Of a stretch of 64,000 bases of DNA, positions 1-64,000 are shown in pieces (positions within the stretch are counted from its first letter, which is position 1; each line of letters begins with the position of its first letter). The stretch spans positions 169,373-233,372 of the forward strand of contig CAYZXT010000001.1 in NCBI GenBank assembly GCA_964482515.1, in the 5' to 3' direction. The notes beneath the pieces were generated by a model. That model saw only the letters and a list, made by a program, of their open reading frames with translations, was not told the origin of the DNA and ran no database searches. Position numbers and translations under genes: made by a program. The stretch is from an uncultured Elusimicrobia bacterium (GTDB taxonomy: Bacteria > Elusimicrobiota > Elusimicrobia > FEN-1173).

Positions 1-456
1 TTGTTTCTGCGCCTTCCGTTGCTCGGTTCCCTGGCGCAACGGATCGCCATGGCCCGTTTCGCCCACACCCTGGAAATCCTTCTATCGGGCGGTGTGCCGC
101 TCGTGGAGGCGCTCCAGACCGCCGCCGACGTCATGGGAAATAAAATCTTGCGCGCCCAAACACTGGAAGCCGCAGTGCGCGTCCGGCGCGGCGTTTCTTT
201 GGCTGAAAGTCTGAAGGCCTGCCCGGAGTTTTCGTCGCTGCTGCCGCAGATGGTCGCCATTGGCGAAGAGGGAAACACCGTCGAAAAGGCCCTGGGCCGC
301 GTGGCGATGATCTACGAAAGGGAATCCGACCGGGCGATGAAAACGATTCTCTCTCTGGTGGAGCCGGCGTTCATCCTCACGGTCGGCGGCGCGGTGGGGG
401 CCATCGTTGTGGCCATGCTGCTGCCGATCTTCCAGATCCCGGTGTTCGTGAGATGA
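1..456 (+). CDS. gspF: Type II secretion system platform protein GspF (PilC/GspF family), C-terminal portion; 5' end outside window
   Basis: Translation (ORF track 1..456) has the conserved GspF C-terminal region (LLSGGVPLVEAL...LPQMVAIGEEGN...EPAFILTVGGAVGAIVVAMLLPIF) and a C-terminal TM helix. It is followed by gspG with an ATGA overlap. Confidence 0.85.
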   Translation: MFLRLPLLGSLAQRIAMARFAHTLEILLSGGVPLVEALQTAADVMGNKILRAQTLEAAVRVRRGVSLAESLKACPEFSSLLPQMVAIGEEGNTVEKALGRVAMIYERESDRAMKTILSLVEPAFILTVGGAVGAIVVAMLLPIFQIPVFVR

Positions 457-923
457 AGAAAATCCGGGGGACTTTGGAGAATACACATCGCCCCGGATTG
501 GGGAACAGAGGGTTTACGTTGGTGGAAATGCTGCTCGTGGTGATCATCATTTCCACTCTGGCCGCCATGATCGTGCCGCGCTTCGCCGGGCGATCCGAGG
601 AGGCGAAAACGGCCGCCGCCGCGGCGGACGTGCGGGCCAACCTCGCCGCCGCCCTGGACCTCTACGAATTGGACAACGGCTTGTATCCCACGACGGCGCA
701 GGGGCTGGCCGCCCTTAAATCCGCTCCGACCTCCGCGCCGATGCCGAAACGATGGCGCGGCCCCTATTTGAAAAAGAACTCCCTCTCCGATCCCTGGGGA
801 AACCCCTACGTCTACCGGTCGCCGGGTTCGCACAACGCGGCGGACTACGATCTGTTTTCCACCGGGCCGGACGGCGCGGAAGGGAACGGTGACGATGTCA
901 CCAATTGGGACGAGCGTGGATAA
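453..923 (+). CDS. gspG: Type II secretion major pseudopilin GspG
   Basis: Prepilin leader then G/FTLVEMLLVVIIIS (class III signal with Glu+5). Conserved GspG core (AAAADVRANLAAALDLYELDNGLYPTTAQGLAAL...WRGPYL...DPWGNPYVY). ATG 453 overlaps gspF stop (ATGA). Confidence 0.93.
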   Translation: MKKIRGTLENTHRPGLGNRGFTLVEMLLVVIIISTLAAMIVPRFAGRSEEAKTAAAAADVRANLAAALDLYELDNGLYPTTAQGLAALKSAPTSAPMPKRWRGPYLKKNSLSDPWGNPYVYRSPGSHNAADYDLFSTGPDGAEGNGDDVTNWDERG

Positions 924-1392
924 GAAATGGCAAAGGGGTTTTACGTTGATTGAACTTGTTTTCGTGGTCATGCTTCTCGGCGTTTTCCTCGGGATGGCGG
1001 CGCCGGTCTTTCGCGGAGCCTACCGGGCTGTGGCTTTGGATGTGGCCGCGGACAGGTTGGTGGGATTGCTGGCCTACGGCCGGGAGCGGGCGGTCATGGA
1101 ACGTTCCCGGCTCCGGCTGGAAATTGATACCGCGACGGGATCTTATCGTCTTTTGCTGGAAGATCCGTCGGCGCCGGGAGATTTCCTCCCTTTGCGCGAG
1201 AGTATTGGGCGGGGGATATTGCTCCCCGCCGGTACGGTCCTGGAACCCGGCCGTCCCTATGTGGAGTTCCTTCCGGACGGGACGGTCGACGAAGGTTCCC
1301 TGACGATCAAGGGGGCGATGAACGACGTCCGGCGGATCGATTGGGATTCCCTCACCGGCAACGCGAGGGTCCATGATCCGGCGCGGGGCTGA
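916..1392 (+). CDS. gspH: Minor pseudopilin, GspH-like (prepilin N-terminal cleavage/methylation domain)
   Basis: Motif QRG/FTLIELVFVVMLLGV. Position directly after gspG. ORF track starts at ATG 889, but in-frame GTG 916 gives a canonical short leader (MDKKWQRG/FTLIE) and overlaps the gspG stop by 8 nt; start choice uncertain (889 or 916). Confidence 0.7.
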   Translation: MDKKWQRGFTLIELVFVVMLLGVFLGMAAPVFRGAYRAVALDVAADRLVGLLAYGRERAVMERSRLRLEIDTATGSYRLLLEDPSAPGDFLPLRESIGRGILLPAGTVLEPGRPYVEFLPDGTVDEGSLTIKGAMNDVRRIDWDSLTGNARVHDPARG

Positions 1393-1690
1393 GGGTTTCG
1401 TGCTGCTGGAGGTCTTGTTGTCCGCGTTGATTCTGACCGTGGGCGTGTTCGCCCTGTTCGGATCGTTCTCGTCTGCGCGGCGGATGGCGAAGGCGGAGGA
1501 GGAATGGACGCGGGCCGTTTTCCTCCTGGAAGCCGGGACTTGGGCATGGGAGAAAACCGGGAAGTGGCCGCCTACCGATGGAAACCTGCGCCACGACGAG
1601 GTTCAGGATAAATCCGCGCGGCGCGGAACCCTCTTCGTCCGCCTGTCGCCGGACCGGAACGATGAATTGTCTTTGTCGGCGTACCGATGA
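1373..1690 (+). CDS. gspI: Minor pseudopilin, GspI-like
   Basis: Leader MIRRGAEG/FVLLEVLLSALILTV (prepilin motif) in a ~105-aa protein. Size and position after gspH match GspI. Confidence 0.65.
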   Translation: MIRRGAEGFVLLEVLLSALILTVGVFALFGSFSSARRMAKAEEEWTRAVFLLEAGTWAWEKTGKWPPTDGNLRHDEVQDKSARRGTLFVRLSPDRNDELSLSAYR

Positions 1691-2265
1691 GAAAAAATGC
1701 GGAAGGCTACACGCTCGTGGAGTTGTTGATCGCCCTGGCCGTTTTTTCGGCCCTCGCCGCGTCCTTCGCCGTGGCGCTGCGGCAGGGGTTCCATTCCTGG
1801 AAGATGCAAAGGGAGGATCAGCTTCGCCGCCAGGAGGCGAGGGTTGTCTTGAACCGGCTGGCACGGGATCTGCGGAACGCCGTCCCGCTCGCGAAGGAAA
1901 GTTTCATCGGTTCGGAGCGGGAAATCATTTTCCATAGACCCGAGGAGAACGGGATCGTCCGCGTCCAGTATCGCCTGTCGGAGAATCACGGGAACACGGT
2001 CCTGGAACGCCGGCATCAGTTCCTGTCGCGGGAAGGGAACGGAACGCCGGTGCGGCGCGCCACGATTTCGTCGTCGATGAAAGTCCATTGGGAATTCGCC
2101 GCTAAATCCCCGGAAAACGGAGAGATTATTTGGCGGCGGAAGTGGACGGACGGCGATGGCTTCCCCTTGGGGATGCGCGTCCGGCTCGAGCTTCCGTCCG
2201 CGGACGGGCGTGCGCCGCCGGTCGTTTATCAGCGGATTTTGGATTTCCCCTTGGGAGGGACATGA
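1687..2265 (+). CDS. gspJ: Minor pseudopilin, GspJ-like
   Basis: Leader MRKNAEG/YTLVELLIALAVFSAL (prepilin motif). ~190 aa. ATGA overlap with gspI stop. Confidence 0.65.
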   Translation: MRKNAEGYTLVELLIALAVFSALAASFAVALRQGFHSWKMQREDQLRRQEARVVLNRLARDLRNAVPLAKESFIGSEREIIFHRPEENGIVRVQYRLSENHGNTVLERRHQFLSREGNGTPVRRATISSSMKVHWEFAAKSPENGEIIWRRKWTDGDGFPLGMRVRLELPSADGRAPPVVYQRILDFPLGGT

Positions 2266-2266
2266 C

Positions 2267-3130
2267 ATGGCGCGGCGCCGGAACGAAACCGGATCGCTCC
2301 TCATCATCGCTCTATGGGCGCTGCTCGTTGTGGGACTGCTGGCCCTGGGCGTTTCCCACGGCGCGCGGTTCGCGCTGCGGCTGACGGAATATCAGCGGGA
2401 CGAGATACGCCTGACCCAGGGCGCCAAGGCGGCCGCGGCTTTTTGCGCGGGAGTCGTGAGCGAGGAGGGTCCGCCGGTGACGGCCTTGAACCAGCCCTGG
2501 CGGGCGGACTTCAGCCGCGGCGGAGACCATCCCATTCCCGGCGGCTCGTTCACCGTCCACGGTTTCGGGTTAGTCGATGAAGAAGGGAAAGTCAATCTGA
2601 ACGAAGCGTCCGCCGGGGAGTTGAATCGGATTTTCGAAAACGAGCCGCGCTGCGTCGTTTCCGTCCAACAGCAGCGGCTGTTCAGCGTGTCGGAACTTCG
2701 GGCTCTTCCGGGCATGACCGTGGAAGCCTACGAGCGGATCAAGGACGCCGTGACGGTACACGGTTCCGGGCGGATCAATATCAATACCGCGGGCGCGAAG
2801 ACCTTGGAGTTCCTGGGGATGAAAAAACCCCTCATCGGCAAAATCATGAATTTTCGCGGCGGGCCGGACGGAATCAACGGGACGGCGGACGACGGTGTCT
2901 TTCGAAACCTCGCGGGCATGGCGGGCGAACTGGGGGCGCGCGTGGTTCTGACAGACGAGGAAAGGGCCGTGCTTGCGGAGCTTCTAAGTCGCGGCCGGTT
3001 AACGGTGAGGTCACGGGTTTTCGCCGGAGATTTCATCGTCCGCCTCAGCGACAGCCGCGCTATCCGGCGCTGCCGCGTGGTCTTCGACGCCGAGAGCGGC
3101 AAAATCCTTTCCTGGCGGGAGGAGCCGTGA
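2267..3130 (+). CDS. gspK: Type II secretion minor pseudopilin GspK-like
   Basis: In-frame ATG 2267 one nt after the gspJ stop. N-terminus GSLLIIALWALLVVGLLALGVSHGARFALRLTEYQRDE is typical of GspK. Helix-hairpin-helix-like region (SELRALPGMTVEAYERI). The longer ORF-track start 2156 overlaps gspJ and was not used. Confidence 0.75.
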   Translation: MARRRNETGSLLIIALWALLVVGLLALGVSHGARFALRLTEYQRDEIRLTQGAKAAAAFCAGVVSEEGPPVTALNQPWRADFSRGGDHPIPGGSFTVHGFGLVDEEGKVNLNEASAGELNRIFENEPRCVVSVQQQRLFSVSELRALPGMTVEAYERIKDAVTVHGSGRININTAGAKTLEFLGMKKPLIGKIMNFRGGPDGINGTADDGVFRNLAGMAGELGARVVLTDEERAVLAELLSRGRLTVRSRVFAGDFIVRLSDSRAIRRCRVVFDAESGKILSWREEP

Positions 3131-4542
3131 ACCATCGCGCCACCGGAATATTTTGGAACAGGCGGGGCGTGGCCGTGGCGGAGGTCGATAATTCTTCCTT
3201 TGCTCCGGTCGTGGCCAGGTGGGCTTGGGCCCCTTTCGAGACCGAATCGCTTGAGGGCCGGGCGCGGACGATCCATCAATTGTTCGTGGAATACAACTTC
3301 TCGCAAAAGACGGTCGTGGCCGCGCTGGCGCAAAAGGCCGCGCTCTTGAAAATCGTGACCCTTCCGGCGGCGTCGCCGGCGGACACCGCCTCCATGGCCG
3401 ACATTCAGGCGTGGAAACTGTTGCCTCTTTTGGCGGAGGAGCCGGAGTCCGGGTATGAGATTTTGGAGGAGAAGAGGACGGAGCGCCTCGTGGCTTTGAC
3501 CATCGCGCGGCGGGGAGAGACCGAGGATATCCTTTCGACGCTTTCCGCCGCGGGAGTCCGTCCGGAGAGCGTTGTTCCGGAGTTTTACGCGCTCCTGTTC
3601 GCTTCTTGCGGGAGAGCGCCGGCGGGCGACCTGGCCCTCATCCATACGGATGCGGAGCGGATGATCTTCGTTTGTTCGCGTCGGGAAAAAGTTTCCTTCG
3701 CCCGCGCCGTGGATTTCAATGGCGACGGGGATTCGCGCTATGACGATGAACGCATCCTGGCGGAGTGGCGCAAATGCGCTGGCGCGTTCGAGGGGCCGTA
3801 CGGCCCGGTGCGGATTGTTTTGGCGGGCGATGCCGCGGCTTTGCCTTACCTGAAGGAGCGGTTCCACAAGGAAACGGGTCTCCAGGTAGAATCTTCGGAC
3901 CCCTTTTCCATCGTCTCCCGCCTGGCGGGCGCGCCGGAAAACCTGGAGGGGCAAACCTGCGCGCTGGTCGCCCTCGGGGCGGCGATGTCCGCCGGGACAA
4001 CGCGCTTGAATTTCCTTCCCAGGGCGGAGAAGCAACGTCGCGCGAAAATCCTTCGCCTCCGGGAATGGGCGGGCGTGGCCGCGGCGGCTGTCTTTCTTTT
4101 CGCGTCTCTCGGCGTGGTTGCTTTCCAAAAGTCGCGTGAAATGAAACGGCGGCTGCAGATTATGGAAATGCGTCTCACTGTGCTGCGGCCGGAGGCGGTG
4201 GAGGCGGAGAAGATGCTGAAGGAAATCGCCCTCGCGCGGGCACGGCGGGATACCCGGGGAGCCGCGCTGGGCGTCCTGTCGGAGGTGAGCAAGACCATGT
4301 CCGCGGACGTCGCTTTGTCCGCGTTGGATTATGAGAAGGGAGAACGTGTGTCGATCCGGGCCGCGGCGCGGAACCTGTCCGCGGCGGCGTCCTGGGTCCG
4401 GCGCATCGCCCAGTCCGGAACCTTCCGAAGCGTGGAGCTGCGTTCCTCGTCGGTCCGCGAGGGCGCCGCAGGGGCCGTTGTGGACTTTCAGGCGGTGGGG
4501 ATCCTGACGCCGGGCGAAATGAATGAACTTACCCAGGGTTGA
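3127..4542 (+). CDS. gspL: GspL-like assembly protein (cytoplasmic PilM/actin-like domain, single TM, periplasmic PilN-like domain)
   Basis: GTG 3127 overlaps gspK stop (GTGA). Internal TM (WAGVAAAAVFLFASLGVVAF) follows a ~300-aa cytoplasmic domain and precedes a coiled-coil periplasmic part. Position in the F-G-H-I-J-K-L-M order. Confidence 0.55.
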   Translation: MNHRATGIFWNRRGVAVAEVDNSSFAPVVARWAWAPFETESLEGRARTIHQLFVEYNFSQKTVVAALAQKAALLKIVTLPAASPADTASMADIQAWKLLPLLAEEPESGYEILEEKRTERLVALTIARRGETEDILSTLSAAGVRPESVVPEFYALLFASCGRAPAGDLALIHTDAERMIFVCSRREKVSFARAVDFNGDGDSRYDDERILAEWRKCAGAFEGPYGPVRIVLAGDAAALPYLKERFHKETGLQVESSDPFSIVSRLAGAPENLEGQTCALVALGAAMSAGTTRLNFLPRAEKQRRAKILRLREWAGVAAAAVFLFASLGVVAFQKSREMKRRLQIMEMRLTVLRPEAVEAEKMLKEIALARARRDTRGAALGVLSEVSKTMSADVALSALDYEKGERVSIRAAARNLSAAASWVRRIAQSGTFRSVELRSSSVREGAAGAVVDFQAVGILTPGEMNELTQG

Positions 4543-5050
4543 TTTCTCCCGGCGGGAAAAAGTCGCGGCGGTTTCGGCGGCAACGGTCGTCTGCGTTTAT
4601 CTGCTTTGCCGGACGATGTTGTTTCCCGCGTGGGCGAGCTGGTGGATGTTGTCCGACGAGCTCTCCCTGCGCGAAGCAGAATTACGCAAAGCGCTCGCGC
4701 TGGCTCAATGGCGGGAGGATTTGATCGCGCAATGGAGGAGCATCGCCGGAAAGGAGACGTACTCCGCGCGCGGCGACCAAAACGCCATGGACCTGGTGCG
4801 GGACGCCGAATCCTGGGCCAAACGTTCGGGTGTGAAAATCATCGATCTGCGCCCGGTACGAGCCGAAGCTGCGGACAATCTTCATTCGACGGTCGGCGTC
4901 CATCTTTCGATCGAAGGAAGCTGGCCGTCCCTGGTACGCTTCCTGGAACGGGCGCAAAATGCCGGGCTGTCCGTGGAGTCGCTCCACATCCAACGTCCGC
5001 CCGACGGCGGACCAACGCTGTACGCGATGCTGTCCGTCGAAAAGATTTAA
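4523..5050 (+). CDS. gspM: GspM/PilO-like bitopic inner-membrane assembly protein
   Basis: N-terminal TM (AAVSAATVVCVYLLC), coiled coil, C-terminal alpha/beta domain. Last gene of the cluster before the terminator. Assignment is by position and architecture. Confidence 0.45.
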   Translation: MNLPRVDFSRREKVAAVSAATVVCVYLLCRTMLFPAWASWWMLSDELSLREAELRKALALAQWREDLIAQWRSIAGKETYSARGDQNAMDLVRDAESWAKRSGVKIIDLRPVRAEAADNLHSTVGVHLSIEGSWPSLVRFLERAQNAGLSVESLHIQRPPDGGPTLYAMLSVEKI

Positions 5051-5061
5051 TCGGCATCCAT

Positions 5062-5107
5062 AAAACAAAAAACCCTTCCCCGGTGAGGAGGAAGGGTTTC
5101 TGTTTTT
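5062..5107. terminator. Bidirectional Rho-independent terminator between convergent gspM(+) and rplI(-)
   Basis: A-tract aaaacaaaaa, a 9-bp GC stem (aacccttcc / ggaagggtt) with a 10-nt loop, then tctgttttt. A T-tract is present on both strands. Confidence 0.75.
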
Positions 5108-5109
5108 AA

Positions 5110-5138
5110 TCTGGATTCCGGCTTTCGCCGGAATGACG
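5110..5138. repeat. REP-like palindromic intergenic element (copy 1), tctggattccggctttcgccggaatgacg
   Basis: The 29-nt sequence is identical to 16664..16692. Contains inverted repeat ttccggc/gccggaa around loop tttc. Confidence 0.7.
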
Positions 5139-5142
5139 ACAT

Positions 5143-5598
5143 CTAGCCTTGGCGGGCGTTGACCTGGATCTTGAAGACCGCACGGACTTGCGGGTGCAGC
5201 CGCACGGCGCCGGTGAATTCGCCCGTGGCGCGGATGGGTTGGAACTCCACCCAGCGGCGGTCGATGGGGAACCCCTTTTCGCCCAGCACGTGGGCCACGT
5301 CGGCGGTGGTGACGGAGCCGAACAGCTTTCCGTCTTCGCCGGCGCGGGCCTGCAGGGTGACCACGATCTCCTGGATCTTCTTCGCCTCGGCCTGGGCCTC
5401 GGCGAGCTTCTTCTCGTTGTCGGCGGCGAGCTTTTTCTTCTGCTCTTCCACCTTTTCCAGTCCCCGTTTCGAGGCGATGGAGGCGAGCTTGCGCGGGAGC
5501 AGGTAGTTGCGCGCGTAACCGTTGGCCACGTCCATGACGTCGCCGGTCACGCCCAGGTTCGGAATGTCTTTTTGAAGGATGATTTTGGTTTTATGCAT
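5143..5598 (-). CDS. rplI: 50S ribosomal protein L9
   Basis: MHKTKIILQKDIPNLGVTGDVMDVANGYARNYLLPRKLA... is canonical L9. Start taken at internal Met (ATG at 5598), giving a normal-length L9; the ORF-track N-terminal extension to 5688 overlaps rpsR and was not used. Confidence 0.9.
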   Translation of the reverse strand: MHKTKIILQKDIPNLGVTGDVMDVANGYARNYLLPRKLASIASKRGLEKVEEQKKKLAADNEKKLAEAQAEAKKIQEIVVTLQARAGEDGKLFGSVTTADVAHVLGEKGFPIDRRWVEFQPIRATGEFTGAVRLHPQVRAVFKIQVNARQG

Positions 5599-5606
5599 GG
5601 TTGGCC

Positions 5607-6062
5607 TCAGGCGTCCGTGAAGGGTAAAAGCGCCAGGTTCTGCGCCCGCTTGATGGCGGACGTCATTTGACGCTGGTGCCGGGCGCAATTGCCCGTGGTC
5701 CGGCCGGCGAGGAGCTTCCCGCGGGCGGTCATGAAGTTGCGGAGGATGTGGATGGCTTTATAATCCACTTCGAAGACTTTCTCGGCGCAGAACTGGCAGA
5801 CCTTGCGCCGGGGGGGACCCATGCGCCGGCCGCCGCGTCCGCCGCCGGGGCCTGAAGAGGGACGTCCGGCTCCGCCGGGGCCCGAACGGTGCGGTCCGCC
5901 GGGGCGGTAGCCGCCCTGGCCTTGGCCGCCGGGGCGATAGCCGCCCTGTCCCTGGGGACGGGGCGTGTAGGTCGAAGGCGTCGATGCCGGGGCCGCAGGA
6001 GCGGCTGTTGGCTGCGCCGGGGTTTCCGGATTTGAAGGGGTTGTGGGTGTCGTCATGTTCAT
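5607..6062 (-). CDS. rpsR: 30S ribosomal protein S18 with ~80-aa N-terminal low-complexity (Pro/Thr/Ala then [10 protein letters not shown] repeats) extension
   Basis: C-terminal 71 aa ([71 protein letters not shown]) aligns end-to-end with canonical S18. The reading frame stays open upstream to 6062, where a strong SD (AAAGGAGA) sits a few nt before ATG 6062/6056. A canonical-length form would start at ATG 5822, which has no SD. Confidence 0.85.
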
Positions 6063-6068
6063 TCTCCT

Positions 6069-6530
6069 TTAGAAAGGGATTTCTTCGTCAGTTGCCGAGG
6101 CCGCGGGAGCGGATTCAGATGAGGCCCCCAGGACCGCCACCGGTTCGCCTTCGGCCGATTCTTCCGAGGCGGAGGATGCGTCCGCTTTTTCCAGGAACTG
6201 GACGCGCAGGGATTCGACTTCGATCCCCGACCGTTTTTGGCCTTCCTTGGTCTCCCAAGTCTTGCTCTTCAAACGGCCTTCCACGTAAACCGGGCTGCCT
6301 TTTTTCAAGCGTTCACCGCAGCGCTGGCCGGCTTCGCGCCAAACCACCACCGGGATGAAGGACGTGTCGTCCTTCCACTCGCCCGTGCCGTCCTTGTAGC
6401 GGCGGTTCACGGCCAGGTCGAAGCGGCAGACGGCCGCGCCCTTGGTGGTGAAGCGGAGTTCCGGGTCGCGGGTCAGGCGGCCCACCATGCGGACATCGTT
6501 AAGCTGGGGTAGACGTAGCGGGTTTGTCAC
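6069..6530 (-). CDS. ssb: Single-stranded DNA-binding protein
   Basis: OB-fold core (LNDVRMVGRLTRDPELRFTTKGAAVCRFDLAVNRRY...), low-complexity acidic tail ending DEEIPF. Overlaps rpsF 3' end by 32 nt if start 6530 is used (alternative Met at 6488). Confidence 0.9.
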   Translation of the reverse strand: MTNPLRLPQLNDVRMVGRLTRDPELRFTTKGAAVCRFDLAVNRRYKDGTGEWKDDTSFIPVVVWREAGQRCGERLKKGSPVYVEGRLKSKTWETKEGQKRSGIEVESLRVQFLEKADASSASEESAEGEPVAVLGASSESAPAASATDEEIPF

Positions 6531-6945
6531 CGGAAGCCTCCTTGGTTTCGGTCGCGGCGGGCGCTGTTCCTGCGGCGGCCGGTGCGGCGGTGGTCGGCGC
6601 GGACGTCACCGTGGTCGCTCCGGGGGCCAGCGGGCCTCTGCGCGGCGGAACCGGGCGGAAGACCGGGGCCTTGCAGGTCAGGTGGCGGATGATGTCGTCC
6701 GACACGCGGTAAAATTGGGTCATTTCCCCGAGGATGGTCCCGGGGCCTTCGAAGGTCATCAGGACGTAGAAGCCTTCGCGGTTGCGGTCGATGGGATAGG
6801 CCAGGCGGCGTCGTCCCCACTTGTCGACGGCCTTGAACTCTCCGCCGTTCTTGCTGATGATGCCTTTGAGTTTTTCGATGATGTCATCGAGCTTCTGGGG
6901 GGCTAATTCCACCGGGGCAATAAAGATGCTTTCGTATTTTTGCAC
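6499..6945 (-). CDS. rpsF: 30S ribosomal protein S6 with Ala/Pro/Thr-rich C-terminal tail
   Basis: MQKYESIFIAPVELAPQKLDDIIEKLKGIISKNGGEFKAVDKWGRRRLAYPI is canonical S6. GTG start at 6945 preceded by SD GAGGAGG. C-terminal ~50 aa are low complexity. Confidence 0.9.
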   Translation of the reverse strand: MQKYESIFIAPVELAPQKLDDIIEKLKGIISKNGGEFKAVDKWGRRRLAYPIDRNREGFYVLMTFEGPGTILGEMTQFYRVSDDIIRHLTCKAPVFRPVPPRRGPLAPGATTVTSAPTTAAPAAAGTAPAATETKEASGDKPATSTPA

Positions 6946-7024
6946 TCTGTTTCCTCCTCATGGGCTCCCGCCGGGCGGCGGGGTGGGCTGCGCTCGATGG
7001 AACCAGCGCAACCGAAGTGGGGGA

Positions 7025-7053
7025 ATGATAGCAAAAATGCCCGACGGCGACAA
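7025..7053 (-). promoter_or_regulatory. Candidate sigma70-type promoter for the rpsF-ssb-rpsR-rplI operon
   Basis: On the minus strand, TTGTCG-17nt-TATCAT lies about 80 nt upstream of the rpsF start. Identified by eye only. Confidence 0.25.
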
Positions 7054-7134
7054 TTGTTTATTCAGCGGAAGCCATCGTACGGCAGATCACAAACTGGTAG
7101 GATGTTTTCATAAATGAAGTGAAAGGACCCCTTT

Positions 7135-7641
7135 ATGAAAGAAATTTTTTCCACGGAATTCATCTCGCGCGTTATTCTGATCGGCGCCGGCGCCACGGCG
7201 GTCATGGACCTTTGGGCGCTTCTGTTGAAACAGTTCGGGATCAAGTCTTTGAACTTCGCGTTCCTGGGGCGCTGGATCGGCCACCTTCCCCAAGGGAAAT
7301 GGATCCACGAGAGCATCGCCCAGTCCGCCCCGGTGAAAGGCGAGCTGGTGATCGGGTGGTGCGCGCATTATTCCATCGGGATCACCTTCGCCGCGCTTCT
7401 GGTTTCCGTGTTCGGCCTGGGATGGGCGCGGTCGCCGTCCCTGCTCCCGGCGCTGCTTGTGGGGGTTTCGACGGTGGCGGCTCCCTTGTTCATCCTGCAG
7501 CCCGGCCTCGGGCTCGGGATCGCGTCTTCCAAGACCCCGACGCCCGTTTTCAACGCCCTCAAGAGCCTCGCCACGCACACGGTCTTCGGGTTCGGCCTAT
7601 ACCTCGCGGCGCTCGTAGCGGCCAAGTTTATTCCTATTTGA
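7135..7641 (+). CDS. DUF2938-family integral membrane protein
   Basis: 168 aa, 4-5 TM segments. N-terminal GAGATAVMDLWALLLKQFGI and downstream HYSIGITFAALL, LLPALLVG match the DUF2938 family signature as I recall it. RBS AAAGGA 8 nt upstream. Confidence 0.6.
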   Translation: MKEIFSTEFISRVILIGAGATAVMDLWALLLKQFGIKSLNFAFLGRWIGHLPQGKWIHESIAQSAPVKGELVIGWCAHYSIGITFAALLVSVFGLGWARSPSLLPALLVGVSTVAAPLFILQPGLGLGIASSKTPTPVFNALKSLATHTVFGFGLYLAALVAAKFIPI

Positions 7642-7721
7642 ACGCTGTTGGATTCTAGTTGGCACTTTCCAAACCCTCCGCAAAACTGTTAACATGGTGC
7701 TCTGATTTTCAGTCGTAGAAT

Positions 7722-7820
7722 CTTGCCGCACTCGCGTCAGCGCCGCGAGTACAGGCAGGCGGGGCCAGATATCTAATACTTGCCGCACTTTTCGCAGGGC
7801 GAAAAGTACAGGCAGGCGGG
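7722..7820 (+). repeat. Tandem pair of ~43-nt units (period 57 nt) in the tRNA-Thr leader, each being cttgccgcac-[hairpin]-gtacaggcaggcggg
   Basis: Unit A 7722..7764 has stem actcgcg/cgcgagt. Unit B 7779..7820 has stem acttttcg/cgaaaagt. Flanks are identical and the stems are fully different but both self-complementary. Confidence 0.6.
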
Positions 7821-7844
7821 CCCCAAGAGGGCCCGAATACCCCT

Positions 7845-7917
7845 GCCGGGGTAGCTCAGCTGGTAGAGCAGCCGCTTCGTAAGCGGCAGGTCGTCGGTTC
7901 GATCCCGATCCCCGGCT
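7845..7917 (+). tRNA. tRNA-Thr (anticodon CGU)
   Basis: 73 nt. Acceptor GCCGGGG/CCCCGGC, D-arm GCTC-AGCTGGTAG-GAGC, anticodon stem GCCGC/GCGGC with loop TTCGTAA (anticodon CGT), T-arm GTCGG-TTCGATC-CCGAT, discriminator T. CCA not encoded. Confidence 0.9.
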
Positions 7918-7950
7918 TATTTTTTCAGACGTGAAAACATTAATTGTCTC

Positions 7951-9408
7951 TTGATGCAGGGCCGTAGGCATGGTATTAGTAATCGTATCCAAATGATCTT
8001 GCGGGAGATACCCATTAATCGATTGTTTTCGGCCAAACGCGGGCGATTCCGTTATCTGACGGCGTCGCTCGTTTTTTTTGCGGGCGCCCTCCATGCCGCT
8101 TCCCCGGGAGCGGACAGCTTTTCGTTCCTGAACATCTCGCCCTACGCCCGCTCCGCTGCTTTGGCGGACGCGACTTCCGCCTACGTCGGCGATACCTTCT
8201 CCGTTTATTCCAACCCCGCGGGCCTGGCCCACCTCCAGGAAAAATCCGCTTCCATCAACCACGTCAGCCATTTCCAGGGCGTGGCCTACGACAACCTAAC
8301 CTATATAATGCCCTACGGCCGCGGCGGGGTCGGCGCGAGCCTGGGTTACCTGCGTTACTCGGACATTCCCAAAACGACGTTCAATCCCTCGGCGACGGCC
8401 ACGGGCGCGGACCGTTTCACCCAGTCGGGCGACATCGACGCCGGCGACTACGCCGCCTCGGTCGCCTGGGGGTTCCGCCATAACAGCAACCTCGCGCTGG
8501 GGGCGAACTTCAAGCTCGTCCAGGAAACCCTGGACACCAAATCCTCCGTGGCCGCGTTGTTCGACGCGGGGGGGATCTACCGTTTTCCGCTCTACCGCCA
8601 GTGGCGCGCGGCCGCCGTGCTGCAGAACGTGGGCTACGCCACCAAATTCATTTCCGAGACGCCCGACGTCCCGACCCGGCTGCGCGGCGGGCTCTTCTAT
8701 TCTCCGGAGATGTGGGCCGACTGGTCGGGGGAACTTGTCTATAACCTGCACGGGAACCCGGAGGTCGCCCTCGGCGGGGAATTCAGTTGGCAGCAGACGG
8801 CTTTCCTGCGCGCCGGTTACCGCTACGGTTTCCGCGATGCGAAGCTCGGGGGATTGACGGGCGCGTCCCTGGGCGTCGGCCTGAAGGCCGGTTCCTTCCG
8901 GCTGGACTACGCATTCCTTCCCTTCGGTGATTTGGGGGATTCGCACCGGATCTCCCTCGGCTGGAGCTTCGGCTCGCCTCGGACCGGCCGTGCCGCCGCG
9001 GAGCTGAAGCGCCCCATCGCGGTTTCCGAATTCGAGGCTGAGAACGTTTCGCTCGAGGACGCCCGGACCGCCGCGGGCTATCTGCGCATGGAACTGGAGC
9101 GCAGCAGCCCCTTCCGCGTCATGAACGTTTACGAGATGCGCGGCACCCTGGCGCGCAAGGCGTTTTCGCCCGCGTCCTGCCCCTCGCCGGACTGCGCCGT
9201 CAGGATGGGCCGGGCCCTCAACGTCGACAAGTTGATCGTGTGCAGCCTGGCCCGCCGCAACGAAGGTTTCTTCATCACGGGCGATCTGGTGGACGTCGGC
9301 ACGGGCACCGTGGAGAGACAGGAAACGATCGCGATCGCCTCCGCGGACCAGCTTCCGACGGCGTCGCGCGACCTGGCCAAACGATTCTTTCCGCCCGTTG
9401 TCAGATAA
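7951..9408 (+). CDS. Outer-membrane beta-barrel protein (PorV/UPF0164-like N-terminal barrel) fused to a C-terminal ~130-aa periplasmic alpha/beta module
   Basis: Signal peptide (RFRYLTASLVFFAGALHA/AS). Barrel with alternating amphipathic beta-strands and a C-terminal aromatic residue before a linker. The first residues of the mature protein (SFLNISPYARSAALADATSAYVGDTFSVYSNPAGL) recall PorV/FadL-type barrels. The true start is probably downstream of 7951 (ATG 7993 or TTG 8023). Confidence 0.6.
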   Translation: MMQGRRHGISNRIQMILREIPINRLFSAKRGRFRYLTASLVFFAGALHAASPGADSFSFLNISPYARSAALADATSAYVGDTFSVYSNPAGLAHLQEKSASINHVSHFQGVAYDNLTYIMPYGRGGVGASLGYLRYSDIPKTTFNPSATATGADRFTQSGDIDAGDYAASVAWGFRHNSNLALGANFKLVQETLDTKSSVAALFDAGGIYRFPLYRQWRAAAVLQNVGYATKFISETPDVPTRLRGGLFYSPEMWADWSGELVYNLHGNPEVALGGEFSWQQTAFLRAGYRYGFRDAKLGGLTGASLGVGLKAGSFRLDYAFLPFGDLGDSHRISLGWSFGSPRTGRAAAELKRPIAVSEFEAENVSLEDARTAAGYLRMELERSSPFRVMNVYEMRGTLARKAFSPASCPSPDCAVRMGRALNVDKLIVCSLARRNEGFFITGDLVDVGTGTVERQETIAIASADQLPTASRDLAKRFFPPVVR

Positions 9409-9435
9409 GCGGCTTTTTGGTTAGATAGTCTCGCG

Positions 9436-12207
9436 ATGCAGGCCACCGAAACCGTTCCCGAACGCCATCCTTCCAATTACTTAGCGGATTTTTTTTCGCG
9501 CCTGGTCGGCTACAGCCTTCCCGTCGTTTATTTCCTCGTCACCGTTTCCTTCTATTTAAGGACCTACGATTCCGCCCAGATTAAAATCACCCTGACCCAG
9601 ATCGGCTGCACCATGGTGATCCTGTTTTGGTTCGCCCAACTAATCCTGGAAAAGCGCTGGCCGCTCCGGAAGGACGACCTGCTGCTCGCCGCGCCTTTCC
9701 TGGCGTCGCTGCTTTCGGGCACGGTATCGTTCCTGCAATCCTCTTTCCTCGCCGGCAGCGTGGACGAATACATCCGCCGCGTGCTTTACGTGTTCATGGC
9801 CCTGATCGTCATCGTCGAGTTCCGCGGCTGGGACCGCCACCGCCGCCTCATGCGCTGGTTCCTGGCGGCCTTCGGCGTGGTGGTGTTCTACGGGTTCGTT
9901 CAGTTCTTCGACACGCGGCTTTTCCCGCCGGGCCAGGGAATGGGCATCGATCCCTTCGTCTGGCGCTACGCCTTCGGGCTGCGTCCGTTCTCCAGCTTCG
10001 GCAACCCCAACTTCTACGGCAATTTCCTGGTGCTGATCACGCCCATCGTGCTGGCGATGTATCTGAGCCGGGGCGGGCAGATCCTGCGCCCCTACGCGCT
10101 CATCGGCCTTTTGATCTTTGTGGTCTTCGGCACGGACAAACTCTTCACGGGCGTATTCGGCAGCATCGACGCCGCGACGCGCGTTTGGATCGAGGTCGGC
10201 CTGGTCGCGGGCCTGGCCCTCTCGGCCGGTCTGGTGTGGTGGAAGACGCCGGGCGCCGGCGCTTCGGGCATGCTGATCTTCCTGGGCGCGCTCTTCGTCA
10301 ACCTGTACGCCACGGAAACAAAGGGCGCCTGGCTGGGTTTCACCGCGTCCCTGATCGGCACCACGGTCCTGGTCGGGTTTTTCTTCCTGGGGGAGAACGC
10401 GGGCCGGCTGGCGAAGCGGCTGTTCGCCGTGGCCCTCATCGCCGCCGTCGTCGGCGCGAGCGTGGTGTTCTATTATTCGCGGCGCCGCATCAATTCCGTC
10501 AACTTCCGGATCTTCACCTGGATCGGGACCTGGGAAATGATCCGCGACCAACCCATCCTCGGCACCGGCATCGGATCGTTCAAGTGGACCTATCCGGCCT
10601 ACCGCCGCCCGCAGATCATCCAGATCGAAGGGAAGTCCAACACCGAGACCGACCACGCGGAGGACGAGTACCTCGAGGTTTGGTTCGACGAAGGCATCGT
10701 CGGCATCGGGATTTTCTTCTGGCTGATCCTGATGGTGAGCGTGTTGGGCGTCCGCGCCCTCAAGACGCTGACCAAGCAGACGGCCCAGGGGCCGCCCGGG
10801 ACCAAGCACGGCGAGCGCGCTTTCAGCATCCTGGCGTTCCTGGCCGCCTACTGGGGCGGGCTCGTGCATTGGCTGATGGACGTTTCCATCCGCTTCGTTT
10901 CATCGGGCATTTATTCGTTCCTGTTGCCCGGCCTGGTGGTGAGCCTCGCGCGCAACCGTATCCCGGTGCGGCAGGACCCGCCTTCCTCCCTGGACCGTTG
11001 GGTGCGGCTCGGCCTCGTGGTCTTTTGGGCCGCGACGCTGTTAAGCTTTCAGATGAGCTTCGTCCCCGTGCTGGCCTGCTGCGGCGCCCTCTGGCTGCTG
11101 GGGGAAGTGCTGGAGATCCGCCTGACGCCCGAAGCCGCGTCCCCGTCCGAGACCGCGCCGGCGTCCGACCTTTTGCAGGAGGGACTGCGCGCCACGCGGG
11201 TTTGGCAGTTCGCCGCCATCCTGGCCGTGGCCGCGCTGTGGGGCTACGGGTTCAACGTGTTCCGGAATTTCTTCATGGCCGACGTCAACCACAACATCGC
11301 CATCTTCTTTTCCAAGCAGGGCATCTGGGCCAAGTCCCCCGAGTTCGACGCCGCCGTGGCGGGCTTTCCGCCGGACATGCAGCGCGAGTACAAGGACATT
11401 GGCGGCGCCGTCGAGCATTACGAAACCGTGGTGCGGCTGAACCCCTTCTTCCCCATGGCGCGCTATTTCATCGGCAACGTCTACAACGACTGGGGTTCGA
11501 CGGTCTATTCCCAAAGCGTGGACGCCCGCCAGAAGGGCAACACGGCCCAGGCCGACGCGCTGCAGAAACGGGCCGAGGACATGTGGCGCAAGGCCATCGC
11601 CACCTACGACCGCGTAAAAAAGTTTGCGCCGAACTATGTCCAGACCCACCACCAGGTGGGATTGGTGTATCTGAAGATGGGCGACATGGCGCGCACGCTC
11701 GGCCAGGAGGACAAGGCGAAAGAGCATTGGGCGAACGCCCTGAAAAATTTCGAGCTCTACCGCCAGCTCGACCCCGTCTTCCCGCCGAACCATTACCGCA
11801 TGGCCTACGTGCACTATTCCCTGCAGGACTACGATAAAGCCGAGGCGGCTTACCTGGGCGCGCTTCCCTACAACAAGATGACGCCGGACCGCAACGCGGA
11901 AACCTATTCGAACCTCGGGCGGCTGGCCTACATCCAGCTGGCGAACAAATATCCCAACGCGAAGCAATGGCCGAAGGATTCGCCGGAATTCAAGAAGACG
12001 ATCGAGTATTACAAGCTGGCCGTCTCGGAAGCCGAACGGGCCCAGGGCGTCAACGGCTCGGACCGCTGGGCGATGGATTCATTGAAGGGGATGGCGCTGC
12101 TGTACTCGCGGGCGGACATGGAGAAGGAAGCCGTTGAGATTTGGCACAAGATCCGCGCCCTCAACCCCGAGGACCCGGATGTGAAGAGAGTCTTCGGCAT
12201 CAAATGA
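9436..12207 (+). CDS. Polytopic membrane protein with Wzy_C (O-antigen ligase/polymerase-like) domain and C-terminal TPR repeats (paralog 1)
   Basis: About 12 TM helices. Conserved SFGNPNFYGNFLVLITP loop motif typical of Wzy_C/WaaL/PglL-type proteins. C-terminal ~330 aa are TPR-like (GNVYNDWG..., VGLVYLKMGD..., MAYVHYSLQDYDKAEAAY...). Confidence 0.75.
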   Translation: MQATETVPERHPSNYLADFFSRLVGYSLPVVYFLVTVSFYLRTYDSAQIKITLTQIGCTMVILFWFAQLILEKRWPLRKDDLLLAAPFLASLLSGTVSFLQSSFLAGSVDEYIRRVLYVFMALIVIVEFRGWDRHRRLMRWFLAAFGVVVFYGFVQFFDTRLFPPGQGMGIDPFVWRYAFGLRPFSSFGNPNFYGNFLVLITPIVLAMYLSRGGQILRPYALIGLLIFVVFGTDKLFTGVFGSIDAATRVWIEVGLVAGLALSAGLVWWKTPGAGASGMLIFLGALFVNLYATETKGAWLGFTASLIGTTVLVGFFFLGENAGRLAKRLFAVALIAAVVGASVVFYYSRRRINSVNFRIFTWIGTWEMIRDQPILGTGIGSFKWTYPAYRRPQIIQIEGKSNTETDHAEDEYLEVWFDEGIVGIGIFFWLILMVSVLGVRALKTLTKQTAQGPPGTKHGERAFSILAFLAAYWGGLVHWLMDVSIRFVSSGIYSFLLPGLVVSLARNRIPVRQDPPSSLDRWVRLGLVVFWAATLLSFQMSFVPVLACCGALWLLGEVLEIRLTPEAASPSETAPASDLLQEGLRATRVWQFAAILAVAALWGYGFNVFRNFFMADVNHNIAIFFSKQGIWAKSPEFDAAVAGFPPDMQREYKDIGGAVEHYETVVRLNPFFPMARYFIGNVYNDWGSTVYSQSVDARQKGNTAQADALQKRAEDMWRKAIATYDRVKKFAPNYVQTHHQVGLVYLKMGDMARTLGQEDKAKEHWANALKNFELYRQLDPVFPPNHYRMAYVHYSLQDYDKAEAAYLGALPYNKMTPDRNAETYSNLGRLAYIQLANKYPNAKQWPKDSPEFKKTIEYYKLAVSEAERAQGVNGSDRWAMDSLKGMALLYSRADMEKEAVEIWHKIRALNPEDPDVKRVFGIK

Positions 12208-14639
12208 ACCGCCCGCTTCGCCCGCCCGCGATCCTGTTCTGGGTCCTGGCGGCCATGCATCTCGTCTGTCCCCTGCTTTTTTTCACCGACCTCACCCGCA
12301 ATCCCTACATCACGCAGATCGCGCTGCTGAACGGCGGCGTTTGGCTCATGGTCCTGATCTACACGGTGGACGCCCTGCGCCAGGGACGGTTCACGTTCTG
12401 GCGGACGCCCCTCGACGTGCCGCTCGTTTTGTTCTTGGCGGCGGCGCTCCTGTCCTGGGGGTTGTCCTGGATCGACCATCCGCCCTTTCGTCTGCCGATC
12501 TGGAACGAAGGTTCTCGGGTCACGCTTTTCCTGATCGTGAACGGCTTGCTGGTCTACTGGTTTTCCGCGCAGCTGAAGGACCCGGTATGGGACCGGCGTC
12601 TGCGGTTCGCGGTCCTGTTCGTGGGCTTCGCGGCCGGCGGCTACGGCATATTGCAATACATGGGCGTGGAGTTCATCTGGCCCCAGGCCCTCAACCCCTA
12701 CAGCGGCCGTCCGGTGTCCAGCTTCGGCAATCCCAACTTCCTCTCCTCCTATATGATCATGCTTCTGCCCCTCTGCCTGGCCCAGGGCCTCGAGGCGAAA
12801 ACTTCTTTTGAGCGCTGGGGGGCGACGGCGCTCTTCCTGCTGTTTTCCGGCTCCGTGATCTCCACCTTCACCCGGTCGTCCTGGATCGGCGGAGCGGCGG
12901 GCGTGCTGATGTTCGCTTTCTTCGCGCGGCGGCAGTGGAAGAAGCACAAAGCCTGGGCGCTGGGCGCGGTCCTGGCGGCGGTGCTGCTGGCGGGCTTCTG
13001 GCCGTCGAGTCCCCTGGCTGGGCGCTCGACCCGTCCCCTGGACCGGTTGACGGAACTGTACCGCGGCGTCACCACGGAAAAATCCTACGGTTCCTGGCAC
13101 CAGCGCCTGCTGATCTGGTCCTGCGCCCTGGACATGGTGAAGGAACGGCCCATCGTCGGAAAGGGCTGGGGATGTTTCGAGCTCTTTTATCCTTTTTACC
13201 AGGGCGCTTACCTGACGGACGACGTCTTCCGGACCTTCCGCACCCACGCCAACAACGCCCACAACCTCCTCATGGAGTTTTGGTCCCAGACGGGTTTCCT
13301 CGGACTAGGGATTTTCCTGTGGATATGTTTCCTCTTCTTCGAACTGGCCCGGCGCCGGATCCCGGCGGTCCCCGAAAGCGAGCGCCTGCCGGCCTGGGCC
13401 TTCCTCTCGGCCGGCGCGGCGATGCTCGTGGACAATTTCTTCGGCAACGTCTCGCTGTTCTTCGCCGTGCCCGCGTTCCTGTTCTTCTGGATGATGGGAA
13501 GCCTGGGCCGTACCCTCTCTCCGTCGGACGTGCGCGTCGTTCCGTCCCGGGGATGGAAATCGCTGGTCGTTTGCGCGGCGCTGGTTTTGGTTTCGCTGTG
13601 GGGGATCGGCCACGCCTACCGCTACTGGCGGTCGGAGGTGGATTATTTCAGCGGCTTCAAAAAAGCCAAGCAGGGCACGCTGAAGGATTCCATCGACGTT
13701 CTGGAAAAATCCGTGGCGGTGCGCCGCTGGGAAGTGAACACCAACTATGAGCTCGCCAACGCCTACGCCCGCCAATCGCGCTGGGCCTCCGATAACCGCC
13801 TGCCGTCCGAAGCCAAGGCGTACGCGGAGAAGGCCCTCTGGGCCTACGACGAGGCTCTCGCCGCCAACGCGGGGTACGACGAAATATATTTCAACCGCGG
13901 CACCATGCAGAACCATATGGGGAAACGGGACGAGGCGGTGCTGAGCTACCGCATGTCGATCCTGATCAATCCTCTGAACGCCGAAGCCTACAAGGCCCTG
14001 GGGAACCTCTACCTATCGCGCGAGGAAGACATGCCGCGGGCCATCGAGCTTTTCAGCCGCGCGCTGTTTTTCTTCCCCCGGGACCGCGACCTTTGGAACA
14101 ACCTGGGCTTTCTCTACACGCGCTCCAAGGAAAACCAAAAGGCCCTGGACGCCTTCGTCGGCGCCCTGAAGGTGGACCCCCATTTCGACCTGGCCTGGAA
14201 GAATTTCCTGATCGCCCTTCACGCCCTGGGGATCAAAGACCATCCCATGCTGAAGCTGCCCGATCTTTGGGCGGAGATGCAGAAGGCGATTGATCAAAAC
14301 CGGCTGCCCGCGGCCCGCCGCGCCGCCGAAGAGCTGGCGAAGCTTGCGCCGGAAAGCGTGGAGGTCCACCTGCTTTTGGCCAACATCTGCGCGCGGAGCA
14401 ACGCTCCCGACGCGGCCCTCGGGAATTACCGGAAGGTGATCGCCTGGGAGCCCGGCCATGGGGAGGCGCGCCTGAACATGGGGAAAGTGCTCCTGACCCA
14501 GGGCCGGAAGGCGGAGGCCGCGCAGCTTTTCCACGCGTTGTCTCTGGAGCGACCCCAAGACCAGGAAGTCCGGCAACTCCTCCTCGCGGCCGGTCCCGCC
14601 GCCTTGCCTTTACAGCCCAAAAACGATCTAGTAGAATGA
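12204..14639 (+). CDS. Polytopic membrane protein with Wzy_C (O-antigen ligase/polymerase-like) domain and C-terminal TPR repeats (paralog 2)
   Basis: ATG 12204 overlaps the upstream stop (ATGA). Same architecture and same SFGNPNFLSSYMIMLLP motif as paralog 1. TPR region (ANAYARQS..., YFNRGTMQNHMGKRDEA..., YKALGNLYL...). Confidence 0.75.
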   Translation: MNRPLRPPAILFWVLAAMHLVCPLLFFTDLTRNPYITQIALLNGGVWLMVLIYTVDALRQGRFTFWRTPLDVPLVLFLAAALLSWGLSWIDHPPFRLPIWNEGSRVTLFLIVNGLLVYWFSAQLKDPVWDRRLRFAVLFVGFAAGGYGILQYMGVEFIWPQALNPYSGRPVSSFGNPNFLSSYMIMLLPLCLAQGLEAKTSFERWGATALFLLFSGSVISTFTRSSWIGGAAGVLMFAFFARRQWKKHKAWALGAVLAAVLLAGFWPSSPLAGRSTRPLDRLTELYRGVTTEKSYGSWHQRLLIWSCALDMVKERPIVGKGWGCFELFYPFYQGAYLTDDVFRTFRTHANNAHNLLMEFWSQTGFLGLGIFLWICFLFFELARRRIPAVPESERLPAWAFLSAGAAMLVDNFFGNVSLFFAVPAFLFFWMMGSLGRTLSPSDVRVVPSRGWKSLVVCAALVLVSLWGIGHAYRYWRSEVDYFSGFKKAKQGTLKDSIDVLEKSVAVRRWEVNTNYELANAYARQSRWASDNRLPSEAKAYAEKALWAYDEALAANAGYDEIYFNRGTMQNHMGKRDEAVLSYRMSILINPLNAEAYKALGNLYLSREEDMPRAIELFSRALFFFPRDRDLWNNLGFLYTRSKENQKALDAFVGALKVDPHFDLAWKNFLIALHALGIKDHPMLKLPDLWAEMQKAIDQNRLPAARRAAEELAKLAPESVEVHLLLANICARSNAPDAALGNYRKVIAWEPGHGEARLNMGKVLLTQGRKAEAAQLFHALSLERPQDQEVRQLLLAAGPAALPLQPKNDLVE

Positions 14640-14697
14640 AAATCGTCGTCGGCGGCCATGGCCGTCCGGCGATAAAATCCATTTAAGGGAGACATCC

Positions 14698-15450
14698 ATG
14701 TCGGGTCATTCGCGCTGGGCGGGTATTAAACATAAGAAGGGCGCTGCCGATGCGAAGCGCGGAAAGATTTTCACCCGGATCGTGCGCGAACTGTCCATCG
14801 CGGCCAAGATCGGCGGCGGCAGCCCGGACAACAACCCCCGGCTCCGCAAGGCCATCGATGACGCCAAGGCCGCCAACATGCCCTCGGACAACGTCAAGAA
14901 GGCCATCGCCCGCGGCACCGGCGAGATCCCGGGCGTGGTGTACGAGGAAGTCTCCTACGAAGGCTACGGCCCGGGCGGCGCGGCCGTTTATCTGACCGGC
15001 ACCACCGACAACCGCAACCGCACTTCCTCCGAAATCCGCAAGATTTTCAGCAGCCACAACGGCAACCTCGGCGCGCCCGGCAGCGTGGCCTGGATTTTCC
15101 AGTTCAAGGGCTATATTTCCGTCGACAAAAAGTCCTGGCCGGACGAGGAGAAACTGATGGGCCTCGCCATCGACGCCGGCAGCGAGGACTTCAGGTCCGA
15201 CGATGAGGAAGTCTACGAGATCATCACGGCGCCCGCCGATTACGACAAGGTCAAGGCCGCCCTGGACGGCGCCAAGGTCCCGATGTCGACCGCGGAATTG
15301 ACCATGCTTCCGAACACCTACGTGAAAGTCACCGGGTCGGAGGCCGAGCAGACCATGGCCCTGCTGGGCGAGCTGGAAGATTATGACGACGTCAAAGAAG
15401 TCTTCACCAACGCCGACATCCCCAAGGACGTCGCGGAAAAAGTTGGGTGA
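14698..15450 (+). CDS. yebC: YebC/PmpR-family probable transcriptional regulatory protein
   Basis: MSGHSRWAGIKHKKGAADAKRGKIFTRIVRELSIAAKIGGGSPDNNPRLR is a highly conserved YebC N-terminus. SD GGGAG upstream. Classic position before ruvC. Confidence 0.92.
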   Translation: MSGHSRWAGIKHKKGAADAKRGKIFTRIVRELSIAAKIGGGSPDNNPRLRKAIDDAKAANMPSDNVKKAIARGTGEIPGVVYEEVSYEGYGPGGAAVYLTGTTDNRNRTSSEIRKIFSSHNGNLGAPGSVAWIFQFKGYISVDKKSWPDEEKLMGLAIDAGSEDFRSDDEEVYEIITAPADYDKVKAALDGAKVPMSTAELTMLPNTYVKVTGSEAEQTMALLGELEDYDDVKEVFTNADIPKDVAEKVG

Positions 15451-16019
15451 AAATCCTCGGCATTGATCCGGGCATAGCAACCACCGGCTGGGGCCTGGTG
15501 GAGAAGACCCCGCCCGACCGTTTCCGCATGCTGGCCAACGGCTGTTTCCTGACGGCGGCCCGCCAACCCATCGCCCTCCGCCTCCAACTCCTCGCCAACC
15601 AATTGCGCGACCTCGTGAACGCCGAGAAACCCGCGGCCGTCGCCATCGAAGAACTTTATTTTTCCAAGGAAAGCGGCAGCGCGGCCGCCGTGGGCCACGC
15701 GCGCGGCGCGATCCTGCTCGTGCTCCAGGATATGGGCCTGCCGATCTTCGAATACAACCCGCGCCAGGTGAAGATTGCCCTGACGGGGTACGGTTCCGCC
15801 GATAAATTCCAGATGCAGCACATGGTGACGCGATTGTTGAACTTGAAAGCCATCCCCAAACCCGACGACGCGGCCGACGCCCTCGCCATCGCCCTCTGCC
15901 ACCTCAACACGCTGCCCCTCGCCTCCGCCCAGAAGCGCGGGCGGTGGATGGAAACCCTTCAGGTACGGGAATCGGAAGAACTCAAACGCCGTATCGAGGC
16001 GGCGCGGGGGAAATCATGA
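15447..16019 (+). CDS. ruvC: Crossover junction endodeoxyribonuclease RuvC
   Basis: GTG start overlapping yebC stop (GTGA). MKILGIDPGIATTGWGLVEK... with catalytic Asp/Glu positions conserved. Confidence 0.9.
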   Translation: MKILGIDPGIATTGWGLVEKTPPDRFRMLANGCFLTAARQPIALRLQLLANQLRDLVNAEKPAAVAIEELYFSKESGSAAAVGHARGAILLVLQDMGLPIFEYNPRQVKIALTGYGSADKFQMQHMVTRLLNLKAIPKPDDAADALAIALCHLNTLPLASAQKRGRWMETLQVRESEELKRRIEAARGKS

Positions 16020-16627
16020 TCGCCAGCATGCGGGGGACGCTTTTGGAAAAGAGGGACGAAGCCGCGGTCGTGGAAGCGGGCGGCATTGGTTATGAAGTCT
16101 CGCTCAGCCCTTCCATCGTCGCGCAGCTGCCGGCCCCGGGGGAAGAGGTTTTGCTTTTCATCGCCGAGTCCACGGCCATGTACGGCGGCGGCACCACGCT
16201 CTACGGGTTTTTGAAGGCCGAGGAACGGCAGATTTTCAACGTGATGCGGGACAAGGTCCCGGGAACGGGCGCGAAAAAGGCCATGGAGTTTCTGGACAAG
16301 GCGTCGAAGTCCCTGCCGGATTTCCGCCGCGCCGTTCTGGACAAGGATGCGCGCGCCCTCACGACCGTTTTCGGCTTTTCGACGAAGACAGCGGAGAAGA
16401 TCGTGGCCGGCCTGCAGAACGCCCTGGGCGACATTCCGTTGATCGCGGGGACCGGGCGTCGGAGCTCATCGCCTTTCGAGGAAACGATCCAGGGTTTGGT
16501 GAGCCTGGGCTACAAGGAACCCGTTTCGCGCCAGGCCGCGGAAAGCGCCCGCGCGGCGCTGGGCGGCGATTCCACCGCTCAGGACATGATCCGCGAGGCA
16601 TTGAGGCATCTTTCAGGAAGAAGTTAA
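16016..16627 (+). CDS. ruvA: Holliday junction DNA helicase RuvA
   Basis: ATG 16016 overlaps ruvC stop (ATGA). MIASMRGTLLEK...GIGYEVSLS...LYGF... and a helix-hairpin-helix region are canonical RuvA. Confidence 0.9.
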   Translation: MIASMRGTLLEKRDEAAVVEAGGIGYEVSLSPSIVAQLPAPGEEVLLFIAESTAMYGGGTTLYGFLKAEERQIFNVMRDKVPGTGAKKAMEFLDKASKSLPDFRRAVLDKDARALTTVFGFSTKTAEKIVAGLQNALGDIPLIAGTGRRSSSPFEETIQGLVSLGYKEPVSRQAAESARAALGGDSTAQDMIREALRHLSGRS

Positions 16628-16633
16628 TCGTCT

Positions 16634-16692
16634 CCCCGGCGAAAGCCGGGGTCCAGTTAGCTTTCTGGATTCCGGCTTTCGCCGGAATGACG
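16634..16692. repeat. Composite REP/BIME-like element: hairpin ccccggc-GAAA-gccgggg, then REP copy 2 (tctggattccggctttcgccggaatgacg)
   Basis: 16664..16692 is identical to 5110..5138. The upstream hairpin core ccggcgaaagccgg is the exact reverse complement of the REP core ccggctttcgccgg. Located in the 81-nt ruvA-ruvB spacer. Confidence 0.65.
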
Positions 16693-16708
16693 GCATAAGG
16701 AAAATTTT

Positions 16709-17752
16709 ATGACTAAAATCGATGAAAACGAATTCCCTCGGGCGGTGTCGGCCGCCGTTCTGCCCGAGGAAGCGGTGGTGGACTCCGCCCTGAGGCCGCA
16801 GTCCCTGGACGAGTTCGTCGGCCAGGAGAAGCTGAAGGACAATTTGAAGGTCTTCATCGAAGCGGCCAAAAAACGCAAGGAGCCCCTGGACCACTGCCTT
16901 TTCTCCGCGCCCCCCGGCTTGGGGAAAACCACGCTGGCCCACATCATCGCCAAGGAAATGGGCGTGAACCTGCGCCAGACGTCCGGGCCAGTGCTCGAGC
17001 GCGTCGGCGACCTGGCCGCCATCCTCACGAACCTCGGCGAAGGCGACATCTTTTTTATCGACGAGATCCACCGCCTGAACCACGTGGTGGAGGAGGCGCT
17101 TTATCCGGCCATGGAGGATTACGCGCTGGACATCATCATCGGTCAGGGACCCTCGGCCAAGACCATCAAACTGCCGCTGCCGCGCTTCACTCTCGTCGGC
17201 GCCACGACGCGCGCGGGGCTTTTGACCGGACCGCTGCGCGACCGTTTCGGCATCGTGGCGCAGCTGGAGTTTTATGAAGACAAGGATTTGCTCCAGATCG
17301 TGAAACGCTCCTGCGGGATTTTATCCACGCCGCTGGAGGACGAAGCGGGCCGCGAGATCGCCCGCCGCTCCCGAGGTACGCCCCGCATCGCCAACCGCCT
17401 GCTCCGCCGCGTGCGCGATTTCGCGGAGGTGAAGTCCGGCGGGCGCATCGACATGAAGGTGACGCGCCACGCCCTCGACGCCTTGGAAGTGGACGCCCTG
17501 GGTTTGGACGCGTCGGACCGCCGCATCCTCGCCGCCATCATCGAGAAGTTCAACGGCGGGCCCGTCGGGGTGGACACCATCGCCGTGGCGGTGAGCGAAG
17601 AGCGCGACACCGTAGAAGACGTCTACGAACCCTATCTGATCAAAGGCGGTTTTTTAGCCCGCACGCCCCGCGGGCGCGTCGCCACGGCCCTGGCCTACAC
17701 CCATCTCGGAAAGACGCCTCCCAAGAATCTCCAGCCGAACGATCTCTTTTAA
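16709..17752 (+). CDS. ruvB: Holliday junction DNA helicase RuvB
   Basis: Walker [19 protein letters not shown], and a winged-helix C-terminus. Full-length RuvB. Confidence 0.93.
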
Positions 17753-17764
17753 TTACTCCATCCC

Positions 17765-18904
17765 ATGAACCGTTTTTCTTCCCTTCCTAAAGGATTCATT
17801 GCAGGCGTTTTTTTATGGCTCTGCGCGTCTCCCGCGGCGGCCTCTCCCTTGGTCCGCATCGGCATCACGGTGGGGGCCGAGTCCGCCCTCTTGGGCGCGG
17901 GCGCCTATTCCTTGAAGGCCGACGGAAAAATATCCGCTCTGACGCTGAAGGGGAAACTGTCCGCGACGGCCAAGGGGCGGCGGATCAAGGTCGGTTCGCG
18001 GGAGTGGCCGTCCGGCGTCGTCCTGTCCCCGGAAGAGAACGGACAATCCATTTCCGTCAACGGACGGCTTTACCGGGGAAAGATCGAATTGCGCGCGGAG
18101 GCGAACGGCCGGCTGACGGTCGTCAACGAACTCCCGGTGGACGATTACGTGCGCGGCATTCTCCTGCACGAGGTGTCGCCGGATTGGCCGGAGGAAGCGC
18201 TCAAGGCCCAGGCGGTCATCAGCCGCACCTACGCGCTGCGCAACCGCGGCAAGCACGGCCAGGCGGGGTTCGACCTCTGCAGTGAGACCCATTGTCAGTT
18301 ATACGGCGGGCGTTCCTCCGAACGGGATTCCATCGACCGGGCCGTGAAGGCCACGGAGGACGAAGTCCTTCTCTACAAAGACGCTTACGTGAACGCCGTG
18401 TTCCATTCCACCTGCGGCGGGACCACGGAGGAGAGTGACAACGTCTGGGAAAGCGAGGGCTCGGCCCCCTACCTGCAGATCGTCCGCTGCCGCTGGTGCA
18501 AGCGCTCGCGCCATTACAACTGGACGGGCGAAATCCGCGTGGACCAGCTCGGTCGCCGGCTCAACGCCGCGGGCATCAACGTGGGCGTGCCGAAGTCCTT
18601 GAAAGTGTTGTCGCGTTCGCGCTCCGGCCGCGCGGTGAACGTGCGCGTCATCGGAAGCAGGGGTTCCGCGGTGATGAAGGCCAACAAGTTCCGCTTGGCC
18701 GCGGACAGCCGCGTGGTGAAGAGCACCCATTGGACGGTGGTTTCGACGGGGCGCGAGCGATGGAAGTTTTCCGGCCGCGGCTGGGGGCACGGCGTGGGAC
18801 TTTGCCAGTGGGGGACCAAGGAGCAGGCGGACCAGGGGCGGAGCTATAAACAGATTTTGAAGTTCTATTACAAAGACGTGACGTTGGCGAAGAACCGGGT
18901 TTAG
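17765..18904 (+). CDS. SpoIID/LytB-domain protein (peptidoglycan remodelling)
   Basis: Signal peptide. Conserved SpoIID motifs (VDDYVRGILLHEVSPDWPEEALKAQAVISRTYAL, CSETHCQLYGG, VFHSTCGGTTEE). Confidence 0.85.
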   Translation: MNRFSSLPKGFIAGVFLWLCASPAAASPLVRIGITVGAESALLGAGAYSLKADGKISALTLKGKLSATAKGRRIKVGSREWPSGVVLSPEENGQSISVNGRLYRGKIELRAEANGRLTVVNELPVDDYVRGILLHEVSPDWPEEALKAQAVISRTYALRNRGKHGQAGFDLCSETHCQLYGGRSSERDSIDRAVKATEDEVLLYKDAYVNAVFHSTCGGTTEESDNVWESEGSAPYLQIVRCRWCKRSRHYNWTGEIRVDQLGRRLNAAGINVGVPKSLKVLSRSRSGRAVNVRVIGSRGSAVMKANKFRLAADSRVVKSTHWTVVSTGRERWKFSGRGWGHGVGLCQWGTKEQADQGRSYKQILKFYYKDVTLAKNRV

Positions 18905-19993
18905 ATGGACGCGATCGAAATCTCGCAGAAGGCCCTGGGTTTTCCGGACATCCCGGAAGAATTGATCGCTCAATCGCCGTTGGAAAAGCGCGACCACGCC
19001 CGCTTGATGGTGCTTGATCGTGCGTCGGGTTCCTTCCGCCACGCAGTGTTCCATCAATTGGAAGAGATGATTCGGCCGGGCGACGCGCTGGTGTTGAACG
19101 ACGTGAAGGTTTTTCCGGCGCGGCTGTTCGGCCGGAAGGAAACCGGCGGGCAGGTGAAGGTCTTATTGTTGAAGTGTCTCGGTGCGTCGGAAAGCGGAAC
19201 TGAAAATTGGATCGCCCTTTTGACGCCTTCCCTTCCAGCGGGGAAAGCCATCCTGTTTGCGGACGGCATCTCCGCGCGCGTCGAAGGCCAGGAGCCCTTG
19301 GGGGAATACCGGCTGACTTTTTCACGTTCGATTCGAAACGACCTCGCCCGGTTGGGAAAGATGCCTCTCCCGCCCTACATCCGCCGCGAAAGCTCCGATT
19401 CCCGCTACGAGAGCGACGAGCATTTTTATCAGACGGTCTACGCGGCGGAGGAAAAACCCGTCGTTTCGGAAAGATCCTGGACGCCGGGCGCCGTGGCCGC
19501 GCCGACCGCGGGATTGCATTTCACGGAAGCGATGCTCAACCGCCTGCGCGCCAAGGGTGTGAAGGTCGTCCGCATCACGTTGAAAGTGGGATGGGGGACT
19601 TTCCGTCCGATCCGCGGCGACGATTTCCGCCAACACCAGATGCTGCCGGAGGAATTCACGGTGACGGACGAGGCCGCGCAAACCATGAACGAGTCTCGCT
19701 CAAAAAACAGGTTGTGGGCGGTGGGAACGACGGTGGTCCGCACGCTGGAGACATTGTCCGACGAAAATGGGACAATACGTCCGGGTCGCGGAGAGACCGC
19801 TCTCTATATTTATCCGGGATACAAATTCAAGGCCGTGGATAAGCTCGTGACAAATTTCCATTTGCCCGGGCACACGCCGCTGCTCTTGGCCGCGGCCTTC
19901 TCCGGCACCGAAAAACTGAAGCCGGCCTACGAGGAAGCCATCCGCGAGAAATACCGTTTCTTCTCCTACGGCGACGCGATGGCGATAATTTAA
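18905..19993 (+). CDS. queA: S-adenosylmethionine:tRNA ribosyltransferase-isomerase
   Basis: FPDIPEELIAQSPLEKRDHARLMVLDR...GDALVLNDVKV...LPPYIRRES are conserved QueA blocks. Confidence 0.9.
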   Translation: MDAIEISQKALGFPDIPEELIAQSPLEKRDHARLMVLDRASGSFRHAVFHQLEEMIRPGDALVLNDVKVFPARLFGRKETGGQVKVLLLKCLGASESGTENWIALLTPSLPAGKAILFADGISARVEGQEPLGEYRLTFSRSIRNDLARLGKMPLPPYIRRESSDSRYESDEHFYQTVYAAEEKPVVSERSWTPGAVAAPTAGLHFTEAMLNRLRAKGVKVVRITLKVGWGTFRPIRGDDFRQHQMLPEEFTVTDEAAQTMNESRSKNRLWAVGTTVVRTLETLSDENGTIRPGRGETALYIYPGYKFKAVDKLVTNFHLPGHTPLLLAAAFSGTEKLKPAYEEAIREKYRFFSYGDAMAII

Positions 19994-19996
19994 TTT

Positions 19997-21154
19997 ATGA
20001 CAACCACGACCGAACACATCTATAAGCTCCTCAAAAAAGACACCTCCTCCGCCGCGCGGCGAGGGGTCGTGGCGCTTTCCCACGGCACCGTGCAGACGCC
20101 GGTGTTCATGCCCGTGGGGACGCAGGCCACGGTGAAGACCCTTTCCAGCGAGGACGTGGAATCCCTCGGCTACGAAATCATTCTCGCCAACACCTACCAT
20201 CTTTTCCTGCGGCCCGGCATCGACATGCTGGAACAGGCCGGCGGCCTACACAAATTCATGAGCTGGGACCGCAACATCCTCACGGACTCCGGCGGGTTCC
20301 AGGTTTTTTCCCTGGCGAACCGTCGCCAGATCACGGAGGACGGCGCGACCTTTTCATCCCATGTGGACGGCGCGCGGCACGTGCTCACGCCGGAGAACGT
20401 GGTCCAGTCCCAATTGCGCATGGGCGTGGACGTGGCCATGTGCCTGGACGAATGCCCGCCCTACCCGGTGACCGAAGCCTCGGCCCGCGACATGATGGAG
20501 CGGACGTTGCGCTGGGCGAACCGCTGCCGCGACGCCTGGAACCAATGGACCGATGAAAAGAAATTGTCCGCGCCCGCGACCCAGCTTTTCCCGATCGTCC
20601 AGGGCGCGACCTATCCGCCGCTGCGCCGCGAGAGCGCCGAGCGCACGATCGAGATGGATTTTCCCGGGTACGCCATCGGCGGCCTGTCCGTGGGCGAGCC
20701 GCGGGACGTGCTTTTCGAGATGCTGAAGTCCAGTATCGCGCCGCTGCCGGAGGACAAGCCCCGCTACCTCATGGGCGTGGGGAAACCGGAGGACATTCTG
20801 GAGGCCGTGGCCTGCGGTGTCGACATGTTCGACTGCGTCCTGCCCACGCGCAACGGCCGAAACGGCCAGGCCCTGACCTGGAGCGGGCCCCGTAACCTGC
20901 GCAACAACCGTTACCGCACCGATTCCGGGCCCATCGACCCCGCCTGTTCCTGCCCGGTTTGCCGCCGTTATTCGCGCCGTTACCTCGCCCATCTGTTCCG
21001 GTCGGGCGAATATCTGGGTTTAAGGCTCGCTTCTTTACACAATTTGGCCTTTATGGTAGACTTCATGCGCAAAATTCGCGACGCGATCGAAAGCGGTTCC
21101 TTCGGCGAATTTCGGACGGATTTTTTGAAAAATTATCGATCGGATAATGATTAA
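19997..21154 (+). CDS. tgt: Queuine tRNA-ribosyltransferase
   Basis: HGTVQTPVFMPVGTQATVK, LANTYHL, TDSGGFQVFSL, and zinc motif CxCxxC...H (CSCPVCRRYSRRYLAHL). Confidence 0.93.
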   Translation: MTTTTEHIYKLLKKDTSSAARRGVVALSHGTVQTPVFMPVGTQATVKTLSSEDVESLGYEIILANTYHLFLRPGIDMLEQAGGLHKFMSWDRNILTDSGGFQVFSLANRRQITEDGATFSSHVDGARHVLTPENVVQSQLRMGVDVAMCLDECPPYPVTEASARDMMERTLRWANRCRDAWNQWTDEKKLSAPATQLFPIVQGATYPPLRRESAERTIEMDFPGYAIGGLSVGEPRDVLFEMLKSSIAPLPEDKPRYLMGVGKPEDILEAVACGVDMFDCVLPTRNGRNGQALTWSGPRNLRNNRYRTDSGPIDPACSCPVCRRYSRRYLAHLFRSGEYLGLRLASLHNLAFMVDFMRKIRDAIESGSFGEFRTDFLKNYRSDND

Positions 21155-22247
21155 ATCGGATTTTTTCCGGCGACGGGCTTTCCTATATATAGGAGGAACC
21201 GTGGCCGGACTTTTGCTCTTTACAGATGTCCACGCCAAGATGGGCAAGGATGTTTTTGAGGCCGCGCGCAAAGGGATAGAGCAGGCCCTTTCCAGCCAGA
21301 CCGCCAGCATCCGAGAGAAGGCCGCGGCCGCGCTGGGCGACGTCAACTTTCCCGACGAGACCCGGTGGCTGAAGCAGGCCATGGAAGACGCCAACGAATA
21401 TGTCCGCATTGCGGCGGCGCTGTCGCTGCAGAAAAAGGGGGACACTTCCGGCAAGGCCGTGCTCCAGGACATCCTGGACCATACGCCTCCATCCCAGGCC
21501 AAGAACCCCATCCTTCAACAGCTGGAGTCCATCGCCGTGGCGAACAAACGCGCCGCCGCCGTCCGCGCCCTCGGGCTTTTCAACGAGCCTTCGGTCGTGG
21601 CCATCGTGAGGCGCGCCAGCCGCGACGACGACGCCCGGGTCAAGGACGCCGCCGCCGTGGCTTTGGGTCGATTGGGCGACAAGACCCAGCTCATCGTTTT
21701 CAACGACGCGCTGAAGGACGAAGACGCGGGCGTGCGGAAAGCCGCCATGGACGCTCTGGCCGAGATCGCTTCGCCCGACAGCGAACGGCAATTTTTGACC
21801 CGATTGAAGGATTCTTCCGGCGAGGTTCGGCTCGCGGCCGTTCTTGGATTGCAGCGCCTGGGAGACCCCGACGTTTGGCGGCACATCGCGGCGCTGATCC
21901 ACGACAACAACGCCCGCGTGCGGGAAGAAGTGGCGGACACGCTCGGATCGTGCAAGCAGAAGGAAGCGATCCCGGTCCTGAAGATTTTGATGGAGGACGA
22001 CAACGGGTTCGTCCGGATGCGGGCCTGCAAGTCCCTGGCCCTGTTGGGCGACCGTTCCGGGCTGGTTTTCCTGCGGCAGGGCATCGTGAACGAGGACGCC
22101 GACCTTCGCATGCGCGCCGCGGAGGGGTTGGGCGCCTTCAGCGACGAGAAGGATTGGGCGCCCCTGACGGCTCTGCTGAAAGACGCGGACGAACGCGTCC
22201 GTTTGGCCGCTTCCCTGGCGGTTTGGAAAAAGGGAGCAGTTCGATAG
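21147..22247 (+). CDS. HEAT/PBS-lyase-type repeat protein with Tat-like N-terminal signal
   Basis: N-terminus FFRRRAFLYIGGTVAGLLLF...VHA/K resembles a twin-arginine signal. Then about 8 HEAT-like repeats (VRIAAALSL, ARVKDAAAVALGRLGD, AGVRKAAMDALAEI, VRLAAVLGLQRLGD...). ATG overlaps tgt by 8 nt. Confidence 0.65.
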   Translation: MIKSDFFRRRAFLYIGGTVAGLLLFTDVHAKMGKDVFEAARKGIEQALSSQTASIREKAAAALGDVNFPDETRWLKQAMEDANEYVRIAAALSLQKKGDTSGKAVLQDILDHTPPSQAKNPILQQLESIAVANKRAAAVRALGLFNEPSVVAIVRRASRDDDARVKDAAAVALGRLGDKTQLIVFNDALKDEDAGVRKAAMDALAEIASPDSERQFLTRLKDSSGEVRLAAVLGLQRLGDPDVWRHIAALIHDNNARVREEVADTLGSCKQKEAIPVLKILMEDDNGFVRMRACKSLALLGDRSGLVFLRQGIVNEDADLRMRAAEGLGAFSDEKDWAPLTALLKDADERVRLAASLAVWKKGAVR

Positions 22248-22269
22248 TTTTTTCGGTTATTCAAGGAGG

Positions 22270-22671
22270 ATGTTCGTGAAAAAATTGACGGTTTTGGCAG
22301 TGATGATGTCATCGGTTTCTTCCGCCTGGGCTGACGCCGCGGCGGCTCCGGCTTCCGGCCCCGCAGGCGGCGGATTGCTCGGCTTGGCCCCCTGGATCGC
22401 GATCTTCGCGATCTTTTATTTCTTATTGATCCGCCCGCAGCAGAAGCAGGCTAAGGAACAGCAGAAGATGATCAACAATTTGAAACGCGGCGACCGCGTC
22501 CTCACCTCCGGTGGACTCTACGCCACCGTCCAGGCGGTCAAAGGCAAAGTCCTGGAAGTGAAGCTGAGCGATGAAGTGAAAGTCTTCATGGCCAAGAGCG
22601 CCGTCTCCCAGGTCGTGGCTGGGGACCCTTCGCAAGAGGCGGAAACCACCGAAATCGTCGCCAAGAGTTGA
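22270..22671 (+). CDS. yajC: Preprotein translocase subunit YajC (with N-terminal signal-like extension)
   Basis: Core LAPWIAIFAIFYFLLIRPQQKQAKEQQKMINNLKRGDRVLTSGGLYATVQAV is canonical YajC. Preceded by a ~35-aa hydrophobic/Ala-rich extension. Confidence 0.85.
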   Translation: MFVKKLTVLAVMMSSVSSAWADAAAAPASGPAGGGLLGLAPWIAIFAIFYFLLIRPQQKQAKEQQKMINNLKRGDRVLTSGGLYATVQAVKGKVLEVKLSDEVKVFMAKSAVSQVVAGDPSQEAETTEIVAKS

Positions 22672-22688
22672 TCGGAGAACCTTGACTC

Positions 22689-24122
22689 ATGCATAGAGCC
22701 TATTGGAAAACTCTTAGCATCGCCGCCGTCCTGCTGCTCGGAATTTTTTACCTCTACCCGTCGTTCACGTGGTACCAACAGCCCCGCGCCGAACAGGAAA
22801 AAATGCGGGCGCGCCGCCATCCCCTTGTCAATAAAATCCTCAACCTCGGCCTGGACCTGCAGGGCGGCATCCATATGCTGCTGGAGCTACAGACCGATAA
22901 ACTTCCCGACGACAAGCCCGAGACTGTGCGCGAAGCCGTGGAGCGGGCCATCGAAGTGATCCGCAACCGCGTGGACCAATACGGCCTCGTCGAGCCGCTC
23001 ATCGTGGCCCAGGGTGAAAAGTGGATCGTGGTCCAGCTGCCCGGCGTCACGGACCGCGAGCAGGCCAAAAGCCTGATCGGCCGCACCGCGCTGCTGGAGT
23101 TCCGCGTGGTGGAATCTTTGGCGGGTTACGGCGAACTTTTGACCAAGGCGCGCGAGATGGCGCTAGGTCCGAACAACCTCCACCCCGGCAACATGCCTGC
23201 GGAACTGAAGCCGCTGATTCCGGAGGGTATGGAATTGCTGCCCGGCAAAGAGGGATCTCTCTATCTGGTGAAAGCCCAGGCGGAAATGACCGGTTCCGCC
23301 CTGTCGAACGCCCGCGTTGAAATGGGCGGCGACTATTCGGGGATGCCCGTCGTGGGACTGGAGTTCAACCCCGAAGGCGCGAAACGTTTCGCGGATGTCA
23401 CCGAAGCTAACATCCAAAAGCAGCTGGCCATCGTCCTGGACGGCGTCGTGCAGTCCGCCCCGGTGATCCGCACCCGGATCCCGGACGGGCGCGCCGTGAT
23501 CGAAGGGAACTTCACGGCGGAGGACGCCAAATTCCTGAAGACGGTCCTCCAGGCCGGCGCGCTCCCGGCGCCGCTGAACCTGGTCGAGGAACGCACAGTC
23601 GGCCCGACCCTCGGCGACGATTCCATCAAGGCCGGCATGACGGCCTGCGCCATCGGCCTATGTTTGGTTTTCGTGTTCATGCTCGTTTACTATAAACTGT
23701 CCGGCCTCTTGGCCAACATGGCGCTGGTGCTCAACCTGTTCCTGCTGCTCGCCGCCATGGCCGCCCTGCACGCCACCTTGACCATGCCCGGCATCGCCGG
23801 CATCATCCTTTCCATCGGCATGGCCGTCGACGCCAACGTCCTCATCTTCGAACGTATCCGGGAAGAGCTGCGCCTGGGGAAGACGCCCCGGCTCGCCGTG
23901 GACCAGGGCTACGACCGCGCCTTCTCCGCCATCCTCGACGGAAACCTGACCACCATCACGGCCGCCGTCTTCCTGTTTCAGTTCGGCACCGGTCCGGTGA
24001 AAGGTTTCGGCATCTCCCTGATCCTGGGACTTCTGGTTTCCATGTTCACGGCCATCATCGTTACGCACGTGGTCTACGACTTCTTCTTTATGTGGCGTCC
24101 CGTGCAGAAATTGAGCATATAA
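22689..24122 (+). CDS. secD: Protein translocase subunit SecD
   Basis: Periplasmic domain plus 6-TM C-terminus (LGPTLGDDSIKAGM...IAGIILSIGMAVDANVLIFERIREE). Confidence 0.92.
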   Translation: MHRAYWKTLSIAAVLLLGIFYLYPSFTWYQQPRAEQEKMRARRHPLVNKILNLGLDLQGGIHMLLELQTDKLPDDKPETVREAVERAIEVIRNRVDQYGLVEPLIVAQGEKWIVVQLPGVTDREQAKSLIGRTALLEFRVVESLAGYGELLTKAREMALGPNNLHPGNMPAELKPLIPEGMELLPGKEGSLYLVKAQAEMTGSALSNARVEMGGDYSGMPVVGLEFNPEGAKRFADVTEANIQKQLAIVLDGVVQSAPVIRTRIPDGRAVIEGNFTAEDAKFLKTVLQAGALPAPLNLVEERTVGPTLGDDSIKAGMTACAIGLCLVFVFMLVYYKLSGLLANMALVLNLFLLLAAMAALHATLTMPGIAGIILSIGMAVDANVLIFERIREELRLGKTPRLAVDQGYDRAFSAILDGNLTTITAAVFLFQFGTGPVKGFGISLILGLLVSMFTAIIVTHVVYDFFFMWRPVQKLSI

Positions 24123-25040
24123 ATGGAATTCCTAAAGACTCCGAACTTCGATTTCCTCAAGGTCCGCAAATTCTTCTACGGGCTTTCCTCGGTATTGGCG
24201 CTCGTCACGGTCGCCTCGCTGGTCTATCACAAGGGGCCGAATCCCAGCATCGACTTCACCGGCGGGACTCTGGTGGAAGGGCATTTCCAAAACCCCGTCG
24301 CCCTGGAAGACGTGCGGAAAGTGCTTTCCGATTCCCACCTGGGGAGCCCGGACCTACAGAGCGTTCCGTCCCGGAACGCGGTGATCATCCGTTATAAGGC
24401 CGAAACCCACGCGAAGGAGGAATTCGCGAGCCAGATCACCGACATCATGAGCAAAAGTTTTTCCGGCAACGCCTTCACGCTCGACCGCGTCGATTTCGTC
24501 GGGCCCGTGGTGGGCAGGCACCTGATGCGCCAGGCGTTCATGGCTTTCATTTTCTCCTTGCTGGGCATCATCGTCTACGTGGCGTTCCGGTTCAAGAGCT
24601 GGATCTGGGGCGGCGCCGGCGTCGTGGCCCTCGCCCACGACGTTTTCCTGGCCTTGGGTTTCATGTCTGTGACCGGGCATGAGCTCTCCATCACCGTCAT
24701 CGCCGCGCTGCTCACCCTCGCCGGCTTTTCCATCAACGACACCATCGTCATCTTCGACCGGATCCGCGAGAACATGAACATGCGCCGGAAGGAGTCCCTG
24801 GACGTTTTGATCAACCGGTCCCTGAACGAAACGTTGTCCCGGACGATCATCACGTCCTTGACCGTTTTCATGGTCCTCCTTTCGCTCCTCTTTTTCGGCG
24901 GAGAAGTCATTCACGACTTCGCGTTGGCCTTGACCGTCGGCGTGTTCGTGGGAAGCTATTCCACCCTGTTCATCGCCACGCCGCTGGTTTATGACTGGCA
25001 GATGCGCCGGAGCCGGATGCGGGCCAACCGCCTCCGTTAA
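24123..25040 (+). CDS. secF: Protein translocase subunit SecF
   Basis: IDFTGGT..., ...AHDVFLALGFMSV...LAGFSINDTIVIFDRIREN are conserved SecF blocks. Directly follows secD. Confidence 0.92.
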   Translation: MEFLKTPNFDFLKVRKFFYGLSSVLALVTVASLVYHKGPNPSIDFTGGTLVEGHFQNPVALEDVRKVLSDSHLGSPDLQSVPSRNAVIIRYKAETHAKEEFASQITDIMSKSFSGNAFTLDRVDFVGPVVGRHLMRQAFMAFIFSLLGIIVYVAFRFKSWIWGGAGVVALAHDVFLALGFMSVTGHELSITVIAALLTLAGFSINDTIVIFDRIRENMNMRRKESLDVLINRSLNETLSRTIITSLTVFMVLLSLLFFGGEVIHDFALALTVGVFVGSYSTLFIATPLVYDWQMRRSRMRANRLR

Positions 25041-25083
25041 CAGCAGCCGCAGGGTCTCAGCGAGGCCGCCGCCGATCACGCCT

Positions 25084-25683
25084 ATGAAAAAGATCAAAAA
25101 ATTCCGCGTCCAGTCCCGCTCGTCCGCCGTGCTGCGGGGCCTCAAGGCCCTGACCGGCGATACCCGCCTCACCCCCGAACTTGAAAAAGCCGTGGAGCAG
25201 GAGATCCAGAACGCCCAGGACCTCTTCTCCACGGCGGCTTTTTATTCCACCTACAACGCCGAGCAGTCGCCGGCCTGGGCCGCGCCCATTTGGGAATCGA
25301 AAAATGAAAACGGCGCCAGTCCCGTCGCCCTCACGTTGTTCACGACGACGGTGGGCCCTTCCCTGGAAAAAGAGCTCTCAAGCAGCCTCGACCGCGGGGA
25401 AAACCTCCGCAGCCAGATCCTGACCTGCCTGGGCGAAGAGGCCGCGGAGCAGGCGTCCAACTTCGTCTACCGGCTGCTGCAGGAAGAGGCCAAACAGGAG
25501 TCCTGTGAGTTGTCCACGCGCCAGGCCGCGGAAGAAGCCCAGCAGCGTGAAATCCTTTCCGCCCTAGAAGCGGACAAGATCCCCGTCGTCCTGGACGATA
25601 AAGGGCACTTGACGCCGCGGTTCAGCCGCGCGGGCTATATCCTCTGGTGGCCGCCGGCCAAACAGCGCCGCGGCGCGAAATAA
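25084..25683 (+). CDS. Hypothetical protein (~200 aa, soluble)
   Basis: ORF in frame 24991..25683; first plausible start ATG 25084 (MKKIKKFRVQS). No family recognised with confidence. Confidence 0.5.
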   Translation: MKKIKKFRVQSRSSAVLRGLKALTGDTRLTPELEKAVEQEIQNAQDLFSTAAFYSTYNAEQSPAWAAPIWESKNENGASPVALTLFTTTVGPSLEKELSSSLDRGENLRSQILTCLGEEAAEQASNFVYRLLQEEAKQESCELSTRQAAEEAQQREILSALEADKIPVVLDDKGHLTPRFSRAGYILWWPPAKQRRGAK

Positions 25684-25706
25684 GGGCGTAGGCCAGGCCC
25701 CAGCCC

Positions 25707-26366
25707 GTGCTCTCTTTCAAAGACCGCGTCCTGGCCCGGGTCGTTTCCCGGCTCGGCTGGGCCTTCCTCCAGTTCATCGCAAAGACCTCCCGCATCCACC
25801 GCCATTACCCCGCCGGCGTGAAAGAATTGATCCGTTCGGACAAGCCCTTCATCTACACTTTCTGGCACCGCTACCAATTACTGAACGCCTATCTCCACAA
25901 GGGCGAGGGAGTCTACGTCCTCGTCAGCCAAAGCCGCGACGGCGAACTGATCGCGCGGGCGCTGCACCATTTCGGCATGAAGACCGTGCGCGGCTCCTCT
26001 TCCCGAAGGGCCGCCGGCGCGCTCCTGGAACTCATTCGTCGCGCCAAGGACGGGAGCCGGCTGGCTTTCACGCCCGACGGCCCGCGCGGACCGCTGGGGT
26101 CCGTCCACCAGGGCGTGATCGCCGTGGCGCGCGAGACGGGCCTTCCCGTGCTGGCGCTGGCCTGGGCCGGGACGCGCGTGAAGGAGCTGTCTTCCTGGGA
26201 CCGGTTCCTGGTCCCGCTTCCCTTCGCGCGCTATCACGTGGCCTACAGCGAGATGTTTTATGTGGAGCCGGGGGAAAGCGACGAGGCGGCGGAGGAAAAG
26301 ATCCGCGCCGCCATGAACCAGGTCGCGGAAAAGGCGGACCTCCTGTGCCGCGGCCACTCCGGATGA
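25707..26366 (+). CDS. DUF374-family (lysophospholipid-acyltransferase-like) protein, KDO-transferase-associated
   Basis: 219 aa. FWHRYQ...DG block and the conserved position immediately upstream of waaA, as in many proteobacterial genomes. Confidence 0.6.
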   Translation: MLSFKDRVLARVVSRLGWAFLQFIAKTSRIHRHYPAGVKELIRSDKPFIYTFWHRYQLLNAYLHKGEGVYVLVSQSRDGELIARALHHFGMKTVRGSSSRRAAGALLELIRRAKDGSRLAFTPDGPRGPLGSVHQGVIAVARETGLPVLALAWAGTRVKELSSWDRFLVPLPFARYHVAYSEMFYVEPGESDEAAEEKIRAAMNQVAEKADLLCRGHSG

Positions 26367-26370
26367 AAAC

Positions 26371-27657
26371 ATGCTTCTGACCTTGTACACCGTCGTCCTG
26401 ATCGTTTTTTCACCCGTTGTTTTGGCCGGGTTCGTCTGGCGCTTCGGCCTGCGGCGCACTTTCCTGGGTCTGCCGGAGCGCTTCGGCGGCGGAACGCGGA
26501 AGTTGAAGCCCGAAGAGAAAAACCGGACCGTGATCTGGACCCACGCCGCGTCGGTCGGCGAGGTCCGCGCCGTGGAAGCGTTCCTGCGCCTGTTGCCGGA
26601 GCGCATCCCGGGCGTCGTCCGCTGCCTCACCACCACGACGGTGAACGGGCGCGACCTGGCCGAGTCCCTGGACATCGCCGAGACCGTCCACCTGGCCCCG
26701 GCGGACTACCCGTTTTGCGTCGGACGTTTCCTGAACCGCTGGAGCCCCAAGGCCCTGGTGTTGGTGGAAACGGAGCTTTGGCCCCACTGGATCCATACGG
26801 CGCGGAAGCAAAACGTTCCGGTCCTCATCGTGAACGGCCGGCTGTCGGAGCGTTCCCTGCGTTCCTACCGGTTGCTGCCGGGCTTTTGGCGGCCCATCCT
26901 GGAAAGCATCGCCCGGATCGGGGCCCAGAGCCCCGGCCACGCGGCGCGCTGGCAGAGCCTCGGCGGAAAGCCGTCGCAGATCGTGGTGACGGGGAACCTG
27001 AAATACGACGTGGCGCTGCCCGATCCCGCGCAGCGCGCGGCGATTTTCCGCAAATACGGTTTCGCCGAATCGGATTACGTTTTGGTGTGCGGCAGCACCC
27101 ACGCCGGGGAGGAGGAGATCCTGATCGACGCGGTGGACTCGCTCCGGAAGCGCGGCGAAGCGGTGAAGCTCGTCCTGGCGCCGCGGCACGTGGAACGCGC
27201 GGCGGAATCGGCGCGGCTGCTGCACCGGGCCAACCTCCCTTTCCGGGTGCGTTCTGCCCATGTGGCGAACCCGGAATCCTTTCCCGTCATGGTCCTCGAC
27301 ACGCTGGGGGAATTGCAGAAAGTCTACGGGTTGGCGTCGGCGGCCTTCGTGGGAGGAAGCCTGATCCGCCGCGGCGGCCAGAACCCCCTGGAACCCGCGC
27401 GCTGGGGCGTCCCCGTGATCTTCGGGCCTTCCATGGAAAACTTCCAGGAAATGGCGGATTTGTTTTTGGAACGGAAGGGCGCGGTGCAGGTGGCCGACGG
27501 CAAGGCCCTGGAGGAATTGATCCTCGCGTGGAAGCGCGACCCGGCCGCCGCCCGGACCATCGGAAACGCGGCCCGCGCGACGGCCCTCTCCCAGGGCGGC
27601 TCCGTGGAAAAAAGCGTCGCCCTCTTGCAGGAAGTCCTTCGGTCGGCGCGGCCATGA
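26371..27657 (+). CDS. waaA: 3-deoxy-D-manno-octulosonic acid (KDO) transferase
   Basis: N-terminal membrane anchor, WTHAASVGEV motif, GT30/GT-B C-terminal domain (...CGSTHAGEEE...GGSL...GGQNPLEPA...GVPVIFGP). Confidence 0.9.
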   Translation: MLLTLYTVVLIVFSPVVLAGFVWRFGLRRTFLGLPERFGGGTRKLKPEEKNRTVIWTHAASVGEVRAVEAFLRLLPERIPGVVRCLTTTTVNGRDLAESLDIAETVHLAPADYPFCVGRFLNRWSPKALVLVETELWPHWIHTARKQNVPVLIVNGRLSERSLRSYRLLPGFWRPILESIARIGAQSPGHAARWQSLGGKPSQIVVTGNLKYDVALPDPAQRAAIFRKYGFAESDYVLVCGSTHAGEEEILIDAVDSLRKRGEAVKLVLAPRHVERAAESARLLHRANLPFRVRSAHVANPESFPVMVLDTLGELQKVYGLASAAFVGGSLIRRGGQNPLEPARWGVPVIFGPSMENFQEMADLFLERKGAVQVADGKALEELILAWKRDPAAARTIGNAARATALSQGGSVEKSVALLQEVLRSARP

Positions 27658-28673
27658 ATATCTTAGTGATCCGCCTGTCGTCGCTGGGTGACGTCATCCT
27701 CACCACGCCGCTCCTCGCCAGCATCAAGGCCGCCCGGCCGGAGAGCCGGGTGAGCGTCCTGGTCAAGAAGGCCTTCGCGGACGTTTTCCTCGGACATCCG
27801 GCGGTGGACGAGATATTGATCTTCGAAGAACGCGGACTGTTCGGCTGGCTGGGGGAAATCCGCCGCCGGCGCTTCGACGTCTGTCTCGACCTCCACGACA
27901 ATTTGCGTTCCGCGGTCTGGCGGACGTTTTCCGGCGCGAAGCGGACCGTCCGCTACGATAAGCGAACGGACGAGCGACGGATTCTGGTCCGCTCAAAGAC
28001 GTCCTCCCCGCGGCTCGAGCCGCCGGTGAAGGAGCGGTATCTGGAATGCCTGGCGGTTTTGGGGATCCCCGTGAAGGAACGCCGGACTTCCCTGCACGTG
28101 GCCGGCGCCGCTCGGCTGCCCGAGGATTGGCTCCGCGAATTCGGCGACGCGCCGCTGATCGGCGTCGCGCCGGGCGCGGCCCACGCGACCAAGCGTTGGC
28201 TGCCGGAACGGTTCGCCGCGGCCGCCGACTCCCTGGCCGAGAAAATTTCCGGGCGCGTCATCCTGCTCGGTACTCCGTCGGACGATGGGCCGGTCCGCGA
28301 AGTCCTTGAGTATTTGAAAACCCCGGCGCAGAATTTCGTTGGGCGCACATCGCTCAAAGAGTTCATGCTCCTCATCCGCCGCTGCGCGGTTCTTTTGACC
28401 AACGACTCGGGCGCGATGCATGTCGCTGCGGCCCAGGGCGTTCCCACGGCCGCCGTGTTCGGCCCGACCGTGCGCGACTTCGGCTTTTTTCCGGAGGAGG
28501 ATTGCGCGGAGGCGGTGGAGATCGGCGAGCTCTATTGCCGGCCCTGCAGTTTGCACGGCACGGAGCGTTGCCCCGAAGGCCATTTCCGCTGCATGCGGGA
28601 GATTTCCACGAAGCAAGTGCTGGACGCCGCGGAACGCGCTCTGGCGAAAACCCCGAAGCGCGTCTTAAAATGA
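27654..28673 (+). CDS. ADP-heptose:LPS heptosyltransferase (GT9 family)
   Basis: ATG overlaps waaA stop (ATGA). MNILVIRLSSLGDVILTTPLL...NDSGAMHVAAAQGVPTAAVFGPT are GT9 hallmarks. The upstream part of ORF-track 26715..28673 is in the waaA-overlapping frame and not part of the gene. Confidence 0.85.
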   Translation: MNILVIRLSSLGDVILTTPLLASIKAARPESRVSVLVKKAFADVFLGHPAVDEILIFEERGLFGWLGEIRRRRFDVCLDLHDNLRSAVWRTFSGAKRTVRYDKRTDERRILVRSKTSSPRLEPPVKERYLECLAVLGIPVKERRTSLHVAGAARLPEDWLREFGDAPLIGVAPGAAHATKRWLPERFAAAADSLAEKISGRVILLGTPSDDGPVREVLEYLKTPAQNFVGRTSLKEFMLLIRRCAVLLTNDSGAMHVAAAQGVPTAAVFGPTVRDFGFFPEEDCAEAVEIGELYCRPCSLHGTERCPEGHFRCMREISTKQVLDAAERALAKTPKRVLK

Positions 28674-29719
28674 AAATCCTCCACATCCTCGATGAGCGAT
28701 GGGACTCGGCCCTGACCGCCTACGGCTTGTTCCTGGCCGAGGCGCAGCAAAAGGCCGGCCAGGACGTCTTCATCGCGGCCAGGCCCGGACGCTACGCGTT
28801 CGAAACGGCGAAGGCCAAATCCATCCATGTCGTGCCTTTGTCGAACCCTGTGTCTCTCCGCTCTTGGGTCGCCCGCTCGGCGATCGACGTCGTGAACGCC
28901 CATACCGGGGCCGGACACACAATGGGACTGATTGCGGTCCTTGGTTGTTCGACGGTTTTGGTCCGCACGCGCGGCGAGGCGAGGGAGATCCGCCGCAACG
29001 TGCTCCATGCCCCGCTTTATCGCCGGACGGACGCCGTCATCGCCGCCTCCGCCCGGATCGCCGACCAATATCTCTCCGCCTTTCCCTCCGTGAAATCAAA
29101 ACTGTGGGTCGTGTACCCCGGGCTCGACGTGAAAAGCTATGAACCGGAACCGGCCGGGCGGTTGCGCTTCGCCCTGGTGGCGAGGCTGGATCCCGTGAAA
29201 GGGCAGGAAGTTTTCCTGGACGCGCTCGGGCTGATCAAGCATGAATTGAAGGACGAGGAGTTCGTGATCACCGGCGATGAGAAAAATACGCCGTTGAAAA
29301 AAATCTACGACAAGGTGGAGGCGCTCGGGCTGCAGCATTGGGTCCGGATCACCGGACGCCAGGAGGAAATCGGGCCGTTCATGCTCTCCTGCCACGCGGG
29401 CGTCATCACCTCGACGGGCAGCGAAGCGCTGTCCCGGGTTTGCCTGGAGTGGATGGCGGCCGGCCGTCCCGTGCTGGCTTCGGCCGTGGGCTGCCTGCCC
29501 GAACTGGTCTCCACCGGGGAGAATGGCTTTTTGGTGCCGCCCCGCAGCCCGGACGTCCTGGGCAAGGCCCTTTTGAAATTGATACGCGACGCGAACATGC
29601 GGCGCGCGATGGGCAAACGCGCCCACGAAATCGCGGCCGAGAGGTTCAACGCCGGCCGGTTCGTCCGGGAAACCCAAAAAATTTACGAGAAGGCGATCGA
29701 TGCGCGTCATTCATCTTAA
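28670..29719 (+). CDS. Glycosyltransferase family 4 (GT4)
   Basis: ATGA overlap with upstream gene. MKILHILDER...; C-terminal GT-B domain with E-x7-E-like region (...TSTGSEALSRVCLEWMAAGRPVLAS...GENGFLVPP). Confidence 0.8.
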   Translation: MKILHILDERWDSALTAYGLFLAEAQQKAGQDVFIAARPGRYAFETAKAKSIHVVPLSNPVSLRSWVARSAIDVVNAHTGAGHTMGLIAVLGCSTVLVRTRGEAREIRRNVLHAPLYRRTDAVIAASARIADQYLSAFPSVKSKLWVVYPGLDVKSYEPEPAGRLRFALVARLDPVKGQEVFLDALGLIKHELKDEEFVITGDEKNTPLKKIYDKVEALGLQHWVRITGRQEEIGPFMLSCHAGVITSTGSEALSRVCLEWMAAGRPVLASAVGCLPELVSTGENGFLVPPRSPDVLGKALLKLIRDANMRRAMGKRAHEIAAERFNAGRFVRETQKIYEKAIDARHSS

Positions 29720-30779
29720 TACGGAGAGAACCTGGCGCGGCGGAGAGCGCCAGACCTTCTGGCTGGCGCGGGAACTTAAGCGCCGCGGCCATGATTCCTG
29801 GGTGGCGTGCCGCCCCGGTTCTCCGCTGGATTCCGCGTCGCGGGCCGCCGGTCTTTCCACTGTCCCCACCCGCCCCTGGTTCGAGATGGATCCCTTCGCC
29901 GCGTCCCGGCTGCGGGAGTTCATGAAGCGGGAGCGGGTGGACGTCCTCCACGCCCACACCGGCCATGCCGTGGGACTGGGCGCCCTGGCCGTTTTGGACG
30001 CGGGCGCGCGGCTGGTCGCCACCCGGCGGGTGGACTTCCACCTCCGGAAGAATTTACTGACGCGCTGGAAATACCGACAGGTGTCGGCGGTCGTCGCCAT
30101 TTCCCAGAAAGTCAGAGACATCCTGGCGTCGGACGGGCTTGGTCCGGCGAAGATCGCGGTCGTCCCCAGCGGCGTCGATTCGGCGGACCATCCCTCCCGC
30201 GCCTCGGCGACGGACCTCCGCCGCCAGAAGAAGTTCGCCCCGACGGAAAAGATCATCGTCAACGCGGCGGCGCTGGTGCCGCACAAGGACCAGGGGTCGC
30301 TGCTGTCCGCCATGCCGGAAGTCCTCCGCCAAATCCCGGAGGCGCGGCTGCTGGTCCTGGGCGACGGCTTTTTGCGCCCGACCCTCGAAAAGAAAGCGCG
30401 CACTTTGCGGATCGACCAGCGCGTCAGCTTCCTCGGCCACCGGCCGGACGTCTTGGAATATATCGCCCTCGCCGACGTTTTTGTTTTATCATCCAAGGAG
30501 GAAGGACTCGGCACGTCGCTGATCGACGCCATGGCCATCGGGACGCCCACCGTCGCCACCTCCGGCGGCGGCATCCCGGAGATCTACGGCGGCGACCCGG
30601 CCGGGCTGGTCCGGCCCGGCGACAGCGCCGCCCTGGCGGCGGAAATCATCGCGGTCCTCGGGGACCCGGCGGAGGCGAAGCGGCGCGTCGAACAGGGGAC
30701 GGCGCGGGCGGCGGAGTTCACGGTGCAGAAAATGGCAGACCGATACGAAAAAATTTACGAAAATATACTCCGCCGATGA
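29700..30779 (+). CDS. Glycosyltransferase family 4 (GT4)
   Basis: MRVIHLNTERTWRGGERQ...SSKEEGLGTSLIDAMAIGTPTVATSGGGIPEI is a GT4 donor-binding domain. Overlaps the upstream gene by 20 nt. Confidence 0.8.
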   Translation: MRVIHLNTERTWRGGERQTFWLARELKRRGHDSWVACRPGSPLDSASRAAGLSTVPTRPWFEMDPFAASRLREFMKRERVDVLHAHTGHAVGLGALAVLDAGARLVATRRVDFHLRKNLLTRWKYRQVSAVVAISQKVRDILASDGLGPAKIAVVPSGVDSADHPSRASATDLRRQKKFAPTEKIIVNAAALVPHKDQGSLLSAMPEVLRQIPEARLLVLGDGFLRPTLEKKARTLRIDQRVSFLGHRPDVLEYIALADVFVLSSKEEGLGTSLIDAMAIGTPTVATSGGGIPEIYGGDPAGLVRPGDSAALAAEIIAVLGDPAEAKRRVEQGTARAAEFTVQKMADRYEKIYENILRR

Positions 30780-31555
30780 ATACCAGGCTGAGCGCCATCG
30801 TCATTACCCGCAACGAGGAACGGGACCTGCCCGCCTGCCTGGACAGTCTGAAAGGCTGGGTGGACGAGATCGTCGTGGTGGACAATGATTCCACGGACCG
30901 GACGAAGGCGATCGCGGCAGACTACGGCGCCAAAGTTTTCGACCACGAGTTCGAAGGATACGGCCCGCAGAAACAGTTCGCCCTCGAGCAAGCCACGGGC
31001 GAATGGGTCCTCAACGTCGATGCGGACGAACGCGTGACGCCCGCCCTGATATCCGAGATCGACGTGCTGCTGAAGGCCTCCGGCAAAGAGAACCTGCCGA
31101 GCGGTTATTCCATTCCTTTTCAGGTTTTCTTCATGGGACGGAGGCTGCGCTTCGGCGGTTGTTTCCGCGAGTTCCACATCCGCCTGTTCAAACGCGACAA
31201 GGCCCGCTACGGCGGCTCGCGGATCCACGAAGGCATCGAGGTGGACGGCCCGCTCGGGAAATTGGCCCAGCCCATACGGCACGAAAGCTACCGCAATTTC
31301 GCCGAGTACCTGGAGAAGTGCCGGAGCTACACGGGCTTGATCGCGGCGAAGAAGTTCCGGGAGGGGAAGCGGTTTTCCGCGTGGCATAATCTCCGGCTTC
31401 CCTGGGAATTCTTCGTTCGTTACTTTTTGAAACTGGGTTTTCTGGACGGCCGGGCCGGCTTCGCCTACGCGGCGCTCAGCTCATTTTACGCTTGGCTCAA
31501 GCATGTCCGCCTGACGGATTACGAAAGAGGGGTGGCTGACGATGGCTTTCATTGA
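30776..31555 (+). CDS. Glycosyltransferase family 2 (LPS core GT2)
   Basis: ATGA overlap. LSAIVITRNEERDLPACLDSL...EIVVVDNDSTDRT...DADE (GT-A fold, DxD). Confidence 0.8.
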   Translation: MNTRLSAIVITRNEERDLPACLDSLKGWVDEIVVVDNDSTDRTKAIAADYGAKVFDHEFEGYGPQKQFALEQATGEWVLNVDADERVTPALISEIDVLLKASGKENLPSGYSIPFQVFFMGRRLRFGGCFREFHIRLFKRDKARYGGSRIHEGIEVDGPLGKLAQPIRHESYRNFAEYLEKCRSYTGLIAAKKFREGKRFSAWHNLRLPWEFFVRYFLKLGFLDGRAGFAYAALSSFYAWLKHVRLTDYERGVADDGFH

Positions 31556-32351
31556 AACCGCCGTTGTTGTCGGGGGGTTGGCGGCCTTGGGCGCTTCGGC
31601 CCGCTGGAACTGGTGGCGGCCGCGCGCGGACGGCGTTCCGATCCTGATGTACCACAAAGTCGGCGATCCGCCTCCGGGATCGAAATTGAAAAAGCTCTGG
31701 GTGTCCGTTCCCCAGTTTCGCCGCCAAATGGAATATTTGATACGCCACGGATACACGCCCATGACGTTGCGCGAGATCGGCGAAAAACGGCGCCGCCAGG
31801 AACCCATTCCCGCGTCCGCCATGGTCATCACCTTCGACGACGGCTACAAGAACAACTACGACACCGCGTTCCCGATCCTCAAGGAGTTCGGTTATAAGGC
31901 CGTGGTTTACGTGGTCGTCAACTCTCTCGAAAAAGAAAATTTCTGGCACGATCCGGCGTCGGAAACGCGGATCCCGATGCTCTCCTGGAAAGAGGCGGCG
32001 GAGATGCAGGCCTACGGGATCGAGATCGGCTCCCACACCATGAACCATCCGCGCCTGGCCAACCTGCCGGTCGAGAAGGCGCGGGAAGAACTTGAAATGA
32101 GCAAGAAGACCATCGGCGAGCGGCTGGGCCTCGACCCGGTCTCCTTCGCCTATCCCTACGGCAACGGCCAGGACAACGCGACGCTCCAGGACATGGCGCG
32201 GGACGCGGGGTATGAAACCGCCGTATCGGTCCACAGCGGACTGGGCGACTTTCAAAATGCGCCCTATTGCCTGAAACGGATTTTCGTCCGCGGCGACGAT
32301 TTCGACGTCGACTTCCACCTGAACATGACCCGGGGGCGCTCCCGCCTTTAA
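31542..32351 (+). CDS. Polysaccharide deacetylase (carbohydrate esterase family 4)
   Basis: ITFDDGYKNNYDTAFPILKE (TFDDG motif), EIGSHTMNHPRL (H-x-x-H), plus N-terminal TM/signal segment. Confidence 0.8.
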   Translation: MAFIETAVVVGGLAALGASARWNWWRPRADGVPILMYHKVGDPPPGSKLKKLWVSVPQFRRQMEYLIRHGYTPMTLREIGEKRRRQEPIPASAMVITFDDGYKNNYDTAFPILKEFGYKAVVYVVVNSLEKENFWHDPASETRIPMLSWKEAAEMQAYGIEIGSHTMNHPRLANLPVEKAREELEMSKKTIGERLGLDPVSFAYPYGNGQDNATLQDMARDAGYETAVSVHSGLGDFQNAPYCLKRIFVRGDDFDVDFHLNMTRGRSRL

Positions 32352-33379
32352 TGCCGCCCCTCAAGATTCCCGCCAAAATCCTCGTCATCCAGCTCCGGCG
32401 CATCGGCGACGTCACCGTGACGGCCCCGGTCGTGCCGGCGCTGCGCGCCGCTTTTCCGTCGGCGTCCATCGATTTCCTGGTGGAAGCCGCCGCCGCGCCC
32501 GTGCTTCAGGGCATGCCCGGCCTGAACGAGATCATCGTGTTCGACAAGCGCCATTTCGTTTCGCACGTCAAACAAATTCGCGCGCGGCGCTACGACTGGG
32601 TCCTGGATTTCATGAACAACCCGCGCACGGCGCAGATTTCCATCCTGAGCGGAGCGCCCGTCCGCGCGGGGTTCCGAGTCCCGTTCTGGGAATGGGTCTA
32701 CACCCACCGCGTGGACCGTCCCGCTGTCCCGACCTACGCGGTCCAGAGCAAGTTCAACCTCCTGCGCGCGCTGGGATTGAACCCGCCGGCGCAGGTTTTG
32801 CCGAAGCTCGTGCTTTCCGACGATGATTTTTCCGGCGCCCGCGCCTGGTGGGAAACGAACCGCCTGGCGCAGTTTTCGGAACGGGTGGGCGTGGTGCCGA
32901 CCCACCGGCACGCGATCCGGCGCTGGCCTGCCGCGAAGTTCGCCCGCGTGATGGAAACGCTTTTGGAAAAGAAGGACCGCGCTTTGATCGTTTTCGGAGG
33001 GCCCGGCGAGGAAGACTATGTCCGCGACCTTCTCCGGCCGTTTCCGGAACGCGTGTTCCAGATCCCCGCGGGAAGTTTACGCCAGACCGCCGCGATCCTC
33101 GCCCGCTGCGACGCCGTGCTCACGAACGATTCCGGCCCCATGCATCTGGCCGTGGCCGCGGGCGCGCCGACCGTCACGATCTACGGCCCGACGTGGCCCG
33201 CGTCCTGGAACCCGCGCGTCGCGCCGCACCGCTGGGTGCAAGCGGAGGGCCTCAGCTGCGTCGGATGCAATTTTGATCGATGTCCCTACTCCCACGAATG
33301 CATGGAATGGGTGTCGCCCGAACGCGTCGCCTCGGAAGTGGAGTCCGTCCTGAAAAGCGGGGAACATGCGCTTCGCTGA
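32351..33379 (+). CDS. ADP-heptose:LPS heptosyltransferase (GT9 family), second copy
   Basis: ATG 32351 overlaps the upstream TAA (TAATG). KILVIQLRRIGDVTVTAP...NDSGPMHLAVAAGAPTVTIYGPT. Confidence 0.8.
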   Translation: MPPLKIPAKILVIQLRRIGDVTVTAPVVPALRAAFPSASIDFLVEAAAAPVLQGMPGLNEIIVFDKRHFVSHVKQIRARRYDWVLDFMNNPRTAQISILSGAPVRAGFRVPFWEWVYTHRVDRPAVPTYAVQSKFNLLRALGLNPPAQVLPKLVLSDDDFSGARAWWETNRLAQFSERVGVVPTHRHAIRRWPAAKFARVMETLLEKKDRALIVFGGPGEEDYVRDLLRPFPERVFQIPAGSLRQTAAILARCDAVLTNDSGPMHLAVAAGAPTVTIYGPTWPASWNPRVAPHRWVQAEGLSCVGCNFDRCPYSHECMEWVSPERVASEVESVLKSGEHALR

Positions 33380-34445
33380 TATTTTGGAGAGGAACGATTT
33401 CCTTTGGCGTTCCGCGGCCTGGGCGCCGTCGCTCATTTATGAAGCCGCGGTCAACGCGCGTTCCGGCGGCTACCGGAAAGGCTGGCTGGAAACGGTCCGC
33501 GCGCCTGTCCCGGTTTTCTGCGTCGGCAACATCACCGTCGGCGGCTCGGGCAAAACGCCGGGTGTGCTCTGGCTGGCCGAACACCTTCTGTCCAAAGGCC
33601 GCCGCCCCGCGGTCCTGACCCGGGGATACGGCCGCCGCGATGAGGACGAACTCCTGGTCGTCAGCGACGGAAAGTCCCTGCTGGCGGATGCCCGAGCATC
33701 CGGCGACGAACCGGTGATGCTGGCGCGCCGGCTGCCGTCGGTCCCCGTGGTGGCGGCGGCGGACCGCGCCTCGGCGGCGCGCAAAGCCGTGGAGGACTTC
33801 GGCGCCGACTGCCTGGTCCTGGACGACGGGTTCCAGCACCTGCGGCTTTTCCGGGATTTGGATTTGGTCTGCGTGGACGCTTCGGCGCCGCGCTCCTTCG
33901 GGCTGGGTTCCCGCGGCAGGAAACGCGCCATCTTGCCGGCGGGCGCGCTGCGGGAGCCGTTGTCGGGCCTGGCCCGGGCGGGATTGATCTTTCTGACCAA
34001 GGTCAACCACGCCAACCCGAAGGAATTGGCCCTTTTGCAAAAGCAATTGTCCGTTCTGGCGCCGGGCGTTCCCCAGGTGCCGGTCCGCTACGGTTTGGCG
34101 TTTTCGGACCCCGCCTCCGGCCGCGTCGTTTCACCGGAAGAGTTGAGGGGCCTGCGCGTCCTGTCGGTCTGCGGCCTGGCCCGGCCGAAGACGTTCGAGG
34201 ACGCGGTCCGGGAGGCGGGCGCCGACGTCCTTCCGCGGCGCTTCGCGGACCACCATTTTTTCACGGACGCGGAATTGTCCGGCATCGTGGCCGCGGCGGC
34301 CAAGGAGCGGCGCCGCATCATCGTGACGGAGAAAGATTTCCAGCGCCTGCCCGAGTGCTTTCCCTGCTGGGTGGCGCGCCTGCAGTGGATTCCCGATTCG
34401 ACCGACCCCCTATGGCTGCAAAAAATAAACTCGCTTATTTCCTAG
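33366..34445 (+). CDS. lpxK: Tetraacyldisaccharide 4'-kinase
   Basis: P-loop VGNITVGGSGKTP...LTRGYGR, DDGFQH. Confidence 0.88.
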   Translation: MRFADILERNDFLWRSAAWAPSLIYEAAVNARSGGYRKGWLETVRAPVPVFCVGNITVGGSGKTPGVLWLAEHLLSKGRRPAVLTRGYGRRDEDELLVVSDGKSLLADARASGDEPVMLARRLPSVPVVAAADRASAARKAVEDFGADCLVLDDGFQHLRLFRDLDLVCVDASAPRSFGLGSRGRKRAILPAGALREPLSGLARAGLIFLTKVNHANPKELALLQKQLSVLAPGVPQVPVRYGLAFSDPASGRVVSPEELRGLRVLSVCGLARPKTFEDAVREAGADVLPRRFADHHFFTDAELSGIVAAAAKERRRIIVTEKDFQRLPECFPCWVARLQWIPDSTDPLWLQKINSLIS

Positions 34446-35290
34446 AGTACGCCTTCGCCCGCGCTTTCGTGGGGGGGATGCGCGCCCTCCCGGAGGCCGT
34501 CGGACGTCCCGCCGGCCGCGCTCTCGCCCGCGCCGTCGGTAAAATCGTGTCGTCCCGCTCCCGCATGGCCGCGTCCAACCTGCGGCTGGCGTTCCCCGAT
34601 GCCGACGAAGGGCGGATCAGGCAATGGGTCCGGGAATGCTGGAATAATCTGGGGGAATTTATTTGGGAGTTTTCCCAGATCCCGGGCATGACTTCCGAGG
34701 ACTACTTCAAGACCGTCGACGTGGAGGGCATGGAACATTTGCGCCGCTCCCAGGCGGCGGGCAAGGGGATCATACTCATGACCGCCCATTACACGAACTG
34801 GGAGAGGCTGACGCAGCTGTTTTCGTTCTCGGGACTCAACCTGGCCGTCATCGCCCGGCGGATGAAGAACCCCTACGTCAACGATTTCATCACGGACATC
34901 CGCTCCCGGCACGGGACGCGGATATTCCTCCACAAGAACGCCGTGCGCGAATCCATCCGCTGGCTTAAACAAGGATTTACCGTCGGCATGCTGATCGACC
35001 AGCGCATCACCGACGGCGGCGCGCAGGTCCCGTTTTTCAACCGGCCCGCCTACACCACCACGCTGCCCGCCATCCTGGCCCTGCGCCTCGGGGCGCCGAT
35101 CCATCCCGTGCACAGCCGGCGGGTGGGGAACCGGCTGAAGATCCTCATTGATCCGGCCGTGGACGTGTCGGGCCTGAGCGCGAACGAGGAAGGCATCCTG
35201 GCCCTGACGGCGAAGCTGAACCTCGTGGTGGAATCCTGGGTGCGCGCGTATCCCCCGGCCTGGCTCTGGATACACGACCGGTGGAAATAG
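34412..35290 (+). CDS. lpxL: Lipid A biosynthesis (KDO)2-lipid IVA late acyltransferase (LpxL/LpxM/HtrB family)
   Basis: Start at ATG 34412 (MAAKNKLAYF). HYTNWE (H-x4-E catalytic motif), family-conserved blocks downstream. Confidence 0.8.
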   Translation: MAAKNKLAYFLEYAFARAFVGGMRALPEAVGRPAGRALARAVGKIVSSRSRMAASNLRLAFPDADEGRIRQWVRECWNNLGEFIWEFSQIPGMTSEDYFKTVDVEGMEHLRRSQAAGKGIILMTAHYTNWERLTQLFSFSGLNLAVIARRMKNPYVNDFITDIRSRHGTRIFLHKNAVRESIRWLKQGFTVGMLIDQRITDGGAQVPFFNRPAYTTTLPAILALRLGAPIHPVHSRRVGNRLKILIDPAVDVSGLSANEEGILALTAKLNLVVESWVRAYPPAWLWIHDRWK

Positions 35291-35294
35291 GACT

Positions 35295-36389
35295 ATGGCG
35301 GATTTAATTCCCGTCGGTTACGGGCTCCGGAACTTTTCCGGCATGACGGGCGTGAGCCGCTACCTGCGCGAGGTGGCGCGGCGTCTCCCGCAGGCCGGTT
35401 TCGAGGCGCGGATCGCGACCCGGCGGCATGGAGCGTCGGAAAAGAGCCTGGCCGTTTCACAAGTTCCCTGGATCCCGTTGACCTCCTGGTCTCGCGCGGC
35501 GAGCTTCGATTATTTCGCCCGGCGGCGGTTGAAGTCCATGGGCGCGCGATTGGTCCACGGACTGGGCGACCTCACGCGTCAGGACATCGTCTCCGTTAAT
35601 AACTGCGACGCGGCGGCGGCCCGCTATGTTCCCGACGGACGGAAGCCCTCCGCGGGCGTGGACTACGTCCGCCGCGGACAGTTTTCGCCGGAGGGAAGCC
35701 GCGTCATCATCGCCATCTCCGACCTAGTGAGGCGCGACGTCGTCGAGTTCTACGGGGTCCCGCCCGAAAAGATCGTCCGGCTCTATTTCGGCGTCGATTT
35801 GGATAAGTTTCATCCCCGGCGGCGGAGCGGGTCGCGCGCGCGGCTGTTGAGCGCCGCGGGCTGGCCGGAGGAAACCAAGGTCGTTCTCTCGGTCCTGTCG
35901 GGCGATCCGGCCAAGCGGAATTTTTCCCTGTTGGCGCGCGCCGTCGAACGTTTGTCCGAGAAACATCCCGCAGCGCTTTGCGTGGTGGGGAACATCCCCT
36001 GGCAGAAAGACGAGGCGGCCGCGCGGCTCGCCGGCAAAAAAATCTTCCATCACGTCCCGGCCACGCCGCAGGTCGAGGACTACTACGCGGCGGCGGACGC
36101 CTTCGCCCTTCCGGCCCATTACGAGGAGTTCGGTTTGACGGTGCTCGAGGCCCTCGCCTCGGGCTGCCCCGTGGTTTCGAGCCGGCGCTGCGGGGCCTCC
36201 GAGCTTTTGGTAAAAGGCTATAATGGAGACGTTTTTGATGATATGAACGATCCCGAAGAATTGTCCGAATTATTGCGGGGGATTCTTTTTTCCGGCGGCG
36301 GTTACTCCGGCGCCCGGGCCACGGCTGAAAAATATTCCTGGGAGAAGCATGTGACCGATTTGACCGACATCTACCGGAAATTGTTGTGA
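35295..36389 (+). CDS. Glycosyltransferase family 4 (GT4)
   Basis: C-terminal ...YEEFGLTVLEALASGCPVVSS...GYNGDVFD... is a typical GT4 EX7E region. Confidence 0.75.
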   Translation: MADLIPVGYGLRNFSGMTGVSRYLREVARRLPQAGFEARIATRRHGASEKSLAVSQVPWIPLTSWSRAASFDYFARRRLKSMGARLVHGLGDLTRQDIVSVNNCDAAAARYVPDGRKPSAGVDYVRRGQFSPEGSRVIIAISDLVRRDVVEFYGVPPEKIVRLYFGVDLDKFHPRRRSGSRARLLSAAGWPEETKVVLSVLSGDPAKRNFSLLARAVERLSEKHPAALCVVGNIPWQKDEAAARLAGKKIFHHVPATPQVEDYYAAADAFALPAHYEEFGLTVLEALASGCPVVSSRRCGASELLVKGYNGDVFDDMNDPEELSELLRGILFSGGGYSGARATAEKYSWEKHVTDLTDIYRKLL

Positions 36390-37609
36390 GCGGAGTTCAA
36401 TCCCTCCACTCTTTTCGACGGCTTGCCCTTGGCCTGACCGCGGCCTGCCTACCGATCTCCATCGCCGCTTCCAATGTCTGCGGCGCCCTGGCCCTCGCGG
36501 CCTGTGTGGTGCTCCTGTTCGCCGATCCGTCACGGCGGGAATATCGTTGGACCGGTTTGGAAATACCCTGGTTGATCTATCTTTCCGTTTGGTTCGCCGC
36601 GTCGGCTTTGTCGCCGTCCCCCGCCCGCAGCCTGTCGAAATTGTCGGCCTATGTCACCATTTTGTTTTTCCTGCTGGCCTCTCAAGGTCAGGACAAGGAC
36701 GATCTGACGCGGAACGTCAAAATTTTTTTGGCCGCCTGCGGCGTGGCGGGACTCTGGGGCGTGCTGCAGTACGTTTCGGGCGCGGACTGGAATCCGGGGA
36801 CCAACCAATTGTCCCTTCCCGATTGGATGACGTCGCTGCCGTCGAGCCTGGCCCAGGCGTTGGCCACGCGGAACGGGCGGTCCCTGGGATTTTTCAGCCA
36901 CCCTCTCACCTACGCCGAGGTTCTGCTCGTAGGCTGGACCTTGAGCCTCGCCCAGATTTTTCAGCTTCACCGCAAGGCCGGGCCCTTCTGGCTGTTCGTC
37001 TTCTTCGCCACATCGGGAGGTCTGCTGTGCAGCGAGAGCCGCGGCGTTTGGCTTTCGATGTTCGTTCTGCTCGCCGTCTGGGGCGTCGTCCGCCGGAAGA
37101 AACGTGTCCTCATGGCCCTGGGTCTGTTGGTCGCGGCGGGAGGACTCCTGGTCGCATTCAATCCGAAAGTGCAGCACCGTGTGCAGAGCCTCCGACATGT
37201 CGCCGTGGATCCCTCCAGCAACATCCGTTTGGGGTTGTGGCGTGCGGCCGGCCGGGCGTTCGCCGAGCGTCCGGTTTTGGGCGTCGGGATGGGGAACGTC
37301 CGACTGGTATCCGGCGCAGGGCCGGAGCCCAATAAGGTTTGGTCGGAGACGCACAATATCTTCCTTCAGGCGGGCGTAGAAGCGGGGATCGTCGGCCTGG
37401 CCGCATTCTGCGGATTTCTTTTCGCGGCGGCACGGCTCCTTTGGCGGGCGTCCTCTCCCGGATGGCGCGACGGCCTATTCTTCGCGTTCGTCGGGATATT
37501 GTTCGCGGGGTTGACCGAATCCTGGATGCGCGACGCGGAAGTCATGATCGTGATGAATTTTATTCTGGGGAGCGCCGCCCTCGCGATGCGGAGGAAACAG
37601 GATGCCTAA
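36386..37609 (+). CDS. waaL: O-antigen ligase family protein (WaaL-like, Wzy_C domain)
   Basis: GTG start overlapping upstream stop (GTGA). About 10 TM helices and a large periplasmic loop (...SFFSHPLTYAEVLLVGW...CSESRGVW...ETHNIFLQ). Embedded in the core-LPS cluster. Confidence 0.7.
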   Translation: MSGVQSLHSFRRLALGLTAACLPISIAASNVCGALALAACVVLLFADPSRREYRWTGLEIPWLIYLSVWFAASALSPSPARSLSKLSAYVTILFFLLASQGQDKDDLTRNVKIFLAACGVAGLWGVLQYVSGADWNPGTNQLSLPDWMTSLPSSLAQALATRNGRSLGFFSHPLTYAEVLLVGWTLSLAQIFQLHRKAGPFWLFVFFATSGGLLCSESRGVWLSMFVLLAVWGVVRRKKRVLMALGLLVAAGGLLVAFNPKVQHRVQSLRHVAVDPSSNIRLGLWRAAGRAFAERPVLGVGMGNVRLVSGAGPEPNKVWSETHNIFLQAGVEAGIVGLAAFCGFLFAAARLLWRASSPGWRDGLFFAFVGILFAGLTESWMRDAEVMIVMNFILGSAALAMRRKQDA

Positions 37610-38150
37610 GCGGCCCGCCGTTTTCCTCGACCGCGACGGCACGTTGATGAAGGACGCCGTCTACGCGGACCATCCGGACGACGTGGATGTTTACCGCCGG
37701 GCGCCGGCCGCGCTCAGGCTTTTGCAGAAGGCCGGCTTTGCCTTGGTCGTCGTCACCAATCAGTCCGGACTCGGGCGCGGCTACTTCACGTGGGCGCAGC
37801 TTCGGCGCGTGCACGGCCGGTTGGACCAACTGTTGCGACGCCGGGGCGTTCGACTCGATGGGTTTTTCATTTGCCCGCACCGGCCGTCCGACGGATGCAA
37901 ATGCCGCAAGCCCAAGGTCGATCTCGTGAAACAGGCGGCGCGGAAATTGAATCTGGACCTGAAGGGTTCCGTCATGGTGGGCGACCGGGTTTTGGATCTG
38001 GAAATGGCCCGGAAACTGAAAATTTCGGGCGTCCGGGTTAGGACCGGCCACGGCTGGTCGGAAAAGCCCCGGGTGACCGGCGATTACGCCGGACGCGACC
38101 TCATGGACGCGGCCCGCTGGATCCTGGCCAAAAGAAGGGGTTCGCTTTAA
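37602..38150 (+). CDS. gmhB: D-glycero-D-manno-heptose 1,7-bisphosphate phosphatase
   Basis: HAD motif I AVFLDRDGTL, zinc-binding CPHRPSDGCKCRKPK, VGD..D motif. Confidence 0.9.
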   Translation: MPKRPAVFLDRDGTLMKDAVYADHPDDVDVYRRAPAALRLLQKAGFALVVVTNQSGLGRGYFTWAQLRRVHGRLDQLLRRRGVRLDGFFICPHRPSDGCKCRKPKVDLVKQAARKLNLDLKGSVMVGDRVLDLEMARKLKISGVRVRTGHGWSEKPRVTGDYAGRDLMDAARWILAKRRGSL

Positions 38151-40372
38151 TGGTTCCGAAGAAACCGGTTTTGTCCCGCACAAGTCCCGCCGTTTACGCC
38201 TGGCATGGTTTCCTGCTCGCGGCCCTCGTCCTCGTGCAGGGCGTTTATCTCCTTTGGTGGCTGCGCAACGACACCCGTCCGCCGGCCTGGGACGAGTCAC
38301 ACCATCTCCTGATCGCCGAGAATTACAGCCGCGCCATCGAGGACCGGAACTGGGAAGCCCTGGTCCGCCCCGTTTTTTCCAACTACCCGCCGCTCTATCA
38401 TCTCACCCTGTCTCCCTTCATGGATCGCTCGGAGGATGTGAACGCCGTCGTCAAGAAGGCCATCGGCGTCAACATCGGCTATCTGTGTTTGTTGATCGTG
38501 GCCGTCTATTTTCTGGGGGAAGCGCTTGTGTCGTCGGAGGCGGGGTTCTGCGCCGCGGCCATGGCGTCTTTCTCGCCGATCATGCTCTGGTTGGCGCACC
38601 GGCCCATGATCGACATGCCCTTGGCCGCCTGGGTGGCTCTGGCGTTGCTCTGCCTGGTGCAGTCCGATTATTTTGAGAAACCGTGGTGGAGCCTGGCTCT
38701 GGGACTTGCCTTCGGCGCGGGCATGATGACCAAGTGGTCCTTCATCGTTTACGCCGGCGTCCCCGTGGCCTGGGGATTCATCCGCGCTGTCATCGGCGGC
38801 CGGTGGCGGCCGATCCTCCTGTTCCTGCTCGGCGCCGTCGTCGTGGCGGGACCTTGGTACGCGTTCAACGGACTGCCTTCCGTCCTGAAAACGCAAAAAC
38901 TGGCGGCGATCAAGGAGGCGCGCGACCCGGCCCGCTGGAGTTTCGCGAGCGCCACCTGGTATCTGCGCGCCGCGGCCAACGACGGAATCATGTGGCCCAT
39001 GGCGCTGGCCGCCGTCGCCGGCATTGTGGCGGCCGTCCTCAGCGGGCGCTGGCTGCTTCTGACGTGGATGTTGGTTCCCCTGGTGTTTTTTAGCTCGGTG
39101 CAGAACAAGGACCTTCGCTATTACGTGCCGGCCCTGCCTTCCCTCGCTTTGATGATTGCGGCCGTGCCCGAGCGTTTTTCCGCCGGGTCGCGGCGGCTTT
39201 GGTTCATCGGCTGGACCGGCCTGGCTGTTTTCCTCGGCGTCGCCTACGGAACGGCGGACCGCTGGCCGGCCCCGCTTCAAAGGGCCGCGGCCTTCGCCGG
39301 GCTCGAACCTCTTTACAACATGCGACGCGCGCCGGGGAACCCTTCCGAGATGCACCACGACTATTCGTCGAAGGAAGACTGGAAGACCGACGAGATTTTA
39401 AAATTCATTCAAGACCGGTCCGTCGCAGGCAAACTCAGCCGGGTCAGCCTGATCAGCAACCATCCCTATTTCCAGACGTGGAACCTGCGTTTCGCGACGA
39501 AGGTCCGGGGGTGGAACGATATCGTCCTCTTCAACCCGAAACGCCGCTTGGGGGAATTCTCGGATTTCATCCTCTGGAAGACCGGGGACATGGGGCCGGA
39601 GTTCACGCTGGGTTACCTCGCGGACGCCGCCCGAATCCTGCAGGAACAGCCGCTCTGGCTGGAAAAAACCTTCACGCGCGTGATGCAATGGCCGCTGCCC
39701 GACGGCTCCCAGGCCGTCCTGTTCCAGCGCGACGTGAAAAGCGTGGCGTGGCCGTCGGCGCTGGGCGAAGTGGTTTTCGAGCTGAAACAATTCCCACTGC
39801 CCCGCTTCGAAGCAGAGGGGCTTCGCGTCCACCTCGTCCCCGCCTCCGCGGGCCAGGCGAAAAAGGGTGAATTCACTCGAATTGTTATAGAATGTGACCG
39901 CCTCGATTATCGCGGATTGGTTTTGGAAAGCGTCCGGATAGACGGCCGGGACGTCCAGATCAATTTACCGAGGCTGCTGGAAAATAGGGAGCTGCTCTTT
40001 CTCCGGGTGGGGGAACTCCGGCCGTCGGTCCAGATCGGCGGCGAGACCCTGGTCCGGTATCTTCAAGCGAGGGCCCGCTGGTTGCGCGACCCGCGGGTGG
40101 CGCTGGAAGACGGTCTTGTCCGCGTATCGGGGCGCGCGCATGGATTGCCTTTGAACGTGTCGGCCCGGGCGGAACTCTCCCCGACGCGCGACGCGGTGAC
40201 GCTGACCTTGGATTCGGCGCGGATCGGCCCGGTTCCGCTCCCGCTGTTTTTAATCCGCGCTTATACGTGCAAGACGTTTTCTCTGGATCCGTCAAAGGAT
40301 CTGCAGTTTCCAGTTCGCATGGACGAACTGACTATCAAAAATGGTCTGCTGACCGTGAGGAGTTCTTCGTGA
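38150..40372 (+). CDS. ArnT/PMT-like (GT39/GT83-type) polytopic glycosyltransferase fused to a ~350-aa C-terminal extracytoplasmic domain of unknown function
   Basis: N-terminal ~390 aa with about 10 TM helices and a first-loop acidic motif (WDESHH). C-terminal half is soluble with no recognised motifs. Confidence 0.55.
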   Translation: MVPKKPVLSRTSPAVYAWHGFLLAALVLVQGVYLLWWLRNDTRPPAWDESHHLLIAENYSRAIEDRNWEALVRPVFSNYPPLYHLTLSPFMDRSEDVNAVVKKAIGVNIGYLCLLIVAVYFLGEALVSSEAGFCAAAMASFSPIMLWLAHRPMIDMPLAAWVALALLCLVQSDYFEKPWWSLALGLAFGAGMMTKWSFIVYAGVPVAWGFIRAVIGGRWRPILLFLLGAVVVAGPWYAFNGLPSVLKTQKLAAIKEARDPARWSFASATWYLRAAANDGIMWPMALAAVAGIVAAVLSGRWLLLTWMLVPLVFFSSVQNKDLRYYVPALPSLALMIAAVPERFSAGSRRLWFIGWTGLAVFLGVAYGTADRWPAPLQRAAAFAGLEPLYNMRRAPGNPSEMHHDYSSKEDWKTDEILKFIQDRSVAGKLSRVSLISNHPYFQTWNLRFATKVRGWNDIVLFNPKRRLGEFSDFILWKTGDMGPEFTLGYLADAARILQEQPLWLEKTFTRVMQWPLPDGSQAVLFQRDVKSVAWPSALGEVVFELKQFPLPRFEAEGLRVHLVPASAGQAKKGEFTRIVIECDRLDYRGLVLESVRIDGRDVQINLPRLLENRELLFLRVGELRPSVQIGGETLVRYLQARARWLRDPRVALEDGLVRVSGRAHGLPLNVSARAELSPTRDAVTLTLDSARIGPVPLPLFLIRAYTCKTFSLDPSKDLQFPVRMDELTIKNGLLTVRSSS

Positions 40373-40926
40373 TCGGACGATGGCGAGTTTTTTTCGGGTT
40401 TGTGGCGGGATTTTTGTTTCTCTTTCTTTCCCACGCGGCTTCCTGGCCGCGGGTTTGGGCGGGGTTGGCGCTTTCGTTCATCGGGCTGCTCGTCCGCGCC
40501 TGGGCCGCCGGTTATTTGGAGAAGGGCAAGCGGCTGGCCCAGGACGGTCCTTACTCCTTCATTCGCCACCCGCTTTACGCCGGAAGTTTCCTCCTGGCTC
40601 TGGGTTTTTGCGTCGCGGGCACGGGGTCCTTCCGAACCTGGCACGGCGCGGTCCTTTGGGTCGTTTTCGTTGTCCTGTTTTTCGGAGTCTATCCGAAACG
40701 GATCCGCGAGGAGGAGGCCACGCTTGAGGCGCACTTCGGCGATCCCTGGCGCGAGTTTGTCCGTCTGCGGAAGCGCTTCCTTCCCCGCTTGTCGCCCGTT
40801 CGCCGCGACAATCCCGATACCTTCGTTCTGGCCCGCTACATCAAGAACACCGAATATAACGCCTTCATCGGCTGGCTGGCCGGCGTGGCCGTGATCCTTT
40901 TCAAGGCATTCCAAGAATTGGGATAA
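40369..40926 (+). CDS. ICMT/PEMT-family membrane methyltransferase (isoprenylcysteine carboxyl methyltransferase-like)
   Basis: GTG 40369 overlaps the upstream stop (GTGA); alternative ATG 40267 would overlap by 106 nt. Hallmark motifs IRHPLYAGSFLLALG and C-terminal EE...L...FG..W..F. Confidence 0.75.
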   Translation: MIGRWRVFFGFVAGFLFLFLSHAASWPRVWAGLALSFIGLLVRAWAAGYLEKGKRLAQDGPYSFIRHPLYAGSFLLALGFCVAGTGSFRTWHGAVLWVVFVVLFFGVYPKRIREEEATLEAHFGDPWREFVRLRKRFLPRLSPVRRDNPDTFVLARYIKNTEYNAFIGWLAGVAVILFKAFQELG

Positions 40927-41762
40927 TGACCGCCGGCCTCGTTCGATTCCTGCGCAGGCAACCCACGGGGTTGTTGCTTCCTTTGCTTCTGTTGTCCATC
41001 CCCTCCCTGGCGGAGACCCCCGCTTTCATCTGGCGGAGCCGGCCCAACGCGGCTTTTCAAGTCGGCGAGTCCATTCTTTATGTGATCAAGTACGGGATCG
41101 TTCCCTCCGGTTTCGCGACGCTGGAAATCCCCAATGAAGAGATGGTCGGCGACCGCAAGGCTTTCCATATTGTCTCCCGCGCCAAAACCAACAAGGGAAC
41201 GGACGTTTTTTTTAAGGTGCGGGACGTGAATGAATCGTGGATGGACGTGGAGAGCCTTTGCTCTCTCCGGTTTTATCAGCATTTAAGGGAAGGACTGCAT
41301 GAGCGGCTCACCCGGACTGAATACGATCACCCCAACGGAAAATTCATTTTTTGGAAGCGCCGCAAAGGGAAGGAAACCACGAACGAAGGCGGAATGCCGC
41401 CCTATGTTCAGGATGTCCTTTCCAGCCTTTATTACATCCGCACCCAGGAGTTGGAGGTGGGGAAGGATTACGCCCTGGACGCCAATTCCAGCGGCAAAAC
41501 CTGGCCGTTAAAGGTCCATGTGGAAAAGATCCAGACCATCAAAGTCCCGGCGGGGAGGTTTGAATGTTATAAGGTGGAACCTATCCTGGCGGGGGACGGC
41601 ATCTTTCAGCAGAAGGGCAAGCTGGAGGTCTGGTTGACGCGTGATGAGCGCAAAATCCCGGTGCTTTTGAGGTCCCGGGTCATGGTGGGGGCCTTTGACG
41701 CGGAGATGCAGGCATACCGCCCGGACGGTTCCGGTGAGGACCCCGCCGCCAGGGCTTTTTGA
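40926..41762 (+). CDS. Secreted protein, DUF3108-like
   Basis: ATG overlaps the upstream TAA. Signal peptide (LLLPLLLLSIPSLA/ET). Beta-rich; block YVQDVLSSLYYIRTQ resembles the DUF3108 signature as I recall it (not certain). Confidence 0.5.
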   Translation: MTAGLVRFLRRQPTGLLLPLLLLSIPSLAETPAFIWRSRPNAAFQVGESILYVIKYGIVPSGFATLEIPNEEMVGDRKAFHIVSRAKTNKGTDVFFKVRDVNESWMDVESLCSLRFYQHLREGLHERLTRTEYDHPNGKFIFWKRRKGKETTNEGGMPPYVQDVLSSLYYIRTQELEVGKDYALDANSSGKTWPLKVHVEKIQTIKVPAGRFECYKVEPILAGDGIFQQKGKLEVWLTRDERKIPVLLRSRVMVGAFDAEMQAYRPDGSGEDPAARAF

Positions 41763-41865
41763 TAAATCCTTGAAAAAAACGTTGTAATCTTGTTGAATTT
41801 CGTTAAACTTACACTTACGGATTCATTTTTAGTGGGGATTTTAATACTCGTTGAAAGGATGACCT
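41763..41865 (+). promoter_or_regulatory. AT-rich intergenic promoter region and RBS for the 41866 gene
   Basis: About 70% AT against a 64% GC background. Candidate elements TTGAAA (41771), TTGTAA-16-TAAACT (41783..41810). SD AAAGGA 7 nt before ATG 41866. Confidence 0.35.
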
Positions 41866-42483
41866 ATGACAACAAAGGCATTTTCTAAGAAAGAGGCGTT
41901 GCAGTTCGGTTGGAACACCATGAAAACCAACGTGGGGTTCTTCATCGGATTGCTCCTGATCGTTTGGGCTATTTCCGTTATCCCGGGCATCATTAATAAT
42001 TTCGTCAAGGTCACGGCCGTCGCCCTGATCGTGGCCATCGTCTTCCGGTTCATCCAATGGTTTCTGGAGATCGGCCTCATCAAGATCAGCCTGGCTTTTG
42101 TGGACGGGAAAACGCCGGCCATTCCGGAGCTGTTTTCCGGCAAAGAGGTTTATTGGAAATACGTCGGCGGCACCATCCTCTACGGGTTGATCGTCTTCGG
42201 CGGCATCCTGCTGTTGATCGTGCCGGGGATCATCTGGTCCATCCAGTTCTTTTTCTACAGCTACCTGATCGTGGAAAAGGGAATGAAGCCCATCGACGCC
42301 TTGAAGGCCAGCTCGGCCATGACCAAGGGGCATAAATGGGAATTGTTCCTCTTCGGCTTGATCACGCTCGGCGTCAATTTGCTCGGCGCCCTCTGCTTGC
42401 TGGTCGGGCTTTTCGCCACCGTCCCCACGACTTTGGTGGCCCTGGCGACGATCTACCGCAAGCTGTCCAACCAGAACGCTTAG
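41866..42483 (+). CDS. Integral membrane protein of unknown function (5-6 TM), compositionally atypical
   Basis: 205 aa. Lower GC and different codon usage from its neighbours. Own promoter region and a strong downstream terminator. Confidence 0.7.
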   Translation: MTTKAFSKKEALQFGWNTMKTNVGFFIGLLLIVWAISVIPGIINNFVKVTAVALIVAIVFRFIQWFLEIGLIKISLAFVDGKTPAIPELFSGKEVYWKYVGGTILYGLIVFGGILLLIVPGIIWSIQFFFYSYLIVEKGMKPIDALKASSAMTKGHKWELFLFGLITLGVNLLGALCLLVGLFATVPTTLVALATIYRKLSNQNA

Positions 42484-42515
42484 TTAACGTCCGGTCATAG
42501 TCATCCTTTAATGGT

Positions 42516-42557
42516 CCGCCCATTCGGGGTTCGCCCCGGGTGGGCGGTTCTTTTGTG
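42516..42557 (+). terminator. Rho-independent terminator
   Basis: ccgccca-(nested cgggg ttcg ccccg hairpin)-tgggcgg followed by ttcttttgtg. Confidence 0.75.
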
Positions 42558-42596
42558 CATGTTCGAGCGATCAGGATTTGATGTTTTTTTTCGAAT

Positions 42597-43628
42597 TTGG
42601 TAAAAATTCTCGTGCCAACCGTTACGACTGGAAAATCCTTAAAAACATCCCAGCTTATTTCGCGGCTCAGCCGCTTCGCCAGGACGCCCGTCTTGGTTGT
42701 GGGCGACCTCATGGTGGACCGCTATATCCGCGGCCAGGTGAACCGCCTCTCCCCGGAAGCGCCGGTTCCCGTTGTCCACGTGCGGCAGGAAGATTTCATG
42801 CCGGGCGGCGCGGGGAACGTGGCTTGCAACATCGCGGCCCTGGGCGGAATCCCGTATCTTATTTCCGTGGTGGGTCAGGACGCCGAGGGCGACCGCCTTG
42901 TCTCCCTTCTCCGCGAGCGCGGCGTGGACGTGGACGGCATGGTGAAGGACGATTCCCGCCCCACGATCGTTAAAACGCGCGTCATGGCGGGCCACCAGCA
43001 GGTGGTTCGCTTCGACCACGAAAGCCATCAGCCGCTGCAACGGGAAATCAACGCCGCCGTCCTGCGCCGCATTCAAGGTGTTCTCCCTAAAGTGAAGGGC
43101 ATCATCATTTCCGATTACGGCAAGGGTTTGATCAACGCCAGCCTGCTGCCCTCCATCCTCGCCCTGGCCCGCCGCCACAAGAAAATCGTCACCGTCGATC
43201 CCAAGGTGGAGCATTTCCTGCGCTACCGCGGCGTCCATTGCATCACCCCCAATCTGAAGGAAGCCATGGAGGGGATGCGTTCCCTTCCGCCCAAAACGGA
43301 CGCGGACGTCGATGCTTTGGGCCGCCGGATTTTGACGCGGCTCAAATCTCACACGGTGTTGATCACACGCGGCGAGAGGGGCATGAGCCTCTATGAAGCG
43401 TCGGGCAAGGTCACCCATATCCCGTCCCAGGCTTTGGAAGTCTTCGACGTGACCGGCGCGGGCGACACGGTGATCTCGACGTTCACGCTGGCCCTCGCGT
43501 CGGGCGCATCCTGGATCGAGGCCGCCCACCTCTCCAACCTGGCGGCGGGCGTGGTGGTGGCCAAGCTCGGCACGGCCACGGCGAAGCCCGATGAAATCCG
43601 CGCGGCCATGGCCCATTGGAAGCAATGA
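42597..43628 (+). CDS. hldA: D-glycero-beta-D-manno-heptose-7-phosphate kinase (HldE domain I / ribokinase-like)
   Basis: VLVVGDLMVDRYIRG, ...GGAGNVACNIAALGG, C-terminal DVTGAGDTVISTF anion-hole motif. Only the kinase domain is present; no adenylyltransferase domain. Confidence 0.85.
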   Translation: MVKILVPTVTTGKSLKTSQLISRLSRFARTPVLVVGDLMVDRYIRGQVNRLSPEAPVPVVHVRQEDFMPGGAGNVACNIAALGGIPYLISVVGQDAEGDRLVSLLRERGVDVDGMVKDDSRPTIVKTRVMAGHQQVVRFDHESHQPLQREINAAVLRRIQGVLPKVKGIIISDYGKGLINASLLPSILALARRHKKIVTVDPKVEHFLRYRGVHCITPNLKEAMEGMRSLPPKTDADVDALGRRILTRLKSHTVLITRGERGMSLYEASGKVTHIPSQALEVFDVTGAGDTVISTFTLALASGASWIEAAHLSNLAAGVVVAKLGTATAKPDEIRAAMAHWKQ

Positions 43629-44353
43629 ACGTTCTAGCGGTCATCCCCGCGCGCTATGCGTCGCAGCGTTTTCCGGGGAAGCCCCTGGCCGAGATCGCGG
43701 GGAAGCCCATGGTCCGCTGGGTCTATGAGGCGGCGCGGCGGGCATTGCCTCGGGTGATCGTGGCCACGGATGATAAACGAATATTGTCGGCCGTCCGCGC
43801 GTTCGGCGGCGAAGCCATGTTGACATCGGCGCGTTGCAAGAGCGGCACCGACCGGGTGGCGGAAGTGGCGCGGAAAGTTCCCGCGCGGCTCTATTTGAAC
43901 ATCCAGGGCGACGAACCGCTCATGACCACGCGGACAGTGAAGAAAGTTTTGGAATTGCACCGCGATGGGAAAGTCGTGATGGGGACCGCGGCCACGGTTT
44001 TGGCGGATGACGAGGCCTGGCGCGACCCGAACGTGGTGAAGGTCCTGGTGGACCGGAACAAACGGGCGATTTATTTCTCCCGCGCGACCCTGCCGTTCTT
44101 CCGTGACGGCGCGCCGAAGAAGCCGCCGAAGGAAGTCCAAAAACACCTGGGGATCTATTCCTACGCCGCGCCGCTGCTGCGGCGGTTCGTGCGCTGGCCC
44201 GAAACGTTTTTGGAGCGGTCCGAGAGGTTGGAGCAATTGCGCGCCCTGGAGAACGGGGTCTCCATCCACGTCGCCTTTACGCCCGACGATTCCATCGGCG
44301 TCGACCATCCGTCGGACGCGAAGCGCGCGGCAACGATTTTGCGGAAACGCTAA
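43625..44353 (+). CDS. kdsB: 3-deoxy-manno-octulosonate cytidylyltransferase (CMP-KDO synthetase)
   Basis: ATGA overlap. MNVLAVIPARYASQRFPGKPLAEIAGKPMV...NIQGDEPL are canonical KdsB blocks. Confidence 0.92.
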   Translation: MNVLAVIPARYASQRFPGKPLAEIAGKPMVRWVYEAARRALPRVIVATDDKRILSAVRAFGGEAMLTSARCKSGTDRVAEVARKVPARLYLNIQGDEPLMTTRTVKKVLELHRDGKVVMGTAATVLADDEAWRDPNVVKVLVDRNKRAIYFSRATLPFFRDGAPKKPPKEVQKHLGIYSYAAPLLRRFVRWPETFLERSERLEQLRALENGVSIHVAFTPDDSIGVDHPSDAKRAATILRKR

Positions 44354-44364
44354 GCACAATTTAA

Positions 44365-46005
<1,641 letters not shown>

Positions 46006-46014
46006 GGGGAGGCC

Positions 46015-46857
46015 ATGAAATCGCAGAACGAAGTCCGGGTCGGAAACTTCTCCTTCTCCAACGACCGCCCCCTGTCGATCATCGCCGGGCCCTGCATCGT
46101 TGAGAACGAAGCGCTGACCCTGCGGGTCGCGAAGGCCCTGAAGGAAATCTCCCGGCAACTGAAGTTTAACCTGGTTTTCAAATGTTCGTTCGACAAGGCC
46201 AACCGGTCCTCGACGGAATCCTACCGCGGCCCAGGCATGGAGGAAGGGCTGCGCATCCTGGCCCGCGTCAAGCGCGAGACCGGCCTGCCGATCCTGACGG
46301 ACATTCACGAGACCCATCAGGCGGCGCCCGCGGCGCGGGTGGCGGACATCCTCCAGATCCCGGCCTTCCTTTCCCGGCAGACGGACCTTTTGCTGGCCGC
46401 GGCGCGCACCCCCGCCGTGGTGAACGTGAAGAAGGGACAGTTTTTGTCCCCCTGGGACATGAAGAACGTGGTGAAAAAGATCGAAGAGGGCGGGGGCCGC
46501 AAGATCGCCCTGACCGAGCGCGGCGCGTCCTTCGGTTATCACAATTTGGTGGTGGACATGAGGGGCCTGGAAGTGATGAAATCCTTTATGTACCCTGTGA
46601 TCTTCGACGCCACGCACAGCGTGCAGCTTCCCGGCGCGCAGGGCAAGTCCAGCGGCGGCCAGCGGGAGTTCATCTACCCCTTGGCGCGGGCGGCGGTGGC
46701 CGTGGGCGTGGCGGCGGTGTTCATGGAAGTGCATCCGAAACCGGAAACGGCCCTTTCCGACGGGCCGAACGCGGTGCGGATGTCGGATGTTAGGACGCTG
46801 GTCCAGCGATTGCAAAGAATCGATAGCGTCGTCAAAAATAGGAGAATGGGACTATGA
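46015..46857 (+). CDS. kdsA: 2-dehydro-3-deoxyphosphooctonate aldolase (KDO-8-phosphate synthase)
   Basis: ...[10 protein letters not shown]...[12 protein letters not shown]...[10 protein letters not shown] are canonical KdsA blocks. Confidence 0.93.
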
Positions 46858-47159
46858 AATGCCCGTCCTGCGGACTCGAAAATAAGAAGACCTCGAAATT
46901 TTGTTCCCAGTGCGGCACGGCCGTCGCGACCGCGCCGGCGGCGAAGCCGAAAGCGGCGGCCCCCCGCGAGATATTGGCGACGGACGTGTCCGCCGATCTG
47001 TGGCGGCCCGATTGGAAATGGCACCTTCGCTCGCTCGCCGTTATTTATGTCGTTCTCTTCATCGTTTATCTGGGGATCAGCCGGTTCCTTTCCAAAGTGC
47101 CCGAACCCTACCGCATGCGCGATATCCCGGCGGAAATGACGCCCTGGCTGAAGCGGTAA
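46854..47159 (+). CDS. Small zinc-ribbon membrane protein (CxxC...CxxC + 1 TM), unknown function
   Basis: [21 protein letters not shown] then Ala/Pro-rich linker and [21 protein letters not shown]-coupled to the kdsA stop. Confidence 0.55.
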
Positions 47160-47171
47160 TTCCCGGTCCCC

Positions 47172-48173
47172 GTGAAAAACTCCGCGGCGAAAAATAAAAA
47201 TTCCTCTCCAAACGACTGGCGCGCCCGCGCCCGCCGCACCCTACAAATCGAAGCCCGCGCCGTGGCCCGCCAGATCAGCCACGTCGACGGACAATTCATC
47301 GAGGCCGCCCGGCTCATGGCCGAATGCCGTGGGCGCGTGGTCGTGATGGGCGTGGGGAAATCGGGCCTGATCGGCCGCAAGCTCACCGCGACTCTGTCCT
47401 CCACCGGAACGCCGTCCCTGTTCGTCCATCCCACCGAAAGCCTGCACGGCGACGCCGGCATGCTCGTGCCGGGCGACGTCTGTTTGGTCCTTTCCTACTC
47501 GGGCCAGACCGAGGAGCTTAAAAAAGTGATCTCGGTCGTCCGCTCCCGCAAGCTCCCGATCATCGCCATGACCGGCAATCCCTCGTCCATGCTCGGCCGT
47601 TCCGCCGACGTGAACGTCAACGTGAACGTTTCCCAGGAAGCCTGCCCCTACAACATCACGCCCACCGCCTCCACCACCGCCATGCTGGCCGTGGGCGACG
47701 CGCTGGCGCTCCTCATCATGGAGATAAAAGGTTTCGATAAAGACGATTTCGCCCGGCTCCATCCGGCGGGCATGCTGGGCAAGCGTTTGACGATGCGCGT
47801 GTCCGGCCTCATGCACAAGGGAGCGGAGAACCCGGTCGTTGGTCAGGAAAAGACCGTGCGCGAGGCGTTGATCATCATGACGCGCACGCGCCTCGGCGCC
47901 GCTTCGGTGGTGGACAAGCGCGGACGGCTCGCCGGCGTGTTCACGGACGGCGACCTGCGGCGGGGCCTGCAGCGCGACCCGCAATTGTTGGCTCGGCCGC
48001 TTTCCCAGGTGATGACGCGCCATCCCCGGACCGTTTTGGAGAACGAGCTGGCTGCGGACGCGGCGCCGCTTTTCCGCCGGTACGGTCTGGACAACCTCCC
48101 GGTCCTGGACCGCAAGGGACGCCCGGTGGGGGTCCTGGACGAGAAGGATTTGCTGGAAGAGGGACTGGTCTGA
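47172..48173 (+). CDS. kdsD: Arabinose-5-phosphate isomerase (SIS + tandem CBS domains)
   Basis: VMGVGKSGLIGRKLTATLSSTGTP, SYSGQTEEL (SIS domain) and C-terminal CBS pair. Located in the kdsD-kdsC-lptC-lptA-lptB array. Confidence 0.9.
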   Translation: MKNSAAKNKNSSPNDWRARARRTLQIEARAVARQISHVDGQFIEAARLMAECRGRVVVMGVGKSGLIGRKLTATLSSTGTPSLFVHPTESLHGDAGMLVPGDVCLVLSYSGQTEELKKVISVVRSRKLPIIAMTGNPSSMLGRSADVNVNVNVSQEACPYNITPTASTTAMLAVGDALALLIMEIKGFDKDDFARLHPAGMLGKRLTMRVSGLMHKGAENPVVGQEKTVREALIIMTRTRLGAASVVDKRGRLAGVFTDGDLRRGLQRDPQLLARPLSQVMTRHPRTVLENELAADAAPLFRRYGLDNLPVLDRKGRPVGVLDEKDLLEEGLV

Positions 48174-48724
48174 TGCCGCTCCTCTCGCCGGCGGAGATCG
48201 GGGAGCGCGCGAAAAAAATAAGGCTCTTCGCCATGGACGTGGACGGCGTCTTGACCGACGGTTCCATCATCGTGTTGAACTCCGGCGAGGAAGTGAAGTT
48301 CTGGAACGTGCGCGACCGTATCGGTTTTTTCATGCTCAAACGGAGCCCGGTGGATTTCACGCTCGCGTGGATCACGGGCCGCGAGTCTCCCCAGGTGGAA
48401 ACGCGCGCCAAGGAACTTCACGTCCATTCGCTCTACCAAAAGTCGGAAGACAAGGGAAAGGCCCTCTTCGAGGTCCTGCGGCGTTTCAACCTGCAGCCGG
48501 CCGAGGCCCTTTTCATCGGCGACGACCTGGTGGACCTGCCGGCGCTGAAAATGGCGGGCCTGGCCGTCTGTCCGTCGGACGCCGCGGACGAGGTGAAGGC
48601 CGTCTGCCATTGGGTCACGCAAGTCCCCGGCGGGCGCGGCGTGTTCCGTGAAACCGTGGACACGGTCCTGAAGGCCCAGGGCCTCTGGCCCGCCGTCCTT
48701 CGCCAATTTGAGAATCCCTCGTAG
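48173..48724 (+). CDS. kdsC: 3-deoxy-D-manno-octulosonate 8-phosphate phosphatase
   Basis: HAD family: FAMDVDGVLTDG, ...GDDLVDLP... TGATG overlap with kdsD. Confidence 0.9.
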   Translation: MPLLSPAEIGERAKKIRLFAMDVDGVLTDGSIIVLNSGEEVKFWNVRDRIGFFMLKRSPVDFTLAWITGRESPQVETRAKELHVHSLYQKSEDKGKALFEVLRRFNLQPAEALFIGDDLVDLPALKMAGLAVCPSDAADEVKAVCHWVTQVPGGRGVFRETVDTVLKAQGLWPAVLRQFENPS

Positions 48725-49271
48725 GCCGCTCCTCGTTTTTCTGCTGGCCGCGGGGTTGACCTCCTGCCGCCCCGCGCCGTCCACGCCGCCTCCCGCGGCA
48801 AAAGGCCCTCTCCCGGATCAGACCATGCGCGATTTTTCCTTGAACAATTACATGAAGGGCCAATTGGATTGGGCGCTGACGGCCCCCCACGCGGACATCT
48901 TCGAACTCGAGCACCGGGTCGAAATGGAGCGGCCGTTCATCCAGTTCTATAAGGATGCCGAGAAAAGCTCCACGCTGGAGTCCATGCGCGGGCGCATCAA
49001 CACGGAGAGCAAGGACATGTGGGCCTGGGACAGCGTCGTGATGACGTCCACCGACGGCGCCCGCCTGACCTCGGACTGGATGCAGTACGTGAGCGCCCTC
49101 GACCGCATTCAGTCCACGGCGCCCGTCACCATCACCCGCGGCGGGTCCGTGACCAACGGCGTGGGATGGGAGGCCAAACCGGACCTGTCGCAGATCGTGA
49201 TCCACAAGCAGACGATGGAGATCACGCCGGAAGACATGCCAAGCCGCCGCCGGTCGGGGAAAAAGAAGTGA
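48708..49271 (+). CDS. lptC: LPS export system protein LptC (apparently lipoprotein-anchored)
   Basis: TTG start. N-terminus LLVFLLAAGLTSC has a lipobox-like LTSC. The rest matches the LptC/DUF1239 beta-jellyroll pattern (...TSTDGARLTSDWMQY...APVTITRGGSVTNGVGWEAKPD...). Confidence 0.7.
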   Translation: MRIPRRPLLVFLLAAGLTSCRPAPSTPPPAAKGPLPDQTMRDFSLNNYMKGQLDWALTAPHADIFELEHRVEMERPFIQFYKDAEKSSTLESMRGRINTESKDMWAWDSVVMTSTDGARLTSDWMQYVSALDRIQSTAPVTITRGGSVTNGVGWEAKPDLSQIVIHKQTMEITPEDMPSRRRSGKKK

Positions 49272-50179
49272 ACCGGGCGGCGCTCCGCCGGACCGCGTTC
49301 ATCGCGGCCGTTTCGCTGTTGTTCGGAACAGGCGGCCTGCTTTTTGCGGCCAGCGCGGTCTTGGCGCCTAGGGACGGCAGGTCCGAAGACGGCCGGCCCG
49401 CGCCGAAAACCATCATCACCGGCAGCCGCATGAACCTCCTCAACAAAGGCGACGCCGTGGAGTTCGTGGGAGGCGTCAAGGTCGTCCGCGGCAACGATTC
49501 CCTGTCCGCCGACAGGGTCCTTTCGGAGGAAAAGAAGGGGTTGGTCCACGCCTGGGGGAACGTTTATCTCCGTCGCAACGTTCCCGAGGAGAACATCAAA
49601 CTGGAAGCCTGGTCCCAGGAAGCGGCCTATAACACCGACACCAGTTCCGCCACGTTGCGGAACAAGGGGTCGCAGGCCAAGCTGAGGCGCTCCGATCTGT
49701 CTTCGGACGGAGAGCGGTTGTCGAAGACGTCCTACTTGGAAATGAAGGCCGTGCGCATGACGTTTTTTGAATCGACGGACCCCCGGCCCTCCGCGGTCAT
49801 GGGATATCCTCTGGTTTCAACCGCGCCCGTCGCCGCGAGCACGTCGACTTTCGGCGCCATGGAGGCCCAGGGCGACGTTTATGTGTTCTCCCAGGAAGTG
49901 TCGACGTCCGCGCCGACGAAGAAAACCGAGATCTGGGCGACCGAATCATTTTTTGAGGGGCGGGGCCGGCGGGCCGTTTTCTGGAATAAAGACGGCGGGA
50001 GCGCGGCTTTTCCCTTTCCCCGCGCGCGTCAGGAGGAAGACGACGCCGTCCGGAACCTCAAAGGGGAAACGCTGATTTATCATATGGACGACCAGCGGCT
50101 GGTCGTCCAAGGGCGCGTTTCGGCGGAGATGTGGACGCCGAAAAAATCCACGGACACGATGAAGAAAGAAGGACGGTGA
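49268..50179 (+). CDS. lptA: LPS export periplasmic protein LptA (OstA-like N-terminal domain) with extended C-terminal region
   Basis: GTG start overlapping the lptC stop (GTGA). Signal/TM, then the OstA_N beta-jellyroll pattern (ITGSRMNLLNKGDAVEFVGGVKVVRGNDSLSADRV...). About 300 aa, longer than E. coli LptA. Confidence 0.7.
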   Translation: MNRAALRRTAFIAAVSLLFGTGGLLFAASAVLAPRDGRSEDGRPAPKTIITGSRMNLLNKGDAVEFVGGVKVVRGNDSLSADRVLSEEKKGLVHAWGNVYLRRNVPEENIKLEAWSQEAAYNTDTSSATLRNKGSQAKLRRSDLSSDGERLSKTSYLEMKAVRMTFFESTDPRPSAVMGYPLVSTAPVAASTSTFGAMEAQGDVYVFSQEVSTSAPTKKTEIWATESFFEGRGRRAVFWNKDGGSAAFPFPRARQEEDDAVRNLKGETLIYHMDDQRLVVQGRVSAEMWTPKKSTDTMKKEGR

Positions 50180-50907
50180 GCGGCATGGGACTTCGCGCGA
50201 GCAATTTAAAGAAAACCTACGGCCTGAAGACCGTGGTCAACGGCGTAAGCCTGGAAGTGAACCCGGGCGAGATCGTCGGACTGCTGGGCCCCAACGGCGC
50301 GGGCAAAACCACGTCGTTCTACATGATCGTCGGGTTGATCCCGCCGGACGCTGGGAGCATTTTCATCGACGACCTGGAGGTGACGGACCTTCCGATGTAC
50401 CGGAGGGCCCGGTCCGGCCTCGGCTACCTTTGCCAGGAACCCTCGATCTTCCGGAAAATGACCGTCGAGGACAACCTGAACGCCATCCTGGAGCATCTTC
50501 CCTTGACGAAGCAGGAACAGAACGAAAAGCGGGAAAAGCTCTTGGAGGACCTGGGCCTGACCCGCCTACGCAAGCAGATGGCCTACACCCTTTCGGGCGG
50601 CGAGAAGCGGCGCACGGAGATCGCCCGCGCGCTCACGACCGATCCACAGTACCTGCTTTTGGACGAGCCCTTCGTCGGCATCGACCCGGTGGCGGTGAAC
50701 GACATACAGGAAGTCCTCGGCTCCTTGAAAAAAATGGGCCTCGGGCTCCTCATCACCGACCACAACGTCCAGGCGACCTTGGAAATCGTGGACCGGGCCT
50801 CCATCATCCACGGCGGCCAGATTTTGGTGCAGGGCAGCGCCAGCGATCTCTTGAACTCCGCCGAGGCCCGGAGAGTTTACTTAGGGGAAAAATTCCGCCT
50901 CACGTAG
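50176..50907 (+). CDS. lptB: LPS export ABC transporter ATP-binding protein LptB
   Basis: Walker A GPNGAGKTTSF, signature LSGGEKRRTEIARAL, Walker B LLLDEPFVGID. GTG 50176 (GTGA overlap) or ATG 50185. Confidence 0.92.
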   Translation: MSGMGLRASNLKKTYGLKTVVNGVSLEVNPGEIVGLLGPNGAGKTTSFYMIVGLIPPDAGSIFIDDLEVTDLPMYRRARSGLGYLCQEPSIFRKMTVEDNLNAILEHLPLTKQEQNEKREKLLEDLGLTRLRKQMAYTLSGGEKRRTEIARALTTDPQYLLLDEPFVGIDPVAVNDIQEVLGSLKKMGLGLLITDHNVQATLEIVDRASIIHGGQILVQGSASDLLNSAEARRVYLGEKFRLT

Positions 50908-51012
50908 GCAGCCCAGAGAAAAAATTGAGGAAGAATTCCCGCTGATTTATCGACGTAAAATCAGTTTACAATTGTTACAAGTGACTTATGACACAGTCTT
51001 TTCATGCAATCA

Positions 51013-51041
51013 TTGACATAGGGGTTTCGTGGGACTACACT
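51013..51041 (+). promoter_or_regulatory. Sigma70-like promoter for the pilin-like three-gene island
   Basis: TTGACA-17 nt-TACACT located 42 nt upstream of ATG 51083, in a 175-nt AT-rich spacer after lptB. Confidence 0.45.
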
Positions 51042-51082
51042 TGTTGAGACGAAGGGGTAAAATCCGTTTACACAGGTCGCCC

Positions 51083-52423
51083 ATGTCTAAAGCCGCTAAC
51101 TCAATGTTTTTGCGATTGCTCGCTCTCTTTAATCCGACCGGTCCGGGTCGGTCGAATTTATTCCGCCCTGTCGCCGCAGAGACCGGCTCCGTCGTCGTTC
51201 TCATTGTCATGCTCATCAGCCTCCTGGCTTTTATTCCCGTCGGGACTCAGTTGGTGAAGATGGCCCGCCAAAATATCGGGCTTCAGCTGCATTCCACCGT
51301 CCAAGCCGACAACGTGGCCCGCGCCGGCTTGACGGACGCCGTCGCCTGGTTCCGCCGCCAAACAACCCAACCTGTGCGGAATTTGGGAACCCCCTATCCG
51401 GACGCGGCATTCGCCCCGGTCGACAGTGGCGACCCCGACGACACCGACACGATAGATGCGGCCATCGGACTGGTGAAGGAATACGACTTGGGAGAATCGA
51501 ACAACCTCTGGGCGCGTTATGAAGTGCGGCGCCAGGCTGTGGACAACGTTGCCGATCCCTCGGCCAACGATCCGCACGCCGTGCACGACATCACGCTCCT
51601 GCGCTTGCAAGGGTCGACCGATACATTGAACGGCGGGGGGCTGGCCTGGTATATCGAAAGCGTGGGGTATGTTTATCGCCGAAGGGACCCGTCCGTGGCT
51701 TACAACGTCGCTCCCAACGAGATCGTCGGCCGGTCGCGCGTGGCCACGGAAATCCGGCGCGTCGCCTTGAACCGCGCGGAAGCCAACGCCGCGGTGGTGA
51801 TCACCAGCCGCGGCAGCGGCACCATCAATACCAATTGCCGGGTCGTGGGGGGCAGCACCGCCTACGGCGTCGCCTATTGCGGCGGCTCCGGCGGGACATG
51901 GGGGAACTCATCCACGCCTGTGCGCACGTCGGGAACCACGGCGTGGAATTACAGCATCACGTCGGGCGCCTTCAATACGAGCTTGGACATTCAGTCTCTC
52001 TTCGGCGTGACCCCCTATGAGCTGAAGCTCATGGCGGACTACAGCGTGTCCACCGTTGCCCAATTGCCGAGCGATTATCCATCGGCGTCCTTGGTTTTCA
52101 TCGACGGTCCGGCGACGTTCGACGACCCTCGTCCCTTAAGGGGCGGCGGGATTCTCTTCGTCAACGGCAACCTCACTCTCTCCGGCTTGAGCACCAACAC
52201 CCATATTTTCAGCGGGCTGATCTATGTCAACGGCAACTGCACCATCACCGGGCCCGCCACGATCTCGGGAACGCTCTGGGTGACGGGCAGCCTCACGATG
52301 AGTGGCGGCAGCGACGTCGCGGAAGTCCTTTTTGACGGCGATATCCTGACCGCCGTCCAACAGCAGGTGGGCCAGTACCGCGAGAACAAGTCCGCCTATC
52401 ACGTTTTCTCGGCGCAAAAATGA
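51083..52423 (+). CDS. PilX/GspK-like pilus-associated protein (N-terminal hydrophobic PilX_N-like segment, C-terminal parallel-beta-repeat region)
   Basis: Start moved to ATG 51083 because ORF-track ATG 51029 lies inside the predicted promoter. N-terminus GSVVVLIVMLISLLAFIPVGTQLVKMARQNIGLQLHSTVQADNVARAGLTDAVAWFRR parallels the PilX/GspK N-terminal architecture, with no G/FxxxE cleavage motif. C-terminal repeats GGGILFVNGNLTLSG / GLIYVNGNCTITG / GTLWVTGSLTMSGG. Confidence 0.6.
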   Translation: MSKAANSMFLRLLALFNPTGPGRSNLFRPVAAETGSVVVLIVMLISLLAFIPVGTQLVKMARQNIGLQLHSTVQADNVARAGLTDAVAWFRRQTTQPVRNLGTPYPDAAFAPVDSGDPDDTDTIDAAIGLVKEYDLGESNNLWARYEVRRQAVDNVADPSANDPHAVHDITLLRLQGSTDTLNGGGLAWYIESVGYVYRRRDPSVAYNVAPNEIVGRSRVATEIRRVALNRAEANAAVVITSRGSGTINTNCRVVGGSTAYGVAYCGGSGGTWGNSSTPVRTSGTTAWNYSITSGAFNTSLDIQSLFGVTPYELKLMADYSVSTVAQLPSDYPSASLVFIDGPATFDDPRPLRGGGILFVNGNLTLSGLSTNTHIFSGLIYVNGNCTITGPATISGTLWVTGSLTMSGGSDVAEVLFDGDILTAVQQQVGQYRENKSAYHVFSAQK

Positions 52424-55400
52424 AAAATAAACGTCCCGCTCATCTCGGCGAAAAAGGGTTCACCCTGGTGGAGGTCGTCATCGCCATGGTCGTCCTAAGC
52501 GTTGTGGCATTGGGCAGCATGAAGGCTTTCTGGTTCATCAGCCAGCAAAACGTGATCGTGAACAAGCGGTCTTTCGCGGCTCAAAAAGCCGTTCAGATGA
52601 TCGAGGAACTCAGGGGCCTCATCGCGGACGCGGACACGGAGATCGGGGTCCTCGATAACTACGACAACGGCAGCGGCTATAAATACACCTTGTCGACCCG
52701 TTCGGAAGTGAATGCGAACCTCTCCACGGTCGACCCCGGCGATCTGCCGGGCGATCCCATCAGCGGAAACAGCGGATTGAAATTCAAGCGCCAAGTCCGC
52801 GTGCTGCAGATGCCGAACGAAGAGTTGGCCCGGCGGGTCTATGTGCGCGTTTACGATAGCGGGAACAACGAAGTCCTCGCCGAGACCGTCAGCGTGTTGC
52901 GCAGCGTCCGAAACCAGTTCTATCCCACCCAGGAGTACGATGTCTATGTCCTCAGCCTGGAAAACGTTCCGGGGTGGTGGAGCGCCTTGTCCACCCTTCA
53001 GCCCACGTTCGACAGCATGGTGGAGGACCTGAAGGTCCGCAATCCGGGGCTTAACCTGAGGGTCCATTACATCACCCGATTGGCCTACGGGCGCGACCCG
53101 TTTTACATGCCGTACACCAACGACGCCACGCGCGCGGACAACGTCGCGTCACCCTGGGTTTATTTCTATCCGGGCAACGTGGATCGACCCAGTGTCGGGG
53201 ATTTTTATTATTACGTGCCTGACGGGTTCCAGGGGCGGATCAACATAGACGGCACAGTCGTCAACCCGAATTCGTACAGCATCGCCGATCAATACAACCA
53301 GGCGGTGCGCTATCCGGATGAGGAGTCCCTCTATGCTGCGGCGGTGGCTTCGGCCGCGGCCACCGGCACGACGGCGCCTGAAATCAGTTTGCGCATGCTG
53401 TGGGAGCGCATGATCACAAGCTCGGACACCTATCGCAACCTGTTCGTGGTGAACCTGCACGGAGAGCTGCTGCCTTTGCCGCCCATGCGCAACTATTCGG
53501 ACGCGGCGAAGGCGCCGATGGTTTCCACATACACCAACGTCCGCGCTGTGACCCACCCCGAAAGGTTGCAGTATGCCTCCGGCAGCCAGGTGAACCTGCG
53601 CGTGTACACGTACGTGATGGATCCTACCAATGCGGCATGGACGGATACTTCTTCCACTACACTGAACATCCTGATCAGCACGCCGCTCATTTCGGGCAAC
53701 GTCACCGTCCGGAAAGTCACCGGCAATTCCGGCGCAAATTACGCATGGGGAGCCGCCTCGGCCGGCACCGATTATGTCTTTTCAAATCCGACGCCTGCCA
53801 CCACCCTCATCACTCTTTTCAACAGTCCTCTCAGACATGCCGAGGCCGGCAACGGGACAGGTCTTCGCTCAACGCACCGTTTGCACGGCCTGGAATATAT
53901 TCCAAGTCCGCTGGCCGGTAGCGGGGCTTCCTTCGCGGAAGGAGACAAGGACCTGGCGGATCCGGACGACGACGATGATCCCCATAACACCGCCCGCTGG
54001 GTGATCCAAATCGCCGCCGGCGCTTTGAGCAATGGGATGCATACCTTTGAAACCCGCCTGGGCGACGATTACACCACGGGCACTTCCACCAACCAGCCTA
54101 CGAATATTTCCCGCACCTATACGTGGGTGGGAACCACGGCGCCCGCGACGGAAAAATATCAGTTCATGGGCGATCCCCGCCATATGCCCTATGTCGATGT
54201 CAAGGCTGAGCTGGGATACAATTGGTACTTCAACAATGCCACCTTCGTGTCTGGCGATTACCCGGGCTATACCAACGTCCAGAACCGTTGGAACGGGACG
54301 GCGAACGTGGACATCCCGCGCTACATGCAGGCCCTGCGCACCGGGCTCATGAACGCAGAAGGGATTTGGACCAGCATGACGGGTTTTTCCAATTACTATG
54401 TGGGGCTGGGCGGCGAGATCGGTTATGACGCCTCCAACGGGTTCTCCAACAGCATCGATATCGTGGGAACGCCTTGGAACAACGCGGGCACCATCGGCGT
54501 CCAGGAAATCACCAGCGGGGCCGGTTCTTCCTCCGAGAACTATTCCCGGATCATTTCCAGCGATAACAACAACTGGTGGGGACTTTACTGGCTGGGCGAA
54601 CTCTACCCGGACAGCGCCTACTCCCTTTGGAGTTCCAGCGGGAACCTTCCCGTGGGCACTAACCAATATTACCGGCGACGCTTCAACGGAGTGACCGGAT
54701 TCGCCGCAAGCGAAGTCCAGAAGCGCCTCTCCGAGAGAGGCTCCTCGTCTTTCTTCAACGGGAACCCGTCCGGGAACGACAGTTCCTGGTTCAACCACCA
54801 GTACCGGGACGGCAACGGCGCGACCCTGACCGTCATCGGATCGACGGTGGCCGCGGACTTCAACTTTCCGCTTTTAAGCAGCATGAACGCCGACCGGCCT
54901 TTTCTGTTGAACATGACCGACACGAGCCGCCGGCCGGACGAGTGGAACCTGGCGCCCTACAACGTGACGTCCGGAGCGTCGCGGCAGCGGACCACGCTCA
55001 GCACCTTCGAAACGTGGTACGAAACGACCGGATATACATCGACGGAAGATTCCAGCGCTTTGCTCAGGTTCCACCTGGGAGCTGGCACGCGCGTGGGCAA
55101 CGTGGTCATGAACGGCCTTTCGCCCACCGGCAGTTTCGGCAACTCCCAGATCGCCAAACTTTGTTTAACCAACCAGCTTCGGGCCTTCATGACCCTCGGC
55201 AGCCCCGCCGCGACCCAGGGGGCCATCGCGCAAGTGCCGTTGGTGTCCATCACTTCGCCGACCGTGTCCAGCGAGCTTCCTCTCACTGTTACGAGCATCA
55301 ACGTAACCTGGTCCACCGCCTGGACGCGTTGGGACGGCGCCCCTTACACGAGCGCTTATGCGGGGTATGCGTCGCCGCCCGGCATGGGGTATAATGTGAA

Positions 55401-55617
55401 ATATTCGGTCGACAACGGCCAAACCTGGAGGTTCGTCAACACGGGGCTTTCGGCGACAGCCGGCGTTTACTCCGCCGCGAATGCGGTCACTAGCCCGGTC
55501 ACCTGGGACGTGTCGGCCTTCGGCGCCGGGACCTATATACTACGCGTAGAAGGCTATCGAAACAACTTGCCCATGCATTATTCCCACCATCAAAGAAGGG
55601 TGTACATCCGGCGTTAG
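52420..55617 (+). CDS. Giant (1065 aa) prepilin-type protein: class III signal + N-methylation motif followed by ~1000-aa extracellular region with an Asp-box (BNR) motif
   Basis: ATGA overlap with the upstream gene. Leader MKNKRPAHLGEK-G/FTLVEVVIAMVVLSVVALG (Gly-1, Glu+5). Very Asn/Ser/Thr/Gly/Tyr/Trp-rich body. Asp-box SVDNGQTW near the C-terminus. Confidence 0.75.
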   Translation: MKNKRPAHLGEKGFTLVEVVIAMVVLSVVALGSMKAFWFISQQNVIVNKRSFAAQKAVQMIEELRGLIADADTEIGVLDNYDNGSGYKYTLSTRSEVNANLSTVDPGDLPGDPISGNSGLKFKRQVRVLQMPNEELARRVYVRVYDSGNNEVLAETVSVLRSVRNQFYPTQEYDVYVLSLENVPGWWSALSTLQPTFDSMVEDLKVRNPGLNLRVHYITRLAYGRDPFYMPYTNDATRADNVASPWVYFYPGNVDRPSVGDFYYYVPDGFQGRINIDGTVVNPNSYSIADQYNQAVRYPDEESLYAAAVASAAATGTTAPEISLRMLWERMITSSDTYRNLFVVNLHGELLPLPPMRNYSDAAKAPMVSTYTNVRAVTHPERLQYASGSQVNLRVYTYVMDPTNAAWTDTSSTTLNILISTPLISGNVTVRKVTGNSGANYAWGAASAGTDYVFSNPTPATTLITLFNSPLRHAEAGNGTGLRSTHRLHGLEYIPSPLAGSGASFAEGDKDLADPDDDDDPHNTARWVIQIAAGALSNGMHTFETRLGDDYTTGTSTNQPTNISRTYTWVGTTAPATEKYQFMGDPRHMPYVDVKAELGYNWYFNNATFVSGDYPGYTNVQNRWNGTANVDIPRYMQALRTGLMNAEGIWTSMTGFSNYYVGLGGEIGYDASNGFSNSIDIVGTPWNNAGTIGVQEITSGAGSSSENYSRIISSDNNNWWGLYWLGELYPDSAYSLWSSSGNLPVGTNQYYRRRFNGVTGFAASEVQKRLSERGSSSFFNGNPSGNDSSWFNHQYRDGNGATLTVIGSTVAADFNFPLLSSMNADRPFLLNMTDTSRRPDEWNLAPYNVTSGASRQRTTLSTFETWYETTGYTSTEDSSALLRFHLGAGTRVGNVVMNGLSPTGSFGNSQIAKLCLTNQLRAFMTLGSPAATQGAIAQVPLVSITSPTVSSELPLTVTSINVTWSTAWTRWDGAPYTSAYAGYASPPGMGYNVKYSVDNGQTWRFVNTGLSATAGVYSAANAVTSPVTWDVSAFGAGTYILRVEGYRNNLPMHYSHHQRRVYIRR

Positions 55618-55626
55618 GCCCATCCC

Positions 55627-56697
55627 ATGTCGACTTTCCGGATTTTCTTAAAAAAAACATTCAAATCCATTACGCGGATTGCCGGCGGCGAGCGGGGAAT
55701 CACCTTCGTGGAAGTTCTAATCACGGGCGCGCTGGTCGCCGTCCTGGTTTTGTCCGTTGTGCCGCTCTTCAATGTCACCAGCCGGGGTTTCACCAGTTTG
55801 GAGGTCAATACCGTGCTTTCCTCGGGATCGCAGGCGGCGCTGAACAAAATACAGCACCGGCTCGTGGAAAGCAAGCGGATATTCGGCAACACCGCCAGCG
55901 ACAACGCCTTCCTGGCCAAAGTGACGTTCAGCGGCGCTCCCTCCGTTTTGTCGGGCAGCAAGTTGCCGGTAATTGTTTCTACGGCATCCATTTCACCGAG
56001 CAGCGCGACGTTCAACGCTGCCAACGTGGGGAACAGCCTTTTTTTCGCGAGCTTGGACTCCACGGCGGATTTCGACGACATCGCCGTGTCCGGCGGTACG
56101 CAGGGAATCCGGATCGATACCTATGTCTTCAATTATTACTACCTCAGCCCTGATTCGTCCCAAACCATCGGCGGAAGCGCCGTGAGGCGATTGTGGGAAT
56201 GGCACAGCGTCCGCTACGCTGACTACATACAGATCGTGAATATCACCGACACGACGAAACGCACAAACACCATCACAGCCCTTAAAAATTCCGGGATAGA
56301 TTATGCGTGGTGTTCTTCGGCCACCGTTGCGACATCCGCTTTCTACACTTTAACCGCCGGCAACGCGAACCCCGGAGCCAGTTCGGGTCATTCGATCCCC
56401 AAAGCCTCCGGCAGTAATTCCCAGAAAAATATGCTTCAGTTGGTCCGCGGCGTCACCACGGGCGGCTTCCGTTATTCCGTATCGCCCAACACCAGCGGGA
56501 GTTTCAACCCGAAACATACCGTGCCGGTATACGGCATGGCGTCGGGGAATTTTCCTTCGGGGTTTGAGGTGCTGGTCGTGGGCCCCAGCGGTACCCGGCA
56601 GGTGTTCATGCGCCTTGTGCTGGCAGCCCAGGGTAGTTTCAAAGGATTCCTGTCAAACGATCAGACGGTGCTGGTGACGACGAGGGATGTGTGGTGA
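55627..56697 (+). CDS. Pilin/pseudopilin-like protein (356 aa) with long leader
   Basis: ...ITRIAGGERG/ITFVEVLITGALVAVLVLSVV (Gly-1, Glu+5) after a 24-aa leader. Ser/Thr/Gly/Asn-rich beta-type C-terminal domain. Confidence 0.65.
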   Translation: MSTFRIFLKKTFKSITRIAGGERGITFVEVLITGALVAVLVLSVVPLFNVTSRGFTSLEVNTVLSSGSQAALNKIQHRLVESKRIFGNTASDNAFLAKVTFSGAPSVLSGSKLPVIVSTASISPSSATFNAANVGNSLFFASLDSTADFDDIAVSGGTQGIRIDTYVFNYYYLSPDSSQTIGGSAVRRLWEWHSVRYADYIQIVNITDTTKRTNTITALKNSGIDYAWCSSATVATSAFYTLTAGNANPGASSGHSIPKASGSNSQKNMLQLVRGVTTGGFRYSVSPNTSGSFNPKHTVPVYGMASGNFPSGFEVLVVGPSGTRQVFMRLVLAAQGSFKGFLSNDQTVLVTTRDVW

Positions 56698-57422
56698 GCC
56701 AAATCACCTACGGAACGGCCTTCGCGGCGGGCATCATTTCATTCCTCTCCCCATGCGTTTTGCCCCTTGTGCCGGGATACATTTCCTTCATCTCGGGACT
56801 CTCGCTTGATGAGTTGACGAAAACCCAGGATCGCGCGGCTGTGAACCGGAGGACGGCCGTGGGCTCCATCGCTTTCACGCTTGGATTCGCTTCGGTGTTC
56901 ACGGCGCTGGGCGCTTCCGCGTCGGTGGTGGGCCAATGGTTGTTCGACTATCAGGCCGTCCTGAGCAAGATTGCCGGCGCGATCATTTTCTTCTTCGGGC
57001 TGCACACCATGGGCGTCCTTCCGATAAAGTGGCTTTATTATGAAAAGCGGTTCCAGGCGAACAAGACGGCGCCGGGCGCCGTGGGCGCTTTCGTGATGGG
57101 ACTGGCCTTTGCTTTCGGTTGGACGCCCTGCATCGGCCCCATCCTCGCCGGTATCCTGGCGCTAGCCGCGACGCAAGACACGGTGGCTCAAGGAACGATG
57201 CTGCTCTTCGTGTATTCCATGGGATTGGGGATCCCTTTCATCCTGACCGGTTTTGGTGTCAACACGTTCCTCCGCTTCTTCGCGCGCTACAAGCGGTTCA
57301 TCCGCTGGGGGGAGATCGCGGCCGGGTTTCTGCTGGTGGCCATCGGCGTCCTGATTTTCTTCAACCGCCTCACCGTGCTCATCAATTACCTGCCCGACTC
57401 CTTCATGCGCTTCGCCCGCTGA
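56691..57422 (+). CDS. ccdA: Cytochrome c-type biogenesis / thiol:disulfide interchange membrane protein CcdA (DsbD beta-domain family)
   Basis: Two conserved Cys in TM1 and TM4 (FLSPCVLPLVPGY...; GWTPCIGPILAGIL). 6 TM. Confidence 0.85.
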   Translation: MVSQITYGTAFAAGIISFLSPCVLPLVPGYISFISGLSLDELTKTQDRAAVNRRTAVGSIAFTLGFASVFTALGASASVVGQWLFDYQAVLSKIAGAIIFFFGLHTMGVLPIKWLYYEKRFQANKTAPGAVGAFVMGLAFAFGWTPCIGPILAGILALAATQDTVAQGTMLLFVYSMGLGIPFILTGFGVNTFLRFFARYKRFIRWGEIAAGFLLVAIGVLIFFNRLTVLINYLPDSFMRFAR

Positions 57423-57497
57423 CCGTTCCGCCGCTTTACCCGCCTTTCTTTCCTTACTAAAATAGTTTTCATCCCTTTCCCGCGAGGCTGCTCGACC

Positions 57498-59699
57498 ATG
57501 TCATCCGTAAAACCCAACGCGCTCATCCACGAAAAAAGTCCCTACCTCCTTCAGCACGCCCATAACCCGGTGGATTGGATGCCCTGGGGCGACGCTGCCT
57601 TCGCGCGCGCGCGGAGCGAAAGCAAACCTATCTTCCTTTCGATCGGCTATTCCACCTGCCACTGGTGCCACGTGATGGAACGGGAATCTTTTGCCAACGC
57701 CGACATCGCCGCGCTCATGAACAGAAACTTTGTCTGCATCAAAGTGGACCGGGAGGAGCGGCCCGACGTGGACAAGATCTATATGACCGCGGTGCAGGCC
57801 ATCACCGGCCAAGGGGGATGGCCTTTGAACGCGTGGCTGACGCCCGGCCTGAAACCGTTCTACGGCGGGACCTACTTCCCGCCCGAATCGCGTTGGGGCC
57901 GTCCGGGTTTTCCGGAGATATTGGAACGCATCGCGGAGATGTGGACGGCCGAACGGGAGAAGCTGGAGGATTCCGGCCGGCAGATCCAGGAATTGCTGGC
58001 GCAATCGCTGGGCGGGCGGGATTTGAGCGGCGCCCTGGACCCGAAGGCGCTGGATTCCGCGTTCAAATATTTTTCCATGGCCTTCGACGAAAAATGGGGC
58101 GGGTTCCGGGAAGCGCCCAAATTCCCCATGCCGGTCTACCATAATTTTCTTTTGCGGTATTATGCCTCAACCAAAAAACAGGAAGCGTTGGATATGTCCC
58201 TGGAAACCCTGCGCGCCATCGCCGCGGGCGGGATCTACGATCAAATCGGCGGCGGGTTCCACCGCTATTCCACGGACGAGCGCTGGCACGTCCCGCATTT
58301 CGAGAAGATGCTTTATGACAACGCGCAGCTGGCGGTCAATTATATCGAGGCGTTCCAGATTTCGGGGGACGAGAATTTCGCCCGCGTCGCGCGCGAGACC
58401 CTGGATTACGTCTTGCGCGACATGTCCCACCCGGACGGGGGGCTTTATTCCGCCGAAGACGCCGACAGCCTGCCGCCGGAACTGGTCGGCCAGGTGGAAG
58501 ACAAGGGGCATGAGCACCGCGCCGCCCTCTCCGCAGAGCTCCGAGGACAGGCCGCGGTCCAGAGGACCGACGACTCGGCCGAAGGCGCGTTCTATATTTG
58601 GAAATACAGCGAGCTGATGCAGCTCCTGGGTCCGGTGAACGGCGAGATCTTTTGCCTCCATTACGGCGCATCGCCCAACGGCAACGCGGAGTCCGATCCA
58701 CAGGGGGAGTTCGAGAACAAAAACATCCTGTTCTTCGCCCATAACGTTGACGCGGTCGCCGCCCGATTCAAGAAATCCCCAGAGGAGGTCCGCCGCATCC
58801 TCGATGATTCGCGGCGGAAGGTTTTCATGTCGCGCGAGAGGCGGCCCCGCCCGCAACGCGACGATAAAATCCTGGCTTCCTGGAACGGCCTCGCGCTGTC
58901 GGCCTTCGCCAAGGCCGCGCAGGTTTTCGACGACGCGAAATACCGGGAGGCGGCGCAGCGGATCGCGCGGTTCCTGAAGACCCATTTATACGACGCGAAG
59001 GATGGAAGGTTGTATCGGCGCTGGCGCGACGGCGCACGCGGAATCCCCGGCACGGCGGACGATCACGCGTTCCTCGCGCAGGGGCTTTTGGATCTCTATG
59101 AGGCGGACTTCGACGCGGGCTGGCTGGCCTGGGCGGAAACGCTAACGCAGAAGCAAAACGATCTTTTCCTAGACAGGGAGCGCGGCGGGTTCTACATGAC
59201 CGCGTCCGATCACGACGGGAATATTTCCCTGCGCAGCAAAGAGGACATGGACAACGTGGAGCCGTCGGCGGCGTCGGTGGCGGCGTTGAACCTCCTGCGG
59301 CTGGCGGAACTGACGGACCGCGATGACTTTCGAAAGATCGCGGAGCAGACGTTGATCTCCTTCGGTTCGGCCATGGGGGAACAGCCCCAGGCGCTGCCTC
59401 AGATGCTTGTTGCCTTGGATTATTATTTCGCCAAGCCGCGGCAAATCGTCGTCGCGGGCGAGCGCGACGGCACCGATACGCGAGCTCTTCTGCGCGAAGT
59501 CCATCAGAGATTCCTCCCTCATAAAATCGTGTTCCTGCTCGACGGCTCAGGTGCGGAACGCGAACTCCTGGATCGCCTGCCCTATTTGAAGGACATGGCT
59601 CCCGTGGGCGGCAAAGCGTCGGCCTACGTCTGCGTGGACCGTGCCTGCGCGCTGCCGGTGAACGAACCCGGCAAGCTGGCGGAAATCCTGGCCCGTTAG
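57498..59699 (+). CDS. Thioredoxin-domain protein YyaL (DUF255 + six-hairpin glycosidase-like domain)
   Basis: [52 protein letters not shown] is a highly conserved YyaL/DUF255 N-terminus. Confidence 0.9.
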
Positions 59700-59752
59700 G
59701 GGAGCGGTCCGCCACCTTCGAGGTTGTCTCCGAGGATAGATTGGACAATCGT

Positions 59753-59781
59753 TTGATTCCTTCCTTCCATTTCTATAGAAT
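59753..59781 (+). promoter_or_regulatory. Candidate sigma70-type promoter of glgC
   Basis: TTGATT-17 nt-TAGAAT located about 50 nt upstream of ATG 59829. Confidence 0.35.
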
Positions 59782-59828
59782 GACGTAGGCAAGATAATCC
59801 ATCTTTCACAACAAGGTGCTTCCATCCA

Positions 59829-61061
59829 ATGAAACGATCCAAAGTGTTGGGCCTCATCATGGCGGGCGGTAAGGGCGAACGGCTCGTCCCTCTCACGCGC
59901 GAACGCGGCAAGCCGGCCGTTCCCTTCGGCGGAAAATACAGGATCGTGGATTTCGTTCTGAGCAATTTCGTCAACTCCGGAATATTCTCCGTCTACGTCC
60001 TCGTCCAGTACCTCTCACAGTCGCTGATCGACTACCTCCGCACCAGCTGGCGCAATCGCGGCATCATCAACGACCACTTCATCACCGTGGTGCCGCCCCA
60101 GATGCGCATGGGGGAGATGTGGTATCGCGGCACGGCGGACGCCGTTTCGCAGAACCTGAACCTGATACGGGATTTTGATCCGGACCTCGTGGCCGTTTTC
60201 GGCGCGGACCACATCTACCGCATGGACATCGGCCAGATGCTGGCGTTCCACGTGGAGAAGGGCGCGGAAGTGACGGTGGCCTCCCTGCCCGTGCCCATCG
60301 AGAGGGCCCGCGGCTTCGGCATCATCAAGGTGAATAAATCCGGCCGCGTGATCAGGTTCGAGGAGAAACCGAAAAACCCGGATCCCATGCCGGGAAACCC
60401 GCAGATGGCTTTTTCCTCCACGGGGAATTACATCTTCAACCGGGACCTTCTGGAAGAAGTGCTGATGGAGGACGTGAAAAAAGATTCCGCCCATGATTTC
60501 GGCAAAACGATCATCCCATCCATCATCAAACGCGCCAAGGTCTACGCCTACAACTTCACGGCCGCCGACATTCCGGGGATGAAACCCTACGAGGAACGCG
60601 GTTACTGGCGGGACGTCGGCGACCTGGAATCCTACTGGTCCGCCCACATGGACCTGCTGGGCGAGAAGCCGAAGCTGGACCTGAACAACGACGAATGGCC
60701 CATTTACGCGGGCCGCTTCGATGGGCCGTCGGCCCACATCCTGGGCGGCGAGGTCGCGGACAGCATGATCGGCACCGGCTGCGTGGTCCACAACGCGGTC
60801 GTCCGCCATTCCGTCCTGGGGCGGGGCGTCATCATCCATCCCGGCGCGCTGGTGGAAGACAGCATCATCATGGATTTTTCGGAGATCATGCCCGGCTGCC
60901 GGTTCCGCCGCGTCGTATCGGACCGCTTCAATATGTTCGGCCCCGACACCGAGATCGGCTATGATGCTGAAAAAGACAGGGCCGCCGGCTATCACGTGGA
61001 CAAATCCGGCATCGTGGCCATCGGCCGCGGCCGCAGCAAATGGGCTCATCTTAAGCGGTAG
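59829..61061 (+). CDS. glgC: Glucose-1-phosphate adenylyltransferase
   Basis: LGLIMAGGKGERLVPLTRERGKPAVPFGGKYRIVDFVLSNFVNSGI, ...GTADAV...; left-handed beta-helix C-terminus. Confidence 0.93.
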   Translation: MKRSKVLGLIMAGGKGERLVPLTRERGKPAVPFGGKYRIVDFVLSNFVNSGIFSVYVLVQYLSQSLIDYLRTSWRNRGIINDHFITVVPPQMRMGEMWYRGTADAVSQNLNLIRDFDPDLVAVFGADHIYRMDIGQMLAFHVEKGAEVTVASLPVPIERARGFGIIKVNKSGRVIRFEEKPKNPDPMPGNPQMAFSSTGNYIFNRDLLEEVLMEDVKKDSAHDFGKTIIPSIIKRAKVYAYNFTAADIPGMKPYEERGYWRDVGDLESYWSAHMDLLGEKPKLDLNNDEWPIYAGRFDGPSAHILGGEVADSMIGTGCVVHNAVVRHSVLGRGVIIHPGALVEDSIIMDFSEIMPGCRFRRVVSDRFNMFGPDTEIGYDAEKDRAAGYHVDKSGIVAIGRGRSKWAHLKR

Positions 61062-61068
61062 ATGTTGA

Positions 61069-63492
61069 ATGTCGAACGACAAACGTTTCATTTGCATTCA
61101 CGGCCATTTCTATCAGCCTCCCCGCGAGGATCCCTGGCTTGAAGCTATTGAAGTCCAGGATTCCGCCTATCCCGCCCACGACTGGAACGAGCGCGTCCAC
61201 ATGGAGTGTTACGCGCCGAACACCGCCTCCCGCATACTCGACGGCCAGGGCCGCATCGCCGAGATAGTCGAAAACTATTCCAAGATAAGCTTCAACTTCG
61301 GCCCCACCCTCCTTTCCTGGATGGCGGCCTATGATCCCGAGACCTACGGGCGCATCCTCGAGTCCGATAAAAAAAGCCGCGACGCGCGCGGCGGGCACGG
61401 CAACGCCGTGGCCCAGGTCTATAACCACGTCATCATGCCGCTGGCCACCGACCGCGACAAGGTCACCCAGGTCGTCTGGGGGATCCGGGACTTCCAGAAG
61501 CGTTTCGGCCGAATGCCCGAGGGCATGTGGCTGTCGGAAACCGCGGTGGACAGCCAGACGCTTGAGATTTTGGCGGAGATGGGGATTAAATACACCATCC
61601 TCTCGCCGCAACAGGCCGGCGCCATCCGGTCGATCGAGGACCCGCTGGCGCCCTGGCAGGACGTGTCCGGCGGGCGGATCGATCCCAGCCGGCCCTACCG
61701 ATGGGTGTCCGACAGCGGGCTGAGCCTGGACATATTCTTCTACGACGGACCCATCTCCCAAGCCATCGCTTTCCAGGGGTTGCTGAACAACGGCGAGTAT
61801 TTCGCGGGCCGGCTGACGCACGGTTTTTCCGATGACCGGAAGCGCTCCCAGCTCGTGCACGTCGCCACCGACGGCGAGAGTTACGGGCACCACCATCGTT
61901 TCGGCGACATGGCTTTGGCCTACGCCTTGCGGAAGATCGAGAAGGAAGGTTCGCCTCGCCTCACCAACTACGGCGAGTACCTGGAGAAGAACCCGCCGGA
62001 CTGGGAAGTCCACATCGTCGAGCGATCCTCCTGGAGCTGCTTGCACGGGATCGAACGCTGGCGCTCGGACTGCGGCTGCCGCATCGGCGCCCAGGCGAAC
62101 TGGAACCAGTCCTGGCGCGGGCCCCTGCGCGAATCGCTCAATTGGCTGCGCGACCGCCTCGACGCTATCTTCGCGTCCAAGGGCGCGGCGTATTTCCGCG
62201 ATCCCTGGCAGGCGCGCAACAACTATATCGACGTGATGTTCGACCGGAGCGACGAATCGGTCAAAAACTTTTTCGCGCACAACCAGTCGCGGGAGCTCGG
62301 CCCGGCGGAACAGGCTGAGGCGTTGAAGCTTTTGGAAATGCAGCGCCACGGACAGTTCATGTTCACCAGCTGCGGCTGGTTCTTCGACGAGCTGTCCGGC
62401 ATCGAAGGCGTGACCGTGCTCCGCTTCGCGGGCCGCGCGCTCCAGCTCGCCGAGCAATTTTCCGAAAAGCCTCTGGAGGCCGACTTCCTGTCCCATCTGG
62501 CCAAGGCCAAAAGCAACATCCCCGAGTTCGGCGACGGGCGGCGCGTCTTCCAGCGTTTCGTGAAGCCCGCCATGACGGACCTCGCCCGCGTGGCGGCTCA
62601 CGTGGCCATGGCGGGCCTCATCGACGACGGCCCCGATGAGGGAAGGGTCTACTGCTATGCCTATAAACATCTCGACCGGAGGAAAGCCGCGCGTCCCGGC
62701 TCGGCGCTTTCCACGGGCCGGTTGCGGATCGTTTCCGACATCACGCGCGAGGCCCTGGAGCGGGATTATCTGTCTCTGCACCTGGGCGGACATGATTTCC
62801 GCGCCGGGCTCAGGCCGGCGGAAGGCGCGGCCGCGCCTTCGTCGGATCACCTCCTTCAGAAATTCCAGGACGGTTCCTTGGACGATCTTGCCGCCGCCCT
62901 GGAAAAAGACTACGGCCCGCGGATTTACTCCCTGCAGGACATGTTGTTGGAAACGCGCCGGGACGTCCTCGGCCGCATCATCCGCCAAATGGTGGGCCGC
63001 TACGACGGACCCTATCGCCAGCTGGTCGACGAAAACATCAAGCTGATCAATTACCTGCGGGACACGAATTTCCCGATCCCGGCCGCGTTCCGCCTGGCGC
63101 TGCAGTACGTTTTGAACCGGGATTTCGAGGACGGCGTCGCGCGCTTCGACGGCCGACCAGAGTCCATCGAGAGGCTGTCCGCGGTGCGCGCCGACGCGCG
63201 GAAGTTCGGCATCGACCTGGACGAGAACATGGCCGCGGACATGGTCCGGCGGCAGGTCAGCCGTCTCATGGGCGAGCTTTCCAAGGATTTGGATTTGGCC
63301 GTCGCCCAGCAGATCCTCGCCTACCTTGAATTGGCTTCCCGGCTCGAGTTGAACCTTTTCCTTTGGCACGCCGAAAACCTTTTCTACCGCTTATGGCACG
63401 AGCGCCTGCGGAATTCTCCCGTCATGAACAACGGGTCGGGGGAAATCTTTCGCCGTCTGGCGCAGCGGTTCCGGCAGGTCGTGCCGGTTTAA
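61069..63492 (+). CDS. Glycoside hydrolase family 57 enzyme (alpha-glucan branching/4-alpha-glucanotransferase type) with C-terminal DUF3536-like region
   Basis: FICIHGHFYQPPREDPW (GH57 HxHQP motif), ...GMWLSETAV..., GESYGHHH. Confidence 0.85.
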   Translation: MSNDKRFICIHGHFYQPPREDPWLEAIEVQDSAYPAHDWNERVHMECYAPNTASRILDGQGRIAEIVENYSKISFNFGPTLLSWMAAYDPETYGRILESDKKSRDARGGHGNAVAQVYNHVIMPLATDRDKVTQVVWGIRDFQKRFGRMPEGMWLSETAVDSQTLEILAEMGIKYTILSPQQAGAIRSIEDPLAPWQDVSGGRIDPSRPYRWVSDSGLSLDIFFYDGPISQAIAFQGLLNNGEYFAGRLTHGFSDDRKRSQLVHVATDGESYGHHHRFGDMALAYALRKIEKEGSPRLTNYGEYLEKNPPDWEVHIVERSSWSCLHGIERWRSDCGCRIGAQANWNQSWRGPLRESLNWLRDRLDAIFASKGAAYFRDPWQARNNYIDVMFDRSDESVKNFFAHNQSRELGPAEQAEALKLLEMQRHGQFMFTSCGWFFDELSGIEGVTVLRFAGRALQLAEQFSEKPLEADFLSHLAKAKSNIPEFGDGRRVFQRFVKPAMTDLARVAAHVAMAGLIDDGPDEGRVYCYAYKHLDRRKAARPGSALSTGRLRIVSDITREALERDYLSLHLGGHDFRAGLRPAEGAAAPSSDHLLQKFQDGSLDDLAAALEKDYGPRIYSLQDMLLETRRDVLGRIIRQMVGRYDGPYRQLVDENIKLINYLRDTNFPIPAAFRLALQYVLNRDFEDGVARFDGRPESIERLSAVRADARKFGIDLDENMAADMVRRQVSRLMGELSKDLDLAVAQQILAYLELASRLELNLFLWHAENLFYRLWHERLRNSPVMNNGSGEIFRRLAQRFRQVVPV

Positions 63493-63507
63493 TCGGGACA
63501 ACAAAAA

Positions 63508-63537
63508 TTGACAACGTTCGTTCCGATTAAATAGAAT
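63508..63537 (+). promoter_or_regulatory. Candidate sigma70-type promoter for the isocitrate dehydrogenase gene
   Basis: TTGACA-18 nt-TAGAAT. About 125-nt leader ending in SD GAGAGGGA before ATG 63662. Confidence 0.4.
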
Positions 63538-63661
63538 CATCGGGCCATCGGATCCAGCCATGCCTCTGTCTTTCTCCAGATCACCGGTTTCAACCAGGAA
63601 GAATTGATCCCGCGGACGGAGCATCCATCGCCAGTATCGTGTTTTCAGAGAGGGAAAAACC

Positions 63662-64000
63662 ATGACTACGCATAACGTTACATTGATACCCGGAGACGGC
63701 ACGGGCCCGGAAATCACGGCCGTCGTCCAGAAAATCCTCGAAGCCACCGGCGTGAAGATCGCCTGGGACGTAGTCGAGGCGGGCGCCGACGTGGTCGAAA
63801 AATACGGCACGCCGCTGCCGGACAACGTTTTGGCTTCAATCCGAAAGAATAAAGTGGCCCTGAAGGGTCCCCTCACCACGCCCATCGGCACGGGCTTCCG
63901 ATCCGTGAACGTGGCTCTGCGGAAGGAACTGGACCTTTTCGCCTGCCTTCGACCCTGCAAATCCTACGCGGGCGTCCGTTCGCGCTATGAGAAAATCGAC
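63662..64000 (+). CDS. NAD-dependent isocitrate dehydrogenase (isocitrate/isopropylmalate dehydrogenase family), N-terminal 113 aa; 3' end outside window
   Basis: [13 protein letters not shown]...[38 protein letters not shown] matches the IDH3-type NAD-IDH N-terminus closely. Confidence 0.85.

Follow-up and report, generated by a model that had tools for sequence, protein, structure and literature searches.

Three co-directed genes encoding pilin-like proteins were found in the window, a 64,000-nt stretch of the genome of an uncultured Elusimicrobia bacterium (Table 1). They follow one another in the order K-type minor pilin, giant I-type pilin and third pilin, with the giant gene in the middle. 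The stop codon of gene 1 and the start codon of gene 2 overlap (ATGA), and a 9-nt gap precedes gene 3. Together with a separate promoter-like site, the overlap and the short gap are sequence-level signs of an operon. The cassette is flanked here by LPS-export and disulfide-reductase genes. In addition, a T2SS-like operon was located at positions 1–5050 of the window, 47 kb from the giant gene. It includes genes for a GspG-type major pseudopilin, a GspL/M-like PilMN fusion and PilO, and carries its own small G-H-I-J-K set.

Table 1. Features of the three-pilin cassette (positions in the window).
Feature	Position	Strand	Remarks
Sigma-70-like promoter match, TTGACA-17-TACACT (10/12)	51013..51041	+	In the 175 bp separating lptB from the cassette; consensus match only
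Cassette gene 1, 446-aa K-type (GspK/PilX/ComZ-like) minor pilin	51083..52423	+	
Cassette gene 2, giant pilin	52420..55617	+	ATG start, 1065 aa; predicted GspI/PilV-class modular minor pilin
Class III leader MKNKRPAHLGEKG, residues 1–13	52420..52458	+	Sequence and N_methyl match at residues 11–33
Pilin module, residues 14 to ~180	52459..52959	+	Alpha1 helix 16–70, four-stranded sheet 122–178
Body, residues ~181–940	52960..55239	+	Multidomain alpha/beta and beta-sandwich, without family assignment
C-terminal beta-sandwich domain, residues ~941–1065	55240..55614	+	
Single Asp-box SVDNGQTW, residues 996–1003	55405..55428	+	Hairpin between strands 989–996 and 1003–1005
Cassette gene 3, 356-aa Glu5 pilin (GGERG/ITFVEV)	55627..56697	+	J-type role by elimination only

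The N-terminus of the giant pilin reads MKNKRPAHLGEKG/FTLVEVVIAMVVLSVVALG, with Gly at position −1 and Glu at +5. The first-pass annotation had called it a textbook prepilin N-terminus, and this was confirmed by the PF07963 (N_methyl) match of 27.9 bits against a cut-off of 21.2 (E 1.6e-6). The score against TIGR02532 (24.8 bits, cut-off 16.3) was also above threshold. Residues G13 and E18 are kept in at least 90% of homologs, and Glu5 was present in all 53 homologs with a detectable motif, the median leader being 9 aa long. Judging from the motif, prepilin peptidase would cleave the protein after Gly13, and the N-methyl-Phe1 peptide of the processed form is predicted to be FTLVEVVIAMVVLSVVALGSMK. 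Among the ORFs of the window that were scanned, none was recognized as a prepilin peptidase gene.

In the AF2 model, the alpha1 helix and an antiparallel four-stranded beta-sheet form a pilin fold, and the predicted pilin module superposes on the globular domain of GspI as its structural equivalent. Structure prediction was also made from database homologs. Based on the model, the module appears to be specifically of the GspI/PilV class, which had been overlooked before. The scores against the curated equivalog models were low, namely 17.1 for gspI (TIGR01707, cut-off 44.35) and 19.5 for PilV (TIGR02523, cut-off 52.2), and the best score of distant homologs against the latter was 33.1.

The pilin module (residues 1 to ~180) is followed by ~880 further residues, which makes the protein a modular pilin in the sense of Raynaud et al. 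(2021) and bears out the earlier description of a huge extracellular-type body on a pilin N-terminus. The composition rich in Asn, Ser, Thr and aromatic residues was likewise reproduced (S 9.3, T 8.8, G 8.5, N 7.5, Y 5.8 and W 2.3%); there is a single Cys in 1065 aa. As had been claimed, the protein lies far above known pilin sizes; modular pilins in the 2021 InterPro survey reached 860 aa at most (PMC8179133). The giant family was missed by that survey because its body has no database signature. Indeed, residues 34–1065 gave no Pfam or NCBIfam match at E ≤ 0.01, neither sequence nor profile comparison of the body with PDB entries returned a significant match, and a Foldseek search of the model against PDB gave only Ig-like matches of low TM. 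FN3/Ig-like sandwiches are seen within the body in the predicted structure. It holds most of the 58 invariant residues of the family and three insertion hot spots (about 400–425, 506–521 and 606–625). A relationship to PilY1 or CofB/TcpB, raised earlier as something to check, found no match in HMM and fold searches, and domains homologous to the beta-repeat and beta-sandwich domains of CofB/TcpB were not recognized in the protein.

The Asp-box SVDNGQTW, from which a glycosidase or sialidase module had been suggested, does occur once, against 0.0086 matches expected from the protein composition. We consider it real rather than a chance match, since ~41 of the 62 aligned homologs carry the motif at the corresponding place. 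The giant pilin thus shares with sialidase/BNR proteins one canonical S-x-D-x-G-x-T-W hairpin; sialidases differ in having several Asp-boxes on a six-bladed beta-propeller together with the FRIP motif and catalytic residues, none of which was found in the giant pilin. Asp-boxes reportedly occur singly too, in unrelated beta-sandwich folds (Copley, Russell and Ponting, 2001). The Pfam BNR scores reached only 12–13 bits (cut-off 27); Reelin subrepeat B and the chitobiase C-terminal domain came up as weak Pfam neighbours. With a sub-threshold BNR signal, a lone strict Asp-box and neither a propeller nor the FRIP/catalytic arginine, the sialidase/BNR propeller was rejected for this body. A broader reading takes the body as a hydrolase, along the lines of the glycosidase idea, or another enzyme, either displayed by a filament or tethered to the membrane. 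The many invariant polar residues at 200–400 and 575–600 could be signs of an active site instead of a surface for binding or assembly; on the whole, we regard a pilin-displayed enzyme as improbable.

Homologs of the giant pilin form ~435 clusters at 50% identity (E ≤ 1e-30) with unchanged architecture. The same full-length fusion was found in at least 298 proteins (identity 35–89%, coverage 99–100%) and at 295 loci among GTDB species representatives. The family is spread over Elusimicrobiota, Acidobacteriota (Thermoanaerobaculia), Planctomycetota and FCPU426, a multi-phylum distribution that the first-pass annotation had overlooked. Complete genomes such as CP011806 and OY970284 are among the carriers of the cassette. 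Several genomes carry multiple copies of the gene or cassette, and some homologs have PA14 or ConA-like lectin (Laminin_G_3, PF13385) modules inserted in variable loops. In the literature, which was covered incompletely, no description of the family was found.

It had been feared that a small pilin gene and a downstream ORF were joined by a frameshift or an assembly chimera, and that homologs might lack the same fusion. Both checks were negative and the fusion stands. Colinear full-length homologs occur across hundreds of independent assemblies from several phyla, and among the matches listed that cover the N-terminus, most begin at profile position 2–6. A 235,621-bp NCBI contig carries a called gene for exactly this 1065-aa protein, and a relative with 89% identity (P0001) was found in Logan read-run assemblies, where contigs from two runs repeat the arrangement of lptB, upstream pilin and giant gene. 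The AF2 model is also confident over the pilin-body junction. An artefact therefore has next to no probability, and a frameshift or chimera origin of the ORF was rejected on the full-length conservation.

The conserved three-pilin cassette with the giant gene in its centre had also gone unnoticed. Of 78 loci from different phyla, roughly 70 keep the trio, and the flanking genes vary. No fourth gene recurs in more than ~12 of 79 loci, and machinery genes stand beside the cassette at one of 78 loci only.

The gene 1 product has a conserved Gly35 followed by a hydrophobic helix without Glu+5. Its predicted layout comprises a pilin sheet, a grafted beta-solenoid (~residues 236–416) and a conserved C-terminal strand. 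The pilin-like N-terminus lacking Glu+5, the predicted GspK-like fold with an inserted domain and the terminal strand completing the sheet define it as a K-type pilin, and its closest structural matches are ComZ and tapirins, which are surface or tip proteins. Gene 3 is found downstream of the giant gene at most loci. Its G24 and E29 recur without exception in 50 homologs, PF07963 is matched by 44 of the 50 family members, and the family profile matches type IV pilin N-termini in PDB (E ~1e-6). When it was aligned with the small pseudopilins of the window by hhalign, the N-terminal helices alone were aligned and H was not distinguished from J. The NCBIfam matches of the family are mixed (H, ComGE, ComGF, PilV and J), and the product probably takes the J role. 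The "Verru_Chthon cassette" models of NCBIfam gave weak N-terminal-type matches in 8 and 2 members of the downstream family and in 1 member of the upstream family. They gave none in the giant family, and a literature search on these models found nothing.

Based on the above results, we suggest as the probable reading that three pilins, with the giant protein as the I-type subunit, form an alternative tip/initiation complex of a type IV filament. All three pilins would be inserted into the inner membrane, and their leaders would be cut off by prepilin peptidase. Then, the N-terminal helices would associate into a GspI-J-K-like trimer, which would prime the polymerisation of a major (pseudo)pilin, carried out by a machine whose genes lie elsewhere. 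Since the filament grows from its base, the trimer would reach the distal tip, and there the I subunit, with its ~880-residue body, and the K subunit, with its beta-solenoid, would together make up a large head. The most likely job of this head would be adhesion, that is, the binding of a surface or polymer ligand. We infer the processing, trimer formation, tip location, assembling machine and ligand from the data given above; for the trimer of the giant pilin with the J and K subunits, the support consists only of the conserved gene linkage. The T2SS-like operon at the start of the window is a candidate for the assembling machine.

The tip reading agrees with the pattern of Glu5, a residue that two subunits strictly keep and the K-type one strictly lacks. 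An adhesive head fits the PA14 and ConA-like lectin insertions in some homologs, the FN3/Ig-like sandwiches of the body and the multiple copies, which can be likened to the alternative minor-pilin/PilY1 sets described in Myxococcus (2021 preprint version of PMC8833165). Of the pilin-anchored adhesin proposed earlier, the pilin part held on both signal and fold, while the adhesin part is the best functional guess, drawn from the PA14 and ConA-like lectin insertions.

Several features count against a tip complex. The gene order is K-I-J, whereas I-J-K is almost invariably syntenic (PMC12918778), and the cassette has no H-type pilin. The scores against the curated PilV/GspI equivalogs are all far under cut-off, 77 of 78 loci are unlinked to machinery, and the polar residues noted above could belong to an active site. 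A secretin would have to let through a bulky cargo, namely a folded 115-kDa subunit plus a solenoid pilin of 45 kDa. Moreover, the major pseudopilin of the machine in the window is GspG-type, and this type is not surface exposed in classical T2SS.

Some of these points would suit a trio that primes a short T2SS-type endopilus kept within the envelope, the giant body serving as a head in the periplasm or secretin vestibule, e.g., for substrate docking or secretin gating. The window shows a single filament machine, and this one is T2SS-like. The pilin modules of the cassette resemble GspI and GspK of T2SS, GspIJK caps the T2SS pseudopilus (PDB 3CI0; PMC6561018, PMC9934059), and the large size of the head speaks against easy secretin passage. 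However, the T2SS-like operon already owns a small H-I-J-K set, and the PA14 and lectin insertions of the homologs, together with the FN3/Ig modules, are typical of surface adhesins. The likeness of the K subunit to the surface and tip proteins ComZ and tapirins points the same way, and display at a pilus tip is known for proteins of PilY1 size (PMC7541494, PMC12918778). We therefore consider a periplasmic pseudopilus tip rather unlikely.

It can also be proposed that the class III N-termini are only inner-membrane anchors or processing signals, and that the trio, without ever polymerising, works as a complex in the periplasm or on the surface. Such a complex is favoured by the abundance of prepilin-like N-termini in the carrier phyla, by the unlinked position of nearly all cassettes and by the local LPS-export and disulfide-reductase flanks. 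On the other hand, the distribution of Glu5, strictly kept in two subunits and missing in the K-type one, is what ordered helical packing at a tip would require, and full GspI- and GspK-like pilin folds are kept. Besides, minor-pilin sets of T4aP are commonly unlinked to machinery, T4aP being usually multi-locus (PMC6668835). A filament-independent complex thus seems very unlikely to us.

Taken as a tip complex, the cassette is comparable to GspI-GspJ-GspK and PilV-PilW-PilX (PilI-J-K) (PDB 3CI0, 5BW0, 5VTM) in its three co-encoded pilins, the bulky K without Glu5 and one GspI-like fold (PMC12918778, PMC9934059). The N-terminal helices are conserved, and the K-type protein, like GspK, has a conserved C-terminal strand after the inserted domain. 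It differs in an I subunit ~10 times larger (1065 aa vs. about 100–140), in the K-I-J order without H, in the lack of linkage to machinery and in GspI/PilV/GspK scores below the curated cut-offs. The ComZ-PilA2 pair of Thermus thermophilus (PDB 6QVI; PMC6561018) differs in that PilA2 is small with a small subdomain, whereas the partner in the cassette has ~880 additional residues. No sequence homology to that pair was detectable, and nothing in the cassette points to DNA binding.

With S. sanguinis PilB (vWA) and PilC (lectin), the giant pilin shares an N-terminal pilin module followed by a C-terminally grafted functional module (PMC8179133, PMC9934059). For the giant pilin, too, a tip complex of three pilins with a GspI-like fold among them is predicted, and some of its homologs have a PF13385 lectin-type module as a further likeness. 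The tip location of modular pilins and giant pilin alike is predicted because of their bulk. In S. sanguinis, the GspI-like PilA is small, non-modular and lacks Glu5, whereas in the cassette the GspI-like subunit is itself the modular giant. The giant family also differs in belonging to diderm environmental phyla and in a body without a database-defined domain. PilC/PilY1 of T4aP and MshQ of MSHA pili are similar in size (~1000–1500 aa), in presumed display atop a minor-pilin complex, in variable adhesin-type insertions and in several paralogous sets per genome. Nevertheless, PilY1 is not a pilin; it is exported by Sec, and its C-terminal beta-propeller docks to PilK by strand complementation. 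The giant protein begins with a class III pilin N-terminus and has neither a PilY1 domain match nor a propeller, and its head would be a covalent part of the I subunit. The known homes of a large effector are a separate PilY1/PilC, a K-type pilin (ComZ, CpaL/TadG) and small modular pilins.

More tentatively, the cassettes may represent an undescribed multi-phylum class of tip complexes, a possibility we put forward with reservation. In this class, an adhesin-sized head would be covalently placed on the I (GspI/PilV) subunit rather than on a separate PilY1/PilC or on the K subunit, with a ComZ-like solenoid K partner, K-I-J order and no linkage to the machine. The body would be a new multidomain architecture and could even be a new enzyme or receptor, given how many polar residues in it are invariant. 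Such complexes may functionally replace PilY1 in Elusimicrobiota, Thermoanaerobaculia and Planctomycetota.

The gain of new functions by type IV filaments, and the building and licensing of their tips for assembly, are under active study (PMC12918778, PMC9934059). A nucleating I subunit in the form of a 115-kDa (up to ~180-kDa) multidomain protein would add a further solution, and the family offers a test of how far tip complexes tolerate a very large I subunit. Surveys of modular pilins based on signatures miss the largest members because their bodies have no domain model. The carriers, at least 295 species-level genomes, belong to poorly studied, mostly uncultured phyla, and the three genes (~5.6 kb) provide a defined target for learning which surfaces or polymers these bacteria attach to.

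The first-pass annotation had described an ORF that joins a prepilin N-terminus to a huge body rich in Asn, Ser, Thr and aromatic residues and carrying an Asp-box. This observation was confirmed, because the 1065-aa ORF, the family scores, the conserved Asp-box and the composition all agree. The N-terminus of the giant pilin, MKNKRPAHLGEKG|FTLVEVVIAMVVLSVVALG, exceeded the cut-offs of both Pfam N_methyl (27.9 bits; cut-off 21.2) and TIGR02532 (24.8 bits; cut-off 16.3). The strict Asp-box SVDNGQTW occupies residues 996–1003; 0.0086 matches are expected by composition, and about 41 of the 62 aligned homologs keep it at the equivalent position. The protein is rich in S, T, G, N and Y, and its predicted mature form has a mass of 115.5 kDa and a pI of 5.5. 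It contains one Cys; up to 15 were counted in homologs. No other Pfam or NCBIfam family was matched in the approximately 1030 residues beyond the N-terminus, including pieces of the body scanned at E ≤ 10.

A word-indexed search covering 5.8 billion proteins gave 298 matches, and the best 120 of these were nearly all 1000–1300 aa long, with 35–89% identity and 99–100% coverage. Hence, the same fusion, proposed earlier as a point to check in related genomes, is present there at full length. When 1.84 billion cluster representatives were searched exhaustively with an HMM, 435 clusters matched at E ≤ 1e-30 and 614 at E ≤ 1e-10, with lengths up to about 1660 aa. Among matches listed with the best stretch over the N-terminus, most begin at profile position 2–6; the pilin N-terminus thus seems to be a fixed component of these proteins. 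In a set with one genome per GTDB species, relatives were found at 295 loci. The closest, according to record labels, belong to Elusimicrobia/Elusimicrobiota (identity up to 57%), so the window probably comes from an Elusimicrobiota genome. Other carriers are labelled Acidobacteriota/Thermoanaerobaculia (including 'Acidobacteria bacterium Mor1', CP011806), Planctomycetota and candidate division FCPU426; further labels, Eisenbacteria among them, occur on single MAGs. Databases list family members under generic names ('prepilin-type N-terminal cleavage/methylation domain-containing protein', 'PulG', 'PilV family'). An NCBI contig of 235,621 bp has a called gene for the identical 1065-aa product, and the order of lptB, the upstream pilin and the giant gene is repeated on two contigs from Logan assemblies of sequencing-read runs. 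A frameshift or chimera was excluded by the full-length homologs in the protein search, the GTDB loci and the two Logan contigs.

The giant gene is the middle one of a three-gene cassette.

Features of the window, with coordinates and strand
Feature	Coordinates	Strand	Remarks
GspF/PilC-like platform protein, C-terminus	1-456	+	T2SS/T4P-like operon 1-5050
GspG-like major pseudopilin	453-923	+	same operon
Three small Glu5 pseudopilins	889-1392, 1373-1690, 1687-2265	+	same operon; 167, 105, 192 aa
GspK-like protein without Glu5	about 2267-3130	+	sub-threshold HHH_3, 24.2 bits (27-bit cut-off)
PilM/PilN fusion	3127-4542	+	same operon
PilO/GspM-like protein	4523-5050	+	same operon
Ribosomal protein L9-like, S18-like, SSB-like, S6-like	5143-6945	-	from translations, by eye
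485-aa ORF	7951-9408	+	no Pfam match
Two Wzy_C proteins with C-terminal TPR arrays	9436-12207, 12141-14639	+	923, 832 aa
LPS/Kdo/lipid A array	about 26300-50900	+	co-directional
Third Wzy_C protein	36386-37609		inside the LPS cluster
PMT_2+LmeA fusion	38150-40372		in the LPS array
Upstream cassette gene	51083-52423	+	446 aa; stop overlaps giant gene start (ATGA)
Giant gene	52420-55617	+	1065 aa; ATG start
Downstream cassette gene	55627-56697	+	356 aa; start 10 nt past giant gene stop
DsbD-type reductase and DUF255 protein	56691-59699	+	first start overlaps third pilin gene end by 7 nt
Glycogen-metabolism pair	59829-63492	+

The upstream and downstream proteins of the window had no Pfam or NCBIfam match of their own, and they share 40–47% and 36–41% identity, respectively, with proteins flanking distant giant homologs. 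According to tblastn on 78 loci, the upstream–giant–downstream order is kept at virtually all loci that have sufficient flanking sequence (about 70), and no further family exceeded about 12 of 79 loci when all flank ORFs were clustered. The surroundings vary, from LPS export in the window to Wzy/GT/MatE (locus L001) and GroEL/DnaE (L003). In the downstream family, Gly-1 and Glu+5 are invariant, N_methyl matches 44 of 50 members, and the profile reaches solved type IV pilins at E of about 1e-6; in the window copy (G|ITFVE), the motif simply departs from the consensus. Weak matches to the NCBIfam 'Verru_Chthon cassette' models were also seen in alignments of downstream- and upstream-family homologs (proteins C and D in 8 and 2 members, B in 1). 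These models represent another multi-gene cassette of prepilin-like proteins, from Verrucomicrobia, which may be distantly analogous to the one in the window.

Type IV filaments have a core tip/initiation complex made up of GspI-J-K, or PilV-W-X (PMC12918778, PMC9934059, PMC7541494), whose apical K subunit is invariably distinguished by the absence of Glu5 (PMC12918778). The cassette shows the signature of this complex, with a K-type pilin without Glu5, an I-type pilin and a further Glu5 pilin always together. Based on this pattern, we propose that the cassette probably encodes an alternative tip complex with an adhesive head. The three pilins would be processed by prepilin peptidase, would prime the assembly of a filament by a machine encoded elsewhere, and would remain at the filament tip. 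Two or three cassettes occur in the assemblies MGVS01 (L018, L023, L026), DMMW01 (L014, L021), PMLF01 (L011, L057) and CALKVK01 (L048, L052), and tandem duplicates in L020 and L003 (3682–14239; 430-1099-411-1072-338 aa in order, the first copy having no third pilin of its own), which suggests interchangeable tip sets.

The content of the operon at the start of the window, which contributes to the six Glu5 prepilin ORFs of the window, indicates that the genome encodes a filament machine accompanied by a dedicated set of small minor pilins, and an orphan giant set 47 kb away. This operon is a candidate for the machine used by the cassette. Its T2SS-like character would fit a trio acting in a periplasmic pseudopilus, a reading we consider unlikely. 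In the 78 loci, a single homolog of the window machinery, GspF-like (L073), was located no more than 8 kb from a cassette. A membrane complex of the trio independent of any filament seems improbable.

In Foldseek against the PDB and a profile search against PDB sequences, the body (about residues 181–1065) had no convincing relative: the former gave only Ig-like partial matches (query TM-scores ≤ 0.11), the latter only the pilin helix (E 0.03) and a sialidase Asp-box (E about 0.3). In the predicted model, the Asp-box sits at the turn between strands 989–996 and 1003–1005 of an all-beta C-terminal domain. Neither a propeller nor a FRIP motif was found in the giant pilin, and PilY1, CofB and TcpB were absent among the matches listed. 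Conservation is uneven, with 58 invariant columns, densest at residues 200–400 and 575–600. Many of these residues are polar, and the body weakly resembles domains that occur in glycosidases; both would suit an enzymatic body, to which we give little credence. In longer homologs, sequence is inserted at three hot spots (approximately after residues 400–425, 506–521 and 606–625), which accounts for members of 1400–1660 aa. The identifiable insertions are PA14 (homolog P0038) and a Laminin_G_3/ConA-like lectin (P0029), neither present in the window protein; those of 400–580 aa in P0140, P0199 and P0212 had no Pfam match. The proposed head would consist of the K subunit solenoid and the approximately 880-residue I subunit body. 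We infer its adhesive role by analogy with PilY1, S. sanguinis PilB/PilC, tapirins and ComZ, and from FN3/Ig modules and the PA14 and lectin domains inserted in some homologs.

Upstream of the cassette, kdsD-kdsC-lptC-lptA-lptB is followed by a 175-bp spacer with a sigma-70-like site. In many Proteobacteria, rpoN comes after lptB; no sigma-54 match was found among the ORFs scanned directly 3′ of lptB in the window. The larger array includes waaA-like, several GT4, GT9, lpxK, lpxL-like, DUF3108, kdsB, pyrG and kdsA genes, with lptA being lptA-like. Downstream lie a DsbD-type transmembrane reductase and a 733-aa DUF255 thioredoxin/GlcNAc-2-epimerase-like protein, a neighbourhood not kept at other loci. 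The glycogen-metabolism pair (glucose-1-phosphate adenylyltransferase-like, with NTP_transferase and LbH_GLGC, then a GH57 and DUF3536 protein) is unrelated to the giant pilin. The adjoining large, O-antigen-ligase-like Wzy_C/TPR proteins are encoded within a few kb of the pseudopilin operon. Since Wzy_C enzymes include pilin O-oligosaccharyltransferases, pilin glycosylation is conceivable in this genome; the giant pilin is very Ser/Thr-rich. Between these genes and the ribosomal-protein cluster, which holds the sole clear minus-strand genes seen, the 485-aa ORF has a signal-peptide-like start and, by eye, a beta-rich remainder. The S18-like ORF bears a long Pro/Gly-rich N-terminal extension.

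The giant pilin probably acts as a modular minor pilin within a complex of the GspIJK type; it departs from GspI/PilV proper in curated scores, size, gene order and machinery linkage. A large module on the I subunit is unlike every characterised case: the I-like PilA of S. sanguinis is small, the large subunit in Thermus is the K-like ComZ, and in T4aP it is PilY1, a non-pilin. In ComZ, an ice-binding-protein-like solenoid interrupts a GspK-like pilin domain ahead of its last strand; ComZ associates with the neighbouring GspI-like pilin PilA2 and has been argued to cap the pilus (PMC6561018). The largest modular pilin recognised through InterPro signatures in 2021 had 860 aa (PMC8179133). Neither a Pfam or NCBIfam model nor a solved relative exists for the giant body, and no paper describing the family was found in the literature searched, which was covered in part. 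The giant pilin has low relevance to sialidases and bears instead on the field of type IV filaments.
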